Below are positions 1-64,000 of a stretch of 64,000 nucleotides of DNA, one piece after another. This DNA comes from Candidatus Tayloriibacteriota bacterium. GTDB lineage: Bacteria; Patescibacteriota; Minisyncoccia; Phycocordibacterales; PALSA-1337. The DNA lies in the NCBI GenBank assembly GCA_052034805.1, contig JBPOID010000004.1, positions 23,236 through 87,235 on the forward strand, in the 5' to 3' direction. The notes beneath the pieces were generated by a model. That model did no database searches. It was not told where the DNA came from and was given only the letters and a program-made list of their open reading frames with translations. Position 1 is the first letter of the stretch. Every line of letters starts with the position of its first letter. The position numbers were made by a program, and so were the translations under genes.

Positions 1-1
1 A

Positions 2-70
2 GAACAAGTTAGAGTATATGCAGAAACAATACTAATGAATGAAAAAGTATTTCAATCATTAGAAAAATAA
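2..70 (+). CDS. 3' end of an unidentified upstream CDS (partial; C-terminus ...EQVRVYAETILMNEKVFQSLEK)
   Basis: Open frame 2 runs from the window edge to TAA at 68-70. Too short to identify. Confidence 0.3.
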   Translation, partial: EQVRVYAETILMNEKVFQSLEK

Positions 71-126
71 AATAATAGAATTAAATAAAATAACAGTAAC
101 AGGATTAAATAATAGAATTAGGAAAA

Positions 127-846
127 TTAGAAGATAAGTTTAGAAACAGCCGAAATAACGGCTGTTTCTGCTTTTAGGACTTGTTCACCTAGACATACTA
201 TATTGAATTTCTCTTTGTGAAACATTTCAATTTCTTTTTCTGTCCATCCACCTTCTGGTCCAATAAACACAGCAATAGACTTATTATTTTCTATTTTATC
301 TTTTATTAAACTATCATTTAATCTTTCCCCTTCTGTATGAAACACTAATGGTAAAATATTTTTCTCTCCTTTAATAAAATCTATAGAATCATTTAGAGAA
401 ATGGGATTATGTAGATTCGGTATATTTGATCTATTAGATTGTTCAGAAGCTTCTATTATTATTTTATTTATTCTTTCTTTATTCAAATCCTTCTTTTCAC
501 TACGCTCCGAAACAATAGGAATGATATGTGAAACACCTAATTCTGTTGATTTCTCTGCTATCCATTCATATTTATCTTTTTTAATAATTGAAGCTAATAA
601 ATATATATCTTTAGAAGGTATATTCTTATTTTCTTTTTTCTCTAATATAGAGAATATTACTGATTCTTTCTTATAATCTTTTATAGATGAAATATAATTA
701 AAACCAGTACCGTCAAACAATTCCACAACATCATTGGACTTAAGTCTAAAAACATTTCGTAATTGATTGACAAGAGATTGTGAAACTATCTCAATAGTTG
801 ACTTGTCTCCTATTTCGTCTTGTATATAGAAACGTTGTATCTTCAT
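127..846 (-). CDS. rsmE: 16S rRNA (uracil1498-N3)-methyltransferase RsmE
   Basis: 239 aa with the C-terminal motif FIGPEGGWTEKEI typical of the RsmE family; length fits. Confidence 0.8.
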   Translation of the reverse strand: MKIQRFYIQDEIGDKSTIEIVSQSLVNQLRNVFRLKSNDVVELFDGTGFNYISSIKDYKKESVIFSILEKKENKNIPSKDIYLLASIIKKDKYEWIAEKSTELGVSHIIPIVSERSEKKDLNKERINKIIIEASEQSNRSNIPNLHNPISLNDSIDFIKGEKNILPLVFHTEGERLNDSLIKDKIENNKSIAVFIGPEGGWTEKEIEMFHKEKFNIVCLGEQVLKAETAVISAVSKLIF

Positions 847-901
847 AAATACAGTCTATACAAAGTTGCAGAAGATAGCAATCTGATGTAGTATATCCCA
901 C

Positions 902-1474
902 ATGTTAATACCAACAGTTATAGAAAAAACAAATTTTGGCGAAAGAGCTTATGATATATATTCACGTCTTCTAAAAGAAAATATTATATTCCTAGGCGGA
1001 CCAATAGATGATCATACAGCAAATATAATAATTGCTCAGTTATTATTCCTTCAATCAGAAGATCCAAAAAAGGACATAAATCTTTATATAAATTCTCCTG
1101 GAGGATCTGTAACAGCTACTCTAGCTATAATAGATACAATGAATCATATAAAGAATAATGTTACTACCACATGTGTCGGTATCGCAGCTTCAGGTGGAGC
1201 GCTTATATTATCTTCTGGAGAAAAAGGAAAGAGATATGCATTACCAAATTCAGAAATAATGATACATCAGCCATTAGGAGGTGCCGAGGGACAGGCTTCC
1301 GATATAGAAATAAGCGCAAGACATATATTGAAGATGCGTGAGAATATAAACAAGATTTTATCCAAAAACACAGGCCAAGCATTATCCAAGATAGAAAAAG
1401 ACGTTGATAGAGACTTCTTTATGGACGCAGAAGAGGCAAAAAAATACGGTTTGATTGACAAAGTTATTTCCTAG
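902..1474 (+). CDS. clpP: ATP-dependent Clp protease proteolytic subunit
   Basis: LIPTVIE...[20 protein letters not shown]...[10 protein letters not shown]...MIHQPLGG are hallmark ClpP motifs; 190 aa. Confidence 0.95.
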
Positions 1475-1640
1475 TTATACCATACGAGTATTACTGGATT
1501 AATTACTGTAGGTTTACTTTTTTAGAAAAACTTTGATGAATCGTATAAAAATTATAAAACTCAAATCGAACAGATCTGGCCTTTTTCCTTATTTAGATAC
1601 ATTATCAATATAATCTTTAAAAGCGAATCTATATTCGCAT

Positions 1641-3170
1641 ATGACATTAAAATTAGTAGCATTATTATTGAGCCTTGCCGGAGCAGCTGGACTTGGTATT
1701 GGTTATTACCTTCGTCTTATAATTTCTCTAGGTAAAAAGGGCTCAATGGAATTAGAAATAAAGGAAATGCTTCTTACTGCAAAAGAAGAAGCAAAGAAAA
1801 TAACCGCTGAAGCAGAGTTAAAGGCCAATAAATTCCTAGAACAAGCTAGGCATGAAATAAAAGAAAAAGAAGATAAAGTTCAACAATTAGAAAACCGCCT
1901 TATAAAAAAGGAGGATATTCTAGATAAACGCCAATTAGATATAGATAAAGAAGTAGAAATAATAAAGAATCGTGTTGCAGAAATAAAGGCAATACGTGAA
2001 CAAACTGACAAATTAGAAGCAGAAAAGGTTGAAAAACTACAAAAAATATCAGGAATGTCAGAAGAAGAAGCAAAAAAAGAGATAATAAAAACAGTAGAAA
2101 AGAATCATGAACAAGATATATTATCTAGAATACATAAACTTGAACAAAATGGTGAGGAAATATTAGAAATAAAAGCAAAAGATATATTAGCAACTTCAAT
2201 ACAAAGACTAGCAAACTCCGTAGCGGGAGATATCATGTCTACTTCTGTAACAATTCCAAATGATGAAATAAAAGGAAAAATAATAGGAAAAGAAGGTAGA
2301 AATATAAAAGCATTCGAAAGAATGACTGGCGTTGAAGTAATAGTGGATGATACACCAGGAAATATAACAATATCTTCATTTGATCCTGTACGCCGCCACG
2401 TTGCAAAACTCGCTTTAGAAGAATTAATAAAAGATGGTCGTATACAACCAGCAAAAATCGAGAAATTAGTACAAGAAGCTCAAGAAAGTATCAATAAAAC
2501 AATAAAAGAAAAAGGTGAACAAGCAGCTTATGAATGTGGAGTTATAGGATTAGACCCTAGAATACTCTTAATATTAGGACGTTTATACTTTAGAACTAGT
2601 TATGGTCAAAATGTATTGGAACATTCAATAGAAATGTCACATATAGCCGGTATGATAGCCGAAGAAATAGGTGCAAATGTAGCAATAGCGAAAGCAGGTG
2701 CCCTATTACACGATATAGGCAAAGCATTAGACCATGAAGTAGTGGGTACACATGTCGAAATAGGCCGTAGAATACTACAGAAATTCGGTGCAAATGAAGA
2801 AATAATAAAGGCAATGCAAGCACATCATGAGGAATATCCTTATGAAACAGTAGAAAGTAGAATAGTTCAAACAGCAGATGCAATATCTGGAGCTAGACCA
2901 GGAGCAAGAAGAGATAGTATAGAGAATTATTTGAAGAGACTTGGGGATTTAGAGGCTATAGCCAATGGTTTTCAAGGTGTAGAGAAATCTTATGCCCTAC
3001 AAGCAGGCCGAGAAATAAGGGTTTTCGTCACTCCAGAGAAAATGACAGATCTAGAATCCAGAAATCTAGCACGTGATATAGCCCTAAAAATAGAAAAAGA
3101 GCTAAAATACCCAGGTGAAATAAAAGTTACAGTAATAAGAGAAACTAGATCTATTGAATTTGCTAGATAA
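1641..3170 (+). CDS. rny: Ribonuclease Y
   Basis: N-terminal TM helix, long coiled-coil, KH domain (IIGKEGRNIKAFERMTGVEVIVDD) and HD domain (LLHDIGKA...HH); 509 aa. Confidence 0.9.
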   Translation: MTLKLVALLLSLAGAAGLGIGYYLRLIISLGKKGSMELEIKEMLLTAKEEAKKITAEAELKANKFLEQARHEIKEKEDKVQQLENRLIKKEDILDKRQLDIDKEVEIIKNRVAEIKAIREQTDKLEAEKVEKLQKISGMSEEEAKKEIIKTVEKNHEQDILSRIHKLEQNGEEILEIKAKDILATSIQRLANSVAGDIMSTSVTIPNDEIKGKIIGKEGRNIKAFERMTGVEVIVDDTPGNITISSFDPVRRHVAKLALEELIKDGRIQPAKIEKLVQEAQESINKTIKEKGEQAAYECGVIGLDPRILLILGRLYFRTSYGQNVLEHSIEMSHIAGMIAEEIGANVAIAKAGALLHDIGKALDHEVVGTHVEIGRRILQKFGANEEIIKAMQAHHEEYPYETVESRIVQTADAISGARPGARRDSIENYLKRLGDLEAIANGFQGVEKSYALQAGREIRVFVTPEKMTDLESRNLARDIALKIEKELKYPGEIKVTVIRETRSIEFAR

Positions 3171-3282
3171 ACAAAGGAAAAACAGTTTTTGTCTAAAATT
3201 AATTACAAAGATTAAATAAATAATTACAACGCTTTAAGTAAATTCGTCATAAATAGATTTCTGTGGTCTTATTTATAAGCTA

Positions 3283-3316
3283 TTGCACATAATACGGCTT
3301 GATATATAATGATATG
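3283..3316 (+). promoter_or_regulatory. Putative sigma-70 promoter upstream of hup (TTGCAC, 16-nt spacer, TATAAT)
   Basis: ttgcacataatacggcttgatatataat read directly from the sequence. Confidence 0.35.
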
Positions 3317-3393
3317 GAGGTTAGGTACTCTGATGTAGATATTTTTATCTTCATGAGAGTAGAAAAACAAATTATTAATAATTAATAATCACT

Positions 3394-3666
3394 ATGAATA
3401 AAGCAGGAATTGTAGATGCAGTGCACGCAGTTTTAGGAGGAACAAAGGTTCAAGCAGAGCAAGCTGTAGAAGCTATGCTAAATGGAATTATCAATTCTCT
3501 TAAGAAAGGAGAAGAGGTATCTATAGCTGGACTTGGTATTTTCTCAGTAAAGCATCGTGCAGCAAGAGATGCGAGAAATCCTCGCACAGGCGAAACAATA
3601 AAGGTTTCAGCCATGAAAGTTCCAAAGTTCCGAGCAGCAAAGGCATTGAAAGATGCAGTAAAATAG
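3394..3666 (+). CDS. hup: DNA-binding protein HU
   Basis: 90 aa; GFGxF arm and RNPxTGE motif (GLGIFSVKHRAARDARNPRTGETIKV). Confidence 0.9.
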   Translation: MNKAGIVDAVHAVLGGTKVQAEQAVEAMLNGIINSLKKGEEVSIAGLGIFSVKHRAARDARNPRTGETIKVSAMKVPKFRAAKALKDAVK

Positions 3667-3670
3667 AGAA

Positions 3671-3727
3671 GACTCGCTCGAGCGAATCATTTCAAACAAA
3701 AAACCACCATAAAACGGTGGTTTTTTG
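3671..3727 (+). terminator. Tandem hairpins after hup: a perfect 12-bp palindrome tcgctcgagcga, then a rho-independent terminator aaccaccat-aaa-acggtggtttttttg
   Basis: Stem-loop followed by a T-run, read from the sequence. Confidence 0.6.
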
Positions 3728-3795
3728 TTATTTAAAATATATTAATCGCCCTAAATCATTAGCCAATTTCAAACTATTTAGATATTACAAACCTT

Positions 3796-3824
3796 TTGAC
3801 AAAAGTCATATTTAAATGTATTAT
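3796..3824 (+). promoter_or_regulatory. Putative promoter (TTGACA, 17-nt spacer, TATTAT) for the GTG-started secreted-protein gene; duplicated in inverted orientation at about 5460-5500
   Basis: Consensus hexamers with 17-nt spacing. The whole leader is about 85% identical to the reverse complement of the region upstream of the 4724-5395 gene. Confidence 0.45.
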
Positions 3825-3901
3825 TAGAACTGCAATAAAACGATAGATATCGCCTTATTGCACAACAAAGACAACAACAGTACATTAAAAAAGGAAACAC
3901 C

Positions 3902-4573
3902 GTGAAAAGAATCATTCAGTTTGTAATTCTGTTCGTACTTTCATTCTTCGTAGGCACAGAGACGCATGGACAAAGCGCTCTGGTCAAAAAGTACAGTTAC
4001 TACTATAGATATGTTAATGATGGGTACGGCAATATTTATCAGGATAAATACAATCTCAATGCAGATGGTAATGGATCCTTGGTGAGAACCATAACGTACT
4101 CAGATCGTTGGGCCGAAGATTATGGATACCAGCGCTCAGAAGAGATTTGGATTTGGCGTGTTAAAGGTACCAAGAAATGGGCTGACTATTCGAAAAAATA
4201 CTATGAATGGTTACCAAAAAGAACACCACTTCCCAATATCCAAAAAACAATTCCCAATGAATCTCAACCGCCACTATTCAATCTTGCCGGTAATAGAACA
4301 TGGAGTGTACGTCATGATGATTTTGGGATAATAACTTATGCCAATTACTATGAAGAAGGTAGTTTAACCTATTATTATTCTGGTGATATCAAACCAGTTG
4401 ATAATGTCTTCTACGGCGTACAACAAGGTGATGATAATCCCAATCAATCGGTTGATATGTTCAAAGAATTGGTTAGTGTTTCTGGTACTGGAGATATAAG
4501 TCTCCTTGCAAAACAAATCAATGGGATGTTTGATGTTGTCAATTATTACCGTCTCTACATCGACATTCAGTAA
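3902..4573 (+). CDS. Secreted Tyr-rich hypothetical protein, paralog A (signal peptide; GTG start)
   Basis: 223 aa with an N-terminal signal peptide; C-terminal 70 aa nearly identical to the convergent paralog (YYSGDIKPVDNVFYGVQQ...VNYYRLYIDIQ). Local GC is higher than the flanks. Confidence 0.6.
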   Translation: MKRIIQFVILFVLSFFVGTETHGQSALVKKYSYYYRYVNDGYGNIYQDKYNLNADGNGSLVRTITYSDRWAEDYGYQRSEEIWIWRVKGTKKWADYSKKYYEWLPKRTPLPNIQKTIPNESQPPLFNLAGNRTWSVRHDDFGIITYANYYEEGSLTYYYSGDIKPVDNVFYGVQQGDDNPNQSVDMFKELVSVSGTGDISLLAKQINGMFDVVNYYRLYIDIQ

Positions 4574-4723
4574 GCTCTAGTATTTACTAGAAAGCTGACA
4601 ATTTCAAAAAACCTAACACATTAGTGTTGGGTTTTCTTTTTATTCTAATAGAAAAGACCTAGCACCGAAGTACTAGGTCTTGTGAAAATGTCTTAGATCA
4701 GTTAATTATCTATAACCAACCGA

Positions 4724-5395
4724 TCACTGAATATCGACATAAAGTCGATAGTAATTAACCACATCGTATAAACCATAAATTTCTGCTGGTAATACGATGT
4801 CTCCCGTGCCAGAGACGCTGACAAATTCCTTGAACATATCAACCGATTGATCAGTATTATCTCCGTACAGATATTGTTGCACTCCGTAGAAGACATTATC
4901 AACAGGTTTAATATCGCCAGAGTAATGATATGTGAGACTTGCTCTTACAGAACGTATCACATCTCCGTTCTCATCCATATAGTAACTATTGCCAGCAAGA
5001 TTGAAAAGTGCTGGCTGAGAATCATTAGCAATAGTTTTACTAACATCTGGCAAAGGGATTCTACCCTTCATCCATCCAATGTATTTAAACGTATAGTCAG
5101 CCCATTTCTTGTTACCCTTAACACGCCATCGCCAAGTCTCCTCTGTGCTTCTGTATCCATAGTCTAAAACCCAATCATCTTCATAGGTTGTTGTTTTAGT
5201 TAAGGTTCCATTACCATCTAATCTCAGATTGTATTCCTCCTTGTATGTTCTACCGGTCATTCTTGAAAAAATAGACTTCTCGTAATAACTGGCAGTCTTG
5301 ACGAGAGGACTCTGAGCATTCACTTCTCCCATACCCATGAAGAAATAGAGCAAGGAGAGAACCGACATGAACATGCCGACAATTGATTTTTTCAC
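4724..5395 (-). CDS. Secreted Tyr-rich hypothetical protein, paralog B (signal peptide; GTG start)
   Basis: 223 aa, same length as and homologous to the 3902-4573 product; oriented tail-to-tail with it. Confidence 0.6.
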   Translation of the reverse strand: MKKSIVGMFMSVLSLLYFFMGMGEVNAQSPLVKTASYYEKSIFSRMTGRTYKEEYNLRLDGNGTLTKTTTYEDDWVLDYGYRSTEETWRWRVKGNKKWADYTFKYIGWMKGRIPLPDVSKTIANDSQPALFNLAGNSYYMDENGDVIRSVRASLTYHYSGDIKPVDNVFYGVQQYLYGDNTDQSVDMFKEFVSVSGTGDIVLPAEIYGLYDVVNYYRLYVDIQ

Positions 5396-5558
5396 GATGT
5401 TTCCTTCTTTTTTTTAATGAACTGTTGTTGTTTTGTTGTGCAATAAAGCGACATCTATCGTCTTATTACAAATCAGATAATACATCTAAATCTGACTTTT
5501 GTCAAAAAAAGATTAACAAGCTCAACAAATAAGTGCAACACTACATGTTGTCTCTACA

Positions 5559-6695
5559 CTAAACCCCTTGAGTATTTAGATCTACACCGAAACTCATTTC
5601 TGCTGTATTTACGAAGGTATCCCAATCTGTAGTGAATGCTTGTGGTTCTAGATGATCGCTATTATTTTTCAAACCAGGAATCTTCTTTACTGCTGTACCT
5701 ATAGCCAAGAATTCTATTATTCCATTTCCTAATTGATATACATATGTCTTTACACCGACAACTTCATCTGCACCTATTTCATCAGCTTCTTTATTTATTA
5801 TAGACAAGGCATTCTCACGAGCTTCATATACGAGATGTGATAATTCTGGTATTTCCCCTTTCGTAAAAGATTTGAAAAATGAAGTTATTCCACCTACAAG
5901 CCCCAGCGAATAAACTGAAGTACCTATTAATATTTTCATAGGAGCATATCCCATTTTATTTAAATTCCACATTTCTTGTGGAGTAAGATCACTAGTTACA
6001 ACTTTATCATTAGGTAATGATGGATTATGAGAAGCTGTACCTATCATTAACATTTCTTGAAGACCTCCAGTTATGAGTGGAAGTATTGTGGTCTCTATAC
6101 CTACAACAGAGTTTGCATTATGTTTCTTTGCTTCATTTATAATTCTTTCCAATGCAAGATGTCTTGTTTTATTGAAAATATCTGAGAATTCCTTTATCTC
6201 ACCACGAGCAAGAGTTTTCAAGGCACCTATTATACCACTCGCTATACCTATAGAATAAGCAACATTACCGAATACGAATCTCAATGGTTTATATCCGCAA
6301 TCAGTTTGTGCATACATATCCTGACCGTCTGTAGATGTACTAAAAGCAAATTCTTCTTTAGCACCATTATTTGATTTTGTATGTAGAGAAGAACCAACAG
6401 AAAGAAATTCTATATTTCCACCATGAAAGACTAATTCGCTTGTAACACCAGTAATACCTATAGCTCCCCTATCTTTCGCCTCTTTTTCCATTCTTTCTAT
6501 AGCAGATGCACGACCTTCTTCTATAAGATTAGTGAATTGTTCAACTTCTCCACCGATAATAGCTCTTATACCAGAACCTATACCTCTACCGAAACCCAAA
6601 GCATGCACACTATTACCAACCACTAGATCCCCCGCTTTATAACCTATTTTATCCAAACAATACATTTCATTTCCAGAAAGACCTGTTGTTTTCAT
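5559..6695 (-). CDS. Protein with three tandem DUF74/YbjQ-like domains (putative heavy-metal-binding family)
   Basis: Three internal repeats of about 105 aa each, each showing the YbjQ pattern (G..IRAIIGGE...A...EA...GA.G..GV......G..EF...GTA). Confidence 0.65.
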   Translation of the reverse strand: MKTTGLSGNEMYCLDKIGYKAGDLVVGNSVHALGFGRGIGSGIRAIIGGEVEQFTNLIEEGRASAIERMEKEAKDRGAIGITGVTSELVFHGGNIEFLSVGSSLHTKSNNGAKEEFAFSTSTDGQDMYAQTDCGYKPLRFVFGNVAYSIGIASGIIGALKTLARGEIKEFSDIFNKTRHLALERIINEAKKHNANSVVGIETTILPLITGGLQEMLMIGTASHNPSLPNDKVVTSDLTPQEMWNLNKMGYAPMKILIGTSVYSLGLVGGITSFFKSFTKGEIPELSHLVYEARENALSIINKEADEIGADEVVGVKTYVYQLGNGIIEFLAIGTAVKKIPGLKNNSDHLEPQAFTTDWDTFVNTAEMSFGVDLNTQGV

Positions 6696-6715
6696 AATTT
6701 TATTTTTATTAATTA

Positions 6716-7312
6716 TTAATTATTTTTAATTTCCAATAATTCTCCATTCTTGTATACCAAATATTTCGTAATACCTATAGAAGGCTCAACTGTCATAGGT
6801 TCATCATCTCCTCTTATAACATAATTAGCAGATATAATACCCTTATCAATATTTATATTCTGTGGAGATATTCTATCTCCCAAGAAAATAGCTTTTGTAC
6901 CCTTATAGCCATTTGATTCTCTTATGGCTCCAACAATATAGAAAAATATACCAGTGCCTCCTGTTTCTTGTGAAATAAAGAAAGTGGAATCCAATTTTCC
7001 ATCATCATTTATATCAGCTTCAACAGGTTTACCAAAAATCCTAGTTTCGATTTTTGCAGAACTGTTTTCTATATTATTTGAAGATACACCATTTCTCAAA
7101 GTAATATTTTCATCATCAATATTATATGTAATATTTAATGGATCAGAATCTATATTATCTTTAATAATATTTTCTTTTGATATGTCTTTTGCTTCTTTAT
7201 TTGGATAATACTTATCTCTTATATAAACAAAGGCAATAAATACTAGATATATTAATACTGCTGTAATCAATATTTTTATAATTAAGATAGATTTATTTGA
7301 ATTTTGATTCAT
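6716..7312 (-). CDS. Membrane-anchored hypothetical protein
   Basis: 198 aa; N-terminal TM helix (ILIIKILITAVLIYLVFIAFVYI) then a hydrophilic domain. Confidence 0.5.
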   Translation of the reverse strand: MNQNSNKSILIIKILITAVLIYLVFIAFVYIRDKYYPNKEAKDISKENIIKDNIDSDPLNITYNIDDENITLRNGVSSNNIENSSAKIETRIFGKPVEADINDDGKLDSTFFISQETGGTGIFFYIVGAIRESNGYKGTKAIFLGDRISPQNINIDKGIISANYVIRGDDEPMTVEPSIGITKYLVYKNGELLEIKNN

Positions 7313-7325
7313 AGCAATATGTCTG

Positions 7326-7396
7326 TGCGGGATGCGAGAATCGAACTCGCGACCACAGTTTGGAAAACTGTTATTATACCATTTAACTAATCCCGC
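7326..7396 (-). tRNA. tRNA-Gly (anticodon TCC)
   Basis: Hand-folded cloverleaf: acceptor gcgggat/atcccgc, anticodon stem acagt/actgt with loop tttccaa, T-loop ttcgatt; 71 nt; CCA not encoded. Confidence 0.8.
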
Positions 7397-7494
7397 TTTA
7401 CAATAAACAAATCATTTAATATAGATGGAATATGTATCAAATCTAATTTAATGATAAATCCTATACTATCAGAAAATATATTTTTAGCCAATTA

Positions 7495-7929
7495 TTATTT
7501 ATTGCTTTTATGATTTTCATCAACAACCTCTTTTATATCATCTACTTCTTTTTTTAACTCTTTTACTAGATCTTGTATATCATTCAATGTAGCTTCTTCT
7601 TCTTTTACCTCTTTTTCTGTCTTTTCATGTAATTTTCTTTGTTGTTTTAAGCCAGAAATAAGAATTGTATCCCCTATAAAATAAGAAACGAATAATCCTG
7701 TAGCCAAAAGCACTATAACAACAATTAACATATTTACTGGTTCATAGAAAATAAATCCCCAGAAACCACCCCTAGCCTGCAATATATCCGCCGTATGCCA
7801 TACTCCTCTCCAGAATAAAACTATCGCCACACCTCCTATAATCGTATATAGGATAGGATAATGACTTAAATGCCCTCTTACCTTATCTTCAAATTTATCA
7901 AAGAAATTAAGAATTTTTTTCCACATTTT
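7495..7929 (-). CDS. Hypothetical membrane protein. Likely true start is MWKKILNFF; the longer ORF-track call up to 8034 overlaps tRNA-Pro
   Basis: Two TM helices followed by an E/K-rich coiled-coil tail. The N-terminal extension in the ORF track runs through the tRNA-Pro gene. Confidence 0.5.
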   Translation of the reverse strand, partial: KMWKKILNFFDKFEDKVRGHLSHYPILYTIIGGVAIVLFWRGVWHTADILQARGGFWGFIFYEPVNMLIVVIVLLATGLFVSYFIGDTILISGLKQQRKLHEKTEKEVKEEEATLNDIQDLVKELKKEVDDIKEVVDENHKSNK

Positions 7930-7954
7930 GTTATATTCAATAAAAAATAAATTA

Positions 7955-8030
7955 TGGTCGGAGCGCCGGGATTCGAACCCGGAGTCGCCTGTTCCCAAAA
8001 CAGGAATGTTAGCCGTTACACTACGCTCCG
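7955..8030 (-). tRNA. tRNA-Pro (anticodon TGG), CCA encoded
   Basis: Acceptor cggagcg/cgctccg, anticodon stem cctgt/acagg with loop tttggga, T-arm ccggg-ttcgaat-cccgg, 3' ACCA. Confidence 0.8.
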
Positions 8031-8093
8031 TCACTTTTTAGAATACTAACATAATAATCTATAAAACTCCATAATTTTAGGCCTAATATATAT

Positions 8094-8462
8094 TTATAGA
8101 ATAATATTCTCCATAAAATCGATCTTTGCCCTTCTATTTACAGTATTCATATAAACAATAATCACATGAAACTTGAATTCTGCATCATAATGATATTTAT
8201 TCTCAGACATATAGGTTTGTATAGTCCTTTTGAGTCTTCTTTGCTTAAAAAGATGAATATTTTCCTCAGGTCTATAGCTTTTTAAGCCTTTCAATATAAT
8301 ACTTTTGACTTCAATAAAATGAATCATTTTGTCCTTGGCCGCAATAATGTCTATTTCTCCCCATTTTCTATTATAATTTCGTTCAATGATTAAAAACCCT
8401 TGTTTTACAAGATATTCACAAGCAATACTTTCACCTTTATTCCCAATATCTTTTGTATTCAT
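8094..8462 (-). CDS. yraN: YraN-family (UPF0102) endonuclease
   Basis: 122 aa; GE.IAC.YL...G...ERNY....GEIDIIA....IHFIEVK pattern characteristic of YraN. Confidence 0.7.
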   Translation of the reverse strand: MNTKDIGNKGESIACEYLVKQGFLIIERNYNRKWGEIDIIAAKDKMIHFIEVKSIILKGLKSYRPEENIHLFKQRRLKRTIQTYMSENKYHYDAEFKFHVIIVYMNTVNRRAKIDFMENIIL

Positions 8463-8499
8463 AACGTATATAAGCCATATTTATTGTCTTTTATAAACA

Positions 8500-8520
8500 G
8501 TATCCACAGACTTATCCACA
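8500..8520 (+). promoter_or_regulatory. Two tandem DnaA-box 9-mers (gTATCCACA gac TTATCCACA) embedded in a hairpin (acagac...gtctgt) in the yraN upstream region
   Basis: One perfect and one 8/9 match to TTATCCACA, 3 nt apart. Confidence 0.4.
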
Positions 8521-8624
8521 GTCTGTACATTAATCATTATAAAATAAGCCATTTCCTATGAGACTGGCTGTGTATTATTTTTAGACTTTTATAAAACCTA
8601 ATATTCCCTAAAATTCAAAGACTG

Positions 8625-8695
8625 TGCGGGTAAGGAGAATCGAACTCCTACCTCATCCTTGGCAAGGACGTGTCCTACCACTAAACGATACCCGC
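8625..8695 (-). tRNA. tRNA-Gly (anticodon GCC)
   Basis: gcgggtatcgtttagtggtaggaca...; anticodon loop ttgccaa; T-loop ttcgatt; 71 nt. Confidence 0.85.
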
Positions 8696-8874
8696 ATGTA
8701 TTCACTAAGTATTTATATATTTACTATATATTTACACTACCTACTATATTTTATGAACTATTTTGATTATAGCAGTTATTATTACTTTTTCAAATAATTC
8801 ATCATGATTCGACGATATTTCAACATATTCTAGACTATTATAGTCTATCTGGTCTGTTTAGGACCATATTCGGG

Positions 8875-8946
8875 TGCGCCCGGAGGGATTCGAACCCCCA
8901 ACAACGGTTCCGAAGACCGGTATGATATCCATTTCACTACGGGCGC
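8875..8946 (-). tRNA. tRNA-Arg (anticodon TCG, tentative)
   Basis: Acceptor gcgcccg/cgggcgc, T-arm ggggg-ttcgaat-ccctc, anticodon loop cttcgga with G37. The anticodon stem has one mismatch, so the isotype call is less certain. Confidence 0.6.
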
Positions 8947-8950
8947 ATAA

Positions 8951-9613
8951 TCATAGATTATAATACCTTATAAGTATCTTTTGCCAAGCAATAACTTTTC
9001 TATATAATTCAACACCAGATACCATAATAGCCAAAGAACCCTTGTATTCCCTATCTTTTATAGCTTTTGAAGAGTTTGTGTATATGGTTTTTTGAAATAA
9101 ATTCAATGGTATATCTATTGTTTTAGCCCATAAATCCTCAAAATTACCATTTCTATGAGAAATATTAATAAAAAGTCTGAATTTAGCTTTATTTTTCGAT
9201 ATATTCAGATATTTCTTCATCCATAAAACAATTATTTTCATAATATTACTGTCCTTACTCATAAAATAAATTGAATTCCCCTTTTTCAAACCATGTGCCC
9301 AATACAATCCAAGACCTAACATAAAGAATTGATCTTTGGAGAATTTTTCAAATTCTTTTAAAGCATTATCGTATGCAAATTTATCTTTAAAAACTTTTTT
9401 TGATCTAATTGCAATAGAAGAATTCATTCTACCTTTTGCAATTTTATTTTTTAGATTTTTTTCTAAATTTAATCTTTCATTTTCAGTTAATTTAATATTT
9501 TTTACCCAATTAGAAATAGAAGCTTTAGATACTTTAAGCTCTTTTGATATCTCTGAATAAGAAAATCCTAATCTTCTTAATTCAATGGCTCTTTTACTCG
9601 TTTGAACACCCAT
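8951..9613 (-). CDS. HTH-domain protein with a degenerate LAGLIDADG-like segment (hypothetical), directly abutting tRNA-Arg
   Basis: N-terminal resolvase-type HTH (LRRLGFSYSEISKELKVSKASISNWV); internal FMLGLGLYWAHGLKKGNSIYF resembles a LAGLIDADG motif but lacks the acidic residues. Confidence 0.45.
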   Translation of the reverse strand: MGVQTSKRAIELRRLGFSYSEISKELKVSKASISNWVKNIKLTENERLNLEKNLKNKIAKGRMNSSIAIRSKKVFKDKFAYDNALKEFEKFSKDQFFMLGLGLYWAHGLKKGNSIYFMSKDSNIMKIIVLWMKKYLNISKNKAKFRLFINISHRNGNFEDLWAKTIDIPLNLFQKTIYTNSSKAIKDREYKGSLAIMVSGVELYRKVIAWQKILIRYYNL

Positions 9614-9673
9614 TTTATTATTATATAATTATATACTAGTATTCAATACTATGCAAAATAAAGATATAATGCT

Positions 9674-11164
9674 ATGATAGTTTTGATGAAAAAAACTACC
9701 ATTCCAACAGAAATTACAACAGTTATTGAGACACTTGAAAAGAGTGGCTATGAAGCATACCTAGTTGGAGGATGTGTTAGAGATCTATTGTTAGGAAGAA
9801 TTCCTAGAGACTGGGATGTTACAACAAATGCCATACCAGAAAACATAATTCCCCTATTCCCCAAGACTTTTTATGAGAATGATTTCGGTACTGTAGGGGT
9901 TGTAAATGAAAATACCAAACATGAGAATCTAAGTGTAGTAGAAGTTACCCCATACAGAATAGAAACTAATTACAGTGACTTCAGACATCCAGATGAAGTT
10001 AAGTTTAGTAACAAAATAGAAGATGATCTAGGACGTCGTGATTTCACTATCAATGCAATCGCAGTGAGTATATCGAATGGAGCTATAAAGGACATAATCG
10101 ATCTTTATGGTGGTTTTAAAGATTTAAAGGACAAAGTCATAAGGACAGTCGGAAAACCTGAAGACAGATTCAAAGAAGATGCTTTGCGTATAATAAGAGC
10201 TGTCAGATTGGCTACAGAATTAGGTTTTACACTAGAAAAAAGCACAGAAATGGCTATACATAGCCATATTTCCCTATTAAACAAGATATCTGCAGAGAGA
10301 ATACGTGATGAATTTATAAAGATAATTATGTCAAAAGAACCCAAAAAAGGCATAGAAATGCTTGAGAAAACAGGTATTTTGGCAATTATAATACCAGAAC
10401 TAGTAAGATCTATAGGTGTAAAACAAAATCAAGCTCATGCGTATGATGTCTGGGAACATCTACTCAGAACATTACAACATTCAGCCGATAAAGACTGGCC
10501 ATTAGAAATACGCCTTTCTGCCCTATTTCATGATATTTCCAAGCCAGAAACAAAGAACTTTTCACGTGAAACACAGCAAATAACGTTTTATGGCCATGAG
10601 GTTGTTGGTTCACGTGTAACAAAAAAGATTCTAGAGAGACTAAGGTTTCCATTAAAAACAATAGAAAAGGTCACAAAAATGGTTAGATGGCATATGTTCT
10701 TCTCTGATACAGAATCAATTACATTGTCTGCAGTTAGAAGAATGATAAACAATGTTGGACGTGAAAACATCTGGGATCTAATGAATATAAGAATATGTGA
10801 CAGAATCGGTACAGGTAGACCAAAAGAAAACCCCTATAGATTAAGAAAATATAAATCAATGGTTGAAGAAGCCTTAAGAGATCCCATTTCTGTAAATATG
10901 CTTAAAACCGACGGTAAACATCTTATGGAGGTTACACATGAAACACCAGGACCTAAAATAGGCCATATTTTGCATATTCTATTAGAAGAAGTATTGGATA
11001 ATCCAAAACTCAATACAATTGAATATTTAGACAAAAAAGCTATAGAATTAGCCAAATTATCTGAAAAAGAGCTAAAAACAATGGGAGATGAAGCTAAAAA
11101 GAAAAAAGGGGAGTTGGAAGAAGAAAGTCTTGAAGAAATAAGGAAAAAGTACTTTGTTTCATAA
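9674..11164 (+). CDS. cca: CCA-adding tRNA nucleotidyltransferase with HD domain and a C-terminal extension
   Basis: Pol-beta-type head motif GGCVRDLLLG...DWDV, HD domain (HDISK), 496 aa. Confidence 0.85.
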   Translation: MIVLMKKTTIPTEITTVIETLEKSGYEAYLVGGCVRDLLLGRIPRDWDVTTNAIPENIIPLFPKTFYENDFGTVGVVNENTKHENLSVVEVTPYRIETNYSDFRHPDEVKFSNKIEDDLGRRDFTINAIAVSISNGAIKDIIDLYGGFKDLKDKVIRTVGKPEDRFKEDALRIIRAVRLATELGFTLEKSTEMAIHSHISLLNKISAERIRDEFIKIIMSKEPKKGIEMLEKTGILAIIIPELVRSIGVKQNQAHAYDVWEHLLRTLQHSADKDWPLEIRLSALFHDISKPETKNFSRETQQITFYGHEVVGSRVTKKILERLRFPLKTIEKVTKMVRWHMFFSDTESITLSAVRRMINNVGRENIWDLMNIRICDRIGTGRPKENPYRLRKYKSMVEEALRDPISVNMLKTDGKHLMEVTHETPGPKIGHILHILLEEVLDNPKLNTIEYLDKKAIELAKLSEKELKTMGDEAKKKKGELEEESLEEIRKKYFVS

Positions 11165-11278
11165 AAATTAAGGTTATTTTGATAGAATAACCAGTAATAT
11201 CAATGTAATTTAAATAAAATTATATTGATATTGATGTAATTATTACAGTAATAATGCAATTTAAATATGGAAAATAGG

Positions 11279-11310
11279 AAGGTGTTTCATATGAAACACC
11301 TTTTGCTTTA
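11279..11310 (+). terminator. Rho-independent terminator (perfect palindrome aaggtgtttcat|atgaaacacctt followed by a T-run)
   Basis: Read from the sequence, downstream of cca. Confidence 0.55.
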
Positions 11311-11399
11311 TATGGTTAAATTAGAGATTATAAGGAAAATCATGCATAAAAACATATATAGAAGTTATGTACAAGAAAAATAATGTATAGATAGAATCA

Positions 11400-11800
11400 C
11401 AATATGGTCATATAGACAAAACAAAACCGCGTTAATTGAACAAATTACGCAGTCCAGGTTAGGATTGAACTATATAATTTTGTTACTACAAAACGCGGTT
11501 TTTGGTGAAGTATGGAAAAGAAGGGGTCCACGGACCGATCGAAGCTGACCTCAATATCTACTATGGGAGGTTTTGCGCGTTACCTATCTAAAAAAATAAT
11601 TTCCCAGAGGGGAATAAAATAAATTGTGTTTGAAAAGGAACGCTTACCAAGCCTAAGCTGATAAAGGGTTGTCTTCTCTTCTTTATACTTCAAAAAAGAG
11701 CCTACTACCCACAAACTTTACAAAGAGCAATTGGATTGCTTCTACTCGGTTTTTATTTTGAAACATTCCTGATCTGTTTATATTCTATCATTACTAAAAG
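11400..11800. ncRNA. Candidate structured RNA of unknown identity in a 700-bp gene-free convergent intergenic region
   Basis: No ORF on either strand. Locally GC-enriched segments (ggggtccacggaccgatcgaagctgacc; ggtaacgcgcaaaacctccc). Closed by a long-range 12-bp inverted repeat caaaaccgcgtt...aacgcggttttg and several hairpins. Confidence 0.3.
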
Positions 11801-11876
11801 ACATGTAAAGGACATATAATAGGGTAACTGTGGATAAGTCCTTTATATTTTATTTGTCTTTTATAAAAGACAAAAT

Positions 11877-12662
11877 TTATTTTAAAATTAATTCAATAGG
11901 ACAATGATCAGAGCCTGTAATATTGGCTAATATATTCGACTTTTCCACATATTTCAAAACTCCTTCTGAAATAAAAAAATAATCAATTCTCCAACCAACA
12001 TTTCTTTCTCTTGCAAATGTTTTCATATCCCACCATGTATATGAATTAGTTTTTTTAGGATTTTCTTTTCTCCAAATATCTATATATCCTTCTTTAATTA
12101 TTTTATCTATCCATGCACGTTCCATCGGAAGAAATCCTGTATTATTTTCATTTTCTTTTGCTCTGGCTAAATCTATTTCATTATGTGCGGTATTAACATC
12201 ACCACAGAAAATTATTTCATATCCAGACTTTCTTTTTTTATTTATATAATTTAGAAATTCATCATAAAAGCGCATTTTATAATCCAATCTATCTGGACCG
12301 CCACCACCATTAGGGAAATAGCAATTTATCAATACAAATTTTATTCCTATAAGACTTTTATCATAAAATAGGGCTAAAAACCTGCCTTCTTTATCAAATT
12401 CTTCTATACCTAAACCATATTCAACCTTTTCTGGTTTGTCTTTTGTATATACAGCAACACCGCTATAGCCTTTTTTCTCTTTTGAATGGTCAAAATAGGA
12501 ATAATAGCCCAATGGATTCCTAACTCCTTCATCTAATTGATCAGGATGGGCTTTGGTTTCTTGAAAACACATAAAATCAGGGGATTTTTGTAAAAACCAA
12601 TCAAATCCTCCTTTTTTCACATTTGCACGCAAACCATTCACATTCCAAGAAATTATATTCAT
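11877..12662 (-). CDS. xth: Exodeoxyribonuclease III
   Basis: MNIISWNVNGLRA...FMCFQETK...; 261 aa, ExoIII/AP-endonuclease fold motifs. Confidence 0.9.
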   Translation of the reverse strand: MNIISWNVNGLRANVKKGGFDWFLQKSPDFMCFQETKAHPDQLDEGVRNPLGYYSYFDHSKEKKGYSGVAVYTKDKPEKVEYGLGIEEFDKEGRFLALFYDKSLIGIKFVLINCYFPNGGGGPDRLDYKMRFYDEFLNYINKKRKSGYEIIFCGDVNTAHNEIDLARAKENENNTGFLPMERAWIDKIIKEGYIDIWRKENPKKTNSYTWWDMKTFARERNVGWRIDYFFISEGVLKYVEKSNILANITGSDHCPIELILK

Positions 12663-12711
12663 AGAAAAAGTATAACATTAAGTAAATATATAATTAAGCC
12701 TAATATTATAT

Positions 12712-13707
12712 TTATTGACTCTTTCTGTGGAATTTCTTATGTATTTTCTTTAATTCAGTATCTGTAACATGTGTATATATTTGAGTTGTATTTATATTTG
12801 CATGACCTAAAAGCATTTGAACCGATCGCAGATCAGCACCATTTCTCAGAAGATCAGTAGCAAATGAATGTCTTATGACGTGTGGAGTTACTTTCTTGGA
12901 AATACCAGCTTTTATGGCGTATTGCTTTATTATTCTTTCAACTGAACGAGATGTTAATCTCAATGTATCTCTATTTTTAGCCAATTTATTGCTTAATTTG
13001 CTATTTTTATTATTTTCCTCACCTTTATTATCTTTATCTATACCAATAATCTGAACAAATAGGGCATCGTCCATATCTTCGCGTTTATCTAAGTATTTTT
13101 GAACAGAATTCCTAGCATCATCAGAAATAAATACAACTCTGACCTTTTCACCCTTACCACGAACGGATAATTCGTCTAATTTTAGATTAATATCCCTAGG
13201 CAAAGCGCATAATTCAGAAACACGGAGCCCTGTAGAGAATAAAAGCTCTAATATAGCCTTATCTCTTAGACCTCTTAGAGTAGATAAATTGGGAGCTTTC
13301 ATTAGTCTATCTAATTCTTCTATAGTTATAAGATCTAATGATCTTTCTGGAACCTTGGCTAATTCTATACGATCTGGTGATAGGGAAGTGATATTCTGCC
13401 TAGCCAAATATTTTAAAAAGGCACGTAAAGCAATAAGATAATAATTCTGAGTACGTTTCTTCATAGTACTCATGGCAACACCTTTTTCTTTTTTAACTTC
13501 TTGACGATTAAGCCAGATACGGAAACCTTTTACTACAGTATCTGTTATATCTTTTGGGTCTTTTAATTTAGTAAAATCAATAAAACGACTCAAATATTGA
13601 TCATAATTACGTACTGTATTCAAACTTCTACCTTTTTCTATTTCAATATATTGAAGAAATTCAGTTTTTAAATCTTTTAGATTGTGCGACATGATATAAG
13701 TATACAT
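12712..13707 (-). CDS. xerC: Tyrosine recombinase XerC/XerD family (with a low-complexity K/N-rich insertion)
   Basis: Core-binding N-terminus; catalytic C-terminus HVIRHSFATDLLRNGADLRSVQMLLGHANINTTQIYTHV. Confidence 0.85.
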   Translation of the reverse strand: MYTYIMSHNLKDLKTEFLQYIEIEKGRSLNTVRNYDQYLSRFIDFTKLKDPKDITDTVVKGFRIWLNRQEVKKEKGVAMSTMKKRTQNYYLIALRAFLKYLARQNITSLSPDRIELAKVPERSLDLITIEELDRLMKAPNLSTLRGLRDKAILELLFSTGLRVSELCALPRDINLKLDELSVRGKGEKVRVVFISDDARNSVQKYLDKREDMDDALFVQIIGIDKDNKGEENNKNSKLSNKLAKNRDTLRLTSRSVERIIKQYAIKAGISKKVTPHVIRHSFATDLLRNGADLRSVQMLLGHANINTTQIYTHVTDTELKKIHKKFHRKSQ

Positions 13708-13879
13708 TTTATTTAAAAATAATGAAAAGTATATTTATAAATACAATAAACACATAAAATATGGCTTATTTATTGACTATAAATAGATATACTGATCATC
13801 CTAAATCATTAGGTGATTCTAATCTATTGGTATATTACAAAAACACTTGACAAAATATAATAGTATGATAGGATATACG

Positions 13880-14278
13880 CAGGATGATCTTTGAAGGTTA
13901 GGTTCTTGTGAACCCCGACCAAGCTTGGTGAAAGCATGAGATTGTCCAGATAATGAGAGTACTGTTATGATTATAGTACTCATAGAAGCCAGAAAGGCCA
14001 CGCCATTATGAACGGACCTCCTACTACCACCCTGTCAATCTTTAAGAATATTAATTTCAACCCCAAGTCCGGCCCCGGCCCGTCCCAGATGAGCCGTTCG
14101 TATTAACACCACGAACGACTCAAGTTGAAGGGCTCCCTAGCTGATAAAGTTGGCGGCACACATTACAGCCAGTGTTACAGTCGGTCAGTGCCGAATACCA
14201 ACATTCGTTTAACAATGAATTCGGCCAGTGAGCTCTTCCACCCCCTACGACAAATAGTCGCAGGGGGTGTTTTTCTTA
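13880..14278 (+). ncRNA. GC-rich (roughly 55%) structured RNA candidate of about 400 nt; identity unresolved (RNase P RNA, tmRNA and SRP RNA considered)
   Basis: Sharp GC island in a 30% GC genome with no credible ORF. It ends on the plus strand with a hairpin ccccctacgac-aaata-gtcgcaggggg plus T-run at 14241-14277. Motifs like caagtccggcc and acagtcggtcagtg are reminiscent of, but do not match, RNase P conserved regions. Strand assignment rests on the terminator. Confidence 0.4.
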
Positions 14279-14295
14279 TATAACACCCCAATAAC

Positions 14296-14598
14296 TTGCA
14301 AAGTAAAGGCCTTCATGCTATTATCATGAACATGTTAACGACAAAACAAAAGGTAAAAATCATAAAAAACGTTGCAATACACGACAAGGACACTGGCTCT
14401 CCAGAGGTACAGATTTCAATATTATCAAAGAGAATAGACGAATTAGCATCACATTTAAAGAAACACAAGAAAGATAATCACTCAAGAAGAGGACTTCTAG
14501 CTATGGTAGCAGATCGCCAAGCTCATCTAGTATATTTGAAGAAGAGACATCCAAAGAGATATTCAGGAATAATAAAGAAATTAGATTTAAAGAAATAA
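14296..14598 (+). CDS. rpsO: 30S ribosomal protein S15 (likely true start at the MNMLTTKQK ATG near 14326)
   Basis: LTTKQK...HLKKHKKDNHSRRGLLAMVADRQAHLVYLKK is a canonical S15 sequence. Confidence 0.9.
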   Translation: MQSKGLHAIIMNMLTTKQKVKIIKNVAIHDKDTGSPEVQISILSKRIDELASHLKKHKKDNHSRRGLLAMVADRQAHLVYLKKRHPKRYSGIIKKLDLKK

Positions 14599-14738
14599 TA
14601 TATTTTCTTAAAATCTACATATATTCTATATCTATCTAATTTATTTCTATCTTAATGTTATACTATAACTATAGTATTTAGTTTGGTTTTAGTTTTTTAA
14701 TAAGTTTTTTATAAGAGTTTAATTTTAATAATTTATAT

Positions 14739-15305
14739 ATGTCAGTAATAAAGCATAAGGAACAACGCGTTGGTGTTTTTATAGATACGCAAAATATTTA
14801 TCATAGTGCAAAGAATCTATATCATTCAAAAGTAAATTTTGGACAAATAGTAAAAGATGCTGTAGGAGATAGATCTCTTATTAGAGCAGTTGCATATGTG
14901 ATAACTACAGAAGCAGGGGATGAGAAAGCTTTCTTTGAGGCGCTTACAAAAATGGGTATAGAAACAAAGACAAAAGATTTACAAATTTTCGGTAGCGGTG
15001 CAAAAAAGGCAGACTGGGATGTCGGTATGGCTATAGATGCAGTAAAGCTTGCACCTAAACTAGATGCGGTGATATTGGTTACAGGAGATGGGGATTTCGT
15101 ACCATTGGTAGAATATTTGCAATTAAATGAAGGTTGTCAGGTTGAAGTAGTTTCATTTGGCAAAAGTACATCTTCAAAATTAGTAGAAGTCGTTGATGAT
15201 TTCTTGGATTTGGATGTTGCTCCAGATAAATATCTCATGAATAATAGAAATAATTTCAAAGGAAGAAAAAATAGTCCAAAATTAAAAGAAAATTCATCTT
15301 TATAA
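14739..15305 (+). CDS. NYN/LabA-like (DUF88) domain protein, putative RNase
   Basis: VGVFIDTQNIY...VILVTGDGDF is the NYN-domain signature; sits between rpsO and pnp. Confidence 0.7.
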   Translation: MSVIKHKEQRVGVFIDTQNIYHSAKNLYHSKVNFGQIVKDAVGDRSLIRAVAYVITTEAGDEKAFFEALTKMGIETKTKDLQIFGSGAKKADWDVGMAIDAVKLAPKLDAVILVTGDGDFVPLVEYLQLNEGCQVEVVSFGKSTSSKLVEVVDDFLDLDVAPDKYLMNNRNNFKGRKNSPKLKENSSL

Positions 15306-15308
15306 AAT

Positions 15309-17186
15309 ATGAAGAAAAAAGAATACTCTATAGAAGTAGGAGGAAAGGTATTAACTGCAGAATTCAATGATCTTGCATTACAAGCAAATGGTTCAGTCAT
15401 AATGAGATATGGAAATACTGTTGTATTGGCAACAGCAGTTATGGGTAATAATGAAAAAGAAGGGGATTTCTTTCCTTTAACAGTTGATTATGAAGAAAGA
15501 TTCTATGCTTCTGGAAAAATATTGGGTAGTAGATTCATGAGAAGAGAGGGTAAACCTAGTGATGAAGCTATATTATCTGGAAGAATAGTAGATAGAACAA
15601 TACGACCACTTTTCGATAATCATATACGTCATGAAGTACAAGTAATACTTACAGTATTATCTATAGACGAAGATGATCCAGATATAATATCTGTAATAGC
15701 TGCGTCATTGGCATTGGGAGTATCTGATATACCTTGGAATGGACCGGTATCTGCTGTACGCATTGTGAAAAATGAAACATTCCATGTAAATCCAAATTAT
15801 ATACAGAGAGAAGCGGTTGGTATAAATCTAGACTTGGTAGCTTGTGGTAAAGATGGTTTTATAAATATGATAGAAGTCGCAGGAAATGAAGTTAGTGAAG
15901 ATATTGTGAATCAGGCATTATCTAAAGCTAGTGAAGAAATAGAGAAGATACAGATTTGGCAGAGAAAAATCATATCAGAAATAGGTAAAAATAAAAGAAT
16001 AATACCTAAACCAGAATTAACAAATGGCACAATTGAATTATTTGATAAAGAAATAGCCCATAAATTACCTGAATATTCTTCTACTAAAGAAAAAATAGCA
16101 GAAATAAATAAAATCTGGATGGAATTATTTATAGAAAAGATTCCAGAAGGAAATACTGTATTGGCCCAAGGATGTTTCGAAGAAAAAATGAATGATTTCA
16201 TACATCATGAAGCAATAGAAAATAATAGAAGAGTTGATGGTAGGGGATTTGATGAAATAAGACCACTTTTCGTAAAAGCTGGTGGTATATCTCCGATATT
16301 GCATGGTTCAGGAATATTCTATAGAGGTGAAACTCATGTTCTATCTGCATTAACATTGGGAGGTCCAGGAGATGCTCAAACTCAAGATGGAATGGAGAAA
16401 ACTCCAGAGAAAAGATTTATGCATCATTATAATTTTCCTCCATTTTCTACAGGAGAAACAGGTAGAGTAGGTGGTACAAATAGAAGAATGATAGGTCATG
16501 GAGCTCTTGCCGAAAAGGCTTTAGCACCAATAATACCCACCAAAGAATCTTTTCCTTATACTATACGTATAGTATCTGAGGCTTTTTCTTCTAATGGTTC
16601 TACTTCTATGGGTTCTGTATGTGGCTCTACTCTCGCACTTATGGACGCTGGTGTACCAATAAAAGCTCCAGTAGCAGGTATTGCATCTGGACTTATGATG
16701 TTAGGTAACAAATATAAAATACTTACAGACATACAAGGACCTGAGGATCATTATGGTGATATGGATTTCAAAGTAGCAGGAACTAGAGATGGTATAACTG
16801 CAGTACAAATGGATATAAAAGTAGACGGTATTCCTCTTCATGTTCTAAAAGAAGCTTTAGAAAAGGCAAAGAAAGCTAGACTACAGATTCTCGATTTAAT
16901 ATTAAGTGAAATAAAAGAACCAAGAAAAGATATTTCTCCAAATGCACCAAAAATAATAACTATTAAAATAAAAGAGAATCAAATAGGTTTAGTTATAGGT
17001 ACTGGAGGAAAAACTATTAAAGAAATAAAAGAGAAGACAAAGGTTGATGATATTACTATAGAAGATAATGGCGATGTCTTTATTACTGGCAAAAACGGTA
17101 GTGCAGAAAAAGCCAGAGATATTATCCTATATATAACCAAAGACGATCCCACAAGAATGGGTAAAGACTCTAGAAGAAGATATTGA
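15309..17186 (+). CDS. pnp: Polynucleotide phosphorylase (two RNase PH domains plus KH; no S1 domain)
   Basis: 625 aa; PNPase core motifs; KH (GLVIGTGGKTIKEI) is present but the ORF ends before any S1 domain. Confidence 0.9.
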   Translation: MKKKEYSIEVGGKVLTAEFNDLALQANGSVIMRYGNTVVLATAVMGNNEKEGDFFPLTVDYEERFYASGKILGSRFMRREGKPSDEAILSGRIVDRTIRPLFDNHIRHEVQVILTVLSIDEDDPDIISVIAASLALGVSDIPWNGPVSAVRIVKNETFHVNPNYIQREAVGINLDLVACGKDGFINMIEVAGNEVSEDIVNQALSKASEEIEKIQIWQRKIISEIGKNKRIIPKPELTNGTIELFDKEIAHKLPEYSSTKEKIAEINKIWMELFIEKIPEGNTVLAQGCFEEKMNDFIHHEAIENNRRVDGRGFDEIRPLFVKAGGISPILHGSGIFYRGETHVLSALTLGGPGDAQTQDGMEKTPEKRFMHHYNFPPFSTGETGRVGGTNRRMIGHGALAEKALAPIIPTKESFPYTIRIVSEAFSSNGSTSMGSVCGSTLALMDAGVPIKAPVAGIASGLMMLGNKYKILTDIQGPEDHYGDMDFKVAGTRDGITAVQMDIKVDGIPLHVLKEALEKAKKARLQILDLILSEIKEPRKDISPNAPKIITIKIKENQIGLVIGTGGKTIKEIKEKTKVDDITIEDNGDVFITGKNGSAEKARDIILYITKDDPTRMGKDSRRRY

Positions 17187-17202
17187 TATAATATAGCAAT
17201 AG

Positions 17203-18738
17203 ATGAGAGAAGATAATATACAAAAAGATTTTGTACAGAAACCAATCCGTACATTTGAAAGTGATATAGCAGAAGCTCTAGGCAAAGGGGCTTCTCTAGC
17301 AACTATTGCTATAGCAGAACAGAAAAGAAGAGATGAGGAAAGGAATAAAAATCAAAATATAATAAAAGAAGAAATAAATAAAGAAATAAAGGAGAATAAA
17401 AATGAAGAAGAAAAAGAAAAAACTCCAGAAGAAAAATTAGAAGAAACAGAAGAATTAGCAGAAAAAGCAAAAGATAATCTGCAGGCAGAAATAGAAAATA
17501 TAACTGGAGAAAAAAGACAGAAACCCGTAGACCAAACACAGTCAACACAGAGAGCACAGAATCTAAGACCAGATAATTCTACAGTTTATAAAAAGCCACA
17601 ATTACCTATAAATCCAGCACCAGATATGGTGAGAAGTTCTCCTATAGTCGATATAGCACCTGATATAGAAAGGGAAAAGGGCGTGTTTATAGAAAATAAT
17701 ATTCCAATACCTATACCACCAAAACCAGAAATAAAGAAAGAACCTATTATACCTAAGCCAGTAGAAATACCTGTTAAGATACAAGAGCAAATTCCTATTG
17801 CAATACCAGTAATGATTCCAAAGCCAGCACCGAAAATAGAAGAGAAACCAATAATTAAACCTTTACCTAAAATAGAACCATTACCGAAACCAGAAGCAAA
17901 AATAGTAAAGGCAACAATAAGTAATATAGACGAGGATGAAGAAGAAAATACAAATAAAGAAAAAAGAAATATATTAAAACCGTTAATTACTATTGTATTG
18001 ATAATATTATTTATTGGTGGGGGAATATATGGAGCTTATTATGTATATGAAAATAATCTATTATCTACAACCACTCCAATCGAACAGAAAATAATAATAC
18101 CTAGTATAATATCTCCTGATAAACAAATGGCTTGGAATATAGATAGTATAAATAAAACCCAACTTATACCTCAAATATATTCTCAATTTAAGAAAAATAC
18201 TCAAGAAAAAGGAAAGGTTCTTGAGTTAATACTGACACAAAAAGTGATTGATTCAGAAAAACAAACAGATAAAGCTATTTCTGGATCAACTTTCATAGAA
18301 AAATCTGGTATATCTATGCCTGATGTATTAAAGAGATCACTTACAGATAGATGGATGTTGGGATCTTATTCAGAAGAAGACGGTAGAATAACTCCATTTA
18401 TAATACTTACAACCGATTTCTTCCAAAACACCTTTGCAGGCATGCTTTCTTGGGAAAAATCTATGCCAGAAGATTTATCTTTGATATTGAATTATAGAGA
18501 AAAAGCTAAAGAAATTGATTTATTTGCTTCTTCTACTATATCTTCATATTTCAATATAAGAGGTAGTTTCGTAGATAAACAGATAATGAATAGGGATCTG
18601 AGAGAGTTTAGGGCTTCAAATGGAGAATTGTTATTCTTATACTCATTTATCAATAAAAACAGCCTGATAATAACGACAACAGAGAGTAGTCTCATAGATA
18701 TAATCAAGCGTGTTGAAAAGCAAACATATATAAGGTAA
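17203..18738 (+). CDS. Hypothetical protein: E/K-rich and Pro-rich low-complexity N-terminus, one TM helix, C-terminal globular domain
   Basis: 511 aa; PKPEIKKEPIIPKPVEIPVK-type repeats; [28 protein letters not shown]. Confidence 0.5.
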   Translation: MREDNIQKDFVQKPIRTFESDIAEALGKGASLATIAIAEQKRRDEERNKNQNIIKEEINKEIKENKNEEEKEKTPEEKLEETEELAEKAKDNLQAEIENITGEKRQKPVDQTQSTQRAQNLRPDNSTVYKKPQLPINPAPDMVRSSPIVDIAPDIEREKGVFIENNIPIPIPPKPEIKKEPIIPKPVEIPVKIQEQIPIAIPVMIPKPAPKIEEKPIIKPLPKIEPLPKPEAKIVKATISNIDEDEEENTNKEKRNILKPLITIVLIILFIGGGIYGAYYVYENNLLSTTTPIEQKIIIPSIISPDKQMAWNIDSINKTQLIPQIYSQFKKNTQEKGKVLELILTQKVIDSEKQTDKAISGSTFIEKSGISMPDVLKRSLTDRWMLGSYSEEDGRITPFIILTTDFFQNTFAGMLSWEKSMPEDLSLILNYREKAKEIDLFASSTISSYFNIRGSFVDKQIMNRDLREFRASNGELLFLYSFINKNSLIITTTESSLIDIIKRVEKQTYIR

Positions 18739-18747
18739 GATAGGTGT

Positions 18748-19113
18748 ATGACCAAGAAAGATTTACAATATTTTAAAGAAAAATTAGAAAAGGAGAAAAA
18801 AGTTCTTCAAGAAGAATTATCTACAGTTGGCAAAAAGAATCCTGATAGACCAGGAAGTTGGGATGCTACATCAGGAGATATAGAGGTTGATAATGCAGAT
18901 GACAATGAAGTTGCAGATAAAATGGAAGAATTAGAAGAAAATAATCTAATAATGGAACAATTGGAACAACAATTAAATGAAGTCGATAGTGCATTGAAAA
19001 GAATTAGTGATGATAAATATGGCATATGCGAAATATCTGGTGAAGAAATAGAAAAGAAAAGACTAGAAGCAAATCCATCAGCGAGAACCTGTATGAAGCA
19101 TATGAAGAAATAG
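18748..19113 (+). CDS. DksA/TraR-family protein (coiled-coil plus C-terminal zinc-finger-like region with only two Cys)
   Basis: 121 aa; acidic coiled-coil then CEISGEEIEKKRLEANPSARTC. Confidence 0.55.
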   Translation: MTKKDLQYFKEKLEKEKKVLQEELSTVGKKNPDRPGSWDATSGDIEVDNADDNEVADKMEELEENNLIMEQLEQQLNEVDSALKRISDDKYGICEISGEEIEKKRLEANPSARTCMKHMKK

Positions 19114-19149
19114 TTTATAAAAATACTAAGACATAAAAAATACTGTGGC

Positions 19150-19185
19150 ATGAAAAATCCTATTAAAATAATAGGATTTTTCATT
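19150..19185 (+). terminator. Rho-independent terminator (gaaaaatcctatt-aaaataat-aggatttttc)
   Basis: Perfect 13-bp stem followed by T-rich sequence. Confidence 0.55.
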
Positions 19186-19290
19186 GTATAGACATTGACA
19201 TAATTATTTATTTTATATTCTTATAAAATCTTTATTGTTTCTTTATTATTTTTTTATAATTTCTTTATTTGATATTGATATATTCTGTTA

Positions 19291-20820
19291 ATGAATATAT
19301 CGAGAACTTATAGTGCTCAACTTTCAGGTTTAAATACACATATAATAACTATAGAAACTGATCTATCAAATGGTTTGCATGCTTTTACCATAGTTGGTTT
19401 AGGTGATAAATCCGTAGAAGAAGCGAGAGACAGAATATCCGCCGCAATAAAAAATACAGGGTATATTTCTCCAAAACAAAAGAATCAAAAAGTTGTTATA
19501 TCCCTAGCTCCAGCAGATCTGAGAAAAGAGGGTCCTGTATTTGATCTTGGTATGGCATTGGGTTATTTATTAGCTAGTGGTGATATTGATTTTGATACAG
19601 AAAAGAAAATATTTTTGGGTGAATTAGATCTGGAGGGAAGATTGAGAAAGGTTAATGGTGTATTGCCATTGGTAAGAGGAGTATGTGAACAAGGATTCAA
19701 AGAAGTTTATGTCCCAAAAGAGAATGTAATCGAAGCAAGTCTAGTCAGAGGTATAAAAATATATGCAGTTGAAAGTCTTGATCAGATAATTCATCATTTT
19801 TCCTTAAAGAAAAATAAAAGAATATCTATACACCCAGCAACACCTATAGTCTATAGTAATCAATATTCAGAAACTGATTTTTCTCTTATACAAGGACAGG
19901 AAACCGCAAAAAGAGGACTCGAAATAGCAGCGGCGGGTGGTCATAATATATCTATGTACGGACCTCCTGGTACTGGCAAAACTATGTTGGCAAAAGCTTT
20001 TCGTACTATACTTCCACCACTCAATCACGATGAAATATTAGAAGTTACGGGTATACATTCTATGGCTAGGACTCTGGATAAACCATTCATAGTTCATCCT
20101 CCGTTTCGCGCGCCACATCACACATCATCCTACGCATCTCTGGTCGGAGGTGGCCCCTTCCCAAAGCCAGGAGAAATAACCTTGGCACACAAAGGAGTTC
20201 TTTTCTTGGATGAATTTCCTGAATTTGAGAAAAATGTAATAGATGCCCTGAGACAACCATTAGAAGAAAGGACAATAACAATATCGCGAGCGCGTGGAGT
20301 ATTGACCTTCCCAGCTCAATGTATACTCATAGCATCTATGAATCCATGCCCATGTGGTTATGGTAAAGAAAAAGGATGTTCTTGTACCGATGCAGATATA
20401 AGATGGTATAAGAAACGCATTTCTGGACCAATAGTAGATCGTATAGATATATGGGTTTCGGTATCGAAGGTAGAATATGATAAACTCTGTAGCTCGTCCA
20501 ATCAAAATGAAAACTCAGAAACCATAAGAAAGCGCGTGGAAATGGCACGTAGAATACAGAAACAAAGATATATAAATAAAAATATAAAAAATAAAAGCTT
20601 AAATAGTGAAATGAGTGTATCTGATATAGAGAAATGTATTTCTTTTGACAAAGATGTTAAGAAATTCCTAACTTCTTCAGCAGAGAGACTCGGTATGTCC
20701 GGTAGGGCATATCATAGAACAATAAAATTATCCCAGACAATAGCCGATCTAGACAGAAGTGATATTATAAAGAAAGATCATGTATTAGAAGCATTACAAT
20801 ACAGAGAAAAAAGATTTTGA
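19291..20820 (+). CDS. comM: Mg-chelatase-like AAA+ protein ComM/YifB
   Basis: Lon-like N-terminal domain, Walker A GPPGTGKT, C-terminal ChlI-like region; 509 aa. Confidence 0.85.
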   Translation: MNISRTYSAQLSGLNTHIITIETDLSNGLHAFTIVGLGDKSVEEARDRISAAIKNTGYISPKQKNQKVVISLAPADLRKEGPVFDLGMALGYLLASGDIDFDTEKKIFLGELDLEGRLRKVNGVLPLVRGVCEQGFKEVYVPKENVIEASLVRGIKIYAVESLDQIIHHFSLKKNKRISIHPATPIVYSNQYSETDFSLIQGQETAKRGLEIAAAGGHNISMYGPPGTGKTMLAKAFRTILPPLNHDEILEVTGIHSMARTLDKPFIVHPPFRAPHHTSSYASLVGGGPFPKPGEITLAHKGVLFLDEFPEFEKNVIDALRQPLEERTITISRARGVLTFPAQCILIASMNPCPCGYGKEKGCSCTDADIRWYKKRISGPIVDRIDIWVSVSKVEYDKLCSSSNQNENSETIRKRVEMARRIQKQRYINKNIKNKSLNSEMSVSDIEKCISFDKDVKKFLTSSAERLGMSGRAYHRTIKLSQTIADLDRSDIIKKDHVLEALQYREKRF

Positions 20821-20894
20821 TTATTTACAAACAGAAGATTTCAACTATTTATAAATAAAGAGATTCAAATTTTAAATAAAGATCCCTAAACCTA

Positions 20895-22001
20895 TTAGAA
20901 AGGATTTCTTGCTCCGCGTATTTCAAAGTGAACATGAGGACCTGTAGTCTTTCCTGTCATACCTATTTTAGCTATAACATCACCCTTATCTACACTTTGT
21001 CCTACAGTAACTAGAGTTGCTGAACAATGAGCATATAGAGTTTGTGTACCATTCGGATGAGAAATAATTACATAATTTCCATAACCACCATTCCAACCAC
21101 CATTCATAACACTAGCTATAACAGTTCCGGAAGCAGAGGCTCTTATCGATGTGCCAACAGGAGCTGCTATATCAACAGCATTATATCCGTGAAGACCTTG
21201 AGATATTTTTCCATTAGGTACAGGCTTCATATAATAACCTAGATAAGAAGGACCATTTGCATCATGAAGTTTAGATGTAGTATTAGTTTTCTTTTTTGAT
21301 ATAACAGCTGATTGCAAAGCTGTTGGTTCTGCATCTGGAATGATTATTATATCTCCTTCCTTTAGAACAGAATCCTTTGTTAAATCGTTATAAGACAATA
21401 CTTCATTCAAATCTGCTTTATATTTGGAAATAATAGACTTTATTGTATCGCCTTTCTTTACTTTATGTTGAATACCAGAAACAGGTAGAATAATAAGTGT
21501 TTGTCCTTCTTGCAAACTAGATTTTCTATCTATATTGTTTGCCCAAATAATAGTATTAACAGAAACATCGAAAAGTTCAGCAATATCAGACAAAGTATCA
21601 CCCTTACGTACTGTATAAAGGCTTATTTGAGTATTAGATTGATTATTTATATCCGCAATAGAGCCAGAAGGTCCTATTTCTGCTAGAAGGGCATTGTCTG
21701 ATGCTAGAGCTATGTCTTGATTTCTTAATGATTTATCTGGATTAGGATCAACATTAACCACCGCCTTTAACACCGTCATATTCTGAGAATTAGGTACGTA
21801 TTGATCATCAAATGTCTTGGCTGAAACTTGATCTGTAGTAGCACTAAAAATCGATGAGAGAATGCCAGCATTAGCTGTATTAGGATACATTATAAAAATT
21901 GAAACTATAGTGAAAATAGACAAAAATAAAGAAGCTGTCTTTATATGATAGCCTTTAAATATATTTGTCTTTTCTAGAGAAGTATTACTGTTATATTTCA
22001 T
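20895..22001 (-). CDS. LysM-domain M23 family murein endopeptidase
   Basis: Signal/TM, two LysM repeats (YTVRKGDTLSDIA; HKVKKGDTIKSII), M23 motifs HGYNAVDIAAP...HVHFEI. Confidence 0.85.
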   Translation of the reverse strand: MKYNSNTSLEKTNIFKGYHIKTASLFLSIFTIVSIFIMYPNTANAGILSSIFSATTDQVSAKTFDDQYVPNSQNMTVLKAVVNVDPNPDKSLRNQDIALASDNALLAEIGPSGSIADINNQSNTQISLYTVRKGDTLSDIAELFDVSVNTIIWANNIDRKSSLQEGQTLIILPVSGIQHKVKKGDTIKSIISKYKADLNEVLSYNDLTKDSVLKEGDIIIIPDAEPTALQSAVISKKKTNTTSKLHDANGPSYLGYYMKPVPNGKISQGLHGYNAVDIAAPVGTSIRASASGTVIASVMNGGWNGGYGNYVIISHPNGTQTLYAHCSATLVTVGQSVDKGDVIAKIGMTGKTTGPHVHFEIRGARNPF

Positions 22002-22314
22002 AATATAAATAATCTTTCGGCAATATCTGGAATGTCTTTTTTAGACATTTATCTGTATACGGAATTTTCTGTATATGGCTCTGTTGAGCCATATTTATAT
22101 CCCTATTTTCTAGGATACCTATATAGGGTACGCGAGTGCAAAACAAAAGTCAATCTTCAATGTGGAGAACATTTAATATGAAATATTGTCAATATACAGT
22201 ATTGAAAGTTATTATAAATATGATGTAATAATGGTCATTTTCTGTATTTTTATTTATCTATAACTTTTAATGAAAATAATGATTACAGTTTAATTATGTT
22301 ATAGTGTTATTGTT

Positions 22315-24264
22315 ATGGATTTATCCAAAAAAGACGAGCTGAATATGAGACAAAAAGAGGCGGTTAATACGCTTGATGGTCCACTTCTAATACTTGCTGG
22401 TGCTGGAGCGGGAAAGACAAAGACTATAACGCATAGAATACTCAATTTAATAAAAAATGGTGTAAATCCAAGAGAAATACTAGCCATAACCTTTACCAAT
22501 AAAGCTGCAAAAGAGATGAGGGAAAGAGTTTTTGATTTATTATCAAAAAATAACGATATAAATAGCCCTATATCTATGAATGAAAAGCCATTTATAAGCA
22601 CTTTTCATGCTTTGGGTGTACATATACTAAAAGAGAATGCCACTCTCATAGGACTTACTAGACATTTTTCTATATTTGACAGAAGTGATTCAAAAAGAGC
22701 GGTAAAAGATGCAATGGAAGTACTTGGTTTCAATCCAAAAGAATATGATCCCGGAACAATACTAAATGCCATTTCAAGAGAAAAAGGTAATGCCATAACA
22801 ATCAATCAATTCAAAGAAAGAACAAAAGATTTCTATGAAAAAATGGTATCCCAAGTATGGGAATTATATGAAAAAACTTTAATGAAAGAAAAATCTTTGG
22901 ATTTTGATGATTTACTTTTAAAGACTTTTCTAATACTCAAAAAATATCCAGAAGTAAAAGAAAAATACAATAGTATTTGGAAATATATTCATATAGACGA
23001 ATATCAAGATACAAATAAAGTTCAATATGGAATTTCAATTCTTCTAGCAGATAAATATAGGAATATCTGTGTAGTGGGTGATATAGATCAAATGATATAT
23101 TCATGGAGAGGTGCTGATATACAAAATATTTTAGATTTCGAGAAAGATTATTCCGAAGCAAAAGTTATATTATTAGAAGAGAATTACAGATCAACACAGA
23201 ACATTCTAGCTGCTGCAAATAATATAATAAAAAAGAATGTAATGAGAAGAGAGAAAAATCTTTTTACAAAAAATAATGAAGGTGAAAAATTAGAATTATT
23301 GATTTCATATACAGAAAATGAAGAGGCGAGAGTAATAGCTGATACAGCGAGAGAAATGATAAATAACGGCCTAAATCCTAAAGAAATTGCAGTATTATAT
23401 AGAACTAATTTCCAAAGTAGAGTTTTGGAAGAAGCTTTTCTAAAGAAAAGTGTACCTTATCAAATACTCGGTACTAGATTTTTCGATAGAAAAGAGATAA
23501 AGGATATATTGTCATTTATAAAAGCATCTTTGAATAGAGAAAGTGTAAATGATTTGATTAGAATAATAAATATTCCACCGAGAGGTATAGGTAAGGTAAC
23601 AATTTTAAAAATAATATCTGGGAAAATAGATACATTGAGTCCAGCTTTGAGAGAAAAAGTTAATCAATTCTTTTTGCTTTTAGACAGGATAAAAGAAATT
23701 ATTCCAAAAGAAAAACCTTCTCAAATAATTAAATATATTCTGAGAGAAACAGGAATAGAAAATATGTATAGAAATGGAACAGAAGAGGAACAAGAAAAAT
23801 TAGAGAACTTAAGAGAATTAGTTTCTCTAGGAGCGCAATATGATTCTCTAGAAAATGGAGAGGGTATAGAAGCATTACTTACAAATGCAGCACTCGCAAC
23901 AGATCAAGATGAATTAGAGAAAGATAAAGATGCAGTAAAACTGATGACTGTACATGCCTCAAAAGGATTGGAATTTGATTATGTATTCATCGCTGGACTA
24001 GAACAAGATTTATTTCCACACAAAAAATTAAGCGAGAATGATATAAGCAGATCTGAAGAAGAGGAAGAAAGAAGACTTTTCTATGTAGCTTTAACCCGTG
24101 CAAGGAAAAAAGTTTATCTAAGCTATGCTCAACTTAGAACTATATTCGGTGCTCAAAAGGTAAATACGCCATCAGAATTCATTTCCGATATAGGTGATGA
24201 ACTGATAGAATCAAAAGGTGATGAAGAAATAAGGGGAGTAAAGGCTATTTTTATAGATTTTTAA
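22315..24264 (+). CDS. pcrA: ATP-dependent DNA helicase UvrD/PcrA family
   Basis: Walker A AGAGAGKT, DEYQDTN box, UvrD C-terminal motifs; 649 aa. Confidence 0.9.
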   Translation: MDLSKKDELNMRQKEAVNTLDGPLLILAGAGAGKTKTITHRILNLIKNGVNPREILAITFTNKAAKEMRERVFDLLSKNNDINSPISMNEKPFISTFHALGVHILKENATLIGLTRHFSIFDRSDSKRAVKDAMEVLGFNPKEYDPGTILNAISREKGNAITINQFKERTKDFYEKMVSQVWELYEKTLMKEKSLDFDDLLLKTFLILKKYPEVKEKYNSIWKYIHIDEYQDTNKVQYGISILLADKYRNICVVGDIDQMIYSWRGADIQNILDFEKDYSEAKVILLEENYRSTQNILAAANNIIKKNVMRREKNLFTKNNEGEKLELLISYTENEEARVIADTAREMINNGLNPKEIAVLYRTNFQSRVLEEAFLKKSVPYQILGTRFFDRKEIKDILSFIKASLNRESVNDLIRIINIPPRGIGKVTILKIISGKIDTLSPALREKVNQFFLLLDRIKEIIPKEKPSQIIKYILRETGIENMYRNGTEEEQEKLENLRELVSLGAQYDSLENGEGIEALLTNAALATDQDELEKDKDAVKLMTVHASKGLEFDYVFIAGLEQDLFPHKKLSENDISRSEEEEERRLFYVALTRARKKVYLSYAQLRTIFGAQKVNTPSEFISDIGDELIESKGDEEIRGVKAIFIDF

Positions 24265-24270
24265 TATAAA

Positions 24271-25161
24271 ATGAAGAAAATAAAAGAAAATATAGAAAAT
24301 TCAATAGATACTTCAATGGATACAGAGGGTATTGATCAAAACATATCAGAAAACGGCCAAAAATATAGACTTATAGCAAAAAAGTCATTGGGGCAGAACT
24401 TTATACATGCTCCACAGATCATAAGTGCCATGATTCATGCTGGAAATGTTATAAATACTGATATTATCCTTGAAATAGGCCCTGGAAATGGAGCTTTGAC
24501 ATCTAATCTACTGAAAACCGGTGCAAAAATAATAGCAATAGAGAAAGATGATAGAGCAATACCAATATTACAAGATAAATTCTCAAAAGAAATAGAAAAT
24601 GGTCAATTAGAAATTATACATAATGATATTTTGGCTATAAATATAGCTTCTTTAGGATTACAAGCTCATAAATACAAGATAATAGCCAATATTCCTTACT
24701 ATATAAGCGGTGAATTGATTAGGAAATTCCTAGAATCAGATATACAACCAAACAAAATAGTCATAATGTTACAGAAAGAATTAGCAAAAAGAATAGTTGA
24801 TGAAAAGGGCAGTATACTAGCAATGTCAATAAAGGCCTATGGTAAGCCAAAATACATCGTTTCTGTACCTAGAAAATTCTTTAGACCTATACCAAATGTA
24901 GATTCTGCTGTAATTTCTATAGAAAATATAAGCAAAGACTTCTTTTACTTAAATAAAATAAATGAAAATCAATTCTTTGAGGTGCTAAAAACAGGTTTCG
25001 CACATAAAAGAAAAGTATTAATAAAAAATCTAGAAAAAGTCATAGAAAAAGACAAATTAAAAAAGATTTGGGAAAAAGAAAAAATAAGAGAAAACACAAG
25101 AGCAGAGGAGTTAAAATTAGATGATTGGAAAAAGATATTGTTTTCCACAGAAATAGAATAA
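24271..25161 (+). CDS. rsmA: 16S rRNA (adenine1518/1519-N6)-dimethyltransferase RsmA/KsgA
   Basis: LGQNFI...EIGPGNGALT...NIPY motifs. Confidence 0.9.
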   Translation: MKKIKENIENSIDTSMDTEGIDQNISENGQKYRLIAKKSLGQNFIHAPQIISAMIHAGNVINTDIILEIGPGNGALTSNLLKTGAKIIAIEKDDRAIPILQDKFSKEIENGQLEIIHNDILAINIASLGLQAHKYKIIANIPYYISGELIRKFLESDIQPNKIVIMLQKELAKRIVDEKGSILAMSIKAYGKPKYIVSVPRKFFRPIPNVDSAVISIENISKDFFYLNKINENQFFEVLKTGFAHKRKVLIKNLEKVIEKDKLKKIWEKEKIRENTRAEELKLDDWKKILFSTEIE

Positions 25162-25210
25162 AATTGCCAATTTTTATAGCATTTCTCTGATATAATTATA
25201 TCGGCTATTA

Positions 25211-26197
25211 ATGAAGCAATCGAGCCTAAAAAACCTAGCCTTTATAGTTATTGCCTTGATCGTAATTGGGGCGGTTTTTGCTTTTGCAGAATATAATAAT
25301 AAATCCAGTAAAAATCTAGTATATGATTCATCTACAATAGCATCCAATAAAATAGAAAGTGTAGATCCAGAATTGAAAAATAAAGATACAGATGGAGATG
25401 GTCTAAAAGATTGGGAAGAAACACTTCTTGGTACTGATATAAAAAACAAAGATACCGATGGAGATGGAACTTCCGATGGAGCTGAAGTCAAAGCTGGTAG
25501 AAATCCATTACTAAAAGCTACGAATGATAAAATAGATAGTAATACATCAACAAAATCAGAATCCCAAAAAGAAAAACTAACAAATACAGATATTTTGGCT
25601 AGAGATTTCTTTGCTAAATATATGGAATTAAAACAAGTTGGACTCGCTGAAGACAAAGAAAGCCAACAAGAAATGATAAGTCAGGTACTAAAGGGTGGAT
25701 TGGTAATAGAAAAACCAAAAGACTATACAGTAAGTAATGTAAAAATAATTACAGATAATAGCAAAGAAGCATTAAAGAAATATGGTAATGATACAGGAGC
25801 TATTTTCCAGAAATATATAATAAAAGATTCCAGAAATGAAATGGTAATAGAAAAAGAAGCTTTAGATAAAGAAGATTTTACAGTAATTAAAGAATTAGAT
25901 CCTATTATTTTGAGTTATAAAAATATGCTTTCTGGATTATTAAAAGTGAATACACCACAAAATATAAGTAATATTCATTTAGATATTATAAATAGTTTAA
26001 ATGGTTTAATATTTGCCGATGAATCATTAAAAAAAATAGAATTAGATCCAGTATCTGGAGTACAGGGAACAGCTAATTATCTCGAATCAACAAAGAAATT
26101 AAATATCGCTTTTAATAATTTAAAAAGTAGTTTGAATAATCAAGGAATAATGTATACGAAAGACGAATCCGGTAGTTTCTTTATATCATCAAATTAA
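25211..26197 (+). CDS. Secreted or membrane-anchored protein with thrombospondin type-3-like Ca-binding repeats (DKDTDGDG, two copies); first gene of the T4SS-like operon
   Basis: N-terminal TM/signal; DxDxDGxxD repeats. Confidence 0.5.
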   Translation: MKQSSLKNLAFIVIALIVIGAVFAFAEYNNKSSKNLVYDSSTIASNKIESVDPELKNKDTDGDGLKDWEETLLGTDIKNKDTDGDGTSDGAEVKAGRNPLLKATNDKIDSNTSTKSESQKEKLTNTDILARDFFAKYMELKQVGLAEDKESQQEMISQVLKGGLVIEKPKDYTVSNVKIITDNSKEALKKYGNDTGAIFQKYIIKDSRNEMVIEKEALDKEDFTVIKELDPIILSYKNMLSGLLKVNTPQNISNIHLDIINSLNGLIFADESLKKIELDPVSGVQGTANYLESTKKLNIAFNNLKSSLNNQGIMYTKDESGSFFISSN

Positions 26198-27841
26198 ATG
26201 AAAAATAATAATTTTAAAAAACTAATTTCTGCAACTCTTGTAATAACAATTATATTTTCATCTTTTGCTTTTGCATTACCGAAAAAAGCCGAGGCACAAT
26301 GGGTGGTTACAGATCCTGGAAATATAGTACAGTCAACAATAACAGCAGCAAATACTACATCTAGTGCATTCTCTCAATATTCACTACAATTAAAAGCTTT
26401 CGTTCTTGATACATTAGCAACATCACTTGCAAAACAAGTTATAAGACAAATAACAGCAAGTGTTGTGAATTGGATAAATTCTGGATTCGAAGGCAGTCCA
26501 TCCTTTATCACTAATCCTGGAGCATTTTTCCTAGATGTTGCTGATCAAATAACAGGAGAATTCCTAGCAAAAGCTGGTGGACCATTAACGGCTTTATGTT
26601 CTCCATTCAGTATAGATATACGTATTGCATTATCGTTCAAATATCATCCTAATATCCAGAAAAGATATGCCTGTACAATCGGTACAATAATAAAAAATAG
26701 TAGCAATGCAATAGCTGGAGCAAATATAAATGGATTTACGGCAGGGGATTTCAAACAGGGTGGTTGGCCAGCATTCGTATCTCTTACAACTGAACCTCAG
26801 AACAATCCTTATGGAGCATATCTCACAGCTGATAGTGAACTTTCTCTAAGAGTAGCGAATGCTCAATTGCAACAGAAAGACGAACTTAATCAGGGTGGAG
26901 GATTTCTTTCATATAAAAAATGTAAAGATGTTGATGTTATAGATCCTAGTAGTATATCTGGCTCCGATATACCAGCAGGCGACTCTGGAGATAATGGTTC
27001 AAATGTTGTTGGTTCAGATTATATTGGCCCAATAAATTCTCCTGCGGGTCAAGTTAGAAAACAGAAAAAATGTGAAATAGTAACTCCAGGATCAGTTATA
27101 ATGGGTGCCGTAGAAGCAAATGTAAATGGTCCTTTGCATGAATTACAATTAGTTGATTCCATAAACCAAATCGTTAACGCTCTTTTTGCTCAATTAGTAA
27201 CACAAGTATTAACAAAAGGATTAGGAGCAGTTAGTGGAAATGGACCTAGTGATTCATCTTCATATATTTATCAAATACAAAACGAAAAGAATGGCGAAAT
27301 AGAACAAGTAAGTTCTACAAAAGCAGAATTATTAAAGAATCTAAGTACGTATTTGGATAATGCATTCAAATATAAAGACAATAAAGATCAATCATTAAAT
27401 CTTGCATTAGCAGCAAAGAGTTCTTATGAGGCAGTGAAAACATGTTATGCAAATAAGATTTCAAACAATCAACCTCCATTAACACAATCACAAATGTCTC
27501 AGGCTCAAGATAATATAAATGCTATTGATTCAATAATAACAAGCAATGTAACACCACTGGCATCTAGATTATTAAGTGAAGCACAAAAAGCAGACACTCG
27601 TTATCAAACTCTAATAGATATAAAGACTAGAGCAAATGCAGCAAAAACAGTAAATGAATTATCAGCTCCTAGTACAGAATATTCTCTTATGTTACAGAAC
27701 AGAACTCTAGTTTCTGTTATAGATATTTCAGATTCTAGTCAGGAATTCGAATCAGTCAAAACAACAACAGATACAATGAGACAGGATGCCAATAGGAAAT
27801 TACAGGAATGCCAATTATTCCCTAGTTATGGATTATTTTAA
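26198..27841 (+). CDS. Secreted hypothetical protein (signal peptide), T4SS-like operon
   Basis: 547 aa; cleavable signal MKNNNFKKLISATLVITIIFSSFAFALPKKAEA; start abuts the previous stop. Confidence 0.5.
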   Translation: MKNNNFKKLISATLVITIIFSSFAFALPKKAEAQWVVTDPGNIVQSTITAANTTSSAFSQYSLQLKAFVLDTLATSLAKQVIRQITASVVNWINSGFEGSPSFITNPGAFFLDVADQITGEFLAKAGGPLTALCSPFSIDIRIALSFKYHPNIQKRYACTIGTIIKNSSNAIAGANINGFTAGDFKQGGWPAFVSLTTEPQNNPYGAYLTADSELSLRVANAQLQQKDELNQGGGFLSYKKCKDVDVIDPSSISGSDIPAGDSGDNGSNVVGSDYIGPINSPAGQVRKQKKCEIVTPGSVIMGAVEANVNGPLHELQLVDSINQIVNALFAQLVTQVLTKGLGAVSGNGPSDSSSYIYQIQNEKNGEIEQVSSTKAELLKNLSTYLDNAFKYKDNKDQSLNLALAAKSSYEAVKTCYANKISNNQPPLTQSQMSQAQDNINAIDSIITSNVTPLASRLLSEAQKADTRYQTLIDIKTRANAAKTVNELSAPSTEYSLMLQNRTLVSVIDISDSSQEFESVKTTTDTMRQDANRKLQECQLFPSYGLF

Positions 27842-27844
27842 TTC

Positions 27845-29881
27845 ATGAAAAATAAAAGCAATAAAATTCTAATACTGTCAGCAATAATGGGAATAGCATT
27901 CTTTGTATTACCTTTTATTACAAATGCAGCAGGGGATGGATTCATACAGGGTGTAGGTATATCAGTGGTGAATAGTGCTATAGCGAATATAGCGAATTTC
28001 TTCTTGATGTTATCATCATCTATTGTTTTCTGGACTGGAATGTTGCTGAGTATATCAGTAAGAATAACTCTAAGTATAGGAGATATATATAATTCTATAG
28101 AAGGAATGAAATCAGTATGGGTAACAATAAGAGATTTATCAAGTATATTTATAATATTCTCATTACTTTACTATTCTATAAGGACAATACTTGGCAATGC
28201 AGAAGTCAGTATGAATAAACTGATAATAAAGATATTCATAGCGGGTATAATGATAAACTTCAGTCTATTCTTTGTAAAAATTGCCGTTGATGCTTCGAAT
28301 ATTATTTCGCTTCAATTCTATAATGCAATAACCCCAAGTGATAGTGCTAGATTGACTAATATTGATATTAAACATCTTGCTTCTGTAGAAAATACTATAA
28401 AAGATGCTAGTGGTCTTTCAAATATCTTTATGCAAAGTCTAAAATTACCTAAAATCTATGAAAATACAGGTGTGTTCAAATCAACAGATGTAACAGCAAG
28501 TATAGGATTCGCAGCTATAGCAGGAATAGTAATGATGGTGGTGGCTGGATTATCTTTCTTGGCTGCTTCTTTATCTTTCATAATAAGAACGGCAATATTA
28601 CTCACGATTATGGCTTTGTCTCCATTATTCTTTGCTGGAATGATTTTCCCAGATATAAAGAAGAGGGTTTCAGATAAAATGTCTGGTTTTCTATATAGTC
28701 AATGTGTATTTATGCCTGTTTATTTCTTTCTACTTTATGTAGCTCTTAGAATAATAAGTGATGATGGATTCATGAGTATATTCAATCAGAGTGTAACGAA
28801 TCCATCAGGAGCTACAAATAGTCCAGTATTCGTAGGTACAATAATCCAATACACAATAGCCATAATATTTATAAATCTACCTTTATTAGCTGCGATAGAA
28901 CTCGGTGGTCAGGGTATGAAATGGGCACCACAAGCAAAAGATATTGGTAAATTGTTGGGAGGATTTGCAGGTAGAAATACTGTTGGAAGATTGTCCAGAT
29001 GGGCCGGAGAATCATTTGACAAAGGTGCTGCTAGTGGAAAGGTATTCGGTAGTGAGAATCTATACAGACTAGGAAATAATCCACTCATGTCCAAAGTTAG
29101 TCAGGGTATTAGAGGTGGACTAAGATCTGGTGAAGAATCAAAATATGGTGGATCTGGAAATCTAAGTTCAGTTGAGAAAATAGATAAAGCAAGAAGAGTA
29201 GAGTTAGATACAATGAACAGACAAACTACCAGAAAGTCAGAAATAAGTAGTATTCTAGATAATCGAGCACCTCTAGATCTAAATTCTATAGATAATACAA
29301 AGAGCATAAAAGAAATAGAGAATATAAAGGGAGTATTAAGTAAAATGAATTCTAAAGAAATAGAAAAACTTGGAGATAAATTAAAAGATTCATATGTTGC
29401 GGCAGCTATGAATTCAAAACAAGCTGAAAATATTATGAAATCAGATATGCCAGATAAAAATAAAGAAGATTTTATGAAATCTAGAGCAGAAGGACTGAAG
29501 ATAGCTATGAAAACAATAAGTTCAGGAGATTTTGAATCAATAATGAAAGAGGATTTCAATGATGAACAGAAAAAAGATTTGAAAGATCATAGAGTAAATA
29601 TACTAGAAAAAGCTATAGCATCCGGTAAATCAGATGAAGTCAAAGAATATATGAAAAATCTGTCTGCAAAAGAATTGGCAAAATTAAAGCCCGAGACATT
29701 AAAAGATGTAAATCTAATTAATAATTTATCTCTTGCTCATTTGAAAGAAATGGAAGATACACTAGATAGAGGAACAAAGAGAGTTATAGCTAAACATATT
29801 CGTAACCTACCAGCAGACAATGAGCATAAGGCATACGGATATATGCAAGATGATAAAAACTTTGATAGATGGTCAAAATAA
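27845..29881 (+). CDS. VirB6/TrbL-like polytopic inner-membrane protein with a C-terminal hydrophilic extension
   Basis: 678 aa; signal plus 6 or more TM helices in the first 350 aa, then a charged tail. This topology is typical of VirB6/TrbL. Assignment rests on architecture and context, not on a sequence motif. Confidence 0.5.
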   Translation: MKNKSNKILILSAIMGIAFFVLPFITNAAGDGFIQGVGISVVNSAIANIANFFLMLSSSIVFWTGMLLSISVRITLSIGDIYNSIEGMKSVWVTIRDLSSIFIIFSLLYYSIRTILGNAEVSMNKLIIKIFIAGIMINFSLFFVKIAVDASNIISLQFYNAITPSDSARLTNIDIKHLASVENTIKDASGLSNIFMQSLKLPKIYENTGVFKSTDVTASIGFAAIAGIVMMVVAGLSFLAASLSFIIRTAILLTIMALSPLFFAGMIFPDIKKRVSDKMSGFLYSQCVFMPVYFFLLYVALRIISDDGFMSIFNQSVTNPSGATNSPVFVGTIIQYTIAIIFINLPLLAAIELGGQGMKWAPQAKDIGKLLGGFAGRNTVGRLSRWAGESFDKGAASGKVFGSENLYRLGNNPLMSKVSQGIRGGLRSGEESKYGGSGNLSSVEKIDKARRVELDTMNRQTTRKSEISSILDNRAPLDLNSIDNTKSIKEIENIKGVLSKMNSKEIEKLGDKLKDSYVAAAMNSKQAENIMKSDMPDKNKEDFMKSRAEGLKIAMKTISSGDFESIMKEDFNDEQKKDLKDHRVNILEKAIASGKSDEVKEYMKNLSAKELAKLKPETLKDVNLINNLSLAHLKEMEDTLDRGTKRVIAKHIRNLPADNEHKAYGYMQDDKNFDRWSK

Positions 29882-30678
29882 TTAAAATTATGGAAAATGA
29901 AAATTCAAAAATAAATATGGATGCAAATTTAATAGTAAAAACAATGAGTTCTATTGGTACATATTCAAAATTAGAATCTATTGGAGAAAAGTATAATCTA
30001 ATGATAGATCAAATTGGCCAATTGGAAATAGATACAAGAATGGTAATGATAGGCAAGATAAAATCTGATGATTTTGTAGATACAATAGCCAAAAATCTAG
30101 AAATACCGAGAGAAACTGCTCAGAAAATAGCAGTGGATATAAACAATGAAATCCTAATGACAGTTCGTGAATCAATACGCAAAATGCAAGAAGGTGAATC
30201 TATTGTAGAAGAAAAGATTCCATCCGTACCGCCAATGCCCCCAAGACCTATAGCACAAATGAACACCGAAAGACCTATACCAGTACCAAATCCAATACAA
30301 ACTCCTAACTATAGTCGACCAATACCATCTACACCCCAAACTACATCTCCATATAATCCGCCAATACCACCTATACCTAAAGCTCCACCAGCTTCTCCAA
30401 TAAGAAATACAAATCTATCTGATATAGAAAGAATAGGTGGATTCACTATAGAAAGTAGACCTCTTTCTAATTCTCCTCAATACAATGATACAAATCCAGA
30501 TAGGGAAGAAGTATTAAAAGAAATAGAAAAATACGAAAATACTGGATCAAAAGATGGTATAAGTTTCGTTGATCATTTGCTTTCAAATCCAGTTTCAAAC
30601 AAAGAACAAATAAAAGTTATAAAACCAGAAGTAAAAAAAGATACATATACTACAGATCCTTACAGAGAACCAATATAA
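29869..30678 (+). CDS. Pro-rich hypothetical protein (overlaps previous gene by 13 nt)
   Basis: 269 aa; PPMPPRPI...PIPPIPKAPPASP low-complexity core. Confidence 0.45.
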   Translation: MVKIIKIMENENSKINMDANLIVKTMSSIGTYSKLESIGEKYNLMIDQIGQLEIDTRMVMIGKIKSDDFVDTIAKNLEIPRETAQKIAVDINNEILMTVRESIRKMQEGESIVEEKIPSVPPMPPRPIAQMNTERPIPVPNPIQTPNYSRPIPSTPQTTSPYNPPIPPIPKAPPASPIRNTNLSDIERIGGFTIESRPLSNSPQYNDTNPDREEVLKEIEKYENTGSKDGISFVDHLLSNPVSNKEQIKVIKPEVKKDTYTTDPYREPI

Positions 30679-30698
30679 TAATGATATAATCAACATAT

Positions 30699-31133
30699 AT
30701 GCGTTTCCAAGTACCACAATTCATAGAAGTTGAAGACAAAATATTTGGTCAATTTACCATAAAGCAATTCATATATATGGCGGGTGGCGCTGGATTATCG
30801 TTTGCAGTATACAGACTTATAGGATCATTTATATTTTCAATACCAATAATAATTGTAATAATGGCCTTTTCTGCAGCATTAGCATTTTATAGAATAAATG
30901 AAAGATTTCCTTTTATTTATATAGTGGAAGCAGCATTCAAATATGTATTTTCTAATAAACTCTATATATGGAAAAAAATGGAAAACAAAAAAGTGAATGA
31001 AGATAATACTGATCAAGAAATAAAGAAATATGCATCTGTTATGGTTCCGAAAATTTCTGATAGCAAATTAAAAGATCTTACATGGAGTCTGGATATAAAA
31101 GAGAGTATGTATACAAATAAAAATCAAAAATAA
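30699..31133 (+). CDS. VirB3-like small two-TM membrane protein (PrgI/TrbD analogue)
   Basis: 144 aa, two adjacent TM helices, sits immediately upstream of the VirB4 gene as in T4SS loci. Confidence 0.45.
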   Translation: MRFQVPQFIEVEDKIFGQFTIKQFIYMAGGAGLSFAVYRLIGSFIFSIPIIIVIMAFSAALAFYRINERFPFIYIVEAAFKYVFSNKLYIWKKMENKKVNEDNTDQEIKKYASVMVPKISDSKLKDLTWSLDIKESMYTNKNQK

Positions 31134-31766
31134 ATGCCAAAAGATAAAAAAACAACACAAGATTTCGTACCAATACAAGAAATAAGAGATGGTATTGTTA
31201 TATTAAAAGATAATTCAATGAGAGCGATAGTATTGGCTTCTTCTCTTAACTTTGCATTGAAATCAGCCGATGAACAAAATTCTATTATTTTCCAATTCCA
31301 AAATTTCTTAAACTCTTTAGATTTTTCTGTACAGATTTTCGTACAATCAAAAAGATTAGATATAAGGCCATATATAGCCCTTTTAGAAGAAAGATACAAG
31401 GAACAATTAACAGAATTGATGAAAATACAAACTAGAGAATATATAGAATTCATAAAAACTTTCGTAGAAAATTCTAGTATTATGACAAAAAGTTTCTTTA
31501 TAGTTATACCTTATACTCCACCTCTTATATCTTCTAATTCTAATCCATTAGGAAATCTGATAAATAAAAAAGAGGGTCCAAAAGTTACACCGAATGAACA
31601 ATTCAATGAATACCGAAGTCAGCTAGAGCAGAGAGTAGGGGTTGTTGAGCAAGGATTAGTAAGATGTGGTGTTAGAGTCGCAGAACTTGGAACAGAAGAA
31701 GTGGTAGAATTATATTATAAGATTTTCAATCCTGGAGAAACAGAGAAACCTATACAGATCAATTAA
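31134..31766 (+). CDS. VirB4/TrbE N-terminal domain encoded as a separate ORF
   Basis: QDFVPIQEIRDGIVILKDNSMRAIVLASSLNFALKSADEQNSIIFQFQNFLNSL matches the N-terminal (CagE_TrbE_VirB) domain pattern of VirB4 proteins. Followed by three in-frame TAA codons. Confidence 0.6.
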   Translation: MPKDKKTTQDFVPIQEIRDGIVILKDNSMRAIVLASSLNFALKSADEQNSIIFQFQNFLNSLDFSVQIFVQSKRLDIRPYIALLEERYKEQLTELMKIQTREYIEFIKTFVENSSIMTKSFFIVIPYTPPLISSNSNPLGNLINKKEGPKVTPNEQFNEYRSQLEQRVGVVEQGLVRCGVRVAELGTEEVVELYYKIFNPGETEKPIQIN

Positions 31767-31780
31767 TAATAAAAAATAAA

Positions 31781-33601
31781 ATGGGTATTTTTAGCAAAAT
31801 GTTTGGTAAAAAAGAAGATCCGAAAATAGTATCTCTTATGCCACAAGAGATCTATGAAGCTGGCGTTCTCGAATTAAAGGATATTATCGCTCCTTCAGCA
31901 TTGAAAATAAATCCAAAAGAAATAAATCTTGGAGAAAAGATCGCTAGAACATTTTTCGTTATATCTTATCCTAGATTTCTAACTGATAGTTGGTTTGCCC
32001 CTATAATAAACCTAGATAAGGTCTTTAATATTTCTATTTTTATTCATCCTATAGATACAGCGAGAATATTGAGACATTTCAGAAAGAAGGTTGCCGAAGT
32101 ACAGAGTCAAATAGCTCAAAGGGAACAGAAGGGGCTTGTTAGAGACCCTTTACTTGATACTGCATATCAAGATCTAGAAGCATTGAGAGATAATCTAATG
32201 CAAGCTCAAGAAAAGATTTTTGATGTTGGCGTATATATAACTATATATGGTGATTCTGATTCTGAATTAGATAAAATAGAATCCGAAGTAAAATCCATAC
32301 TAGAATCAAAATTAGTATATATAAAACCAGCATTATTCCAACAAGAAAGTGGATATAGAAGTGTATTACCTATAGCAAATGATGAACTTATGGTTCATTC
32401 TAAACTCAATTCCTCACCACTTTCATCATTATTTCCATTCGTATCTTTCGATTTAACATCAGATAAGGGCATACTTTATGGAATAAACAGACATAATTCA
32501 TCTCTAGTACTTTTCGATAGATTTTTATTAGAAAACTATAATTCCGTAACCTTTGCCAAGGCTGGAGCCGGTAAATCATACAATGTTAAACTAGAAATAC
32601 TTAGAACTTTAATGTTCGATACTGAAGTTATCGTTATAGATCCAGAAAAGGAATACGAATACATGGCAGAAGCAACAGGTGGCAAATATTTTAATATATC
32701 TCTTAATTCTGAACATCATATAAATCCTTTTGACCTTCCTATGCCTAGAGAGGATGAAAGCGCTTCGGATGTTTTGCGTTCAAATATAATAAATTTGGTT
32801 GGACTTTTCCGTATAATGCTTGGCGGATTATCCCAAGAAGAAGATGCAATAATAGATAGAGCTATTACAGAAACTTATGCATTAAAGGATATTACACCTG
32901 AATCTAATTTCAAGAATATTGAGCCACCACTTCTATCTGATTTTGAATTAGTGCTTGCTGGAATGGAAGGAGCTGAATCTCTAGTAGAAAGATTGAGTAA
33001 ATATACAAAGGGAACATGGTCAGGATTCATAAATAGACCTTCAAATGTTGATATAAACAAGAAATTCGTCGTTTTCTCATTGCGAGATATGGAAGATGAA
33101 TTGAAACCAGTAGCAATGTATATAGTTACACATTATATATGGAATGCCATAAGAAAACAGTTGAAAAAGCGTCTTCTAGTCATAGATGAGGCTTGGTGGA
33201 TGATGAAATCAGAGGATACGGCTTCATTCCTACTCAGTTTGGCAAAGAGAGGTAGAAAATATTATTTAGGTTTGGCAACAATAACACAGGATGTTGATGA
33301 TTTCCTTAATTCTCCTTATGGATTGCCTATTATCACGAACTCTTCTATACAAATTCTATTGAAACAAAGTCCAACTTCAATAGATAAAATACAAAAAACA
33401 TTTAATCTAACCGATGAAGAGAAATATCTTCTATTAGAATCAGATTTGGGGGAGGGAATATTCTTCGTAGGACTTAAACATGTAGCCATAAAAGTTGTGG
33501 CTTCTTATACAGAAGATCAAATAATAACTACGAATCCAGCCCAAGTTCTAGCCATAAAGAAAGCCAAGGAAGATTTGGAAAATAGCGAAAATAGTAGATA
33601 A
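31781..33601 (+). CDS. virB4: VirB4/TrbE/PrgJ-family T4SS ATPase (C-terminal ATPase portion)
   Basis: Walker A FAKAGAGKS, Walker B LLVIDEAWWMM; 606 aa; with the preceding 210-aa ORF this totals about 816 aa, typical of VirB4. Confidence 0.85.
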   Translation: MGIFSKMFGKKEDPKIVSLMPQEIYEAGVLELKDIIAPSALKINPKEINLGEKIARTFFVISYPRFLTDSWFAPIINLDKVFNISIFIHPIDTARILRHFRKKVAEVQSQIAQREQKGLVRDPLLDTAYQDLEALRDNLMQAQEKIFDVGVYITIYGDSDSELDKIESEVKSILESKLVYIKPALFQQESGYRSVLPIANDELMVHSKLNSSPLSSLFPFVSFDLTSDKGILYGINRHNSSLVLFDRFLLENYNSVTFAKAGAGKSYNVKLEILRTLMFDTEVIVIDPEKEYEYMAEATGGKYFNISLNSEHHINPFDLPMPREDESASDVLRSNIINLVGLFRIMLGGLSQEEDAIIDRAITETYALKDITPESNFKNIEPPLLSDFELVLAGMEGAESLVERLSKYTKGTWSGFINRPSNVDINKKFVVFSLRDMEDELKPVAMYIVTHYIWNAIRKQLKKRLLVIDEAWWMMKSEDTASFLLSLAKRGRKYYLGLATITQDVDDFLNSPYGLPIITNSSIQILLKQSPTSIDKIQKTFNLTDEEKYLLLESDLGEGIFFVGLKHVAIKVVASYTEDQIITTNPAQVLAIKKAKEDLENSENSR

Positions 33602-33631
33602 ATAGATAAGTTCACTTATTGAAATAATGAT

Positions 33632-34018
33632 ATGGATGAAAAGCCTAAGAAAAAATACAGAATAGGAGGATTTGCTGTAGTAATACTTTTTATTATTGCT
33701 TTATTTTTTGATCTTATAAGTTTTATACCCTTTGTAGGCGATATATTCTGGGTATTTATGAGTTATTATCTGTATAAAACAGGTCATGGATTATTGAATC
33801 TGAGAAGATTAGTGCCTATTATGGTGTCATTTATTACAGAATCTATACCTTTTCTATCTAGTTTGCCTTCGATAATGGCTGCTACTATTAGTATTATAAT
33901 GCTATCCAGAATCGAAGATAAAACTGGAATATCCATAACATCACATACAAATATAGCAAAACCACAAATTCAAGTTCCACTGTATCAAGACGGCAGACGT
34001 TTACCAAAAAAAGTGTGA
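33632..34018 (+). CDS. Small three-TM membrane protein, T4SS-like operon
   Basis: 128 aa, hydrophobic. Confidence 0.5.
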   Translation: MDEKPKKKYRIGGFAVVILFIIALFFDLISFIPFVGDIFWVFMSYYLYKTGHGLLNLRRLVPIMVSFITESIPFLSSLPSIMAATISIIMLSRIEDKTGISITSHTNIAKPQIQVPLYQDGRRLPKKV

Positions 34019-34031
34019 TAAAATAATACTA

Positions 34032-35036
34032 ATGAAATTCCATAAAAAAATAATTATATCAATAATATTTTCATTAGGTCTTTTGGGTTTAGTTCATACT
34101 ACAAATGCACAAATACCTGATTCTATAGATGGAATAGATATTTCTTCAAGTCCAGATAATCCCAACCCAGGACAAAATGTAAATATAAATATTGAGAGTT
34201 ATTCAACCGATTTAAACGGTGCATCTATAGTGTGGATGGTTAATGGTAAGAATTATAAACAGGGAACAGGTATCAAATCCATAAGCATAAAGGCTCCAGA
34301 ACTAGGAAAAAATACAAATATTTTAGTAGCTATTATGACAATAGAAGGAAAACAAATAAAAAAAGCAATTACTATAAAGTCAGGCAGTATTGATCTGGTA
34401 TTAGAAAGCGATGGCTATATACCTCCACTATACAAGGGAAGATCATCATTTGCATATCAAAACTCAATAAGACTTATAGCTGTACCGCATCTAGCGTCGA
34501 ATGATGGGAAAGAATTAGATCCTAAAACTCTATTATATACTTGGTCAGAAAACGACAAGGTTATACAGAATCAGAGTGGCTATGGAAAGCAGGTATTAGT
34601 ATTGAAGGAGGAAACACCGAAGGAAATGAATATGAAAGTTGAAGTCAGCACAAAAACAGGAAGTCAAAAAGCTGTTTCATATATGGTATTAAATCCAACA
34701 GATCCTTCTATTCTATTTTATGAAGAAGATCCTTTATATGGAATACTTTACAATAAAGCATTACTGGGAGACAAAACATTAGATAATCAAGAAATAAATA
34801 TAGTATCTGCACCATATTATTTCAATATGTTAGAGAAAAATTCACCATTATCATTTATATGGAGTATAAATAATCTAGAAAGACCCGAACTATCTACAAG
34901 TCAAACAATAACCCTAAGATCAAAAGGGGATACATCAGGTAGTTCGCTTGTAAAACTAGAAATACGTAATAGCAATGAGATTCTGCAAGGAGGAAGTAAT
35001 AGTATCAAATTGAATTTCAATAAGAAAAATCAGTAA
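34032..35036 (+). CDS. Secreted beta-rich hypothetical protein (signal peptide)
   Basis: 334 aa; signal MKFHKKIIISIIFSLGLLGLVHTTNA. Confidence 0.5.
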   Translation: MKFHKKIIISIIFSLGLLGLVHTTNAQIPDSIDGIDISSSPDNPNPGQNVNINIESYSTDLNGASIVWMVNGKNYKQGTGIKSISIKAPELGKNTNILVAIMTIEGKQIKKAITIKSGSIDLVLESDGYIPPLYKGRSSFAYQNSIRLIAVPHLASNDGKELDPKTLLYTWSENDKVIQNQSGYGKQVLVLKEETPKEMNMKVEVSTKTGSQKAVSYMVLNPTDPSILFYEEDPLYGILYNKALLGDKTLDNQEINIVSAPYYFNMLEKNSPLSFIWSINNLERPELSTSQTITLRSKGDTSGSSLVKLEIRNSNEILQGGSNSIKLNFNKKNQ

Positions 35037-35051
35037 ATAATATACAAATAA

Positions 35052-36173
35052 ATGAAAAAGAAAATTTTATACATATTTATAATAATCATAATTTCTCAAG
35101 GCTTAGGAAGTAGAATAGCTCTAGGTGCAATAGACAGTTATAAATTAATAGAACCAATACCTTGTATAGATGGAACTGGAAATGGCTGTGAAAATGGTTT
35201 AATAAATAATGTTAATGTTGATACATATATAGCTTATATATTCAAAATAGCCATAGCTTTGGCAGGATTTCTGGCTGTAGTAATGATTATATATGGAGGA
35301 TTTACATATATGCTGAGCGAATCCATAACAAGCAAAAGTGGTGCAAAAGATACGATAAAGAATGTCGTATTAGGATTATTAGGGGCATTATCATCATTTT
35401 TAATACTTCAGACTATCGATCCTAGATTAGTAAACATAAATACAACAATACCTAAAATACAAGTTAAAGACGATAGTAGTGTAGACAGATTTGCAAATCA
35501 ATTAAGTTCGGATATGAAACAAATGTCTGCAGAAACAAGAGATCAGGTTGCTAAAATGAAAGATGAGTCAGATAAACTAAAACAGCAAATAGATTCTTTA
35601 AAAAAAGAAATTAGCGATAATCCATCAAATAAAAGTGATTTAGAAAATCAATTATATGAATTAGAAAATCAATGGAAAAAAGCAGAAGCAAATGTAGCAA
35701 AAACTTCTGCAATATCTATAGGTACTACCTATTTCAGAAATGCTTTTGATACAATAACCAAAGAGAATGCTGGTGAGGATTTGGTGGATACTAATTCTGT
35801 AGATAAACATAAAATAGACCTGCAAAAAGCAATGGATTTATACAAAGACAAAGCAAATAATATTGGGGAATACAATACTTCTCAAGATATTACAAATATT
35901 GAAAATTATTATCTCGATCAGATTGATAATGAAAGAATGTTCGTTGATTCAATAGTCAATGGTTATACCAAAGTAGCTAATAGAGTATCTATAAATTATT
36001 CTGTAAGAAAACAATTAATAGAGGATTTCTTGAAAAAATATGAGAATCCAGAAACTGATCCTTATTATCAAAAATATAAACTTTATCCAAATAACGAATT
36101 TATATTAGATAGTTATAAAAAATTACAAGATTCTAGAGCTTCTAGAGCAAAAGAAGTATTAAAGAAAATCTAA
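35052..36173 (+). CDS. VirB2/TrbC-like pilin-type N-terminal module (signal plus two hydrophobic helices) fused to a long coiled-coil domain
   Basis: Signal peptide, then YIAYIFKIAIALAGFLAVVMIIYGGFTYM and KNVVLGLLGALSSFLILQTI helices (VirB2-like topology), then about 230 aa predicted coiled coil. Confidence 0.4.
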   Translation: MKKKILYIFIIIIISQGLGSRIALGAIDSYKLIEPIPCIDGTGNGCENGLINNVNVDTYIAYIFKIAIALAGFLAVVMIIYGGFTYMLSESITSKSGAKDTIKNVVLGLLGALSSFLILQTIDPRLVNINTTIPKIQVKDDSSVDRFANQLSSDMKQMSAETRDQVAKMKDESDKLKQQIDSLKKEISDNPSNKSDLENQLYELENQWKKAEANVAKTSAISIGTTYFRNAFDTITKENAGEDLVDTNSVDKHKIDLQKAMDLYKDKANNIGEYNTSQDITNIENYYLDQIDNERMFVDSIVNGYTKVANRVSINYSVRKQLIEDFLKKYENPETDPYYQKYKLYPNNEFILDSYKKLQDSRASRAKEVLKKI

Positions 36174-36179
36174 TAAACC

Positions 36180-37439
36180 ATGAAAAAAATATTAATAACA
36201 TTACTAATACTCGGAATAATAGGTGGTGGTGCTTATTATTGGTTTTTTTATAAAAATAATACAGATTCAACAATAGAAACAGAAACCCCAACAGACAATA
36301 CTCCTACAAAGAAATTCACCCCAATCAATCGCTCAAACACAAATACAAATAATACAGAGAAAGTATCAACTTCAACAAAAAATACAAATATTGAAAATGT
36401 TAATAATACTGTAAAGATGCCTGCATTAAGAAAGATAAGCGATGTACCAGTAGGGGGTTATATGGCAAGTAGTACAGCTAGTTCTACAGTTATAAGATAT
36501 ATAGATCGTGGTACAGGACATATATTCGAAACTAGAAGTGATACAAACTCCGTTGAAAAGATTTCTAATACCACTATAGCTAGAGTTTATGAGAGTTATT
36601 GGAATAATACTGCAAATAAAGGCATATTTAGATATATAAAAGAGAATTCAAATATAATAACAAATTTATACGGAGAAATATTGCCATCATCTAATACTGG
36701 TACAACATCAGATAAAACAGCTTATCAAACAAAAGGATTGATACTGTCTTCGAATATAACAGAAATGGCTATATCACCCAAAGGAGATAGACTATTTTCA
36801 TTCTATAATGAAGATAATGGGGGAGTGGGCTATATATCTATGTTAAATGGTAGTAAAAATACTAAATTATGGAATACTCCATTCAAACAACTTTATTTTG
36901 ATTGGCCTGAAGAAAATACTATAGTAGCAACGAATAAACCATCCGGTTATTCATTCGGATATTCATATACAATAGATGCAAAAACTGGAATATCAAAAAA
37001 GATAATAAATCAGATATTAGGTCTATCGGTGAAATTAAGTCCTGATGCAAAAAATGCAATTCTTTCTTCTGGTGGTAGTAATATATCTACATTCTTATTC
37101 AATATTAAGAATAATTCTTATCAATCTGTAATCTTTAAAACCTTAGCAGAGAAATGTATTTGGAGTAAGATTAGAAATAATATGATTTATTGTGCTGTTC
37201 CAACAGAAATACCACAAGGATTATATCCAGATGATTGGTATAAAGGAAAAATATCTTTTACAGACAGAATATGGAGTTTCAATATAGATTCTGGGGAAGT
37301 TCATATGTTAGCCGATCTATCATCTCTAGCAAAAACCTTTATTGATACTATGAATTTAAAATTAGATAGTAAAGAAAACTTCTTATATTTCATAAACAAA
37401 AACGACCTAAGTCTATGGTCATTAGATTTGAATCTTTAA
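36180..37439 (+). CDS. Membrane-anchored T/N-rich protein with a probable beta-propeller-like C-terminal domain; last gene of the operon
   Basis: 419 aa, N-terminal TM, T/N-rich linker. Confidence 0.5.
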   Translation: MKKILITLLILGIIGGGAYYWFFYKNNTDSTIETETPTDNTPTKKFTPINRSNTNTNNTEKVSTSTKNTNIENVNNTVKMPALRKISDVPVGGYMASSTASSTVIRYIDRGTGHIFETRSDTNSVEKISNTTIARVYESYWNNTANKGIFRYIKENSNIITNLYGEILPSSNTGTTSDKTAYQTKGLILSSNITEMAISPKGDRLFSFYNEDNGGVGYISMLNGSKNTKLWNTPFKQLYFDWPEENTIVATNKPSGYSFGYSYTIDAKTGISKKIINQILGLSVKLSPDAKNAILSSGGSNISTFLFNIKNNSYQSVIFKTLAEKCIWSKIRNNMIYCAVPTEIPQGLYPDDWYKGKISFTDRIWSFNIDSGEVHMLADLSSLAKTFIDTMNLKLDSKENFLYFINKNDLSLWSLDLNL

Positions 37440-38164
37440 GCTTCTTTTAGGCTTTTCTTTATATATATTTCCTGAGCTAAAGTAAATAAACTAGATACAG
37501 TCCAATACAAAGCAATTACAGCTGAGTATTTGTATGATATTAGAAATATCATAACGGGCACTATATATTTCATATTACTCATCATATTTTGAGTCATATC
37601 TAATTGTTTATTAACATTTGCTGTCTTATTATTATCTTTCTTTGGTGAATTTATAGAGAAATGTAATTGCAAATATTGAGATACCGCGGCTATAATAGCC
37701 ATTGCAGTACTTGCTTTGCTTATATCTAGAATACCTAAGAAATTCATATTTACAGTTGGTATATGAATAAAATCATATAAAATAGTTCGATTAATATCTG
37801 GTAATCCAGATTTTATAAAAATAGAGTAGAGTGCAAATATAATTGGTAATTGTATTATTAAAAATATAAAACTAGAGAAGGGACTTATGCCTTTTTCTTT
37901 ATATAAAGCCATCATTTTCATAGCTTGAGCATTACGATCATTAGCCATAGTTGTCTTTATTTTATTTATTTCTGGCTCTATTTTCTTCATCATAAGCTGA
38001 GTTATTACAGCTTTTTTAGAAAGAGGGAATAGTATAAGTCTCACTATTATAGTAAAGATAATAACAGCCACACCCGCATCAATCCAAGGTAATAAATCCA
38101 TTAGGAATATTAGACCGTTATATAATGGATTGAATATAAATAAAGTGTATAAATGTGAAAACAT
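37436..38164 (-). CDS. yidC: Membrane protein insertase YidC (short form)
   Basis: 242 aa; YidC/Oxa1 core helices; sits in the conserved rpmH-rnpA-yidC arrangement. Confidence 0.85.
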   Translation of the reverse strand: MFSHLYTLFIFNPLYNGLIFLMDLLPWIDAGVAVIIFTIIVRLILFPLSKKAVITQLMMKKIEPEINKIKTTMANDRNAQAMKMMALYKEKGISPFSSFIFLIIQLPIIFALYSIFIKSGLPDINRTILYDFIHIPTVNMNFLGILDISKASTAMAIIAAVSQYLQLHFSINSPKKDNNKTANVNKQLDMTQNMMSNMKYIVPVMIFLISYKYSAVIALYWTVSSLFTLAQEIYIKKSLKEA

Positions 38165-38173
38165 ATGACTATT

Positions 38174-38512
38174 CTACTTTAAAAGTCCCAAATTAACAAA
38201 GATTTCTTTTGTATATAATTTTATATCTTCTAAATTCAGTTTTATAATTTCTGGTTTAACTATAAATATAATGTTACCAGTTTCGGTAGGGGATATTGTT
38301 TTAAATGAGTTTATTGAAGAATAAACCCTTCTTCTTATTTTATTTCTAATAACTGCACTCTTTGAGACTTTCTTTGATACAGATACAGCAAACCTTAAAA
38401 GACTTTTGTCCTTTATAAATCTTACTATAAAAATCTTAGAATGTAGGCTTTTGCCTTTGTCTATTACTTTCTTAAAAAGGGCTTTATTAAGCCTTTTTTC
38501 TTTTGGAAGCAT
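38174..38512 (-). CDS. rnpA: Ribonuclease P protein component
   Basis: 112 aa; LPKEKRLNKALFKKV...RNKIRRRV basic RnpA pattern; between rpmH and yidC. Confidence 0.85.
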   Translation of the reverse strand: MLPKEKRLNKALFKKVIDKGKSLHSKIFIVRFIKDKSLLRFAVSVSKKVSKSAVIRNKIRRRVYSSINSFKTISPTETGNIIFIVKPEIIKLNLEDIKLYTKEIFVNLGLLK

Positions 38513-38513
38513 A

Positions 38514-38648
38514 TTAAACTACGAGCTTCTTACGTCCTTTTGATCTACGACGATTTATAACATTTCTTCCACTTTTACTCTTCTTTCTTACTAGGAAGCC
38601 ATGTGTGCGAGCTCTCTTTCTTTTTTTAGGTTGATATGTAAATGACAT
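38514..38648 (-). CDS. rpmH: 50S ribosomal protein L34 (not in the supplied ORF track; 44 aa)
   Basis: Manual translation of the minus strand gives [44 protein letters not shown], a canonical L34 sequence. Confidence 0.85.
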
Positions 38649-38822
38649 AATGGAAATAGCATACATTACGAGAGACAAAAACGCAAGGATTAAGAAAATT
38701 TTCTATTTTCACACAATCCACATGTTATCAACATATTTATTCGCCTTACACAAGTTTGATATTTTTTAAACAAGTATATACTAGTAGTATTATTTTTATT
38801 TTTATCAAACGCAAACACTAAA
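38649..38822. promoter_or_regulatory. rpmH-dnaA intergenic region with DnaA boxes (TTATCAACA at 38725-38733; near matches CAATCCACA and TTATCAAAC); left part of oriC / dnaA promoter
   Basis: 9-mers matching TTATNCACA found by reading the sequence. Confidence 0.5.
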
Positions 38823-40166
38823 ATGAATGATCAAGATAAACTTTGGGAAAATGCTTTGGTAGAAATAGAGCTTGCTGTATCGCAAGCGAACTTTTCTACA
38901 TGGTTCAAAGATACATTCCTATTAAAGCAGGAGGATGGGGTAGTTTATCTAGGAGTTCCTAATTCTTTTACAAAAGATTGGCTATACAAGAAATTTCATA
39001 ATGTTATTTTGAGATCATTGAGAAAAATGGATGAACAAATACGTTCTTTGGACTATATAATAACCAAAGATAGTGAGAAAAAGGCCAATATGAACAAGAA
39101 ATCATCCGCAACTCCTACTATATCTATGCCTCTTCAAGATTTTTATATAAATAGAGATGATAATTTGAATCCTAGATATGTATTTGATTCATTTGTTGTT
39201 GGCCCATTCAATGAATTAGCTCATGCAGCATCAAAAACTGTAGTCAAAAGTCCAGGAACAGCTTATAACCCTCTATTTATATATGGAAATACGGGTCATG
39301 GTAAAACACATTTAATACAAGCCATAGGTAATCATATAAAACATGATTTTCCAGATAAAAAAGTGTTTTATCTGACATCAGAAAGATTCGGATCTGAATA
39401 TTTCAATGCATTACAAACAAACAAAGCCCAGCAATTCAAAGAAAAATATAGAAAATACGATGTTATTATCATGGATGATGTTCAGTTTTTCTCTGGTAAA
39501 GACAAATTCCAAGAAGAATTCTTCTATTTATTCAATACTTTTCATGAAAGCAATCGTCAATTGGTATTTTCTTGTGATAAACATCCAAACTTTATACCTG
39601 GACTAGAAGATAGAATAAAATCTAGATTCAACGCTGGTATGATAATAGAATTACCAGCTCCAGACAAAGAATCACGTATAGCAATACTGAAAGCCAAGAG
39701 CTTGAACAGTAATGTAATACTTGAAGATCAAACACTTGAATTCCTTGCCGAAAATATAGAGAGTAATGTTAGGGAATTAGAGGGTGTTGTTAATGCAGTT
39801 GTATGTCAAACTCAATTAAAAAAGAGACCTTTGTCTATCTTGGAGGTAAAAAACCTAGTTAAAAACAGTACAAAACCAAAAAAGAATATATCTATAAAAG
39901 ATGTTGTTAAGATTATATCTGATTTTTATAATATAGATGAAGAAAGTGTTTATGATAAGACAAGAAAAAAGGAAGTTGTTAAGCCAAGACAGATTATTAT
40001 GTATATTCTAAGAGAAGATCTGAATGTTTCTTTCCCATCGATAGGGGAGAAAATAGGTGGTCGAGATCATACAACAGTTATACATTCATGTGAAAAAATA
40101 AAAGAGGATTTAAAAAATAATCAGATTTTAGTCGATGAGATTTCACAGATACGGTCAATGTTGTAG
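38823..40166 (+). CDS. dnaA: Chromosomal replication initiator DnaA
   Basis: 447 aa; AAA+ Walker A GNTGHGKTHL, DnaA domain IV at the C-terminus. Confidence 0.95.
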   Translation: MNDQDKLWENALVEIELAVSQANFSTWFKDTFLLKQEDGVVYLGVPNSFTKDWLYKKFHNVILRSLRKMDEQIRSLDYIITKDSEKKANMNKKSSATPTISMPLQDFYINRDDNLNPRYVFDSFVVGPFNELAHAASKTVVKSPGTAYNPLFIYGNTGHGKTHLIQAIGNHIKHDFPDKKVFYLTSERFGSEYFNALQTNKAQQFKEKYRKYDVIIMDDVQFFSGKDKFQEEFFYLFNTFHESNRQLVFSCDKHPNFIPGLEDRIKSRFNAGMIIELPAPDKESRIAILKAKSLNSNVILEDQTLEFLAENIESNVRELEGVVNAVVCQTQLKKRPLSILEVKNLVKNSTKPKKNISIKDVVKIISDFYNIDEESVYDKTRKKEVVKPRQIIMYILREDLNVSFPSIGEKIGGRDHTTVIHSCEKIKEDLKNNQILVDEISQIRSML

Positions 40167-40388
40167 AGAATATGTTGATAAGACTGTTAATAAGTTGTGA
40201 TGGTGTTGTTTAAAAAGCTAATTATAAAGTGAATTAAAATAATTTAAGTAAAGTTATGAAAAATTATTATTTATTTATCAACAACTTAACTAATGAAAAT
40301 ATATTGATAAATAGAGACAGAATGTACTTATCAACATATCCACAGGACTAATAATAGTAATAAATTATATTTAAATAAATACAAAATT
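40167..40388. promoter_or_regulatory. dnaA-dnaN intergenic oriC candidate: at least four DnaA boxes (cTTATCAACA reverse at 40173-40181; TTATCAACA at 40275-40283 and 40328-40336; aTATCCACA at 40337-40345) with AT-rich unwinding tracts
   Basis: Box 9-mers read directly; location between dnaA and dnaN is classical. Confidence 0.6.
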
Positions 40389-41492
40389 ATGAGGATAGAA
40401 TGTTCACAAGAAAAAATAAAAGAAGCAATATCAATATCAAGACATATAATAGGGAAGAATATGACACTCCCTGTTCTTTCTTGTTTTCTTATAGAAACAA
40501 ATAAAAATAATAGTTTAATTATTAAATCAACAAATTTAGATTTAGGAATAGAGGTAGAGATACCAGCTAAAGTCATCGAGAGTGGGTCTATAGCAGTCCC
40601 AGGACAGACTTTATCATCATTTATAGATAATACCTCGGATAATGAAAAAATAATCAAAATAGAAGAAGATAAAGGCAATGTTAAAGTTATAACATCAAAA
40701 AATTCAGGAATAATAAAAACATTATCTACAGACGATTTCCCAAGTATTCCACATATAGAAAGTGACAATAAATTTACTTTATCTGCTTCTGATTTTGTAA
40801 AAGGATTAAAATCTACATGGTATAGCTCTTCTATATCAAATATAAAACCAGAATTATCTAGTGTTTATATATATTGTGAAGATGAATTTGTAACTTTTGT
40901 TGCTACAGATTCATTTCGTCTTGCTGAAAAGAGAATAAAAATGAGAAAAAGTAAGGATTTCGGTCAAATTCTTATTCCATACAAGAATATTCCTGAAATA
41001 ATAAGAGTTTTAGAAAAAATAAATAGTGATATAGAAGTTTGTTTGGAGAAAAATCAAATATCTTTTAATTATAATGGTATATATCTAACATCTAGAGTTA
41101 TAGATGGAGTTTTTCCTGATTATAAACAGATTATACCTAAACAAAGTCTCACAGAAATAATCGTATTAAAACAAGATCTTATAAATGCTTTGAAATTATC
41201 AAATGTTTTTTCTGATAAATTTAATCAGGTTAATATAAATGTTTCTTCTCTTAAGAAATGTGAAATAAAGACTAAAAATAATGATATAGGAGAGAATATA
41301 AGTCTAATAGATGCTTCTATAAAAGGGGAGTTGATAGATATTAATTTTAACTATAAATATATAATAGACTGTTTTCAATCAATAGATTCTGATAGTGTCA
41401 CTTTGATATTGAATGGTCCTCATAGACCAATGATAATATCTCCAATATCTGATAAAACATTCAGATATATAGTCATGCCTATGAATAGATAA
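40389..41492 (+). CDS. dnaN: DNA polymerase III beta sliding clamp
   Basis: 367 aa; three-domain beta-clamp; position after dnaA. Confidence 0.9.
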   Translation: MRIECSQEKIKEAISISRHIIGKNMTLPVLSCFLIETNKNNSLIIKSTNLDLGIEVEIPAKVIESGSIAVPGQTLSSFIDNTSDNEKIIKIEEDKGNVKVITSKNSGIIKTLSTDDFPSIPHIESDNKFTLSASDFVKGLKSTWYSSSISNIKPELSSVYIYCEDEFVTFVATDSFRLAEKRIKMRKSKDFGQILIPYKNIPEIIRVLEKINSDIEVCLEKNQISFNYNGIYLTSRVIDGVFPDYKQIIPKQSLTEIIVLKQDLINALKLSNVFSDKFNQVNINVSSLKKCEIKTKNNDIGENISLIDASIKGELIDINFNYKYIIDCFQSIDSDSVTLILNGPHRPMIISPISDKTFRYIVMPMNR

Positions 41493-41502
41493 TATTATTA
41501 TA

Positions 41503-41760
41503 ATGAAAAGTGTTGGAAATTTTCTAGATAAATTCAAAAATAGAGCCGTAAAAGAGATTTATAATAGAGAAATAATATCTAAAATAATTAAAGATCTATC
41601 AAATATTGATATTGATATCAAAAATATAAATATTTCTAATGGTGTATTAAAAATAAAATTATCTTCTATTGAAAAAAGCGAGATTTTTCTTAAAAAACAT
41701 CAAATTTTAAAAGAAATAAATAAAAAAATAGATAATATAAAAGATTTGGATATCAAATAA
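41503..41760 (+). CDS. DUF721/DciA-like small protein
   Basis: 85 aa; SNGVLKIKLSSIEKSEIFLKKHQILKEINKKI fits the DUF721 core pattern (G.L.v.v.ss.w..EL..k...il.kiN); genomic position right after dnaN is typical for DUF721/DciA genes. Confidence 0.5.
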   Translation: MKSVGNFLDKFKNRAVKEIYNREIISKIIKDLSNIDIDIKNINISNGVLKIKLSSIEKSEIFLKKHQILKEINKKIDNIKDLDIK

Positions 41761-41761
41761 A

Positions 41762-44287
41762 TTAATCACTCATAGTAACTCCAACAGAAGCTTCTCCTTT
41801 GTTTAAAATACTATCGTAAACTATTACTTTTATTATATTTTTACCATTTTCCATTCCTGCATCTTGAGGTATGAAGGATATTGATCTAGGATTATTCTCA
41901 TTTGTAGATATATATCTATCATTGATGTATAACTCTGTTTTTTTAACAGGATATTTGCTATTCACTACTAAATCTACTTGTATTCTTTGTTGAGTTTTAA
42001 ATGATGTATCTTCTGCTGGTGAATTTATGGATACTTTAGGGAAATTTTCTGGAATATGAACATCATCTTTTTCTACTGGTATATTTAGATTTGTTGATTC
42101 TATGAAATCAGGATTTGATTTTTTCCAATTATCAAACCAATTTCTTACACCATATTCCCAATAGCTATACTGTGAATCATTATCTGGATTTGTTGGTATG
42201 GCGCCGTTTATATTATTTTTATCTACCCATTGTAATATAGAATGAACGCCATTCAGTACAATTTCTTGTTTTAATTCATCTGGAGTATATTCTGTAGCTA
42301 ATTTCTTTGAAACACTATCTATTTTATAAGAAATTCCACCTTTCCATATACCTCTTAGTACTGGTTTTAAATCATTTGATAATGGTTCTGGTTTATTGAA
42401 AAATTCTTTAGGTATAGAAGAATTTATTTGAGCCAAATAAGCACCCCATACTGGAGCTATAATAAGTCCTGCTACTTTCTTTTCCATAGGGGTATTGTCA
42501 TTTCTACCTGCCCAGAATCCAATAGCGACACTAGGAGTATATCCTTCTATCCAAACATCTCTATAATCATTTGTTGTTCCTGTTTTGATTGCTACTTGTT
42601 TGCCTCCTATTGCCTCTACATAGGGATTTAAATAGGGGAGACGAACTTTTGTATCTGATAATATATCAGATATCTTTCTAGCGATTTCTCCAGGTATGCC
42701 TTGTGTTGGATAATCTTTTGCTTCTTCTAATAATTTTCCATTACTATCTTCTACTTTGAGTATTGATCTATAAGGATTTCTTATTCCATCATTTGCAAAT
42801 ACTCCATAAGCACTGGTTAATTCTAATAATGAAACTTCACCACCTCCAAGCACAAGGGTTAAACCATATCTATCTGGTTCTGTAAGACTTGTTATACCCA
42901 TGCTCTGTGCTGTAGCTATAGAATCTTTTATACCACTGAGATAAAGAGCTTTAACTGCGGGTATATTTCTTGATTGTGCCAATGCTTGTCTTATTGTCAA
43001 AGGCCCTTCATAAATACCATCGTATTCTTCGGGCGAATAACATTTTTTTGGATCAACTCCTGGTTTTGGATTTCCTTCTACTGTACATTCTTGAGAAAAT
43101 TCTGTTTTTGTATCAAATAATACAGTTTCCGGTGTATATCCTTTCATAAAAGAAGTTGCATAAACAAAGGGCTTAAATGTTGAACCTGGTTGTCTGTGTG
43201 CTGTAGCAACATTAAAGTTGCCATCTATTTCTTTATCAAAATAATTTCTAGATCCAACCATAGATAGAATATCTCCATTCTTTGGATTAATAGCTACCAT
43301 GGCTATATTATTTGCTTTAAAGTTTTCTTCTAATGTTGGAGCGAATTTCGATATAACACCCTCAGCTTTTTGTTGCATATCATAATCAAGAGTTGTTATA
43401 ACTTTTAATCCACCTTCTTCTACCATATTTTCTCCATATTTATCTGTAAGATAATCTTTTACATACATTACAAAATGGGGAGCTCTTATTCCTGATGAAT
43501 CATTCTTTAAGAATTCAACTTTTTCTTTTAATGCATCTTTGTATTCAGAATCAGTTATGTATTTATACTGTTTCATCTTTTCCAATACTAATCTCTGTCT
43601 AGCATCTAAGCTGGATTTGTTCTTTCCATAAGGAGAATAAAATGTTGGAGCCTGTGGTATAGCGGCTATATAGGCGGCTTCGGCTAGTGTAACGTCTTTG
43701 GCTGATTTGCCAAAAAACATTTTACTTGCTTCTTCTACTCCGTATATATTTCCTCCATAAGGGTTTTCATTCAGATAAGTATCGAAAATTTGTTCTTTAG
43801 ACAAAACCTTTTCTAGTTTTATAGAAAGTATCCATTCTTTTAGTTTTCTAGTTATTGTTTTGTCTTTTGTTAATATTGAGTTTTTTACAACTTGTTGAGT
43901 TATTGTAGATCCACCCTGAACACTACCTCCACCCATTATATTTGCAATAATTGCTCTTATTATTGAACTTGGTTGTATTCCTTTATGATTATAGAAATCA
44001 ATATCTTCTATAGAAATTGTTGCATCTTTTATATATTTTGATATTTCAGCAAAAGGTATAACTGTTCTTTTTGCTTCGCTGTGTACATCATATAGGAGTA
44101 TTTGGCCAGTTTTGTCATATATTTTCGTAGACTGAGCAACTTTTCTTGATTCGAATGCACTCAAATCAGGTATTTTCAATGTTGAAAACCATATAATCCC
44201 TATTCCTAGGATTATTAGAGACATCGATATTGCGAGTACTATTAGAGATTTTATGTGTTTTAGCCACCAAGGGCGACGACGAGCCAT
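41762..44287 (-). CDS. Class A penicillin-binding protein (transglycosylase plus transpeptidase) with a C-terminal extension
   Basis: 841 aa; GT51 motifs (EDIDFYNHKGI, GGSTITQQ), transpeptidase SxxK / SxN / KTGT motifs. Confidence 0.9.
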   Translation of the reverse strand: MARRRPWWLKHIKSLIVLAISMSLIILGIGIIWFSTLKIPDLSAFESRKVAQSTKIYDKTGQILLYDVHSEAKRTVIPFAEISKYIKDATISIEDIDFYNHKGIQPSSIIRAIIANIMGGGSVQGGSTITQQVVKNSILTKDKTITRKLKEWILSIKLEKVLSKEQIFDTYLNENPYGGNIYGVEEASKMFFGKSAKDVTLAEAAYIAAIPQAPTFYSPYGKNKSSLDARQRLVLEKMKQYKYITDSEYKDALKEKVEFLKNDSSGIRAPHFVMYVKDYLTDKYGENMVEEGGLKVITTLDYDMQQKAEGVISKFAPTLEENFKANNIAMVAINPKNGDILSMVGSRNYFDKEIDGNFNVATAHRQPGSTFKPFVYATSFMKGYTPETVLFDTKTEFSQECTVEGNPKPGVDPKKCYSPEEYDGIYEGPLTIRQALAQSRNIPAVKALYLSGIKDSIATAQSMGITSLTEPDRYGLTLVLGGGEVSLLELTSAYGVFANDGIRNPYRSILKVEDSNGKLLEEAKDYPTQGIPGEIARKISDILSDTKVRLPYLNPYVEAIGGKQVAIKTGTTNDYRDVWIEGYTPSVAIGFWAGRNDNTPMEKKVAGLIIAPVWGAYLAQINSSIPKEFFNKPEPLSNDLKPVLRGIWKGGISYKIDSVSKKLATEYTPDELKQEIVLNGVHSILQWVDKNNINGAIPTNPDNDSQYSYWEYGVRNWFDNWKKSNPDFIESTNLNIPVEKDDVHIPENFPKVSINSPAEDTSFKTQQRIQVDLVVNSKYPVKKTELYINDRYISTNENNPRSISFIPQDAGMENGKNIIKVIVYDSILNKGEASVGVTMSD

Positions 44288-44315
44288 GGCAAAATTGTAC
44301 CATACATGTTAAATT

Positions 44316-45548
44316 ATGTGCATGTTCGATATAAACAATAAGAATGTTATAAAAGATGAAAATAAGATAAACGAATTAATTTCTCGTGGTGTAGAGAATA
44401 TTTTTCCAAATAAAGATTTCTTGAAATCAAGATTGATGGAAGGCAAAAGATTAACTTTTTATCTCGGTATAGATCCAACAGGCAAGACTTTGCATTTGGG
44501 TCATGTTATACCACTTAGGAAACTCGCTAAATTACAAAATTTAGGTCATCAAATAATATTACTTATAGGTGATTTCACCGCTATGATAGGTGATCCCACA
44601 GACAAAACAGCAACAAGAAAGAAACTTACTCGTAAAGAAGTTCTAGATAATTGTAAAAGTTATAAGAAACAAGCATCGAAGTTTATTTCTTTTTCTGGAT
44701 CAAATAAAGCTTTGCTCAAATTTAATTCAAAATGGTTTAATAAAATGAATTTCAGTGATGTTCTGGATCTAACCTCTCTTATGACTGTGGAACAAATGTT
44801 GAAAAGAGATATGTTCGCAAAGAGAATGGAAGAAGGTAAACCTGTATATATACATGAATTCCTATACCCTCTAATGCAAGGTTTCGATTCTGTTTCTATG
44901 GATGTTGATGGGGAAGTGGGTGGTAATGATCAAACATTCAATATGTTAACTGGTAGAGATTTATTAAAAACTCTTAAAAATAAAGAGAAATTCGTTATAG
45001 CTACAAAACTTCTCGCTGATTCATCAGGATTGAAAATGGGTAAAACAGAAGGAAATATGGTTAGTTTGGATCAGACTTCAGAAGATATGTTCGGAAGAGT
45101 TATGAGTTGGGATGATAAGCTCATATTACCAGCATTCGAAATGCTTACCGATATTCCTATGCAAGAAATAGATTCAATAAAATCTAATATGCAAAATGGT
45201 TCCAATCCTCGTGATTTCAAAGTAAAACTTGCAAAAGAAATAGTATCAATGATTTTTGATAATAAAATAGCCGAAAAAGCTCATGAATCATTTGAAAATA
45301 CTTTTCGTAAAGGCGAAGTACCAGAGAATATACCAGAAATAATTATTCCTAATGGAAATATTATAAAAGAAGCAATTGTTAATTCAAAAATAGTTTCTTC
45401 TAATACTGAATGGAGAAGATTGATAGATGAAAATGCTATATCAATAATGAATACTAATGAAATAATAAAAGACCCTTATATAAAAGCAGATAAGGATCTA
45501 ATATTGCGAATAGGTAAGAAAAGATTCGTAAAGATAATAGTTAAATAG
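44316..45548 (+). CDS. tyrS: Tyrosine--tRNA ligase
   Basis: HIGH-type motif LHLGH, KMSKS-type KMGKT, C-terminal S4-like domain; 410 aa. Confidence 0.9.
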   Translation: MCMFDINNKNVIKDENKINELISRGVENIFPNKDFLKSRLMEGKRLTFYLGIDPTGKTLHLGHVIPLRKLAKLQNLGHQIILLIGDFTAMIGDPTDKTATRKKLTRKEVLDNCKSYKKQASKFISFSGSNKALLKFNSKWFNKMNFSDVLDLTSLMTVEQMLKRDMFAKRMEEGKPVYIHEFLYPLMQGFDSVSMDVDGEVGGNDQTFNMLTGRDLLKTLKNKEKFVIATKLLADSSGLKMGKTEGNMVSLDQTSEDMFGRVMSWDDKLILPAFEMLTDIPMQEIDSIKSNMQNGSNPRDFKVKLAKEIVSMIFDNKIAEKAHESFENTFRKGEVPENIPEIIIPNGNIIKEAIVNSKIVSSNTEWRRLIDENAISIMNTNEIIKDPYIKADKDLILRIGKKRFVKIIVK

Positions 45549-45572
45549 GATAATATAATTATATTGTATATA

Positions 45573-45767
45573 TTATTCTTCCCATTTGTCACCAAAAGGG
45601 TTTATTTCCTCATCATCTAATATAGCTTCATCATCTAGGGAAACTTCATCCTCGGCTTCTATTATTTCTGGATCTATATCTTTTTCTTCTGTGTCTACGT
45701 TTATTATTTTTTCTTCCTCTGTAACTTCCTCCTTTTTCTTTTTCTGTGTCTTTGTTGTTTTTGGCAT
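45573..45767 (-). CDS. Small highly acidic hypothetical protein
   Basis: 64 aa, D/E-rich; weak call. Confidence 0.3.
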   Translation of the reverse strand: MPKTTKTQKKKKEEVTEEEKIINVDTEEKDIDPEIIEAEDEVSLDDEAILDDEEINPFGDKWEE

Positions 45768-45829
45768 ATTATTTATAACAAATTATTTTTATTTCAATAG
45801 TTGTAACAAAATGCTAAAAATTTTGCAAA

Positions 45830-46318
45830 TCACTTAATCTGTGGAAAACTTTTTATATCATAAGCTATACATGTGAGAGCTATGGCGATAGCGTCGTATT
45901 CATCATCCTTTGTAGATTTTTTTGGCAATTTTATAAGTAATGGAAGCATTTTCATAACACTTGTTTTGTCACTTCTACCATTGCTCGTTATAGCCATCTT
46001 TACTTGTAGGGGAGTGTATTCATAAACCAATAGGTTTTTACAAATAGCCTCATATATTATGACACCACGCGCTTCGGAGACTCGCATTGCTGTCTTTTGA
46101 TTTTTCGCTATGAACAATGACTCTATGGCCATTATTTCTGGAGAATATTTTTCTATTATATCTTTAACTCTTGTACCGATTTTTCTAAGTCTTTCTAAGA
46201 AAACTTCTTTTGAAGAAGTTTCGAAACATTCTGAATATATAACTTCATCTTTCTGTCCTTTTTCTATAATAGCTATACCTAATCTGTCATATCCAGGATC
46301 TATTCCTAATATTCTCAT
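45830..46318 (-). CDS. ruvC: Holliday junction resolvase RuvC
   Basis: MRILGIDPGYDRLGIAIIE... RNase-H-like RuvC N-terminus; 162 aa. Confidence 0.9.
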   Translation of the reverse strand: MRILGIDPGYDRLGIAIIEKGQKDEVIYSECFETSSKEVFLERLRKIGTRVKDIIEKYSPEIMAIESLFIAKNQKTAMRVSEARGVIIYEAICKNLLVYEYTPLQVKMAITSNGRSDKTSVMKMLPLLIKLPKKSTKDDEYDAIAIALTCIAYDIKSFPQIK

Positions 46319-46329
46319 ATAATATTTAT

Positions 46330-46860
46330 CTATTCAGCATTAGTAAATACATCTTGAACTTCATCATTTTCTTCTAATTCTTCTACTAGACTTTGTAATT
46401 TCTCTATATCGACATCTTCTAGGGGCATTGTACTATTTGCTACCCAGCCTTCATGAGTTTTCTTGAATGCCCAAGACGCACTACCTGGTGAAGCTAATTC
46501 TGCACCATGTTTCGCTAATATAGCTTTTACTTCTTGAGCGGCTTTATTTCTATTATCAGTCAATGCTTCTATGAGTATTGCGATACCACCTGGACCATAG
46601 GATTCATAGACTATATTTTCCATGGTTGCGCTATTATCTGTACTACCTTTCTTTATTGCACGATCTATTGTGTCATTCGGCATATTTTCTTTCTTTGCTT
46701 TTTCTATAGCCAAAGCTAAACCAGGAGATTTCATATTACCTTTTGCTTTTTTGGCTTCAACTGTTATGAATCTAACTAATTTACCGAATATTTTGCTTTT
46801 CTGAGCATCGTTTTTTGCTTTCTGATGTTTTATTTTTGAAAATTTATTATGTCCTGACAT
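46330..46860 (-). CDS. yebC: YebC/PmpR-family protein (shortened, 176 aa)
   Basis: MSGHNKFSKIKHQKAKNDAQKSKIFGKL...; classical position between ruvC and ruvB. Confidence 0.8.
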   Translation of the reverse strand: MSGHNKFSKIKHQKAKNDAQKSKIFGKLVRFITVEAKKAKGNMKSPGLALAIEKAKKENMPNDTIDRAIKKGSTDNSATMENIVYESYGPGGIAILIEALTDNRNKAAQEVKAILAKHGAELASPGSASWAFKKTHEGWVANSTMPLEDVDIEKLQSLVEELEENDEVQDVFTNAE

Positions 46861-46908
46861 GGTTTTTTTCTATTATTTTATAATTTTTATATTACAGATA
46901 AATCAATT

Positions 46909-47919
46909 CTAAAGCAATTTTCCTTCGTATTTTATGCCTAAATGTTCAAAGGCTTTTTCTGTTGCTATTCTACCTCTCGTTGTTCTTTCTATAAGACCTA
47001 ATTGTATAAGATATGGTTCATATACTTCTTCTATTGTCTCTTGCTCTTCGGATAATGCTGCGGATATTGTATTTAGTCCTACGGGTCGTCCTCCGAATTT
47101 GTTTATCATTGTTTTCAATATATCTCTATCTGCATTGTTTAATCCTAGATTGTCTACACCGAGCATTGATAGAGCTTTATCTACTATTTCCTTTGAAAGA
47201 TCTGTTTTGTGTATTTGAGCATAATCTCTGCATCTCTTTAGGAAATAATTCGCAGTTCTAGGTGTGAATCTACTTCTTTCTGCTAATGATTTTATTGCAT
47301 CTTCATGTATTTCTATATTTAATATCTTTGCTGAACGGCGTATTATCTCACCGATTTCTTTTTCGGTATAGAATTCTAGCTTGAAAACTCCACCAGAGAA
47401 GCGTGAACGAAGAGGGGATGATATCATGGCAATTCTCGTTGTTGCAGCAATAAGCGTGAACGAAGGCAATTCTAATTGTATTGTTCTAGCTGAGGGTCCT
47501 TTTCCTATTATAATATCTAGATTTCCTGTTTCCATAGCTGGATAAAGGACTTCTTCTATGGATTTATTTAATCTATGTATTTCGTCTATAAAGAGTATAT
47601 CTCCATGAGAAAGATTGGTAAGTATTGATGCTAAGTCACCGATTTTGATTATTGCGGGTCCCGAAGTTATTTTCATCTGTGCTTCAGTCTCTTTTGCTAT
47701 TAGATGAGCTAGAGTTGTCTTGCCCAAACCTGGTGGACCATAGAAAAGTATATGTTCTGGTGGATGATTTCTCTCTTTCGCGGCATTTATCAATATATTT
47801 AGATTATCTTTTATTGATTTTTGACCAATATATTCGTCCCAACGGCCAGGTCTAAGAGTCTGATCGAGATAACCAGTATCATTATTCTTAGTCTTCTTTG
47901 TTGTGTTTTTACTTGACAT
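46909..47919 (-). CDS. ruvB: Holliday junction branch-migration ATPase RuvB
   Basis: LFYGPPGLGKTTLA, DEIHRL, arginine finger; 336 aa. Confidence 0.95.
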   Translation of the reverse strand: MSSKNTTKKTKNNDTGYLDQTLRPGRWDEYIGQKSIKDNLNILINAAKERNHPPEHILFYGPPGLGKTTLAHLIAKETEAQMKITSGPAIIKIGDLASILTNLSHGDILFIDEIHRLNKSIEEVLYPAMETGNLDIIIGKGPSARTIQLELPSFTLIAATTRIAMISSPLRSRFSGGVFKLEFYTEKEIGEIIRRSAKILNIEIHEDAIKSLAERSRFTPRTANYFLKRCRDYAQIHKTDLSKEIVDKALSMLGVDNLGLNNADRDILKTMINKFGGRPVGLNTISAALSEEQETIEEVYEPYLIQLGLIERTTRGRIATEKAFEHLGIKYEGKLL

Positions 47920-48230
47920 AATAATTAAAGTATGCTAAGCTATCTTTGTTGGTGAAGACAGCATGATAGTAATAGTATAGCACTTATCAGATTCATAAAT
48001 CTCTAAGCAATATAGCTAGTTTACTCTAGTTATCTGACACAGTATCAGGGACATTCTGGTTATACACCTTGTGTGTATTTACTGGGGTTATCCTAGAGAC
48101 TATGTTTAACTTTTGGTGATCGCATTGAAAGTATTGCTTAGAGATTCATGCATCCGATCTCTATAGGTCTAATGTTACTACTCTTTAATTAAAATTCAAT
48201 TGACAAGCACTATGTTTTTAATTTGAAAAA

Positions 48231-49910
48231 CTATTCTTCTATTTCTACTACTCTTTCTAATTCTTCTATTGATGTTATTCCTTTCAATACTTTAATAATT
48301 CCATCTTGTTCCATTGTGAGTATACCTTGAGGCTTAGCAGCTAATGCAATTTCTCTATCGCTACTACCTATTTCCACAGCTTTTTCTACTGATTCGTCCA
48401 TAAGTATTCCTTCGTATATACCTATTCTGCTCTTGTATCCTGTTTGACTGCATTTATCACAACCTACTGCTTGCCATATCTTGCCATTTTCTAATTCTTT
48501 ATTAGGAATTTGTGTTTTGTCATAAATAGAATCTATAATTTTATTTATTTTCTCTTTATTTTCACCTTCTAAAGGAATTTCTTTTTTACAATAAACACAT
48601 AGTCTTCTTAGAAGTCTTTGTGCTAGAGATATACTAACAGATGATGCAAATATTTTTGGATTAATTCCCAAATCCATAAGTCTAGGGAATGCTCCCGCAG
48701 CATCATTTGTGTGTAGGGTAGAGAATACCAAGTGACCTGTTAATGCAGAGTTTATCGCTATATTCGCTGTTTCACTATCTCTTATTTCACCGATCATTAT
48801 GATATCGGGGTCTTGTCTTACTGTGGCGCGTAATCCTTCCAAGAATGTATAGCCTTTATCATTCACCTGTGTTTGTACTATACCAGGTAGATGATATTCT
48901 ATTGGATCTTCTATAGTCACTATCTTTACTGTAGGATTGTATATTTTCTTTATAAAAGCATATAGAGTTGTTGTCTTTCCCGAACCTGTAGGTCCTGTTG
49001 TAAGTATCATTCCATTTGGCTTATCTATTTCTTTTAAAAGAATACCCAATAACTTTTCTGGTATACCTAATTCTTCTAATGGAACGCCAATACTTTTCGG
49101 ATTAAGCAATCTCATCACTATAGATTCACCGTATGATCCAGGTAATAGGGAAGTACGTATTTCTATATTTTCTTTATTTACATGAACACTGAATCTACCA
49201 TCCTGAGAATCTTTTTTTACATTTAGTTTTAATCCAGATAGAAGTTTTATTCTAGATAATAGAAGATTATATGTTTCTGAATCAAAATCTATTATTTTTA
49301 TCAATACTCCATCTAGTCTATATCTCAGTCTTATATATTTTTCTTCTGGTTCTATATGTATATCTGATGCATTCAGAGATAATCCACCAGCGAGTATGGT
49401 TTCTAATATTCTAGAAACTCTATAGCTTTTCTTCATTGCCAATGTTTCTTCGAGAAGAGATGTTATACTAGGTAAACTCTTTGCTTTTTCTACAATACTT
49501 CCTATTTCTTCGCTGGATATTTCTAATGAGCCAGCTTTTGTTTCGTATGCAAAAGAAAGATCTTTATACGCTGACCATGCTTTCTCTAAACTCGCCATAG
49601 AACATATATATAATATAGGTTCATAGCCTTTTTTCTTTATTTCATCTAGTATTTCTTTAGTTTTTTCTAGCTCTGGATTTCTTGCGGCTAATTTTAGTCT
49701 CTTATCTATCAATGCAAAGGCTACTATTTTATTTTCTCTTGATGTTTTCTCATCTACAAATCTCAAAGCATCAGTGTTTATAGGTATAAGAGATAGATCT
49801 ATATACTCTATTCCATATTTTGCAGAGAGAAGTTGAACTAATTCCTCCTCCTCTTTCTTTAGAAGTTCTCCTAATTTTCTTTTTTGTTTGTCTTCATCGA
49901 ACTCTATCAT
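48231..49910 (-). CDS. pilB: Type IV pilus / type II secretion assembly ATPase PilB/GspE family
   Basis: Walker A TGPTGSGKTTT, Asp box, His box, C-terminal tetracysteine (CVYC...CDKC); 559 aa. Confidence 0.9.
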   Translation of the reverse strand: MIEFDEDKQKRKLGELLKKEEEELVQLLSAKYGIEYIDLSLIPINTDALRFVDEKTSRENKIVAFALIDKRLKLAARNPELEKTKEILDEIKKKGYEPILYICSMASLEKAWSAYKDLSFAYETKAGSLEISSEEIGSIVEKAKSLPSITSLLEETLAMKKSYRVSRILETILAGGLSLNASDIHIEPEEKYIRLRYRLDGVLIKIIDFDSETYNLLLSRIKLLSGLKLNVKKDSQDGRFSVHVNKENIEIRTSLLPGSYGESIVMRLLNPKSIGVPLEELGIPEKLLGILLKEIDKPNGMILTTGPTGSGKTTTLYAFIKKIYNPTVKIVTIEDPIEYHLPGIVQTQVNDKGYTFLEGLRATVRQDPDIIMIGEIRDSETANIAINSALTGHLVFSTLHTNDAAGAFPRLMDLGINPKIFASSVSISLAQRLLRRLCVYCKKEIPLEGENKEKINKIIDSIYDKTQIPNKELENGKIWQAVGCDKCSQTGYKSRIGIYEGILMDESVEKAVEIGSSDREIALAAKPQGILTMEQDGIIKVLKGITSIEELERVVEIEE

Positions 49911-49981
49911 GAGTATAATTATACCTTATAATTGTTTTTATATGCAGGTGGTGTAGACTCTTATATTATATCTATTATATT

Positions 49982-50052
49982 GCCGAATTAGTTCAGTGGT
50001 AGAACACTACTTTCGTAAAGTAGTAACGTGGGTTCGATTCCCGCCTTCGGCT
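49982..50052 (+). tRNA. tRNA-Thr (anticodon CGT)
   Basis: Acceptor gccgaat/cttcggc (one mismatch at pair 7), anticodon stem ctact/agtag with loop ttcgtaa, T-loop ttcgatt; 71 nt. Confidence 0.75.
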
Positions 50053-50101
50053 CCGATGATCAATATCCCATAAAGTGAATATAAAAATAAGATATCTATA
50101 T

Positions 50102-50791
50102 TTATCTAAAAACCTCTTTTACTCTATTACTTAATAATAAATAGAAAATAATAATAAAATTCACTATTAGACCTACAGTATTACTGATAAGACTATTTGT
50201 TATATTTGTAAGATCTTTGGAAATATAAGCGATTGTAAGACCAGCTATAATAACAGATATAAATATAGTTAATATTCTTGCCCAATTTCTCAATTTCCAT
50301 AATTCAATAGACATAAATATTCCGATTATACCTATAAACAATCCTATTGTACCCGCCACTGATGAATATTCGCTGAAATCTATTCCTATAACTGCATTCA
50401 AGTATTTTATGCCAAAAAATGCCAAGCCAGAAAAAGACAGAATTAATAATGACATTATAAAATACAATACAGAAATAAATTCTACTCCCATAGGTTTGTA
50501 TAGTATTTGATTAGAATATTTTGGTTTTTGTTCAACGATTATTCTTTCTTGTACAACTCTTTCTTTCGCCACTCTTTCTTGATTATTAGTATTATTTATT
50601 TGATTACTAATATTGTTTATCTGTGGCATGATTTTCTTTGCTTGTATTGGCATTCTGTTTAGATTCGCAAAGGCCTGAGTTATATCATTTTCATTCCAAC
50701 CAACCTTACTAAGCACTTCTTTTATGCTATTTGGAGGTATATCTCTTTCTAATTGTTGTTTAATATAATCTATTAATTGTTGATTCGGCAT
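50102..50791 (-). CDS. Hypothetical protein: small N-terminal soluble domain, N/Q-rich linker, four-TM C-terminal domain
   Basis: 229 aa; hydrophobic C-terminal half. Confidence 0.5.
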   Translation of the reverse strand: MPNQQLIDYIKQQLERDIPPNSIKEVLSKVGWNENDITQAFANLNRMPIQAKKIMPQINNISNQINNTNNQERVAKERVVQERIIVEQKPKYSNQILYKPMGVEFISVLYFIMSLLILSFSGLAFFGIKYLNAVIGIDFSEYSSVAGTIGLFIGIIGIFMSIELWKLRNWARILTIFISVIIAGLTIAYISKDLTNITNSLISNTVGLIVNFIIIFYLLLSNRVKEVFR

Positions 50792-50909
50792 AGTATATAT
50801 TGAATATTTTATAATATTATATCATTGTAATTAATATAATTATAGAAAGATAATACATATATAATAGTAAATGCTTTTTTATATCTAATATTTCTGATAC
50901 TCTATAACT

Positions 50910-51797
50910 GTGAATAAAGAACAAATAGAAAAAAGAATAAAAGAACTAGAAGACTCAATGTTTGAGCCAAGCTTTTGGAATGACAAAGATAAAGCACAGT
51001 CAGTAATATTGGAAATAAAGAAATTAAAAGAAGAGCTCGAAGGCGTGGGTAAATATGATAAAGGCAATGCTATATTATCCATACTTGCTGGTGCTGGAGG
51101 AGATGATGCAGAAGATTTCGCCATGATGCTTGTGAGAATGTATAAAAAATACTTTGACAGTGTATTCTGGTCAGTGTCTATAATCCATGAGAATACAAAT
51201 GATCATGGTGGTTATAGAAATATAACTTTAGAAGTAAAAGGGAAGGGAGTGTATGGTTTATTAAAAAATGAATCAGGTGTACATCGTCTAGTTCGTATAT
51301 CACCATTCAATGCAAATCAAAAGAGACATACATCGTTTGCTCTTGTAGAAGTTTTACCTGAATTCGAAAAGACCAAAGAAAAAGATATGGAAATAAATGA
51401 GAATGATATAGAAGTATCAATAGCGAAATCAGGAGGTCCAGGTGGTCAAAATGTAAATAAAAGAGAAACAGCAGTAAGACTTGTACATAAACCAACAGGT
51501 ATATCTATACATGTAACAAGCGAACGTTCTCAAGCTCAGAATAAAGAAAAAGCTTTCGATATACTCAGGGCTAAACTCTGGAAGAAAATGGAAAGTGACA
51601 GATTGGCAAAAGAAAAAGGTATGCAGATTTCCTCTACAACATCTATAGAATGGGGGAATCAAATACGTTCTTATGTTATGCATCCATATAAAATGGTAAA
51701 AGATCATAGAACCGGTTTAGAAACTGCCCAAGTTGATAAGGTTTTTGATGGAGAAATAGAAGGATTCCTACAAGCTGAAAAGGATATTGTGATATAA
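50910..51797 (+). CDS. prfB: Peptide chain release factor 2 (reduced N-terminal domain; GTG start; no frameshift site evident)
   Basis: SPF tripeptide ([16 protein letters not shown]) and GGQ motif ([17 protein letters not shown]); 295 aa. Confidence 0.85.
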
Positions 51798-51804
51798 TCA
51801 AAGT

Positions 51805-52485
51805 ATGATTTATTTCGATAAAGTTACAAAGGTTTACCCAGATGAATCTATAGCATTAGACGGTGTAAGTTTCGCTGTAGAACCAAAAGAATTCATAACA
51901 ATAGTTGGTCATTCTGGTGCTGGAAAAACTACCCTAATAAAGATGCTTATAGCCGAAGACAAACCTACTGATGGGGCTATATTCTTTGAATCAAAGAATA
52001 TACATAAATTAAAAAGAAAAGATATGAATAAATTAAGACGTCGTATCGGTACTGTCTTTCAAGATTTTCGTCTTATACCTAACAAAACTGCTTATGAAAA
52101 CATAGCTTTCGCTATGGAAGTTTCTGGACATACAGATAAAGAAATAGCATCAGATGTTCCTTATGTATTAGATTTGGTTGATCTAGGTGATAAGATGTGG
52201 AATTTCCCTCATCAACTTTCTGGCGGAGAGAAACAAAGAGTAGCTATAGCTAGAGCCATAGTCAATCAGCCAGATATAATAATAGCCGACGAACCAACAG
52301 GAAGCGTTGATCCTATAAATACCTATGGAATTATAAAAATTTTACAGAAAATAAATGAATTAGGAACTACTATACTTATGACAACTCATAATAAAGGAGT
52401 TGTAGATACTGTAGGTGGAAGAGTTATAACAATGGAAAAAGGCAAAGTTGTAAGAGATGATAAAGAGGGAAAATATATTCTATAA
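51805..52485 (+). CDS. ftsE: Cell division ATP-binding protein FtsE
   Basis: ABC ATPase with GHSGAGKTT, LSGGEKQR, IIADEPTG; followed by ftsX. Confidence 0.9.
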   Translation: MIYFDKVTKVYPDESIALDGVSFAVEPKEFITIVGHSGAGKTTLIKMLIAEDKPTDGAIFFESKNIHKLKRKDMNKLRRRIGTVFQDFRLIPNKTAYENIAFAMEVSGHTDKEIASDVPYVLDLVDLGDKMWNFPHQLSGGEKQRVAIARAIVNQPDIIIADEPTGSVDPINTYGIIKILQKINELGTTILMTTHNKGVVDTVGGRVITMEKGKVVRDDKEGKYIL

Positions 52486-52503
52486 TATAAAAATACAAAT
52501 AAA

Positions 52504-53460
52504 ATGTTATTTACATATTTAAAAAGAATAATAAAAACAGGATTTATAAACTTTTGGAGAAATGGTTTTCTTTCTTTCGCTGCTATTATAATTCTTACTC
52601 TATCGCTATCTTCTTTCGGTGCTCTCATGTTCGGTAGTGCCTTTGGCAAAACTCTCATAGAGGAAGTGAAGAATAAAGTTGATATAAATGTTTATTTCAC
52701 ATTGAATGCGCAAGAATCAGATATTTTGAATTTAAAGAAAACTATAGATCAATTAGGAGAAGTGGATAAAACAGAATATATATCTAGAGATCAAGTATTG
52801 GCAAATTTCAAAGATAAATGGAAAGACAATGCAAGAATATTACAAGGTCTAGATGAAGTGGGGGACAATCCTTTCCCAGCGGTTTTGAATATAAAAGCAA
52901 AAGAACCATCTCAATACGCTGGTATAGCTAGATTCCTAGATGGCAAGAATTCTTTATCAAAGGATGGAGACAATATAATAGACAAAGTTAATTATAATCA
53001 AAATAAAGTAGTTATTGATAGATTGGGAAAGATTATTCCTTTCGCAGAGAGAACAGCTTCTTTTATAGCTATAGTATTTGTAATTATATCTATAATCATT
53101 ACTTTCAATACTATTCGTCTCGTTATATATAATTCTAAAGATGAAATTTCTGTTATGAAGCTTGTTGGTGCTTCGAATTCCTATGTTAGGGGACCATTCG
53201 TCATGTCTGGAATAATGTATGGCATATTCTCGGGAATATTGACGCTCATCATTCTTTTTACTTTTTCTTATTACAGTGATTTGGCAATAATGAAAATAGC
53301 TGGTGTAGAGAATTCAGCAGATCTTGGTCTTATAATAAATATATTTTCTCAATATTTCATATCAAATTTCGGAGAAATTTTCGCAATAGTTATGACTTCT
53401 GGTATTGTCTTGGGGGCGATATCTAGCTATATGGCGGTACGTAGATATTTGAAGGTTTAG
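52504..53460 (+). CDS. ftsX: Cell division permease FtsX
   Basis: 318 aa; TM1, large extracellular loop, three C-terminal TMs; downstream of ftsE. Confidence 0.85.
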   Translation: MLFTYLKRIIKTGFINFWRNGFLSFAAIIILTLSLSSFGALMFGSAFGKTLIEEVKNKVDINVYFTLNAQESDILNLKKTIDQLGEVDKTEYISRDQVLANFKDKWKDNARILQGLDEVGDNPFPAVLNIKAKEPSQYAGIARFLDGKNSLSKDGDNIIDKVNYNQNKVVIDRLGKIIPFAERTASFIAIVFVIISIIITFNTIRLVIYNSKDEISVMKLVGASNSYVRGPFVMSGIMYGIFSGILTLIILFTFSYYSDLAIMKIAGVENSADLGLIINIFSQYFISNFGEIFAIVMTSGIVLGAISSYMAVRRYLKV

Positions 53461-53646
53461 TATAGATGATTCCAAACTATTGGAATATTTACATATATTG
53501 ACTTATGGTGTTTTGTATGATAATATCCTTATTAGATTAATGAATATTTACATATATGAAGTACTGTTTTTGATGGGAGTCAGAAATAGTGAACTGAAAG
53601 ATTTTCTCTAAAGTTCCATAGTGTAAATATTTGTAGGGGAGTTAAT

Positions 53647-54249
53647 ATGAACCTTGATGCTGTGTGTCGGTACATTGCCATGACAGAGTCCAATTGTGAG
53701 GACTGTAATGAAAGTCCTTATTATATTTGGAATCAAGTTAGGAGAATTCTCAATAATGATTTTGCTTGGAAGATCTTCTCAACCATGGTGGTGATTATAT
53801 CCTTCTTCATCTTCCTCTTTTGGAAGAAAAGTGGTCTTTCGGCCGTGAATCTTTTGCTCGGTTTTTTGCCGATCGCCATACTGTTGGTCTCGAGATTGTG
53901 TGTCTGTTATGTAGACAGATCAAATTCTCCAATGATTCTAAGTATGTACGAAGATGTATTACGCATAAAGTATCTCTTCGGAAGGAAAGCTTACAGATTG
54001 ATTCTGAGTGATGACGGTCTAAAGGATTTTGAAAAAGAAATCCTCGAACACCTTCACGAGTCTGCCGGAAAGATGGAAATTCTAAGATTATCCGGTAATA
54101 TGAATGTCGACTATTACATCGAAAAAGCTAGATTCACAGAAATGTGGGATCTAGCCATGAGGTTTGTCGACATAAAATCACATTCAGATGCTTTCCGAAC
54201 AGCATTTGAAGGGGAGGCAAAACTTCCTGATGGCTTCTGTACTGCATAA
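53647..54249 (+). CDS. Cys-rich two-TM hypothetical protein encoded in a GC-elevated island
   Basis: 200 aa; Cys-rich N-terminus (CRYIAMTESNCEDCNESPYY), two TM helices, soluble C-terminal domain. Local GC is clearly above the genome background. Confidence 0.5.
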   Translation: MNLDAVCRYIAMTESNCEDCNESPYYIWNQVRRILNNDFAWKIFSTMVVIISFFIFLFWKKSGLSAVNLLLGFLPIAILLVSRLCVCYVDRSNSPMILSMYEDVLRIKYLFGRKAYRLILSDDGLKDFEKEILEHLHESAGKMEILRLSGNMNVDYYIEKARFTEMWDLAMRFVDIKSHSDAFRTAFEGEAKLPDGFCTA

Positions 54250-54295
54250 CGCTATGAGGAGATCGGTTCTCCTAACTGAGCGTAGTTTGAACAAA

Positions 54296-54340
54296 AAGCG
54301 CGTCCTTGTCAGAAGACAAGGGCGCTTTCTTTTTATATTT
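54296..54340 (+). terminator. Rho-independent terminator (agcgcgtccttgtc-agaa-gacaagggcgct plus TTTCTTTTT)
   Basis: GC-rich stem and T-run read from the sequence. Confidence 0.65.
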
Positions 54341-54425
54341 TGAAACATCCATACACATATTTTGAAACATTCATACATATATTATGTCAACTTCTACTTT
54401 TGTTTTTATTTGATAAAATCAATAC

Positions 54426-56171
54426 ATGAAAAAGAGAAAATCCCGCATGATAGTAAAGAAGAAAATCCAAAAGAAAAATCCTCAAAAAAAGGTTCAAAAA
54501 TTTAATCATAAATATATTTTCGTTGTCGGTGGTGTTATGTCTGGTGTAGGGAAGGGTATAGCTACGTCTTCCATAGGTACTATACTTCATGCAAAGGGTT
54601 ATAATGTAAATCTTTCTAAAGTTGATCCGTATCTAAATGTAGATGCTGGAACTATGAATCCTACCGAACACGGTGAAGTCTTCGTTTTGAATTCAGGACT
54701 TGAAACAGATCAAGATATGGGGAATTATGAGAGATTTCTGAATCGAGATGTCTTGAAAGATGATTATATGACATCTGGTATGGTCTACAGAGATGTTATA
54801 GAAAGAGAAAGAAATCTCGGCTATGGTGGCAAATGTGTAGAAGCCGTACCTCATATAAGAGATGAAATAGTTCGTCGTTTCGAACATGCCGCTAAAGTCA
54901 ATAAATCAGAAATATCTATTATAGAAATTGGCGGTACTGTCGGAGATTATCAGAATATTATGTTTATAGAAGCTGCGAGACTTCTAAAGATAAAGCATCC
55001 AGATGATGTTTTGTTTATAATGGTTTCTTATTTACCTATACCATCGAAAATAGGTGAAATGAAATCAAGACCAACACAAAACGCTATACATCAATTAGCT
55101 TCATATGGAGTTTATACAGATATAATAATAGCTAGATCAGAAAAGCCTGTAGATAAAAAAAGAAAAGAGAAAATAGCAGTAGCTTGTAATATAAAAGAAG
55201 AAAATGTTATTTCTGCTCCAGATATAGATAGTATATATGATGTTCCTGTAAACTTTGAAAATGATAAATTAGCAGAGATTATACTAAATACATTCAAACT
55301 TGAACCAAGAAAGGGTGAAGGCCTAGGTAAATGGAAGGAATTCGCTCGCGGGGTAAAGAATTTCGATAAGGAGGTAAATATAGCAATAGTGGGTAAATAT
55401 TTTAATACTGGAGATTTCGTATTATCTGATTCATATTTATCTGTTATAGAAGCAATAAAATATTCAGCATGTGCAAATAAAGTTAAGCCGAAAATACATA
55501 CAATAAACGCTCGTGATTTCGAAAGTGATAATCCTAATTTCGTACCAGATTATTCATCTCTAAATAAATTTGATGGAATAATAGTTCCTGGGGGATTCGG
55601 AGAAACTGGTATAGCAGGAAAATTAAATGTAATACGTTATGCAAGAGAGAATAAAATACCTTATTTTGGTCTATGTTATGGTATGCAACTCATGACTATA
55701 GAATATGCTAGAAATGTATTGGGTTTGGAAAATGCAAATACAGCAGAAATAGATCCAAAGTCAGAACATTTGGTAATAGATATAATGCCTGATCAGAAAA
55801 AGAAATTAGAAGAAGGTAATTACGGTGGAAGTATGAGATTGGGTATTTATAAGGCAAATATTCTAAAAGGTTCAACAGCATATAGATCATATCTTTCTTC
55901 TGGATTCCATGGCAATGCATTGTCTATAGAAGAAAGACATCGTCATCGCTACGAAGTAAATCCTTTATATATAGAAAGATTAGAGAAGGGAGGTCTTGTA
56001 TTTTCTGGAAAATCTCCAGATGGAACTCTTATGGAAATAGCAGAATTACCAGATCATCCTTTCTTTCTAGGTACACAATTTCATCCAGAATTCCTAGCAC
56101 GTCCTATGAAGCCACACCCTTTATTTACAGAGTTTATAAAAGCTTCTATAAAAAATAAGAAAAACAATTAA
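54426..56171 (+). CDS. pyrG: CTP synthase with an unusual 28-aa Lys-rich N-terminal extension
   Basis: KYIFVVGGVMSGVGKGI..., glutamine amidotransferase C-terminus (GLCYGMQ, HPEF); 581 aa. Confidence 0.95.
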   Translation: MKKRKSRMIVKKKIQKKNPQKKVQKFNHKYIFVVGGVMSGVGKGIATSSIGTILHAKGYNVNLSKVDPYLNVDAGTMNPTEHGEVFVLNSGLETDQDMGNYERFLNRDVLKDDYMTSGMVYRDVIERERNLGYGGKCVEAVPHIRDEIVRRFEHAAKVNKSEISIIEIGGTVGDYQNIMFIEAARLLKIKHPDDVLFIMVSYLPIPSKIGEMKSRPTQNAIHQLASYGVYTDIIIARSEKPVDKKRKEKIAVACNIKEENVISAPDIDSIYDVPVNFENDKLAEIILNTFKLEPRKGEGLGKWKEFARGVKNFDKEVNIAIVGKYFNTGDFVLSDSYLSVIEAIKYSACANKVKPKIHTINARDFESDNPNFVPDYSSLNKFDGIIVPGGFGETGIAGKLNVIRYARENKIPYFGLCYGMQLMTIEYARNVLGLENANTAEIDPKSEHLVIDIMPDQKKKLEEGNYGGSMRLGIYKANILKGSTAYRSYLSSGFHGNALSIEERHRHRYEVNPLYIERLEKGGLVFSGKSPDGTLMEIAELPDHPFFLGTQFHPEFLARPMKPHPLFTEFIKASIKNKKNN

Positions 56172-56227
56172 TCTATTTTATATCTAAATTAATTCTCATT
56201 TAATAAATAAGAATTTTTAGAGTTTGT

Positions 56228-57442
56228 CTAAATCTCAGTTATATCTCTAGGTGAGAAAAGATTAACAGTCCATTCAACTGCTATCTTTACTCTATTTCTC
56301 CATGAATGAAAATTGAATAGATATATAGTTCTCCATAACCACCACATAAAAGGTCCTTTAAGTGTAATACCTGATATTTTTCCCGCCGCATACCATTGAC
56401 CCAAAGATACTAATAATCCTTTTTCTTTGAATTTGAATGGTGTAAGAGGTTTATTCGATATTGTATATATAATATTCTCGGCTACATTCTTGCTTTGTTG
56501 TACTGCAACTTGAGCAAGCATAGGTAATGTTCCAGAAACATCCCCCAATGCGAATACATTATCTTTTACTCGCAAATACTCATCTATTTTTATTCTTCCA
56601 GATTTTTCTAATTCTATACCTTCTATATTTGGTGATTTTGGCTTTACACCAGCTACCCATATTATAGTGTCGGCTACTACAGAAGAACCATCCTTTAATA
56701 TTATTTTTCCTGATTCTACAGAAGTCACTGCTGTATCAACCATAACATTCACACCTTTTCTTATAAGTTCTTTATGAGCTATACTCTGTAATTTGATAGG
56801 GAATTGTGGTAATACATCTTTGCTTGCGGCTACTAGATTTACCTTCATATGATTTCTTTCGAATCCACACATTTTGTAATACGAGCATAATGTTTCATGC
56901 ATGAATTCTACAAGTTCCGCGGCTAATTCTACTCCAGTAGGACCTCCGCCGACTATTATTGTAGAAAGGATTTTGGTTTTCTCTTCATTATCTTTTATGA
57001 TTGAAGCTTTTTTGCAATTATTCAATAAAGTTCTTCTTATAGATATTGCATCTGTTAGGTTTTTCAAGGTAAAAGAATTTTCTTTTGCTCCATTAGTTCC
57101 ATAATAATTCGTTTCTGCTCCAGAAGATATAACAAGATAATCATAAGATAGAGTTTTTGTTCCTGTGGCTATCTCTCTTCTTTCTGTATTTATAGATAAA
57201 ACTTCATCTTGAATAAAGTTCACATCAATACCTCTCAATATTTCTTCTATCGGTTCTACTACATTTGTAGGTGATAGACCCCCAGTTGCAACTTCATGCA
57301 ATAATGGAGTAAATAAGAAATAATTTTCTTTATTTATAAGAGTTACTTCAGCAAAACCACTTTTTATAATTGGTTTCAAATATTTTGCAGTATAAACACC
57401 ACCGAAACCACCACCTATAATTATTATTTTTACTTTATTCAT
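56228..57442 (-). CDS. ndh: Type II NADH:quinone oxidoreductase (NDH-2)-like FAD-dependent oxidoreductase
   Basis: Two Rossmann dinucleotide motifs (IIIIGGGFGG; IVGGGPTGVE), C-terminal amphipathic / membrane-anchoring tail; 404 aa. Its start overlaps the upstream permease gene by 8 nt. Confidence 0.8.
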   Translation of the reverse strand: MNKVKIIIIGGGFGGVYTAKYLKPIIKSGFAEVTLINKENYFLFTPLLHEVATGGLSPTNVVEPIEEILRGIDVNFIQDEVLSINTERREIATGTKTLSYDYLVISSGAETNYYGTNGAKENSFTLKNLTDAISIRRTLLNNCKKASIIKDNEEKTKILSTIIVGGGPTGVELAAELVEFMHETLCSYYKMCGFERNHMKVNLVAASKDVLPQFPIKLQSIAHKELIRKGVNVMVDTAVTSVESGKIILKDGSSVVADTIIWVAGVKPKSPNIEGIELEKSGRIKIDEYLRVKDNVFALGDVSGTLPMLAQVAVQQSKNVAENIIYTISNKPLTPFKFKEKGLLVSLGQWYAAGKISGITLKGPFMWWLWRTIYLFNFHSWRNRVKIAVEWTVNLFSPRDITEI

Positions 57443-58646
57443 ATCTTAATGCTTCTATTGGATTTAATTTTGAGGCTCTTCGAGCAGGGTAATACCCGAA
57501 AGCTATACCAATAATAGCAGATACTCCGAAAGCTAGCACTATCGATAATAGGGAAACTTTTGTCTGTATAAGTCCAAGAGTTGTAACTATAGTTGCTACA
57601 GCCCAACCCAAAGTTATCCCTATAGCGCCACCTATAATAGTTAATGCTACAGCTTCTACCAAGAATTGCAGACTAATATCTTTTCCTTTTGCACCGATTG
57701 CTTTACGCAAACCTATTTCTTTTGTTCTTTCTGTTACTGTTGTAAGCATCATATTCATAATACCTATTCCACCAACAACAAGCGAAATACTTGCTATAGC
57801 AGCTAGGAATAATGTGAATGCATCCGTAACCTGATTAAGTGTCCCTAGAATATCAGCTTGAGAAATAATAGAGAAATCAGCTTCGGTAACTCTATGCTTT
57901 TTTATAAGTAATGTAGTTGCTATATCTTTTATATCGCTCATTGTATCTTTGTCAAAAACACTAACAGCTATTGTAGATAGATAATCAACACCAGTTAGGA
58001 CTTTTTGCATTGTAGATAATGGTATGAATATCATATCGTCTTGATTTGCGAATCCAGATCCTCCTTTTGATTCCAATACACCTATAACCTTGAATATCAC
58101 ACCGTTTATCTTTATTGTTTTGCCCAAGGCAGAATCTCCAGCAAAAAGATCATTAGAAACTGTAGATCCTATAACAGCTACTTTTGCTAAACTATTATCT
58201 TGGCTTGATGTAAAGAATACACCGTCTGAAGTTACTAGATTTCTTACTGTAGAATATTCTGCTACAGTTCCTATTACAGTTGAATTAGTATTATTACCAA
58301 TAGATGAAACTATTTGGAATCTTCTATCCAGTTCTGGTGCAACGAGATTTACTCCATCTATTGATTTCAATACGTCTACATCTTCATTTTTCAAACTTTG
58401 TGCAGCTCCACGTCCCGAAGACACTATACCTCTACCTGGTTGTAATGCTCCTGGATATATTGTTAATAGATTAGATCCCAATCCTTCTATACTTGATTGT
58501 ATAGAAGCTTGAGCACCTTGTCCTATGGATACCATAGCTATAACTGAACCTATACCTATTATGATACCTAACATTGTTAGGGAAGTGCGCACCTTATTTG
58601 CTGTTAGTGCTGAGAATGTCTCATGCATTATATCTCTAGTTGTCAT
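57435..58646 (-). CDS. ABC transporter permease, MacB/FtsX family
   Basis: 403 aa; TM1, large periplasmic domain, three C-terminal TMs, C-terminal YPARRASKLNPIEALRYE. Confidence 0.85.
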   Translation of the reverse strand: MTTRDIMHETFSALTANKVRTSLTMLGIIIGIGSVIAMVSIGQGAQASIQSSIEGLGSNLLTIYPGALQPGRGIVSSGRGAAQSLKNEDVDVLKSIDGVNLVAPELDRRFQIVSSIGNNTNSTVIGTVAEYSTVRNLVTSDGVFFTSSQDNSLAKVAVIGSTVSNDLFAGDSALGKTIKINGVIFKVIGVLESKGGSGFANQDDMIFIPLSTMQKVLTGVDYLSTIAVSVFDKDTMSDIKDIATTLLIKKHRVTEADFSIISQADILGTLNQVTDAFTLFLAAIASISLVVGGIGIMNMMLTTVTERTKEIGLRKAIGAKGKDISLQFLVEAVALTIIGGAIGITLGWAVATIVTTLGLIQTKVSLLSIVLAFGVSAIIGIAFGYYPARRASKLNPIEALRYE

Positions 58647-58647
58647 A

Positions 58648-59352
58648 TTATTGATTTACTTTTCTTTTTTTATGATTACGACCATCTTCCACAATCATTC
58701 CATCACGTATATGTATTATTCTATCAGCATGTTCAGCTACATCTCTTTCATGTGTTATGAGAACTATTGTACATCCGAAGTCTCTGTTTAATGATTCGAA
58801 TGTTCCTAACACTATATTTCCAGTAGCTGTATCTAGATTTCCAGTTGGTTCATCGGCAAGTATTAGAGAAGGATTATTCACCAATGCACGAGCTATGGCA
58901 ACTCTCTGTATTTGCCCTCCTGATAATTGATTTGATTTGTGATTGAATCTATCTTCTGACATACCAGCACTAAGCAATGCTTTTTTAGCTCTAGTTTCTC
59001 TTTCTTTTTCTGGTATACCTGCATAGACTAGTGGTAACGTTACATTTCGTAACACTGTCGCTCTCGGTAGTAGATTGAAAGCCTGAAACACGAAACCTAT
59101 TTTATCTCTTCTTATTGTAGCTAGTTCATCATCAGATAATTTCGATACATCATGATTGTCTAATTTGTATGTTCCTGAAGTAGGAGTATCCAATGCACCC
59201 AATATATGCATCAATGTAGATTTTCCAGATCCTGATGGACCCATTATAGCTACGAATTCTCCATCCTCTATATTGAAACTAACTCCATTTAAAGCATGAG
59301 TTTCATTATCCCCGCTAATATACGTCTTTTTTATATTTTTTATTTCTATCAT
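58648..59352 (-). CDS. ABC transporter ATP-binding protein (MacB/LolD-type)
   Basis: [41 protein letters not shown]; 234 aa. Confidence 0.9.
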
Positions 59353-59365
59353 TTTAGATTGAATC

Positions 59366-60976
59366 TTATCTAGGCACAGCTCCAGTATTATTTCTTCTTT
59401 GATTATTTCCTAAACCACTAAATAATGATGGGGCAGTGCTTGTTTTCGCTACTCCTGTAAAAGTTTTTACAATTATTTTATCACCTTCGTTTAACCCGCT
59501 ACTTATTTCGGTATTTGTGTCATCTGTATTTCCGACTGTAACTGGTAATTGTGTAACTTTCTTATTTGTACCCATTATTTCTACATAACTTTTCTGTTGC
59601 TTTGATATTGTTCTTGTCTTCACTGCACTAGAAGGTACGACAATAACATCATTTATTTCTTTTACGGTTATAGTTACATCAGTACTCATTCCAGCACGCA
59701 CTCTAGCATCATTATCTTCAAAGACTATTTTTACATTATATGTAACCACTCCTTGGCTAGCTGTTCCTATAAGATCTACTTGAGTCACTTCTCCATCCAT
59801 AGTAAGACCAGGTATAGCATCAAATGTTAATTTTACTTTCTGACCCGCTACTACCTTTACAGCATCAACTTCGTTCAATGGTATATTTGTTATCTTTTTA
59901 TTACTAGATATTGTGGCTATAGTAGTTCCAGAACCGGCTTGCTCATACACATTTACAGGTATTCTACCTATAACACCATCAAATGGTGCTCTTATGAAAT
60001 ATTTTGCATAGTTTCTTTCTTTTTGAGCCAGAGATATTTTCTGAGCTTGTATATCTAGATCATCTGCGCCTTTCACAAGATTATTCAATGCATCTTTATA
60101 GCTATCTATATTATTTATAGAAGATACAAGGCTTGATAAATCACTGTTTATTGTACTTGACCATGTTGTGACATTTGTCTTTGCTAATGTCGCTTGGGAA
60201 GTGTTCAGATCTGGCTGGCTTGAATATATGAATGCAACAGCATTTTGAGAATCTTTTAGAGCTTCAGCAAATAATTTTGTTAAATCATAAGTTTGAGATA
60301 GAAATGCGTCTATTGTATTTTTATCACTTGCTCTGGATAGATCTTTATAGTCATTTAACAGTGAATCATATTTGTATTTAGCTTTATAATAACTATTATT
60401 AGCTATTGTTCTATAACCTTGACCTGTATAAGTCATATTTACAGATTGATTATCGCTCAGATATCCACTACTGTTTGATAATAAACTTTTTAATCCATCG
60501 TCAATAGCTGTTATATCTATAAAAGCATCTGATATTGCACTTAAAGCATCATTGTATGATTTTGCTACATTATTTTCTGCATTTACCATATCTCCTTCAT
60601 CTGCAGGTTTAACAAGCTTTGCATATGCTATACGAGCATTCTCTAGGTCTAGAAGGGAATCACGAGAATCTATAGTAGCTATTAGATCACCAGTTTTTAC
60701 TATTTGTCCTACTTTAGAATTTATGGATAGAATTTTGCCAGAGACTTCACTTGTTATATCTATTTGATTTTCTGATGATACTTGACCACTACCTGTAACT
60801 GTCTCCACTATGGATCCTTTCTTGGCGGTATCATATATATATTGTGTTGTTGTAGATGAACCGAAAACAGATTTTATTATAGAATATCCCACGATAATTA
60901 TAATCATTATAACTATAGTACTTATAATTTTATGATTAACAATATATTTTTTTGCTTTATTTAATATTATTTTCAT
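59366..60976 (-). CDS. HlyD/MacA-like periplasmic adaptor (membrane fusion protein) with an extended coiled coil
   Basis: N-terminal TM, biotinyl/lipoyl-like and beta-barrel segments flanking a long helical hairpin; 536 aa; operon context with an ABC/MacB pair. Confidence 0.75.
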
Positions 60977-61494
60977 TATTTTATTGGAAGTATTCTAATA
61001 AGTTTAGCTGTTATTTCTCCATTTTGTGTTGGAGATCCAACTACTATAATATTATCATCAATTTTGATATCTGTTGTAGTGCCATTATTTCTGAATTGTC
61101 TAATAAGTGTGTCTTTGTTTGTTAATACTATTCTCTCTATATTATCACTTCCTTCAACTACTATATTTGATCCATTTATCTTTATTACTTTACCAGATAC
61201 ACCATATCCTGAAGGCATCATTTCGCCATTGAATGATCCATCCATCATTCCATTTCCGAATCCATTCATCATGCCTTTTCTGAAATCTGGTCTTTGTCCG
61301 CCGAAATTCTTATAGAAATTATCACCAAATCCATAAGAAAATGAAGCTTTTCTCAATCCTATAGACATTCCTGCTTGGAATACGAATATCAATACTATAA
61401 GTGATAATATGATTGTAAGTATTGGCTTTGTTAATTTATTTTTCATAAGATTATTTACTATACTATTTTCTTTTTTTGAATTATCTTTTTCCAT
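60976..61494 (-). CDS. Membrane-anchored hypothetical protein with a G/M/N-rich linker
   Basis: 172 aa; TM helix; GMMNGFGNGMMDGSFNGEMM low-complexity. Confidence 0.5.
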   Translation of the reverse strand: MEKDNSKKENSIVNNLMKNKLTKPILTIILSLIVLIFVFQAGMSIGLRKASFSYGFGDNFYKNFGGQRPDFRKGMMNGFGNGMMDGSFNGEMMPSGYGVSGKVIKINGSNIVVEGSDNIERIVLTNKDTLIRQFRNNGTTTDIKIDDNIIVVGSPTQNGEITAKLIRILPIK

Positions 61495-61499
61495 ATATT

Positions 61500-61907
61500 T
61501 TATATTGTTATTATTATTCTTATATTTTTATTTAGACTTGATAATGACCAAATAAATACTCCCAAGATAGCCAGAGATATCGCTATGGCAAAGAAAGGCA
61601 AAGAGCTTGTCACAAGCATTATGAATTCTTTCCAATATGACAATAAAGCCGAACTATCATAATAAATAAGTGATACATATTCATAGAAACCAGATATTCT
61701 AAGAGATTCTAATAAGCTCTTTATTACAGGCATCATTACTAGTACAGATGCGATAAATAAAGTACTTGCATAAACTATTTTGAATATCAATATTTTCTTT
61801 TTTTCTTTATTAATCCTTAGGATTATTGATTCTTCTAATCCCTTTGGAATGTCTATATATCCCATACTCATATCTTTATATACGTTATTATTTTTATTTT
61901 GGTGCAT
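61500..61907 (-). CDS. Putative anti-sigma factor (small multi-TM protein whose start overlaps the ECF sigma gene)
   Basis: 135 aa; 14-nt overlap with the upstream sigma gene; two or three TM helices; assignment by context only. Confidence 0.4.
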   Translation of the reverse strand: MHQNKNNNVYKDMSMGYIDIPKGLEESIILRINKEKKKILIFKIVYASTLFIASVLVMMPVIKSLLESLRISGFYEYVSLIYYDSSALLSYWKEFIMLVTSSLPFFAIAISLAILGVFIWSLSSLNKNIRIIITI

Positions 61908-62475
61908 TTTCTATATATTTCTTTAAAATAATAATACCTCTTCTATACTGACTCTTAACTGTATTCATCGGTTTTCCTAATACACTAGCTATTTCTTCAA
62001 AGGTCATTTCTTCATTATTCTTTAATAGTATTATAGTTCTTTGATTTACTGATATATTTTTCAATGCTTCGTTTAAAATGTCTCTTTTATTTCTTGATTC
62101 TTCTTCATTTATGAGTATTTCTTCTTGCAAAATATTTTCATCTTTTATATTTTCCTCAAATGAATTGGTATTTTCTTCATTATCATCAAGACTTGAGAAG
62201 AGTAGGGGTTTTCTTTTTCTAATCCAATCTATTGTTGTATTTCTAGCTATAGAAAATATCCAAGGCTTGAATTCTTTATTTAAATTAAATTTCTTCAAAT
62301 TTTTCCAGACTTTTATAAAGGTTTCTTGAGTTATATCTTTTGCTTCATTTTCTTCATAACATATGTGATATATAAAATTATAAATCGGTTTTGTATAGAG
62401 AAAAACAAGACTTTTCAAAGCTTCTTCGTCACCATTCAGGTATTCTTTTATTAGTTTTGTATCATAGTCTTTCAT
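61894..62475 (-). CDS. RNA polymerase sigma-70 factor, ECF subfamily
   Basis: Region 2 (YTKPIYNFIYHICYEENEAKDITQETFIKVWKN) and region 4 HTH (MTFEEIASVLGKPMNTVKSQYRRG); 193 aa. Confidence 0.85.
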   Translation of the reverse strand: MKDYDTKLIKEYLNGDEEALKSLVFLYTKPIYNFIYHICYEENEAKDITQETFIKVWKNLKKFNLNKEFKPWIFSIARNTTIDWIRKRKPLLFSSLDDNEENTNSFEENIKDENILQEEILINEEESRNKRDILNEALKNISVNQRTIILLKNNEEMTFEEIASVLGKPMNTVKSQYRRGIIILKKYIENAPK

Positions 62476-62563
62476 AGTCTTTCTTTTAGAAATTATACCA
62501 TTTAAACCTTATTTTTACCCATTTTTTCAACATTGACTTTACATAAATATTCATGCTATAATT

Positions 62564-62998
62564 ATGCCAGATATGAGGACATTGAGATTTTTGGGAAACC
62601 TTTTGGGGTTGGTGTTGTTGCTTGTCTCCGGCGTCGGTTGTGGTACCGTCGGAGACGCGCGGACTGTCGCCTATTGGCGATCTGATCCGTTATGTGATAC
62701 AAGGGTGGAAGTAGATCCGAACAACTTTGTTCGGAGAAGCTCGACCTATGTGTCGAACTTGGACGGGAGTTACCAATACTCTCACAGTCAGGGTACGGAC
62801 ATTTACGTAACCCAGACATGGTCCCCATGCGTGGGGAATAGAACCGAGGTACGTCAGAGTACCTACAGTAACACAAGTACCTATCAGAGTTCTGGTTCGT
62901 ACTATCCCTATCCCACCTTTACTTCCGGTGCTGGAGTATATGGTGGTTACAATTATGGTGGTAGTAGTATCCCACCCGGTAGAGGAATCTATCGTTAA
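62564..62998 (+). CDS. Small secreted / lipoprotein-like S/T/Y/G-rich protein encoded in a strongly GC-rich island
   Basis: 144 aa; signal peptide ...LLLVSGVGCG; local GC well above background. The antisense ORF 62562-62876 is judged spurious. Confidence 0.5.
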   Translation: MPDMRTLRFLGNLLGLVLLLVSGVGCGTVGDARTVAYWRSDPLCDTRVEVDPNNFVRRSSTYVSNLDGSYQYSHSQGTDIYVTQTWSPCVGNRTEVRQSTYSNTSTYQSSGSYYPYPTFTSGAGVYGGYNYGGSSIPPGRGIYR

Positions 62999-63005
62999 TA
63001 AGTTT

Positions 63006-63115
63006 CCGGTCTCGAGAGGGGACTCCCCACCTCTCTCATGGGAGAGAGGACTCCAAACCCCTCTCCGACCGGTTGCCGGTGTCGCTCTACCAAGAGTGGC
63101 ACCGGTTAATTTTTT
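63006..63115 (+). terminator. GC-rich nested palindrome (63006-63072) followed by a rho-independent terminator hairpin ccggtgtcgctctacc-aagagtggcaccgg plus T-run
   Basis: Outer arms ccggtctcgagagggg / cccctctccgaccgg, inner arms cctctctc / gagagagg; second hairpin then ttaatttttt. Confidence 0.55.
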
Positions 63116-63153
63116 ATATATTACTTTTTTATTTTTATGATATAGTTTTTATA

Positions 63154-63591
63154 ATGAAATCAATAATATCAAAATCAATCAATGAAACAGAGAAATTCGT
63201 AAAAGATTGGTTTTATTCTATAAATAAAAATACAGAAGAAGCGACTCTAATATGTCTCTATGGAAATCTAGGTAGTGGCAAAACTACTTTCACACAATCT
63301 TTAGCCAAAGAATTAGGTGTAAAAGAATTCGTTACCAGTCCTACATTTGTTATAGAAAAGATATACGAAACTCAAAATAAAGATTTTAAAAGATTGATAC
63401 ATATAGATGCATATAGATTAAATGGTGGTAAGGAATTACAAATATTAGGTTTTGAAGAATTGATCAATAATACAAATAATCTAATAGTCATAGAATGGCC
63501 TGAGAATGTAATAGATATTTTACCTGAAAATCATATAAAGATTCACTGCGAATTTGTCAATGAAAATTCTAGAAAATTTGATGTACAATAG
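63154..63591 (+). CDS. tsaE: tRNA t6A37 biosynthesis protein TsaE (start trimmed to MKSIISK; the longer ORF-track call overlaps the terminator)
   Basis: P-loop LYGNLGSGKTTF and SPTFVI motif. Confidence 0.8.
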   Translation: MKSIISKSINETEKFVKDWFYSINKNTEEATLICLYGNLGSGKTTFTQSLAKELGVKEFVTSPTFVIEKIYETQNKDFKRLIHIDAYRLNGGKELQILGFEELINNTNNLIVIEWPENVIDILPENHIKIHCEFVNENSRKFDVQ

Positions 63592-63599
63592 AGGGGATA

Positions 63600-64000
63600 A
63601 TGGCAAAAGAAAAGATAAAAGAAAATAAAGCGAAAAAGCTTGTATTACTTGATTCACACGCTATTCTTCATCGTGCTTATCATGCATTACCTGATTTTGC
63701 TTCTAGTAAAGGCGAACCTACAGGTGCATTGTATGGTCTCACTACTATGCTTATGAAAATAGTAGATGATATAGAACCTGATTATATAGTAGCTTGTTAT
63801 GATCTTCCTGGACCTACATTCCGCAATGAAGTGTATAAAGAATATAAAGCTGGCAGGAAGAAAGCCGAAGACGATCTCATTTCTCAAATGAAACGTTCCA
63901 GAGATATATTCAAAGCTTTCAATATTCCTATTTATGATAAACCAGGCTTTGAGGCGGATGATATGCTCGGCACTATTGTAGAGCAAATGAAAGACAATAA
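63600..64000 (+). CDS. polA: DNA polymerase I, 5'-3' exonuclease domain (partial; continues past the window end)
   Basis: Manual translation from ATG 63600: MAKEKIKENKAKKLVLLDSHAILHRAYHALPDFASSKGEPTGALYGLTTML... is a typical Pol I / FEN N-terminus. Confidence 0.85.
   Translation, partial: MAKEKIKENKAKKLVLLDSHAILHRAYHALPDFASSKGEPTGALYGLTTMLMKIVDDIEPDYIVACYDLPGPTFRNEVYKEYKAGRKKAEDDLISQMKRSRDIFKAFNIPIYDKPGFEADDMLGTIVEQMKDN

Follow-up and report, generated by a model that had tools for sequence, protein, structure and literature searches.

The ORF that separates ftsX from pyrG in this Candidatus Tayloriibacteriota genome encodes 200 amino acids and differs in base composition from its AT-rich surroundings. 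How did it come to reside between these two genes, and what are the repeats and hairpins around it? An earlier note on the same DNA had described a GC-rich island with signals of its own, considered it laterally acquired and proposed that the repeats were operators. We examined these proposals in the window, by which we mean the whole analysed stretch of 64,000 nucleotides, and in related genomes. Our preferred answer, to which we give roughly an even chance of being correct, is that the locus is independently transcribed, with a coding body that either was exchanged between related lineages or reflects an ancient polymorphism. The argument refers to the following features:

52504 to 53460, + strand: ftsX, the left flank (Pfam FtsX_ECD and FtsX; 79-85% amino acid identity among the four carrier lineages)
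53483 to 53498, + strand: copy 1 of a 16-nt repeat, GAATATTTACATATAT, exact, abutting and overlapping the -35 hexamer
53498 to 53526, + strand: predicted sigma-70-type promoter, TTGACT-17-TAATAT (hexamer match and conserved position in relatives)
53542 to 53632, + strand: predicted structured 5' leader, a three-way junction (fold and covariation)
53635 to 53641, + strand: Shine-Dalgarno sequence AGGGGAG (identical in the sister species L066)
53647 to 54249, + strand: orphan protein gene, 200 aa (homologues in three sister lineages, AF2 model, hydropathy)
53685 to 54295, + strand: block hyper-divergent from L066, codon 13 to the 3'UTR (sliding identity profile)
54293 to 54335, + strand: predicted intrinsic terminator, with an A-tract, an 11-bp GC-rich stem and a T-tract (fold and conservation)
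54335 to 54382, + strand: tandem 22-bp duplication of an AT-rich element (two units, 20/22 identical)
54385 to 54419, + strand: conserved upstream region of pyrG (conservation in L066, L070 and L071)
54426 to 56171, + strand: pyrG, CTP synthase, the right flank (Pfam CTP_synth_N and GATase; 96% amino acid identity to L066)

Transcription signals around the ORF

The proposal that the ORF forms a separate transcription unit is borne out by its own predicted promoter, leader and terminator. The near-consensus promoter described before is present at 53498-53526, with a TG extension at 53518-53519 and a transcription start predicted at ~53533. A match to the consensus is by itself at chance level, as 12 promoter-like sites occur against 12.2 expected from shuffles, and the assignment is supported instead by conservation in relatives. 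L066 has an identical -35 hexamer and TGa ahead of the -10 hexamer, L070 and L005 carry TTGACT or TTGACA directly past the ftsX stop codon, and L071 has TTGACA-16-TATAAT in the equivalent place. A terminator scan of 53461-53646, the interval from ftsX to the ORF, found nothing.

The two-copy repeat flanking this promoter is an exact 16-mer, GAATATTTACATATAT, at 53483-53498 and 53542-53557, which places the second copy 1-2 nt away from the coordinate given in the earlier note. The window holds no further exact copies; with up to two mismatches there are 7 matches, and 2.5 are expected from shuffles. The two copies differ in kind. Copy 1 is not kept as a repeat in the sister species, where L066 has GAACCATTACATCTCTAT at that position. 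Copy 2 supplies the 5' strand of helix P1 in the predicted leader, in which 53542-53558 pairs with 53617-53632 and encloses the P2 and P3 hairpins (MFE -30.8 kcal/mol, z=-3.2). Between the window and L066, none of the 34 pairs of this fold is broken and 4 have changed in a compensatory manner. A covariance model located a third copy of the leader at 5017-5131 of L071, with a modest score of 26 bits and a roughly calibrated E-value of ~0.001-0.008. In the three-sequence alignment, which was fitted to the covariance model, 95% of the cells are paired, 14 of the 34 pairs have changed on both sides, and none of 500 shuffles was as good. Since the copy-2 helix is preserved through compensatory changes, selection appears to act on RNA pairing rather than on a DNA motif. 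Judging by this covariation across three lineages, the leader is an undescribed structured RNA; none of the 4227 families of Rfam 15 gave a hit at E<=1 to the leader in the window, L066 or L071. Directly 3' of P1, 5 nt ahead of the ATG, lies the Shine-Dalgarno sequence, which is unpaired in the predicted fold.

L071 is a distantly placed lineage, phylogenetically separate from the four that carry the ORF. Its leader precedes an unrelated ORF for a 74-aa hydrophobic protein, and the terminator, box and extended -10 element that follow are laid out as in the window. The idea that the 200-aa protein is a fusion, its TM part being a homologue of this ORF, was rejected because no similarity was found between them.

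Downstream of the ORF, the GC-rich intrinsic terminator was found as described: its stem, at 54300-54325, has 7 GC pairs in 11 bp and a 4-nt loop, is followed by TTTCTTTTTA, and folds with -35.4 kcal/mol (z=-5.0). L066 keeps the stem with a different top and loop (gtcagaagac vs gccttcgggc), and the AAAAAGCGC...GCGCTTTTCTT parts of the terminator are common to the window and L071. The imperfect tandem repeat reported ahead of pyrG is likewise present. All four other assemblies of the species carry it, with no indel in L001-L004, and its unit has no copy elsewhere in the window (0.01 expected). L066 and L070 have just one copy of this AT-rich element ahead of pyrG, so its duplication is specific to the species. 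Between it and pyrG lie the TGTCAACTTCT box at 54385-54395, which has no second occurrence in the window, and the extended -10-like TGATAAAAT at 54411-54419, 6 nt ahead of the pyrG ATG. Both are kept in L066, L070 (TGcTAGAAT) and L071 (TGaTAcAAT), which suggests that 54385-54419 is the pyrG promoter.

The orphan gene and its distribution

The raised GC content and atypical codon usage of the ORF relative to its neighbours were confirmed. The ORF has a GC content of 0.395, the whole window one of 0.315, and 603-bp windows as GC-rich as the ORF make up only 2%. The excess resides in third codon positions: GC3 is 0.428 (z=3.8, rank 2 of 57), the 56 other ORFs of the window averaging 0.208 (sd 0.057), and GC1 and GC2 are normal. 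GC at four-fold sites is 0.44 vs 0.16, the share of G in NNR codons is 0.41 vs 0.21, and that of C in NNY codons is 0.34 vs 0.20. In rpsO (ribosomal protein S15), the shift is confined to two-fold codons. We therefore rejected an explanation of the high GC3 by translational selection; since all codon classes are affected, unlike in rpsO, the shift is compositional. It is common to all four known alleles, with a GC3 of 0.36-0.47 vs 0.20-0.28 in the adjacent genes.

The encoded protein begins with a conserved M-N-x-x-x-x-C/R-R-Y-I motif; a predicted TM hairpin spans residues ~41-88, and residues ~95-190 form an alpha-helical C-terminal domain in which FG, GTxEEL, ESAGxME, RFTEMW and FV are conserved. 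The two TM segments and the soluble C-terminal part thus agree with the earlier description; the Cys-rich N-terminus does not, as Cys7 is the only cysteine held in common with the closest homologue. Positively charged residues lie next to the hairpin on its N-side, the conserved domain has no signal peptide, and two of the four alleles lack a TM segment altogether. An AF2 model from a two-sequence alignment has a pLDDT of 72 overall and 80-93 in the C-domain (the single-sequence model is poor, with a pLDDT of 51). Fold searches with this model returned generic helices only and no match to a known fold.

The statement that the protein belongs to no recognisable family also held. Pfam, NCBIfam, PADLOC, PHROG and PDB sequences gave no significant match, the best profile match being Pfam RRM_5 at an E-value of 0.094, below the cut-off, and no protein family recurs among the four members. 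In an exhaustive phmmer search of 1.84 billion representatives, the only match was P0002, with an E-value of 1.8e-12. A word-indexed search of 5.8 billion clusters with the ORF, P0002 and their alignment as queries retrieved just these two proteins. Further homologous ORFs are found in L070 and L005. No homologue beyond the four lineages was found in ~15 billion proteins, and an HMM of the four members matched nothing in ~130 other loci. By these comparisons, the ORF is a member of an undescribed protein family of four. A scan for viral contigs and tblastn against phages and plasmids found no source of the ORF, and no integrase domain, such as an integron cassette would call for, is encoded by the genes called between 43.6 and 59.9 kb.

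The four carrier lineages (the window, L066/L067, L070/L006/L069 and L005) are monophyletic on the FtsE+FtsX tree, where they form the immediate Paceibacteria-type clade, and in each the homologue lies immediately 3' of ftsX. Its amino acid identity between lineages is only 16-36%, whereas that of FtsE is 89-97%, of FtsX 79-85% and of PyrG 96%. About 90 more relatives that possess both ftsX and pyrG have no homologue of the ORF. Hence, the ORF is accessory and confined to a single small clade. Of the lateral acquisition suggested in the earlier note, the atypical composition stands, but not a recent and private event, because all four lineages of the immediate clade carry the gene at the same site. 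Presence at this position throughout the relatives, which the note named as grounds for refutation, holds within the clade but not beyond it.

Among 94 loci with both genes, the gap from ftsX to the start of the PyrG match is below 250 bp in 77 (below 125 bp in 67) and 500-3400 bp in the other 17. The cargo of the larger gaps is unrelated and comprises a DGR-like cassette, a 23S-IVS protein, a NUDIX protein and orphan ORFs. The ftsX-pyrG junction is a hot spot, an insertion site used repeatedly. A tRNA or ncRNA as the cause was rejected, as the gaps of 15 relatives contain none.

Divergence and origin of the coding body

Between the window and its closest sister species, L066, identity is 75-85% in the promoter, the leader, the first 12 codons and the terminator, and no better than random in the DNA of the coding body. 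The identity falls steeply at ~53685 and climbs back at ~54295. In between, most 40-nt windows are 30-45% identical, compared with 75-95% in the flanks, and the profile peaks at ~60% over the conserved C-terminal motifs. At conserved residues, the two ORFs use the same codon in 23 of 64 cases (36%), and the chance expectation is 24.4 (38%). The corresponding figure is 65% in the flanks (n=3756, p=2e-6) and 62% in a GC-rich control gene of the same genome pair (p=0.0015), which is thus not saturated. Four-fold sites match in 29% of cases in the ORF vs 56% in the flanks, with 26% expected by chance. On these small samples, of 64 codons and 24 four-fold sites, the synonymous sites of the ORF are saturated with respect to L066.

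Within the species, the ORF is intact with the same layout in five independent assemblies, and only one SNP is found in its 603 bp, compared with 0.3% in the flanks. This lack of excess variation counts against ongoing local hypermutation, which we rejected. High GC can persist in this lineage, as shown by the stable inheritance of the GC-rich gene at 62564-62998 in the window-L066 pair.

By similarity, the alleles fall into two groups, the window with L066 and L070 with L005. The distribution of the 200-aa and 154-aa architectures agrees with the species tree for the first pair; on the FtsE+FtsX tree, L070 and L005 are not paired. The agreement of the window and L066 alleles is what simple vertical descent predicts and speaks against exchange. 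Furthermore, the conserved N-terminal motif and terminator could reflect functional constraint rather than recombination break-points.

The reading that we prefer, exchange or ancient polymorphism of the coding body, can be put together as follows. A self-contained accessory transcription unit occupies a recurrently used ftsX-pyrG site in a Paceibacteria-type (Patescibacteria) genome. Transcription would start at a predicted sigma-70-like promoter past the ftsX stop codon and proceed through a ~90-nt three-helix leader, a strong Shine-Dalgarno sequence and the 200-aa ORF to the terminator. The leader may serve as a 5' stabiliser or a cis-regulator, a tentative assignment. pyrG, which abuts ftsX in most relatives, here has the conserved box and extended -10-like element ahead of it. 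The coding body would have been replaced by homologous recombination among related lineages, or would descend from anciently diverged alleles. As the clade spans 31-53% GC, its GC-richer members are a plausible source; a donor allele was found nowhere among the sequences searched. The conserved helical domain is tentatively placed in the cytoplasm, tethered by the TM hairpin in two lineages and soluble in the other two, and might take part in lineage-specific recognition, for instance in immunity or defence.

Strictly vertical descent is possible but rather doubtful. Here, a single acquisition or origin in the ancestor of the four lineages would have been followed by extremely fast evolution under relaxed or diversifying selection, with GC-rich codons being selected. 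The monophyly of the carriers, the window-L066 pair following the species tree in both architecture and allele similarity, and the co-linearity of promoter, leader and terminator with the flanks all agree with such a history, as does the persistence of high GC at 62564-62998. It fits poorly with synonymous sites that are at chance level in the ORF but 56-65% identical in the flanks and the GC-rich control. A fast-evolving, weakly constrained gene should moreover drift to a GC3 of 0.2 instead of remaining at 0.36-0.47 in four lineages, and the leader and layout of L071, with their different cargo, would require extra losses or a transfer. Another reading, which we regard as unlikely, takes the promoter, leader, terminator and pyrG promoter as a framework, an 'expression slot' conserved in Paceibacteria, with unrelated cargo ORFs swapped between lineages. 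The leader RNA would then be a new cis-regulatory element or a recombination landmark common to different cargos, and the locus would represent a single-cassette gene-exchange platform that needs no integrase.

Much less can be said for a recent private acquisition with the repeats as operators, which is now very unlikely. Atypical composition and absence from most relatives favoured it, and an exact 16-nt repeat flanking the promoter together with a 22-bp tandem ahead of pyrG invited the operator interpretation. The homologues at the identical site in all three sister lineages largely refute 'private' and 'recent', and the proposed operators find no support: copy 2 is a helix arm with compensatory changes, neither copy 1 nor the tandem is kept in L066 or L070, and neither motif recurs elsewhere in the window. 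The hairpin at 54300-54335 could alternatively be a pyrG attenuator, a CTP-sensing reiterative-transcription switch of the PyrG-leader type, with the ORF unit mainly serving pyrG. Its position upstream of pyrG and a weak match of the L066 segment to Rfam RF02371 PyrG_leader (27.9 bits, E 0.23) point that way. We rejected this match, as any GC-rich terminator would give such a score; the gathering threshold is 65 bits, and the window has no RF02371 hit at E<=1. No GGGC-type start is recognised upstream of the hairpin, the only upstream promoter is that of the ORF, ~770 nt away, and pyrG is leaderless in most relatives, all of which makes an attenuator highly improbable. That the ORF is not a gene at all, but a chance reading frame, an assembly chimera or a structured RNA of high GC, might be supposed from its lack of family and annotation and its raised GC in an AT-rich genome. 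We consider this extremely improbable: the arrangement is the same in five independent assemblies, intact homologues in three other species conserve protein motifs in DNA that cannot be aligned, the Shine-Dalgarno sequence is strong, the helical model is confident, and there is no Rfam hit.

Comparison with known systems

The RNA elements have partial counterparts. Like other structured 5' leaders, be they stabiliser stem-loops or riboswitch-type cis-regulators, the window RNA begins ~9 nt past the predicted transcription start, ends shortly ahead of the Shine-Dalgarno sequence and covaries in three lineages. It differs in its P1, whose 16 bp make it more stable than is usual for a switching helix, in the free Shine-Dalgarno sequence of the predicted fold and in matching no Rfam class. 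With the PyrG leader (RF02371), the locus has in common a terminator hairpin upstream of pyrG, but neither the defining GGGC start and pyrimidine-tract logic nor a score above threshold.

Patescibacteria, or CPR bacteria, combine tiny genomes with a mostly episymbiotic way of life. Genes that differ strongly between sister species are few in these bacteria and are the foremost candidates for a part in host interaction, immunity or defence; the present locus provides a small, clear-cut case of such variability. It also cautions that raised GC in an AT-rich genome is not by itself a sign of recent transfer, as the normally inherited GC-rich lipoprotein gene of the same window illustrates. The practical value is modest pending a function.

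Diversity-generating retroelements are common in CPR bacteria. A hypervariable gene in a CPR genome is reminiscent of their targets, and the ftsX-pyrG junction of L011 carries a DGR-like cassette with an RT and a VR/TR-like pair. In the window, however, divergence extends over the whole coding body rather than being made up of A-specific substitutions within a short VR. A search of 53300-54600 revealed no template/variable-repeat pair, and none of the genes called from ~10 kb upstream to 5.7 kb downstream of the locus encodes a reverse transcriptase. Given also the single SNP in 603 bp within the species, a DGR target was rejected.

Polymorphic-toxin or bacteriocin immunity genes and defence orphans, as known from Zhang/Aravind-type surveys, are small, all-alpha, very divergent and compositionally atypical, and form single-gene units with their own promoter. 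The window ORF resembles them in each of these respects, by analogy only. It differs in that its neighbours are ftsX and pyrG, with no toxin adjoining it, and that PADLOC, Pfam and PHROG contain no match.

Another close parallel is with replacement flexible genomic islands, multi-gene clusters for exposed glycan or surface structures that are diverse at the strain level (Lopez-Perez, Martin-Cuadrado and Rodriguez-Valera 2014; PMC4033161). The window locus is instead a single 0.8-kb gene that is diverse between species. Its product, with no signal peptide and with two of four alleles devoid of a TM segment, is predicted to be cytoplasmic or membrane-tethered rather than a surface structure, and the recombination break-points here are putative. 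In both cases, homologous or analogous but highly divergent content occupies the same chromosomal position between conserved flanks (here 16-36% vs 79-97% amino acid identity), synonymous divergence is in excess, and homologous recombination through the flanks has been proposed. The steep identity boundaries and saturated synonymous sites of the window locus may point to exchange; the grouping of its alleles, above all in the window-L066 pair, mostly agrees with the species tree. By this analogy, the locus would resemble a miniature 'replacement' flexible genomic islet.

The ftsX-pyrG junction and its orphan gene

The region from prfB to pyrG contains the following features; the relatives named here are the closest sister species (L066), a third carrier lineage (L070) and a more distant relative (L071).

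50910-51797: prfB, one 295-aa ORF from a GTG start
51805-52485: ftsE
52504-53460: ftsX
53483-53498 and 53542-53557: exact 16-mer repeat
53498-53526: promoter TTGACT-17-TAATAT with a TG extension
53647-54249 (+): 200-aa ORF without a family (ORF200)
54300-54325: terminator, followed by a T-tract (fold z = -5.0)
54335-54382: tandem 22-bp repeat, 20 of 22 positions matching
54385-54395: TGTCAACTTCT box, conserved in L066, L070 and L071
54411-54419: extended -10-like element TGATAAAAT, 6 nt 5' of the pyrG ATG, conserved in L066, L070 and L071
54426-56171: pyrG

All the elements that the earlier note had listed, namely the GC-raised ORF, the upstream repeat, the promoter, the terminator and the 22-bp tandem, are thus present. 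Four further assemblies (L001-L004), obtained from different samples, have the same arrangement at 99.7-99.8% nucleotide identity, which excludes an assembly artefact as its origin.

All the relatives retrieved through FtsX are uncultured members of the Patescibacteria, with labels such as Paceibacteria and Nomurabacteria. Both genes are present in 94 loci; the distance from ftsX to the start of the PyrG match is less than 250 bp in 77 of these (less than 125 bp in 67) and 500-3400 bp in the other 17. The longer gaps, in which no tRNA or known ncRNA was found, have contents unrelated to one another: L011 has a DGR-like cassette that includes a reverse transcriptase, L024 a 23S-rRNA-intervening-sequence protein, L022 a NUDIX protein, and L016 and L060 orphan ORFs. 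Hence, insertions have recurred at the ftsX-pyrG junction in this group.

The L011 cassette (5486-8300) comprises a target ORF of 196 aa, an additional, template-like copy of the target C-terminus that is rich in Asn codons (6234-6821) and the reverse transcriptase (PF00078, 6941-7993). A different insert of about 300-500 bp is conserved among the gaps of L012, L015, L020 and L016; it carries a palindromic terminator-like element of its own and, ahead of pyrG, a promoter-like TTGCAT...TGATAAAAT region, and showed no tRNA, Rfam match or convincing ORF.

The ORF200 protein matched no family in Pfam, NCBIfam, PADLOC or PHROG, no PDB sequence and no phage or plasmid sequence, and a word-indexed search of 5.8 billion clusters retrieved only the protein itself. 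An exhaustive phmmer search of 1.84 billion representatives added one protein, P0002 (196 aa, 33% identity, E = 1.8e-12), and nothing further was gained with P0002, or with its alignment to ORF200, as the query. P0002 is encoded between ftsX and pyrG of L066 (GCA_964507375.1), a species also represented by a low-coverage contig (L067) in the sample that yielded the window's species. The true start of P0002 probably lies 11 codons further upstream, which would give MNIEFICRYIAM as compared with MNLDAVCRYIAM in the window.

Homologues of 154 aa lie directly 3' of ftsX in two more lineages, at L070 5035-5499 (the same gene as the partly N-masked L006 and truncated L069 copies, and located between ftsX and pyrG) and at L005 7033-7497. 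They are devoid of the TM hairpin and retain the RYI motif at the N-terminus and the helical domain at the C-terminus. No match to a four-member HMM was found in about 130 other loci, and the four carriers form one clade in a neighbour-joining tree of FtsE and FtsX. The family is an orphan confined to one clade. The presence of the gene at this position in relatives, which the earlier note had named as a refutation of its reading, thus applies within the immediate clade and not outside it. The conserved domain of the protein is without a signal peptide, soluble in two lineages and, in the other two, anchored by a TM hairpin flanked by positive charges on its N-side; a cytoplasmic site of action is probable.

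Also of note is that the N run in the GTDB record of L006 (7194-7293) falls inside the family-member gene, the unmasked sequence of which comes from the JGI contig L070. The L005 contig lacks pyrG. Its segment 3' of the family member (7700-12161) carries purD and purN-like genes at a GC of 44-53%, as compared to 29-36% in the upstream part of this genome; either the contig is chimeric or this large block is foreign.

Transcription signals and a leader RNA

Consensus promoter matches occur at chance level in this AT-rich DNA (12 versus 12.2 expected), and the promoter is credible because it is conserved in relatives and not because of its match to the consensus. The upstream region aligns well with that of L066, with an identical -35 element and TGa before the -10 hexamer. 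The 5' leader of the transcript is about 80% identical to that of L066 and folds into a three-way junction (z = -3.2), whose helix P1 pairs 53542-53558 with 53617-53632. All 34 leader pairs are retained between the two species, four of them through changes on both sides.

A covariance model built from these two sequences and scanned against 122 sources found one more copy, at L071 5017-5131 (26 bits, E of about 0.001-0.008). This copy is in the ftsX-pyrG gap, about 10 nt 3' of a TTGACA-16-TATAAT promoter, and precedes a 74-aa hydrophobic ORF that is unrelated to ORF200 and has no Pfam match; a terminator, a GTCAACTT box, TGaTAcAAT and pyrG follow. In the alignment of the three leaders, which was fitted to the model, 95% of the cells pair and both sides have changed in 14 of the 34 pairs, a level of pairing reached by none of 500 shuffles (slid controls were about 40% paired). 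The leader has no match in Rfam. L071 lies outside the carrier clade, and the gap in its sister L008 is 27 bp.

The terminator is conserved in L066, where the stem is retained despite differences near its top and in the loop. These signals mark the locus as an independent transcription unit; the earlier note had read it as separately regulated. The note's proposal that the repeats are candidate operators was not supported: the second 16-mer copy is the 5' arm of P1, the first is not conserved in L066, and the 22-bp tandem, which is fixed in the window's species, is a duplication specific to it since L066 and L070 have a single copy.

The TGTCAACTTCT box and the extended -10-like element are likely the pyrG promoter, which pyrG would need once the terminator uncouples it from ftsEX. 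As the -10-like element is just 6 nt from the first pyrG ATG (54411-54428, and likewise in L066, L070 and L071) and L070 offers no alternative downstream start ahead of the conserved core, the pyrG transcript of these four lineages may have no leader, or almost none.

Composition and divergence of the coding body

The GC content of ORF200 is 0.395, a value attained by just 2% of 603-bp windows in the stretch, which has 31.5% GC overall. Its GC3 is 0.428 versus 0.208 ± 0.057 in 56 other ORFs (z = 3.8), whereas GC1 and GC2 are average. The shift extends to all codon classes (four-fold sites, 0.44 versus 0.16; NNR-G, 0.41 versus 0.21; NNY-C, 0.34 versus 0.20), in contrast to the ribosomal protein S15 gene, where it is confined to two-fold codons. 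Hence, the anomaly reported in the earlier note is genuine, and it is compositional and not a signature of high expression. GC3 is raised in all four alleles (0.36-0.47 versus 0.20-0.28 in the neighbours). The GC content of the wider clade ranges from 31 to 53%, and the codon profile of ORF200 resembles that of pyrG of L071, a 47%-GC relative.

Two other places in the window are GC-shifted. Convergent paralogous ORFs of 223 aa at 3902-4573 (+) and 4724-5395 (-), which share 57% identity, start with signal-peptide-like sequences and belong to no Pfam family, have a GC3 of 0.34 and 0.38 versus 0.21 and form a second GC-shifted islet. A 144-aa ORF at 62564-62998 (+), with a GC of 49% and a GC3 of 0.50, has a lipobox-like N-terminus (LLLVSGVGC), a tail rich in Gly, Ser and Tyr, and no family in Pfam or Rfam. 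The orthologue in L066 shares 81% identity and synonymous sites are not saturated, so the high GC of this gene is stably inherited.

Flanking proteins of the window and L066 are 84-97% identical (FtsE 97%, PyrG 96%, FtsX 84%) and the least similar other neighbour is 69% identical, as compared to 34-36% for the ORF200 protein. Across the four carriers its identity is 16-36%, versus 79-97% for FtsE and FtsX. Sliding nucleotide identity to L066 is 75-95% from ftsX through the promoter and leader to about codon 12, falls steeply at about 53685, stays at 30-45% in most windows to about 54295, reaching about 60% over conserved C-terminal motifs, and rises again in the terminator and pyrG.

Of the 64 residues conserved between ORF200 and P0002, 23 (36%) have identical codons, where chance alone would give 24.4 with the codon usage of these genes, as compared to 65% in the flanking genes (n = 3756; Fisher p = 2e-6). 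Four-fold sites match in 29% (chance 26%) versus 56% in the flanks (chance ~37%). The GC-rich lipoprotein-like ORF at 62564-62998 served as a control for the same genome pair and retains 62% codon identity (p = 0.0015 versus ORF200) and 59% at four-fold sites, which means that GC-richness per se does not account for the synonymous saturation. The coding body has thus diverged beyond the neutral sites of its flanks within a conserved regulatory frame. Within the species, ORF200 has one SNP (I51M) in 603 bp, no excess over the 0.3% of the flanks, which speaks against hypermutation or DGR action still under way at the locus.

Origin of the variable locus

The explanation that we favour, and to which we give an even chance, is that related lineages would have exchanged the coding body through recombination in the conserved ends, or that it would go back to alleles of ancient divergence; the GC-richer relatives would be the allele pool. 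The main rival, strictly vertical descent at extreme rates, agrees with the monophyly of the carriers and with the allele similarities and architectures, which for the window and L066 are as expected from the species tree. However, the synonymous saturation, a GC3 that stays raised and the patchy distribution of the leader speak against it, and we consider it the less probable of the two.

The interpretation in the earlier note is thus supported in part, and what it described is a variable locus of small size that combines an orphan protein family with a leader RNA not described before. The pattern of variation of the locus resembles that of immunity or defence genes, but tests of membership in such families gave no assignment. 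If exchange of the coding body is the correct explanation, the behaviour of the locus is similar to that of replacement flexible genomic islands (Lopez-Perez et al., PMC4033161), here scaled to one gene.

Follow-up and report, generated by a model that had tools for sequence, protein, structure and literature searches.

An ECF sigma module, a MacB-type exporter and an NDH-2 in a seven-gene patescibacterial operon, apparently packed together by genome compaction

Does the chaining of an ECF sigma gene, a MacB-type exporter and an NADH dehydrogenase gene point to a redox-linked export system under a dedicated sigma factor, or to ordinary gene packing? The locus that raises this question lies in a 64,000-nt stretch of DNA (hereinafter the window) from a Patescibacteria-like (Paceibacteria-like) bacterium with a tiny genome; the named relatives of its ndh and adaptor genes come from Paceibacterota, Patescibacteria, Nomurabacteria, and Taylorbacteria. 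Seven minus-strand ORFs follow each other head to tail at 56228-62475, with overlaps of 14, 1, and 8 nt, gaps of at most 13 nt, and a genome-like GC3 of 0.16-0.24 in every gene. The coordinates and junctions of this chain, proposed in an earlier note made from the sequence, were confirmed, as were its functional labels for the products, with which our domain calls agree. The sigma gene overlaps the gene for a 135-aa two-TM protein by 14 nt (ATGCACCAAAATAA); a 5-nt gap precedes a 172-aa gene, which overlaps the adaptor (MFP) gene by 1 nt (TAATG); the adaptor and ATPase genes are separated by 13 nt and the ATPase and permease genes by 1 nt; and the permease gene overlaps ndh by 8 nt (ATGAATAA), with the ndh start lying within the last permease codons. 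Because the same seven genes in the same order, along with the 8-nt overlap, recur in an independent assembly (L082; 72-96% protein identity), the operon is conserved and the ORFs are not chained by chance. Its seven genes form one compact unit of three separable modules, namely the sigma trio, the exporter, and ndh. Geometrically it ends at 56172..56227, a stretch of 56 nt that separates ndh from the convergent CTP synthase gene; the sole structure there is a weak AT-rich hairpin (z -1.2), and no terminator-like site was called.

The first gene (61894..62475, minus strand) codes for a 193-aa ECF-type sigma factor (Sigma70_r2, 5.7e-16; r4_2, 6.6e-10; TIGR02937 sigma70-ECF, 105 bits against a cutoff of 42.9). 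It is SigW-like: the closest solved structure is that of SigW from B. subtilis (5wuq, E 9e-27), and the best equivalog is SigW, at 128 bits under a cutoff of 209. The second gene (61500..61907, minus strand), whose start overlaps the sigma stop, codes for the 135-aa two-TM membrane protein, for which we recovered no Pfam or NCBIfam match and no recognisable anti-sigma domain; unlike the Bacillus sigma-W system, it is without a zf-HC2/RsiW-like domain. Its family is large and carries no annotation (at E<=1e-3 we counted 1136 representative clusters, all of about 120-150 aa), and displays, in order, the motif PPxGLxxxIxxRI, TM1, the motif SGFYxYxSLxFSD...YWKEFxLSLxESLP, and TM2. An AF2 model (pLDDT 88) places helices at residues 24-72 and 105-134, with three short ones between them. 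The gene also comes after a sigma gene in three related loci (L082, L098, and L102), and its position suggests that the product is most likely the membrane anti-sigma of the ECF sigma, to which it would be translationally coupled. The third gene (60976..61494, minus strand) encodes a 172-aa bitopic membrane protein with an N-terminal TM helix, a disordered G/M/N-rich linker, and a C-terminal extracytoplasmic OB-fold-like beta-barrel (AF2 with alignment A2: pLDDT about 90 at residues 97-170 and <50 at 64-96), for which Foldseek recovered only generic OB folds (best IF-1, E 9e-4). Since members of this rare family (7 matches) are always encoded after the two-TM gene, with or without an exporter downstream, we place it in the sigma module, where it probably has a part in sensing.

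The exporter begins with a 536-aa membrane fusion/adaptor protein of the YknX/MacA type (59366..60976, minus strand) that combines an N-terminal TM helix with HlyD_3, HlyD_D23, and Biotin_lipoyl_2 matches (RND_mfp, 148 bits; cutoff 94.9); its residues 43-119 and 302-504 align with MacA structures, and its homologues carry the PF25990 Beta-barrel_YknX and PF25989 YknX_C domains. The long coiled coil attributed to it earlier is real, because its lipoyl half-motifs stand about 183 residues apart (about 80 in MacA); the alpha-hairpin measures some 180 residues. The next gene (58648..59352, minus strand) codes for a 234-aa ABC ATPase of the MacB/YknY type (ABC_tran, 6.8e-36), with best NCBIfam matches to the MacB NBD (259 bits), DarD (240), and LolD (233), and 82-96% identity in relatives. 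It is followed by a 403-aa MacB-type (type VII ABC) permease (57435..58646, minus strand; MacB_PCD, 2e-44; FtsX, 6.3e-20), which scores 258 bits as MacB versus 26 bits as LolCE and has as PDB relatives MacB (5nik, 1e-62), S. pneumoniae Spr0695 (5xu1_M, 1e-40), and YknZ (5f9q). The earlier view that a tripartite-like pump is notable in a host with one membrane is not supported: monoderm adaptor-plus-MacB pumps are well known (YknXYZ, Spr0693-0695, and AS-48EFGH; PMC5985334, PMC5768738, PMC4887032) and hundreds of Patescibacteria have a YknX-type adaptor.

Bacillus YknWXYZ, which belongs to the sigma-W regulon in B. subtilis (PMC4105308) and whose YknXYZ part gives protection from the peptide toxin SDP (PMC4887032), resembles the window system in its YknX-type beta-barrel and C-terminal adaptor domains, separate ATPase, MacB-type permease, and single-membrane host, and in that the window sigma is most similar to SigW. 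However, the window has its sigma gene within the operon itself, that sigma falls under the SigW equivalog cutoff, no YknW/Yip1-type membrane protein is encoded in the operon, the adaptor exceeds its Bacillus counterpart by about 160 residues, and the operon ends with an NDH-2 gene. S. pneumoniae Spr0693-0694-0695 and E. coli MacAB(-TolC) have these three types of protein too, with an identical order of domains, the adaptor matching MacA; in E. coli, though, MacB is an NBD-permease fusion that needs TolC, whereas the window NBD is a separate protein and no outer-membrane factor would be expected. By analogy with YknXYZ, Spr0693-0695, and AS-48EFGH, the exporter may work by ATP-driven mechanotransmission, and its cargo may be antimicrobial peptides or other amphiphilic toxins, taken up at the outer side of the single membrane and expelled across the wall zone.

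The last gene, ndh (56228..57442, minus strand), codes for a 404-aa protein (Pyr_redox_2, 1.3e-50; NDH2_C, 33.8 bits against a cutoff of 27.7) that, judged by its sequence, is a bona fide type II NADH dehydrogenase (NDH-2). Its closest structures are those of S. aureus (NdhC/SAOUHSC_00878), C. thermarum, B. subtilis YjlD, and a 494-aa NDH-2 (9mqy) whose alignment runs through the C-terminal anchor; with these enzymes (E about 1e-47 to solved ones, at only about 30% identity) it shares two Rossmann folds, the C-terminal membrane-anchoring domain, and the AQxAxQ quinone-site motif, its GGGFGG, GGGPTG, and LAQVAVQQ segments aligning with cofactor and quinone-site motifs. It differs from known bacterial NDH-2s in that its gene closes an operon for an exporter and in that its host lineage is generally reported to be without quinone biosynthesis (PMC8407418). 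We predict a conventional membrane-associated enzyme that re-oxidises NADH independently of the pump.

We then compared eleven related loci, each viewed over +/-10 kb, chiefly at one conserved backbone position, PolA-TsaE-small lipoprotein <> ... ndh ... CTP synthase-FtsX-FtsE-PrfB. The full set of sigma trio, exporter, and ndh is found in the window and one relative (L082); five loci have the exporter and ndh without sigma (L086-L089, L091); three have ndh alone (L083, L084/85, L090); in two contig fragments, L100/101 and probably L102, an adaptor gene comes next after the trio; and one locus on a different backbone (L098/99) has the trio directly followed by ndh, with no exporter. Of these genes, ndh alone is found in every configuration. 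Absence of the exporter points to loss and not to gain: in L090 an in-frame '...LNPIEALRYE*', corresponding to the last 10 permease codons, stands directly before the ndh ATG as a scar (28-29 of 36 nt identical to permease 3' ends), the ndh-only L083 nests within the exporter-bearing L087/L089 with 100% bootstrap, and the permease tree is congruent with that of ndh. The relatives lose the three modules independently, and the arrangement accordingly resembles ordinary gene packing more than a new redox-coupled machine.

These data bear directly on the earlier proposal of redox-linked export, by which the pump and NDH-2 would jointly handle, extract, or detoxify (host-derived) quinones or redox-active lipophiles, with co-translation matching their amounts. 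The adaptor-ATPase-permease-ndh order is kept in 7/11 related loci, spanning 52-62% identity in the adaptor and 59-70% in ndh, with coupling-type permease/ndh overlaps in 4-5 of these seven; such persistence across divergence is also the expected outcome of a functional link. Moreover, published CPR genomes that carry NADH dehydrogenase are devoid of quinone biosynthesis genes (PMC8407418), and MacB relatives such as HrtAB take lipophilic redox-active molecules out of membranes (PMC5985334). Nevertheless, we consider this reading decidedly unlikely: ndh persists at the same position where the pump is gone and follows the trio directly in L098; the exporter-ndh adjacency is conserved no better than that of the unrelated TsaE and lipoprotein neighbors; none of 80 NDH-2 loci from other lineages has an adjoining MacB-type permease; and a literature search gave no NDH-2-MacB link. 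Nor does the permease/ndh overlap carry the meaning given to it as translational coupling, for the junction is -8, -1, or +39 nt across relatives and the overlap is lineage-specific. In the 39-nt spacers a TACAAT box lies 6 nt before the ndh ATG, which also speaks against functional coupling.

The sigma trio raises its own alternatives. At least four diverged lineages (L082, L098/L099, L100/L101, and L102; 36-76% identity in the 172-aa protein) have it immediately before either the adaptor gene or ndh, which makes a dedicated regulatory link plausible; the recurrent link between trio and operon is probably regulatory. Of the earlier suggestion of a dedicated ECF-controlled exporter, this recurrence stands, but an ECF-type promoter upstream of 62475 was not found. 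No GAAC-N15-18-CGT promoter lies upstream of the sigma or adaptor gene, the sole match in the operon being inside the permease coding sequence; likewise, TGAAAC-N16-CGTA, the SigW-like consensus, is unmatched. What precedes sigma is an extended -10-like element (TGGTATAAT; 62492..62500, minus strand), 16 nt from its ATG, a putative housekeeping-type promoter of the operon. A similar TGnTA(T/G/C)AAT-like box occurs at the equivalent position before the first operon gene (sigma, adaptor, or ndh) in most related loci, and this divergent promoter region is common to all module states, including relatives without a sigma gene. Promoter calls in this 31% GC DNA, however, amounted to 28 in the window versus 38 expected by chance.

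The trio might accordingly be a mere neighbor inserted at a permissive intergenic site, with its regulon elsewhere and the operon driven by the housekeeping promoter only, as would be allowed by the failed consensus searches and by the five close relatives in which that promoter region serves exporter and ndh with no sigma gene present. We hold this to be very improbable, given the recurrence of the trio. As a rule, an ECF sigma factor controls its own gene along with those downstream, and the consensus search is weak evidence, as the promoter specificity of this subgroup may differ from the consensus used. Alternatively, the trio could sense membrane or oxidative stress and chiefly tune NDH-2, the exporter being an accessory passenger, as is suggested by L098/L099 and by the constancy of ndh. 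This too appears unlikely, since L098 could have arisen by deletion, in the way that L090 lost its exporter, and has its own TATAAT 8 nt before the ndh ATG; furthermore, the adaptor gene comes after the trio in three other lineages, and most ndh loci of the clade have no sigma gene.

On balance, we favor, with some reserve, an operon of three separable modules in which ndh was packed with the pump by genome compaction and not by mechanistic coupling. Transcription would most likely start from the conserved extended -10 promoter before the first gene, with the ECF module probably adding stress-inducible expression. As the ancestral and constant gene of the locus, ndh would have come to be co-transcribed with the pump because of compaction, the window lineage having lost the permease-ndh spacer and its -10 box, and not because electron transfer is coupled to export.

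A more distant locus from Taylorbacteria (L003) has a MacAB paralogue and a ZIP gene before ndh, with DoxX and ApbE genes upstream, an arrangement that could be counted in favor of the functional coupling considered above. The Listeria-type flavin-based extracellular electron transfer locus comprises Ndh2, EetA/B, PplA, FmnB, and DmkA/B. It offers a resemblance only, as another specialised monoderm NDH-2 clustered with membrane and extracytoplasmic proteins; its other defining genes are absent from the window operon, and an ApbE-family gene occurs only near L003. Sortase genes are also present in the syntenic neighborhoods of the relatives.

All seven minus-strand genes that the earlier note had described as chained by overlaps are present, and they encode, in order of transcription, an ECF sigma factor (61894-62475; 193 aa), a small protein with two transmembrane (TM) helices (61500-61907; 135 aa), a G/M/N-rich protein (60976-61494; 172 aa), an adaptor (MFP; 59366-60976; 536 aa), an ABC ATPase (58648-59352; 234 aa), a permease (57435-58646; 403 aa), and a type II NADH dehydrogenase (ndh; 56228-57442; 404 aa). 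The sigma factor gene overlaps the 135-aa gene by 14 nt, the 172-aa gene overlaps the adaptor gene by 1 nt, and the permease gene overlaps ndh by 8 nt; the other gaps measure 5 nt (135-aa/172-aa), 13 nt (adaptor/ATPase), and 1 nt (ATPase/permease), and none of the junctions leaves space for a promoter or terminator. The 3′ end is set by geometry, in that a convergent CTP synthase gene lies beyond a 56-nt spacer holding only a weak AT hairpin. An independent assembly (locus L082) repeats the arrangement, with the same seven genes, the same 8-nt overlap, and protein identities of 72-96%. GC3 lies at 0.16-0.24 in all seven genes, matching their neighbors, and because of this uniformity we rejected a recent horizontal transfer of any of the modules. 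Rfam searches of the operon and the adjoining GC-rich island returned no RNA family at either the gathering or a permissive threshold.

Profile scores bear out the proposed MacB-like identity of the exporter. The permease matches MacB_PCD (2e-44; residues 21-242) and FtsX (6.3e-20; residues 283-396), aligns with MacB structures over residues 10-401, and has the organization of a type VII transporter, namely an N-terminal TM helix, a large extracytoplasmic MacB_PCD (Porter/Sabre) domain, and a C-terminal FtsX domain with three TM helices. Its partner ATPase (ABC_tran, 6.8e-36; MacB NBD model, 259 bits) has intact Walker A, signature, and Walker B motifs, with LILADEPT visible in the translation; solved relatives of the pair are MacB, Spr0695 of S. 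pneumoniae, and YknZ. The LolCDE and DevCA types were weighed as alternatives: the permease scores 26 bits with LolCE and 19-30 bits with FtsX versus 258 bits with MacB, which disposes of the LolCDE and FtsEX readings, and a DevABC reading fails on the adaptor, which reaches only 35 bits with DevB against a cutoff of 129. A separate FtsEX pair is encoded at 51805-53460. The adaptor passes the TIGR01730 RND_mfp model (148 bits versus a cutoff of 94.9), additionally matches HlyD_D23 and Biotin_lipoyl_2, and has orthologues with YknX-type β-barrel and C-terminal Pfam domains; with its lipoyl, β-barrel, and α-hairpin domains and its gene beside the transporter, it belongs to the MacAB/YknXYZ class. 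MacA structures match its residues 43-119 and 302-504, and the remaining α-hairpin region of ~180 residues is about twice that of MacA. Among these ultrasmall monoderms, YknX-type adaptors with a long hairpin appear to be the rule, which may reflect the thickness of their envelope.

No outer-membrane factor (the TolC exit duct) was found among the ~45 scanned ORFs of the 64-kb window. This duct defines the tripartite form of the E. coli-type Gram-negative MacAB, whereas the sortases encoded beside ndh in syntenic relatives of the window fit a monoderm envelope and the YknXYZ-like form. Adaptor-plus-MacB pumps of monoderms have been recognized since 2000 and have been structurally characterized, so that such a pump in an apparently single-membrane host is not the novelty it had been taken for. 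YknXYZ, Spr0693-0695, and AS-48EFGH, all pumps of this kind, are described as clearing amphiphilic toxins or antimicrobial peptides (PMC5985334, PMC5768738, PMC4887032), and macB genes have also turned up in MAGs of Patescibacteria (PMC11484240); by analogy, the present pump would rid the outer leaflet and the wall zone of such compounds in a cell with a single membrane. The flanks of the operon showed no candidate gene for a peptide or bacteriocin. Bacillus YknWXYZ differs in having the Bacillus-specific polytopic protein YknW, to which nothing in the operon, be it a Yip1-type or other polytopic membrane protein, corresponds as an accessory; the two small membrane proteins of 135 and 172 aa, which have no Pfam matches, accompany the sigma factor gene and not the pump. 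The system differs from known pumps in its operonic sigma factor, an unrecognizable putative anti-sigma factor, an OB-fold partner, the long adaptor hairpin, and the ndh at its 3′ end.

Judged by its sequence, the product of this last gene is a genuine NDH-2. It matches Pyr_redox_2 (1.3e-50), has two GxGxxG motifs, GGGFGG (residues 10-15) and GGGPTG (165-170), that are invariant in our alignment of its relatives, and includes the C-terminal membrane anchor (PF22366 NDH2_C, 33.8 bits versus a cutoff of 27.7), aligning with 9mqy to residue 398. An equally invariant LAQVAVQQ (309-316) aligns with AQIAMQQ and AQIAIQH of the S. aureus and C. thermarum enzymes, an AQxAxQ motif that we take to be the quinone site of NDH-2. 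The scanned ORFs of the window, a small part of the genome, include no men/ubi or respiratory genes; CPR genomes with NDH-2 are on record, and soil CPR genomes have been reported to be devoid of quinone biosynthesis (PMC5220378, PMC8407418, bioRxiv 10.1101/2025.10.14.682086). A Listeria-type EET locus was considered and ruled out, as none of its other defining genes is present in the operon.

The relationship between ndh and the exporter was approached through 11 related loci, each viewed over ±10 kb, collected from contigs encoding homologues of ndh, the adaptor, or the 172-aa protein. The backbone common to most of them has the genes for PolA, TsaE, and a small lipoprotein on one strand, the operon on the opposite strand, and then CTP synthase-FtsX-FtsE-PrfB. 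Among the loci, ndh stands alone in L083, L084/85, and L090; an adaptor-ATPase-permease-ndh set occurs without the sigma factor and its two small partners (the sigma trio) in L086, L087, L088, L089, and L091; and all seven genes occur in the window and L082, with a similar state, the trio followed by an adaptor gene at a contig end, in L100/101 and probably L102. In a fourth configuration, L098/99, the sigma, 2-TM, and OB-fold genes are followed directly by ndh, behind a gene for a PLP enzyme. Several of the trio-bearing contigs are very short. These four configurations identify ndh as the constant gene, with the exporter and the sigma trio present or absent independently of each other.

Loss of the exporter at this locus is demonstrable from the sequences: L090 retains a scar, the invariant permease C-terminus read in frame (‘...LNPIEALRYE*’), between the shared promoter motif and the ndh ATG, and the ndh-only L083 clusters with the exporter-bearing L087/L089 with 100% bootstrap support. 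The window and L082 cluster with L086/L091, likewise at 100%, and the permease tree agrees with that of ndh; L098, represented by 150 residues only, falls at the edge of the clade. Scanning metagenomes with the ndh protein recovered only two close loci, L090 and L091. A scan of a genome collection with the NDH-2 alignment, by way of patterns that were generic Rossmann motifs, gave mostly distant NDH-2 of other phyla and was used as background; among the matches listed, no MacB-type permease adjoined NDH-2 in any of the 80 background loci. Four configurations at one locus, a scar, and the loss of an internal spacer with a putative promoter make this a clean natural experiment in modular operon decay in the Patescibacteria. 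As a separate observation, L083, L084, L087, and L089 have a 3-6-kb insert, missing from the window, between ndh and CTP synthase, with DUF892, a YflT-like gene, two sortases, unknown genes, and sometimes PemK toxin genes, so that indels flank ndh on both sides. Further, L083, L087, and L088, which represent one ndh-only and two sigma-less exporter versions, all come from a single NCBI assembly, GCA_034680565.1, and this record evidently combines several related organisms instead of representing a single genome.

The junction between the permease gene and ndh is itself variable: it measures −8 nt in the window, L082, L086, and L091, −1 nt in L088, and +39 nt in both L087 and L089. In the −8 and +39 lineages the ndh start codon is equally far from the GGGFGG motif, which indicates that the overlap arose through loss of the spacer; the ATG of the −8 overlap comes from the terminal TAT-GAA-TAA codons of the permease gene. 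The 39-nt spacers (L087, 13573-13611; L089, 13569-13607) contain TACAAT 6 nt before the ndh ATG, and L098 (2073-2102) has TATAAT 8 nt before it, spacings that would be typical of a proximal promoter of the leaderless type; the window lineage has no such ndh-proximal −10 element.

These data bear on the proposal that NDH-2 is translationally coupled to the exporter, possibly for redox-linked export. In favor of a functional coupling, the four-gene order has been kept over considerable divergence, and the Taylorbacteria locus L003 has a second, different MacAB paralogue one gene upstream of ndh. Nevertheless, we consider it distinctly unlikely, given ndh alone or behind the trio with no pump, the scar in L090, the variable junction, and the ndh-proximal −10 boxes; moreover, the unrelated neighbors TsaE and the lipoprotein gene are conserved at least as well, the adjacency is absent from the other NDH-2 loci (0/80 among the matches listed), and a literature search returned no link of NDH-2 with MacB. 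The exporter-overlapped NADH dehydrogenase is best explained by compaction around a resident ndh, and calls for no new redox-coupled transport mechanism. On balance we favor, as a reading with a reasonable though far from certain claim, a stress ECF module and a YknXYZ/MacAB-like pump with which a resident NDH-2 would be co-transcribed through genome compaction, its function presumably independent of export.

The divergent intergenic region upstream of the operon is homologous across all states. On the lipoprotein side it holds a conserved TTGACTTT-N-TGnTATAAT promoter, the top promoter match of the region (window 62533-62562), and on the operon side an extended −10-like box lies upstream of whichever gene is first, in the window TGGTATAAT at 62492-62500, 16 nt from the sigma factor ATG. 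In L084, L086, L087, L088, L089, and L091 the box (TATAAT, TAGAAT, or TATCAT, mostly with an upstream TG) is 8-9 nt before the first operon ATG. The location of −10-like boxes 6-9 nt from start codons suggests that leaderless transcripts are common in this clade. A search for the ECF promoter GAAC-N15-18-CGT found none upstream of the sigma factor or adaptor gene, with the proviso that this consensus may not be that of the present ECF subgroup; the whole window has three matches versus 5.3 expected, and the single one in the operon (57705-57727) lies within conserved permease coding sequence. Generic sigma-70 promoter and terminator scans of this AT-rich DNA gave counts at or below the shuffled expectation and, not exceeding chance, are no evidence for or against internal signals. 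What we say of promoter use in the operon is only what we infer from motifs.

The sigma factor comprises Sigma70_r2 (residues 27-89) and r4_2 (132-180) with no region 3, and passes the TIGR02937 ECF model (105 bits versus a cutoff of 42.9). SigW models match it best, and among solved structures B. subtilis SigW is its closest relative (E 9e-27, versus 1e-15 or worse for other ECFs), yet it falls below the SigW equivalog cutoffs (NF007223, 128 versus 209 bits; TIGR02948, 111 versus 243 bits); on these scores it is SigW-like without being a member of the SigW equivalog. Its co-transcription with the downstream membrane protein is indicated by the 14-nt overlap, and the same order recurs in L082, L098, and L102. 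The 135-aa protein showed no anti-sigma domain (zf-HC2 or class I-III ASD) in Pfam or NCBIfam, its 36-sequence profile found nothing in PDB at E≤10, and Foldseek with its confident model, in which a single cytoplasmic helix precedes TM1, found nothing below E 1. Its family spans 1136 representative clusters without annotation, all of ~120-150 aa, sharing a short cytoplasmic helix, two TM helices, and an extracytoplasmic SGFYxY...YWKEF...ESLP loop. The family of the 172-aa protein is rare (7 matches), with a predicted TM anchor, a disordered G/M/N linker, and a confident OB-fold-like barrel, for which Foldseek returned generic OB-fold matches only. Several unrelated members of the 135-aa family begin with MHQN, MHQK, or MHQR, as does the window protein, whose ATGCACCAAAA start overlaps the sigma factor stop, a hint that conservation of the overlapping sigma/2-TM junction extends far outside this clade.

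We see the trio as a candidate envelope-stress ECF module, in which a SigW-like sigma factor would work with a co-translated 2-TM putative anti-sigma factor and an extracytoplasmic OB-fold partner. A large 2-TM family and a rare OB-fold protein that accompany a SigW-like sigma factor constitute a candidate minimal anti-sigma/sensor pair, and the 2-TM family may represent a new minimal class of putative anti-sigma factors. In B. subtilis, yknXYZ is under sigma-W control (PMC4105308). Here, a regulatory link is supported by the repeated placement of the trio ahead of this operon, seen in at least four diverged lineages. The five sigma-less relatives show that the shared promoter, too, can serve the pump and ndh. 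That the trio is merely an unrelated passenger would agree with the housekeeping-like promoter common to the loci and with the lack of the ECF motif upstream of the sigma factor and adaptor genes, and is, against its recurrence in these lineages, very unlikely. The trio-ndh arrangement of L098 raises ndh as the main target of the module, which is unlikely, if less so. We give only a slim chance to all three modules forming one unit in a quinone-auxotrophic episymbiont, whereby the ECF/2-TM/OB-fold module would sense redox-active lipophiles at the membrane surface and co-induce a MacB-type extractor to remove or position them and an NDH-2 to reduce them; were this so, it would combine quinone acquisition and detoxification, acting on host-derived quinones or quinone-like antimicrobials.

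The named close relatives of ndh and the adaptor all belong to Paceibacterota, Patescibacteria, Nomurabacteria, or Taylorbacteria. In Candidatus Taylorbacteria, L003 (JBAXSG010000002.1, 3174-13168) has a co-directional run of DoxX, an unknown gene, ApbE (flavin transferase), bPH_2, adaptor, ATPase, MacB-type permease, ZIP transporter, NDH-2, and P-type ATPase genes, a possible membrane redox and metal island whose pairing of ApbE and NDH-2 is reminiscent of flavin-based extracellular electron transfer loci; the opposite strand has another, more similar MacAB set at a distance of 7 kb.

The window has a GC content of 31.5% and also encodes DnaA/DnaN, YidC, a class A PBP, a type IV pilus ATPase, and a VirB4/TraG-like cluster. 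Next to the operon, 62533-63110 on the plus strand is a sharp GC-rich island (~50% GC, GC3 0.50, in a 31% GC genome with GC3 of 0.16-0.24 in its other genes). Its ORF (62564-62998; 144 aa) encodes a lipoprotein-like product with a signal peptide, an LVSGVGC lipobox, and a conserved SNLDGSYQYSHSQGTD core. Ahead of the ORF lies the strongest sigma-70-like promoter of the region, and behind it come GC-rich hairpins, which are conserved, and a terminator (63075-63106). The island transcript folds far better than shuffles (z −6.0), though a gene for RNA only was rejected: substitutions relative to L082 number 13/16/35 by codon position, a pattern indicating that 62564-62998 is coding, and the lipobox ORF is kept in relatives. 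Further away, 25211-37439 on the plus strand has large, mostly unannotated genes, including those for a TSP3-repeat protein, a DUF4141 protein, and a VirB4/TraG-like P-loop ATPase (31781-33601), and resembles the type IV secretion or conjugation-like clusters known from CPR genomes. At 37436-41492, YidC on the minus strand is followed by DnaA (38823-40166) and DnaN (40389-41492), and the region of the chromosomal replication origin is probably included in the window. Finally, 7325-8947 and 12712-13707 take in four minus-strand tRNA genes (Gly, Pro, Gly, Arg) among small ORFs and, ~4 kb from these, a tyrosine recombinase gene (Phage_integrase family, XerC/D-like).

What the first reader, a model, noticed from the sequence alone, without database searches (positions are those of the whole stretch)
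62560..63130. Strongly GC-rich 570-bp island: a small S/T/Y/G-rich secreted protein followed by a 67-bp nested GC palindrome and a terminator
The segment is dramatically more GC-rich than its surroundings. It encodes a 144-aa protein with a signal peptide (possible lipobox ...VSGVGC) and a low-complexity Tyr/Ser/Gly-rich C-terminus. It is followed by a nested palindrome (outer arms ccggtctcgagagggg/cccctctccgaccgg, inner arms cctctctc/gagagagg) and a second hairpin with a T-run. The compositional contrast and the elaborate palindrome suggest recent foreign origin (phage or mobile cargo) or a recombination/attachment site. The antisense ORFs on the track (62562-62876 minus; 62928-63140 plus) are artefacts of the high GC.
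Basis: seen in the sequence. Interest (0 to 1): 0.5.

Follow-up and report, generated by a model that had tools for sequence, protein, structure and literature searches.

The report
Hairpin-packed GC-rich lipoprotein gene in CPR
The GC-rich island is not foreign DNA but an old, conserved small lipoprotein gene of ultra-small (CPR/Patescibacteria) bacteria, and in nearly every relative examined its messenger RNA is unusually GC-rich and folds into a chain of hairpins, which points to selection on the RNA itself as well as on the protein.

Summary
Window 62573-63108 is about 50% GC against 25-30% in the flanks. It holds a real 141-aa lipoprotein gene, then a 67-nt nested palindrome (63006-63072) and an intrinsic terminator (63075-63115).

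The interpretation as recent foreign DNA or an attachment site is not supported. The gene belongs to a small unannotated lipoprotein family of about 20 sequence clusters, all from CPR bacteria. In 9 of 10 loci it sits directly upstream of tsaE. In all ten loci it is a GC island: CDS GC is 0.48-0.57 and GC3 0.50-0.65, against locus GC of 0.32-0.43.

The unusual feature is mRNA structure.
- In 9 of 10 members the CDS folds far better than synonymous-codon shuffles (z -2.9 to -8.8). The neighbouring tsaE genes give z between -1.1 and +1.1, and E. coli lpp gives -1.2.
- Against a relative about 78% identical, stems are preserved: 12 broken pairs against 27 expected, with 6 double compensatory changes.
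- The extra stability is specific to the sense strand.

The 3'UTR is 95% identical between the two relatives, against 77-81% for the CDSs. Nearly all its changes lie in loops or keep pairing. The palindrome is a tandem duplication of an ancestral 3'UTR hairpin and is not a genome-wide repeat.

Best reading: a strongly expressed, near-leaderless, structure-stabilised mRNA. The function of the structure is inferred, not shown.

The parts
62533..62562 (+). Near-consensus sigma-70 promoter with an extended -10 (TTGACT, 18-nt spacer, TGcTATAAT).
   Evidence: 11 of 12 matches, TG present. Both hexamers are conserved in the 78% relative while the surrounding intergenic DNA is only 69% identical. The same TTGACx / TG-n-TATAAT architecture lies upstream of other family members.
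62573..62998 (+). CDS of a 141-aa prolipoprotein with three parts: the signal peptide MRTLRFLGNLLGLVLLLVSGVG|C, a beta-rich core (about residues 50-105), and a Gly/Tyr/Ser/Pro-rich tail ending in Arg. GC is 0.49 and GC3 is 0.50. The mRNA forms about 11 consecutive local hairpins from nt 51 onward.
   Evidence: Substitutions by codon position against the relative are 19/22/55, and all indels are multiples of 3. A profile search finds a family with invariant G-C and Q-G. Composition is, the hairpins, and the synonymous-shuffle z of -3.7. The start at 62573 rather than 62564 is inferred from promoter position and conservation.
63006..63072 (+). A 67-nt nested palindrome in the 3'UTR. It has an outer stem CCGGUC/GACCGG, an 8-bp stem GAGAGGGG/CCCCUCUC, an 8x8 internal loop (ACUCCCCA / ACUCCAAA), an 8-bp stem CCUCUCUC/GAGAGAGG, and the loop AUGG. 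It can also fold as two tandem 8-bp hairpins with C-rich 8-nt loops.
   Evidence: (D1: two 24-nt units, 83% identical, 28 nt apart; I1). Against the relative there are 4 differences, plus 1 strain SNP. Four of these five are in unpaired positions and the fifth trims one terminal pair of the inner stem. The outer stem is homologous in L063 and L070, which carry a single inner hairpin. Only one copy exists in the window and loci.
63075..63115 (+). Intrinsic terminator: a 14-bp GC-rich hairpin plus a T-run.
   Evidence: It is conserved in L055, L063 and L070 with covarying pairs (GC/GU/AU, GU/CG). Its one change against L055 turns U-A into U-G.
63154..63591 (+). tsaE, the conserved downstream neighbour and synteny anchor. 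It is not part of the GC island (GC 0.27).
   Evidence: Pfam TsaE 2.8e-34 and NCBIfam TIGR00150. tsaE is directly downstream of the family gene in 9 of 10 loci. As a control, its synonymous-shuffle z is -0.09.

Best explanation
The island is a single, monocistronic, vertically inherited gene of a Patescibacteria (CPR, Parcubacteria/Paceibacteria-like) genome.

Anatomy:
- A near-consensus extended -10 promoter lies 10 nt upstream of the start codon, so the mRNA is leaderless or nearly so.
- The transcript encodes a 141-aa lipoprotein of an uncharacterised CPR-restricted family.
- It ends in a conserved two-hairpin 3'UTR, the second hairpin being a Rho-independent terminator.

The GC-richness does not reflect foreign origin. 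It goes with selection on the mRNA itself. Synonymous sites are used to build a dense chain of stable local hairpins along the coding region, downstream of a less structured first ~50 nt, and stable hairpins in an AT-rich genome need G:C pairs.

The most likely purpose is a compact, nuclease-resistant, long-lived message for an abundant envelope lipoprotein. The 3'UTR stem-loops would act as barriers to 3' exonucleases. The 67-nt 'nested palindrome' arose by tandem duplication of the ancestral 3'UTR hairpin.

Shown:
- The gene codes for protein, belongs to the family, and keeps its synteny.
- GC enrichment is family-wide.
- The CDS has excess, conserved, sense-strand-specific structure.
- The 3'UTR is conserved.

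Inferred:
- High expression and leaderless initiation.
- Lipidation of the protein.
- That the structure serves mRNA stability.
For: Coding:
- Substitutions by codon position are 19/22/55, and indels are multiples of 3.
- Profile hits have a conserved signal peptide, lipobox Cys and a core motif, with E down to 1e-14 for a remote member.

Vertical inheritance:
- The same neighbours occur in the 78% relative, and divergence equals that of flanking genes.
- tsaE is directly downstream in 9 of 10 loci.

Family-wide GC island:
- CDS GC is 0.48-0.57 and GC3 0.50-0.65, against locus GC of 0.32-0.43 and tsaE GC3 of 0.18-0.37.
- Window genes have mean GC3 of 0.204 with sd 0.053.

Structure beyond composition, codon usage and protein sequence:
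- Synonymous-shuffle z-scores are -3.7, -5.8, -6.6, -2.9, -0.9, -6.0, -8.75, -8.25, -4.96 and -3.57.
- Eleven control genes give -1.13 to +1.08.

Structure conserved:
- There are 12 broken pairs against 26.7 +/- 3.8 expected (0 of 1000 permutations).
- There are 6 double compensatory pairs against 0-3 in slid controls.
- Hairpins recur at homologous motifs (lipobox, DPxVRRS, DGSYxYSH, EVRQSTY) in distant members, often with different sequence.

RNA level:
- The sense strand gains more stability than the antisense strand in 8 of 8 members.
- The terminator shows a GC to GU to AU series.

3'UTR:
- There are 6 differences in about 119 nt (95% identity), against 77-81% in CDSs and 69% in the promoter spacer.
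- The changes lie in loops or bulges, or are wobble-compatible.

Promoter and terminator. The distance from -10 to ATG is 8-10 nt in five members.
Against: - No expression, half-life or proteomic data exist for these uncultivated organisms. High expression and stability are inferences.
- One family member (L062) shows no excess structure (z -0.9).
- Across distant members the hairpins are not in strict register, and RNAalifold finds no single consensus for the core. What is conserved is hairpin density, not one architecture.
- The textbook analogue, E. coli lpp mRNA, does not show the same signal (z -1.2). 'Abundant lipoprotein' alone therefore does not predict this.
- Strong CDS structure could also reduce translation.
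- The lipobox of the window protein (G-V-G-C) is non-canonical at position -3.
- The comparative base is small: about 20 clusters, 10 full loci, and one close relative.
Confidence: 0.6

Rival explanations
1. Dual-function RNA. Besides encoding the lipoprotein, the transcript or a 3'UTR-derived fragment acts as a regulatory or structural RNA. For example, the C-rich, anti-Shine-Dalgarno-like loops (ACUCCCCA, ACUCCAAA; ACCCCCAA and ACCCC in relatives) could pair with G-rich sequences of other mRNAs or bind a protein.
For: - The 3'UTR is far more conserved than any CDS.
- C-rich apical or internal loops are kept in all four homologous 3'UTRs.
- The overall composition and fold z-scores resemble those of ncRNA genes in AT-rich genomes.
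- UCCC-type loops act as seed regions in S. aureus Rsa sRNAs (PMC2790875).
Against: - No target, processing site or partner has been identified.
- No Rfam match.
- Other family members (L060, L061, L069, L071, L072) have only a plain terminator.
- The loops do accept changes: an SNP and a 1-nt deletion.
Confidence: 0.15
2. The hairpins tune translation rather than stability. They would slow elongation so that synthesis keeps pace with Sec export and lipid modification, or make translation conditional on temperature or helicase activity.
For: - A hairpin sits on or next to the lipobox-coding segment in all six members examined.
- The first ~50 nt are less structured.
Against: - The hairpins cover the entire CDS, including the disordered tail, not only the export signal.
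- No other secreted protein in the window shows the trait.
- The idea is untestable here.
Confidence: 0.1
3. A neutral, mutational by-product. Heavy transcription exposes the non-template strand, and templated (quasi-palindrome) mutagenesis or biased repair builds GC-rich inverted repeats without any function.
For: - Hairpins differ in detail between distant members.
- The antisense strand also shows excess structure (z -1 to -8), as any inverted repeat would.
Against: - The extra stability is sense-specific in 8 of 8 members.
- Substitutions are depleted in stems, and compensatory pairs include independent third-position changes.
- The trait persists at about 30% amino-acid identity, against a strong AT mutational background.
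Confidence: 0.08
4. One reading: a recently acquired foreign segment (phage or mobile cargo), with the palindrome as an attachment or recombination site.
For: Composition and codon usage are about 5.6 sd from the genome mean.
Against: - Synteny is conserved, and divergence equals that of neighbours.
- No mobility genes, tRNA or flanking repeats are present.
- The family is restricted to CPR genomes.
- The palindrome is homologous to an ordinary 3'UTR hairpin in relatives.
Confidence: 0.03
5. The island is a non-coding RNA gene and the 141-aa ORF is fortuitous.
For: The island is GC-rich and strongly structured, has its own promoter and terminator, and lacks a Shine-Dalgarno sequence.
Against: - Substitutions show third-position periodicity, and all indels are in frame.
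- Remote protein homologues with very different DNA share a signal peptide, lipobox Cys and core motifs.
Confidence: 0.03

Closest known systems
E. coli lpp (Braun's lipoprotein) gene and mRNA
   Same: - It is a small monocistronic lipoprotein gene with a strong constitutive promoter, a short mRNA, a hairpin terminator and a stable message (half-life about 10 min; PMC5924895).
- From memory (Nakamura & Inouye, 1980), the lpp mRNA was described as folding into multiple stable hairpins.
- Its C-terminus is aromatic-basic (YRK), compared with YR, WR, RK or KK in this family.
   Different: - There is no sequence or fold relationship. Lpp is an alpha-helical coiled coil, while this protein is predicted to be beta-rich, and there is no Pfam LPP hit.
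- lpp has a 38-nt 5'UTR, whereas this gene is near-leaderless.
- By the same synonymous-shuffle test, lpp shows no marked excess structure (z -1.23), against -3 to -9 here.
- lpp is not a compositional outlier in its genome.
GC-rich structured ncRNA genes in AT-rich genomes (the signal used by GC-rich-IGR ncRNA discovery pipelines; PMC6429828, PMC8723152)
   Same: It shows a sharp GC island with its own promoter and terminator, strongly negative fold z-scores, and compensatory changes.
   Different: This one is translated: it shows codon periodicity and belongs to a conserved protein family. It matches no Rfam family.
Highly structured toxin mRNAs of type I toxin-antitoxin systems (e.g. hok, aapA1; PMC6733600)
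   Same: The coding mRNA's secondary structure is itself under selection and controls stability and translation.
   Different: Those mRNAs encode hydrophobic peptides of 30-50 aa, rely on long-range 5'-3' pairing, and have an antisense RNA partner. Here the product is a 141-aa lipoprotein, the hairpins are mainly local (154 of 178 pairs span 70 nt or less), and no antisense promoter is evident.
3'UTR stem-loop stabilisers and REP/BIME extragenic palindromes
   Same: A GC-rich stem-loop lies immediately downstream of a stop codon and upstream of the terminator. This is the classical position of barriers to 3' exonucleases.
   Different: REP elements are dispersed in many copies. This palindrome is single-copy, locus-specific and homologous to the same 3'UTR in relatives.

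Membership tests
Bacterial lipoproteins (Lgt/LspA substrates) | N-terminal signal peptide with a positively charged n-region and a hydrophobic h-region | tested here: met
   The N-terminus is MRTLRF-LGNLLGLVLLLV. AlphaFold predicts a helix at residues 3-20. The same layout is seen in aligned family members.
Bacterial lipoproteins (Lgt/LspA substrates) | Lipobox [LVI][ASTVI][GAS]-C with an invariant Cys at +1 | tested here: inconclusive
   G-C is invariant in alignment A4 and at least 90% conserved in A6. Most members are canonical or near-canonical (LTGC, LSGC, LAGC, VSGC). The window protein has G-V-G-C and its close relative N-S-G-C, both atypical at position -3. No dedicated predictor (LipoP/SignalP) was available.
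Bacterial lipoproteins (Lgt/LspA substrates) | Actual diacylglyceryl modification and signal peptidase II cleavage | not testable with these tools
   This needs biochemistry. The presence of lgt and lspA in this genome was not checked.
Braun lipoprotein Lpp (Pfam LPP) | Sequence match to the LPP family, with an alpha-helical coiled coil | tested here: not met
   No Pfam hit for any of the 21 members. The model is beta-rich.
Genomic island / recent horizontal transfer | Atypical composition and codon usage | tested here: met
   GC3 is 0.50 against 0.204 +/- 0.053 for window genes.
Genomic island / recent horizontal transfer | Patchy presence in relatives, mobility genes, tRNA or direct-repeat borders | tested here: not met
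   Synteny with tsaE holds in 9 of 10 loci. Divergence equals that of neighbours. No tRNA lies nearby, and no flanking repeats or integrase are present.
REP / BIME-like repeated extragenic palindromes | Many dispersed copies of the same palindrome in one genome | tested here: not met
   There is one copy in 64 kb even with up to 3 mismatches. In 20.6 kb of the relative and in 70 other loci it occurs only at its own locus. A metagenome pattern scan returned only chance hits in unrelated high-GC contigs. The whole genome beyond the window was not available.
Rho-independent (intrinsic) terminator | GC-rich hairpin immediately followed by a U-run, at the end of a transcription unit | tested here: met
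   The hairpin at 63075-63106 has 14 pairs, 8 of them G:C, and is followed by TTTTTT. It is conserved with covariation in relatives.
Any Rfam RNA family | Score at or above the family's gathering threshold | tested here: not met
   No hit in the island at gathering thresholds. The best E-value search hits were 0.3-5, all far below their gathering scores.

The most novel reading that the evidence does not exclude
The roughly 540-nt transcript is a bifunctional RNA. Under this reading it is a conserved, ncRNA-like, GC-rich structured scaffold, with C-rich anti-SD-like loops in its 3' domain, that has an RNA-level role in these ultra-small cells in addition to encoding the lipoprotein. That role could be regulatory, or the transcript could act as a sponge or a protein-binding or localisation scaffold. 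This would make it a new class of structured coding RNA, specific to Patescibacteria and linked to the tsaE-polA locus.
Probability: 0.15. Interest if true: 0.8.

Novelty: new variant of a known kind. Interest (0 to 1): 0.55.

Why it matters
Compositional islands are routinely read as horizontal transfer. Here the same gene is a GC island in every genome that carries it, because the RNA itself appears to be under selection. That is a clean counter-example to the usual reading.

It is also a rare bacterial case where selection on coding-region mRNA structure can be seen directly. The evidence is synonymous-shuffle z-scores down to -9, compensatory third-position changes, and sense-strand specificity.

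The case also defines a previously unannotated lipoprotein family. The family is restricted to CPR bacteria, is probably abundant at the cell surface, and is tightly linked to tsaE-polA. It is therefore a candidate envelope or host-interaction protein in organisms whose surface biology is largely unknown.

Finally, it offers a natural model for asking how AT-rich, ribosome-poor cells stabilise key messages.

Tried and rejected
- Rfam at gathering and at E<=10 found nothing relevant.
- Pfam and NCBIfam on the ORF gave nothing, nor did Pfam on the 21 family members or a PDB sequence profile search.
- AlphaFold with a 2-sequence alignment was useless (pLDDT 34).
  - With 21 sequences the core reached about 80 pLDDT, but Foldseek against PDB gave no hit below E 0.1.
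  - The weak capping-protein and levivirus-coat matches are just long beta-hairpins.
  - The afdb50 library was unavailable.
- The genome-contig scan with the 2-sequence alignment found no relative.
  - A4 was too divergent for pattern design.
  - A5 recovered 4 loci.
- The metagenome scan for the palindrome pattern returned 52 hits. All were chance matches in unrelated high-GC contigs.
- RNAalifold on the codon-aligned family core gave no consensus structure. I therefore do not claim a single conserved architecture.
- The idea that the palindrome is coding (ORF 62928-63140) was rejected, because 1-nt indels in the relative break the frame.
- The idea that E. coli lpp shows the same CDS-structure signal was tested and rejected.
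Full report
**1. The observation**

Window 62560-63130 is a sharp compositional island. In 200-nt windows GC rises from 0.23-0.28 to 0.50-0.53 and falls back to 0.25. It is the GC-richest 300-nt stretch of the 64-kb window, whose mean GC is 0.315.

- The 144-aa ORF lies at 62564-62998.
- A hairpin at 63075-63106 is followed by a T-run.
- The segment folds far better than dinucleotide shuffles on both strands: z -6.55 on the plus strand and -6.21 on the minus strand.
- No Rfam family matches.

**2. Coding or non-coding**

A GC island with its own promoter and terminator in an AT-rich genome is the classic signature of an ncRNA gene, so I tested coding directly.

A protein search found one true homologue with 79% amino-acid identity, plus an identical fragment. 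The homologue's full locus is on NCBI MAG contig CAZDPI010000001.1, held here as L055.

Comparing window and relative:
- Differences in the ORF fall 19/22/55 on codon positions 1/2/3. Flanking genes show the same kind of pattern, for example the sigma factor at 35/13/70.
- All four indels are multiples of 3.
- ORF nucleotide identity is 76.6%, against 78-81% for its neighbours.

The ORF is therefore a protein-coding gene under purifying selection, and it has diverged in step with the genome.

The overlapping ORFs are artefacts. They change length in the relative. The plus ORF at 62928-63140 is broken by two 1-nt indels. The variable third positions of the + frame fall on second positions of the minus ORF; this follows from the coordinates.

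**3. Start codon and promoter**

A promoter matching the consensus at 11 of 12 positions, with an extended -10, occupies 62533-62562. Its hexamers are conserved in the relative, while the surrounding spacer is only 69% identical.

The conserved start is ATG 62573 (MRTL...). It lies 10 nt after the -10 hexamer, which implies a 5'UTR of about 3-4 nt. This is an inference.

The same spacing of 8-10 nt occurs in L055, L060, L063 and L070. Other family members have leaders of 19-60 nt.

**4. The protein family**

An exhaustive profile search over 1.84 billion cluster representatives found 17 proteins with E<=1e-3. A profile search of the 90%-identity clusters found 21.

Almost all are 110-200 aa; two variants (P0145, P0146) carry a long insert and reach about 220-240 aa. 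The family has these features:
- an N-terminal signal peptide;
- a G-C lipobox, invariant in the 17-sequence alignment and at least 90% conserved in the 21-sequence one;
- a conserved core, LPxDPVRRSS..DGSYxYSHSQGTD..V..WDPY.GPR..VRQSTYNNTSESY;
- a variable Pro/Gly/Tyr-rich tail that usually ends in an aromatic-basic pair.

No member has a Pfam domain, and none has a relative in the PDB by sequence.

AlphaFold with the 21-sequence alignment gives three long beta-strands (residues 56-61, 67-84 and 88-105) at about 80 pLDDT. The linker and tail are disordered. Foldseek against PDB finds nothing below E 0.1. The protein's function is unknown.

The organisms are Patescibacteria (CPR). Source names on the closest sigma-factor homologues and on the family loci include Parcubacteria, Paceibacterota, Minisyncoccia and 'uncultured Candidatus Saccharibacteria'.

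**5. Not foreign DNA**

In the 78% relative the neighbourhood is identical: MFP-ABC-MacB, ORF172, an anti-sigma-like gene and the ECF sigma factor on one strand, then divergently the lipoprotein gene, tsaE and polA.

Across more distant members the upstream neighbour varies. It can be the ECF sigma operon, the MFP/MacB operon or a PilB-type ATPase. tsaE, however, lies directly downstream on the same strand in 9 of 10 loci. In the tenth (L061) it is about 3 kb downstream.

There is no integrase, tRNA or flanking direct repeat.

**6. The unexpected part: GC-richness is a property of the gene family**

In all ten loci the CDS is a GC island.

| Measure | Family gene | Comparison |
|---|---|---|
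| CDS GC | 0.48-0.57 | locus GC 0.32-0.43 |
| GC3 | 0.50-0.65 | adjacent tsaE 0.18-0.37 |
| Window genes, mean GC3 | | 0.204, sd 0.053 |

The trait persists down to about 30% amino-acid identity, so it is maintained rather than a fading relic of transfer.

**7. Selection on mRNA structure**

I shuffled synonymous codons within each CDS, which keeps the protein sequence, codon usage and composition. The native sequences fold much better than the shuffles.

| Locus | z-score |
|---|---|
| window | -3.7 |
| L055 | -5.8 |
| L060 | -6.6 |
| L061 | -2.9 |
| L062 | -0.9 |
| L063 | -6.0 |
| L069 | -8.75 |
| L070 | -8.25 |
| L071 | -4.96 |
| L072 | -3.57 |

Eleven control genes gave z between -1.13 and +1.08. 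These were the adjacent tsaE from nine loci plus two other window genes.

The structure is a chain of about 11 local hairpins starting near nt 51; the first ~50 nt are less structured. Hairpins recur over the same protein motifs in distant members: the lipobox region, DPxVRRS, DGSYxYSH and EVRQSTY. They are often built from different sequence or in a shifted register. RNAalifold finds no single consensus for the codon-aligned core. What is conserved is hairpin density rather than one fixed architecture.

Between window and L055, with 96 substitutions in the CDS:
- Substitutions are depleted in stems: 41% fall in stems, while 55% of positions are paired.
- Only 12 local pairs are broken, against 26.7 +/- 3.8 expected when substitutions are permuted within codon-position classes (0 of 1000 permutations).
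- Six pairs changed on both sides and stayed paired, against 0-3 when partners are slid by 1-3 nt.
- Those six pairs are 62701-62749, 62851-62860, 62886-62893, 62920-62938, 62923-62935 and 62963-62970. In four of them both partners are third codon positions.

The extra stability is larger on the sense strand than on the antisense strand in 8 of 8 members. That points to the RNA rather than to DNA palindromes.

**8. The 3'UTR and the palindrome**

From the stop codon to the T-run, about 119 nt, window and relative differ at 6 positions. That is 95% identity, against 77-81% in CDSs and 69% in the promoter spacer.

Within the palindrome:
- The differences are 63013 C>T, deletion of 63037, 63040 G>C and deletion of 63055.
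- A strain SNP at 63025 is seen in L058 and L059.
- All lie in loops or bulges, except the 63037 deletion, which trims the last pair of the inner stem.

The single terminator change, at 63095, turns U-A into U-G.

The 3'UTR is homologous in two more distant members, L063 and L070. They share the motif TTTCCGGT...RCCGG as an outer stem around one inner hairpin with a C-rich loop. A terminator follows whose pairs covary: G-C/G-U/A-U and G-U/C-G.

In the window lineage the inner hairpin is present twice in tandem: two 24-nt units, 83% identical and 28 nt apart. Two tandem copies of a hairpin can always also pair arm-to-arm. That explains the 'nested palindrome' with its 8x8 internal loop. The alternative fold is two 8-bp hairpins presenting the loops ACUCCCCA and ACUCCAAA.

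The element is single-copy in the window and in 20.6 kb of the relative. A metagenome pattern scan returned only chance matches. It is therefore not REP-like.

**9. Mechanism**

Shown:
- The unit is monocistronic, with a strong-consensus promoter and a strong terminator.
- It encodes a conserved lipoprotein.
- Its mRNA has excess, conserved, sense-specific secondary structure.
- Its 3'UTR is hyper-conserved.

Inferred: the message is built to be compact and long-lived for an abundant envelope protein. GC-richness would be the price of stable stems in an AT-rich genome, and the 3' stem-loops would block 3' exonucleases.

The nearest textbook analogue is E. coli lpp, which is small, constitutive, very abundant and has a stable mRNA (PMC5924895). 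By the same test, however, lpp shows no marked excess structure (z -1.23). The trait here therefore goes beyond the analogue.

Alternatives that remain open:
- an RNA-level second function, for example C-rich anti-SD-like loops as in S. aureus Rsa RNAs (PMC2790875);
- control of translation rate for export;
- a mutational by-product of heavy transcription.

**10. Verdict**

The foreign-origin and attachment-site interpretation is rejected, while the description of the protein and terminator is supported.

The locus is a member of a new, unannotated CPR lipoprotein family. Its family-wide, GC-rich, hyper-structured mRNA is an unusual variant of known structured or stable mRNAs.

The evidence is entirely computational. 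It rests on about 20 sequence clusters and one close relative.

Noticed in passing
window 13870-14280 (+): This is a second GC-rich island (up to about 0.49 GC) between a minus-strand gene and rpsO-pnp. It has a promoter-like TTGACA...TAGGAT and a strong terminator (CCCCCTACGAC...GTCGCAGGGGGTGTTTTT). It contains no ORF longer than 52 aa, and its fold z-score is -5.1. It has no Rfam match even at E<=1, and ARAGORN calls no tmRNA. It is a candidate unclassified ncRNA of about 390 nt.
   Followed up: partly
window 19850-20400 (+), inside ORF 19291-20820: There is a milder GC rise (0.43-0.49) inside the ComM/Mg-chelatase-like ATPase gene. It probably reflects the conserved ATPase core and was not examined further.
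   Followed up: no
window 62573; L055, L060, L063, L070 upstream regions: In five family members the start codon lies only 8-10 nt after the -10 hexamer and there is no Shine-Dalgarno sequence. This suggests leaderless translation initiation in these CPR bacteria. tsaE and the ECF sigma gene in the window also lack an obvious SD.
   Followed up: partly
L066 1779-2432; proteins P0145 and P0146: Longer variants of the family (about 220-240 aa) carry an insert of roughly 100 aa, rich in Thr/Val/Asn, between the signal peptide and the conserved core. In P0146 and L066 the lipobox Cys is replaced (..FTAS..), so some members may be secreted rather than lipid-anchored.
   Followed up: no
window 24271-33601 and 48231-49910: The window also encodes components resembling type IV secretion or pilus systems: a VirB4/TraG-like P-loop ATPase at 31781-33601, a DUF4141 protein at 26198-27841, and a PilB/T2SSE ATPase at 48231-49910. 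In several relatives the PilB-type ATPase is the upstream neighbour of the lipoprotein gene.
   Followed up: no
family C-termini (proteins P0123-P0148): Most family members end in an aromatic or proline residue followed by one or two basic residues (YR, WR, RK, KK, PK). This recalls the YRK end of Braun's lipoprotein, whose terminal Lys is cross-linked to peptidoglycan. The window protein ends in Arg, so the same chemistry is not implied.
   Followed up: no
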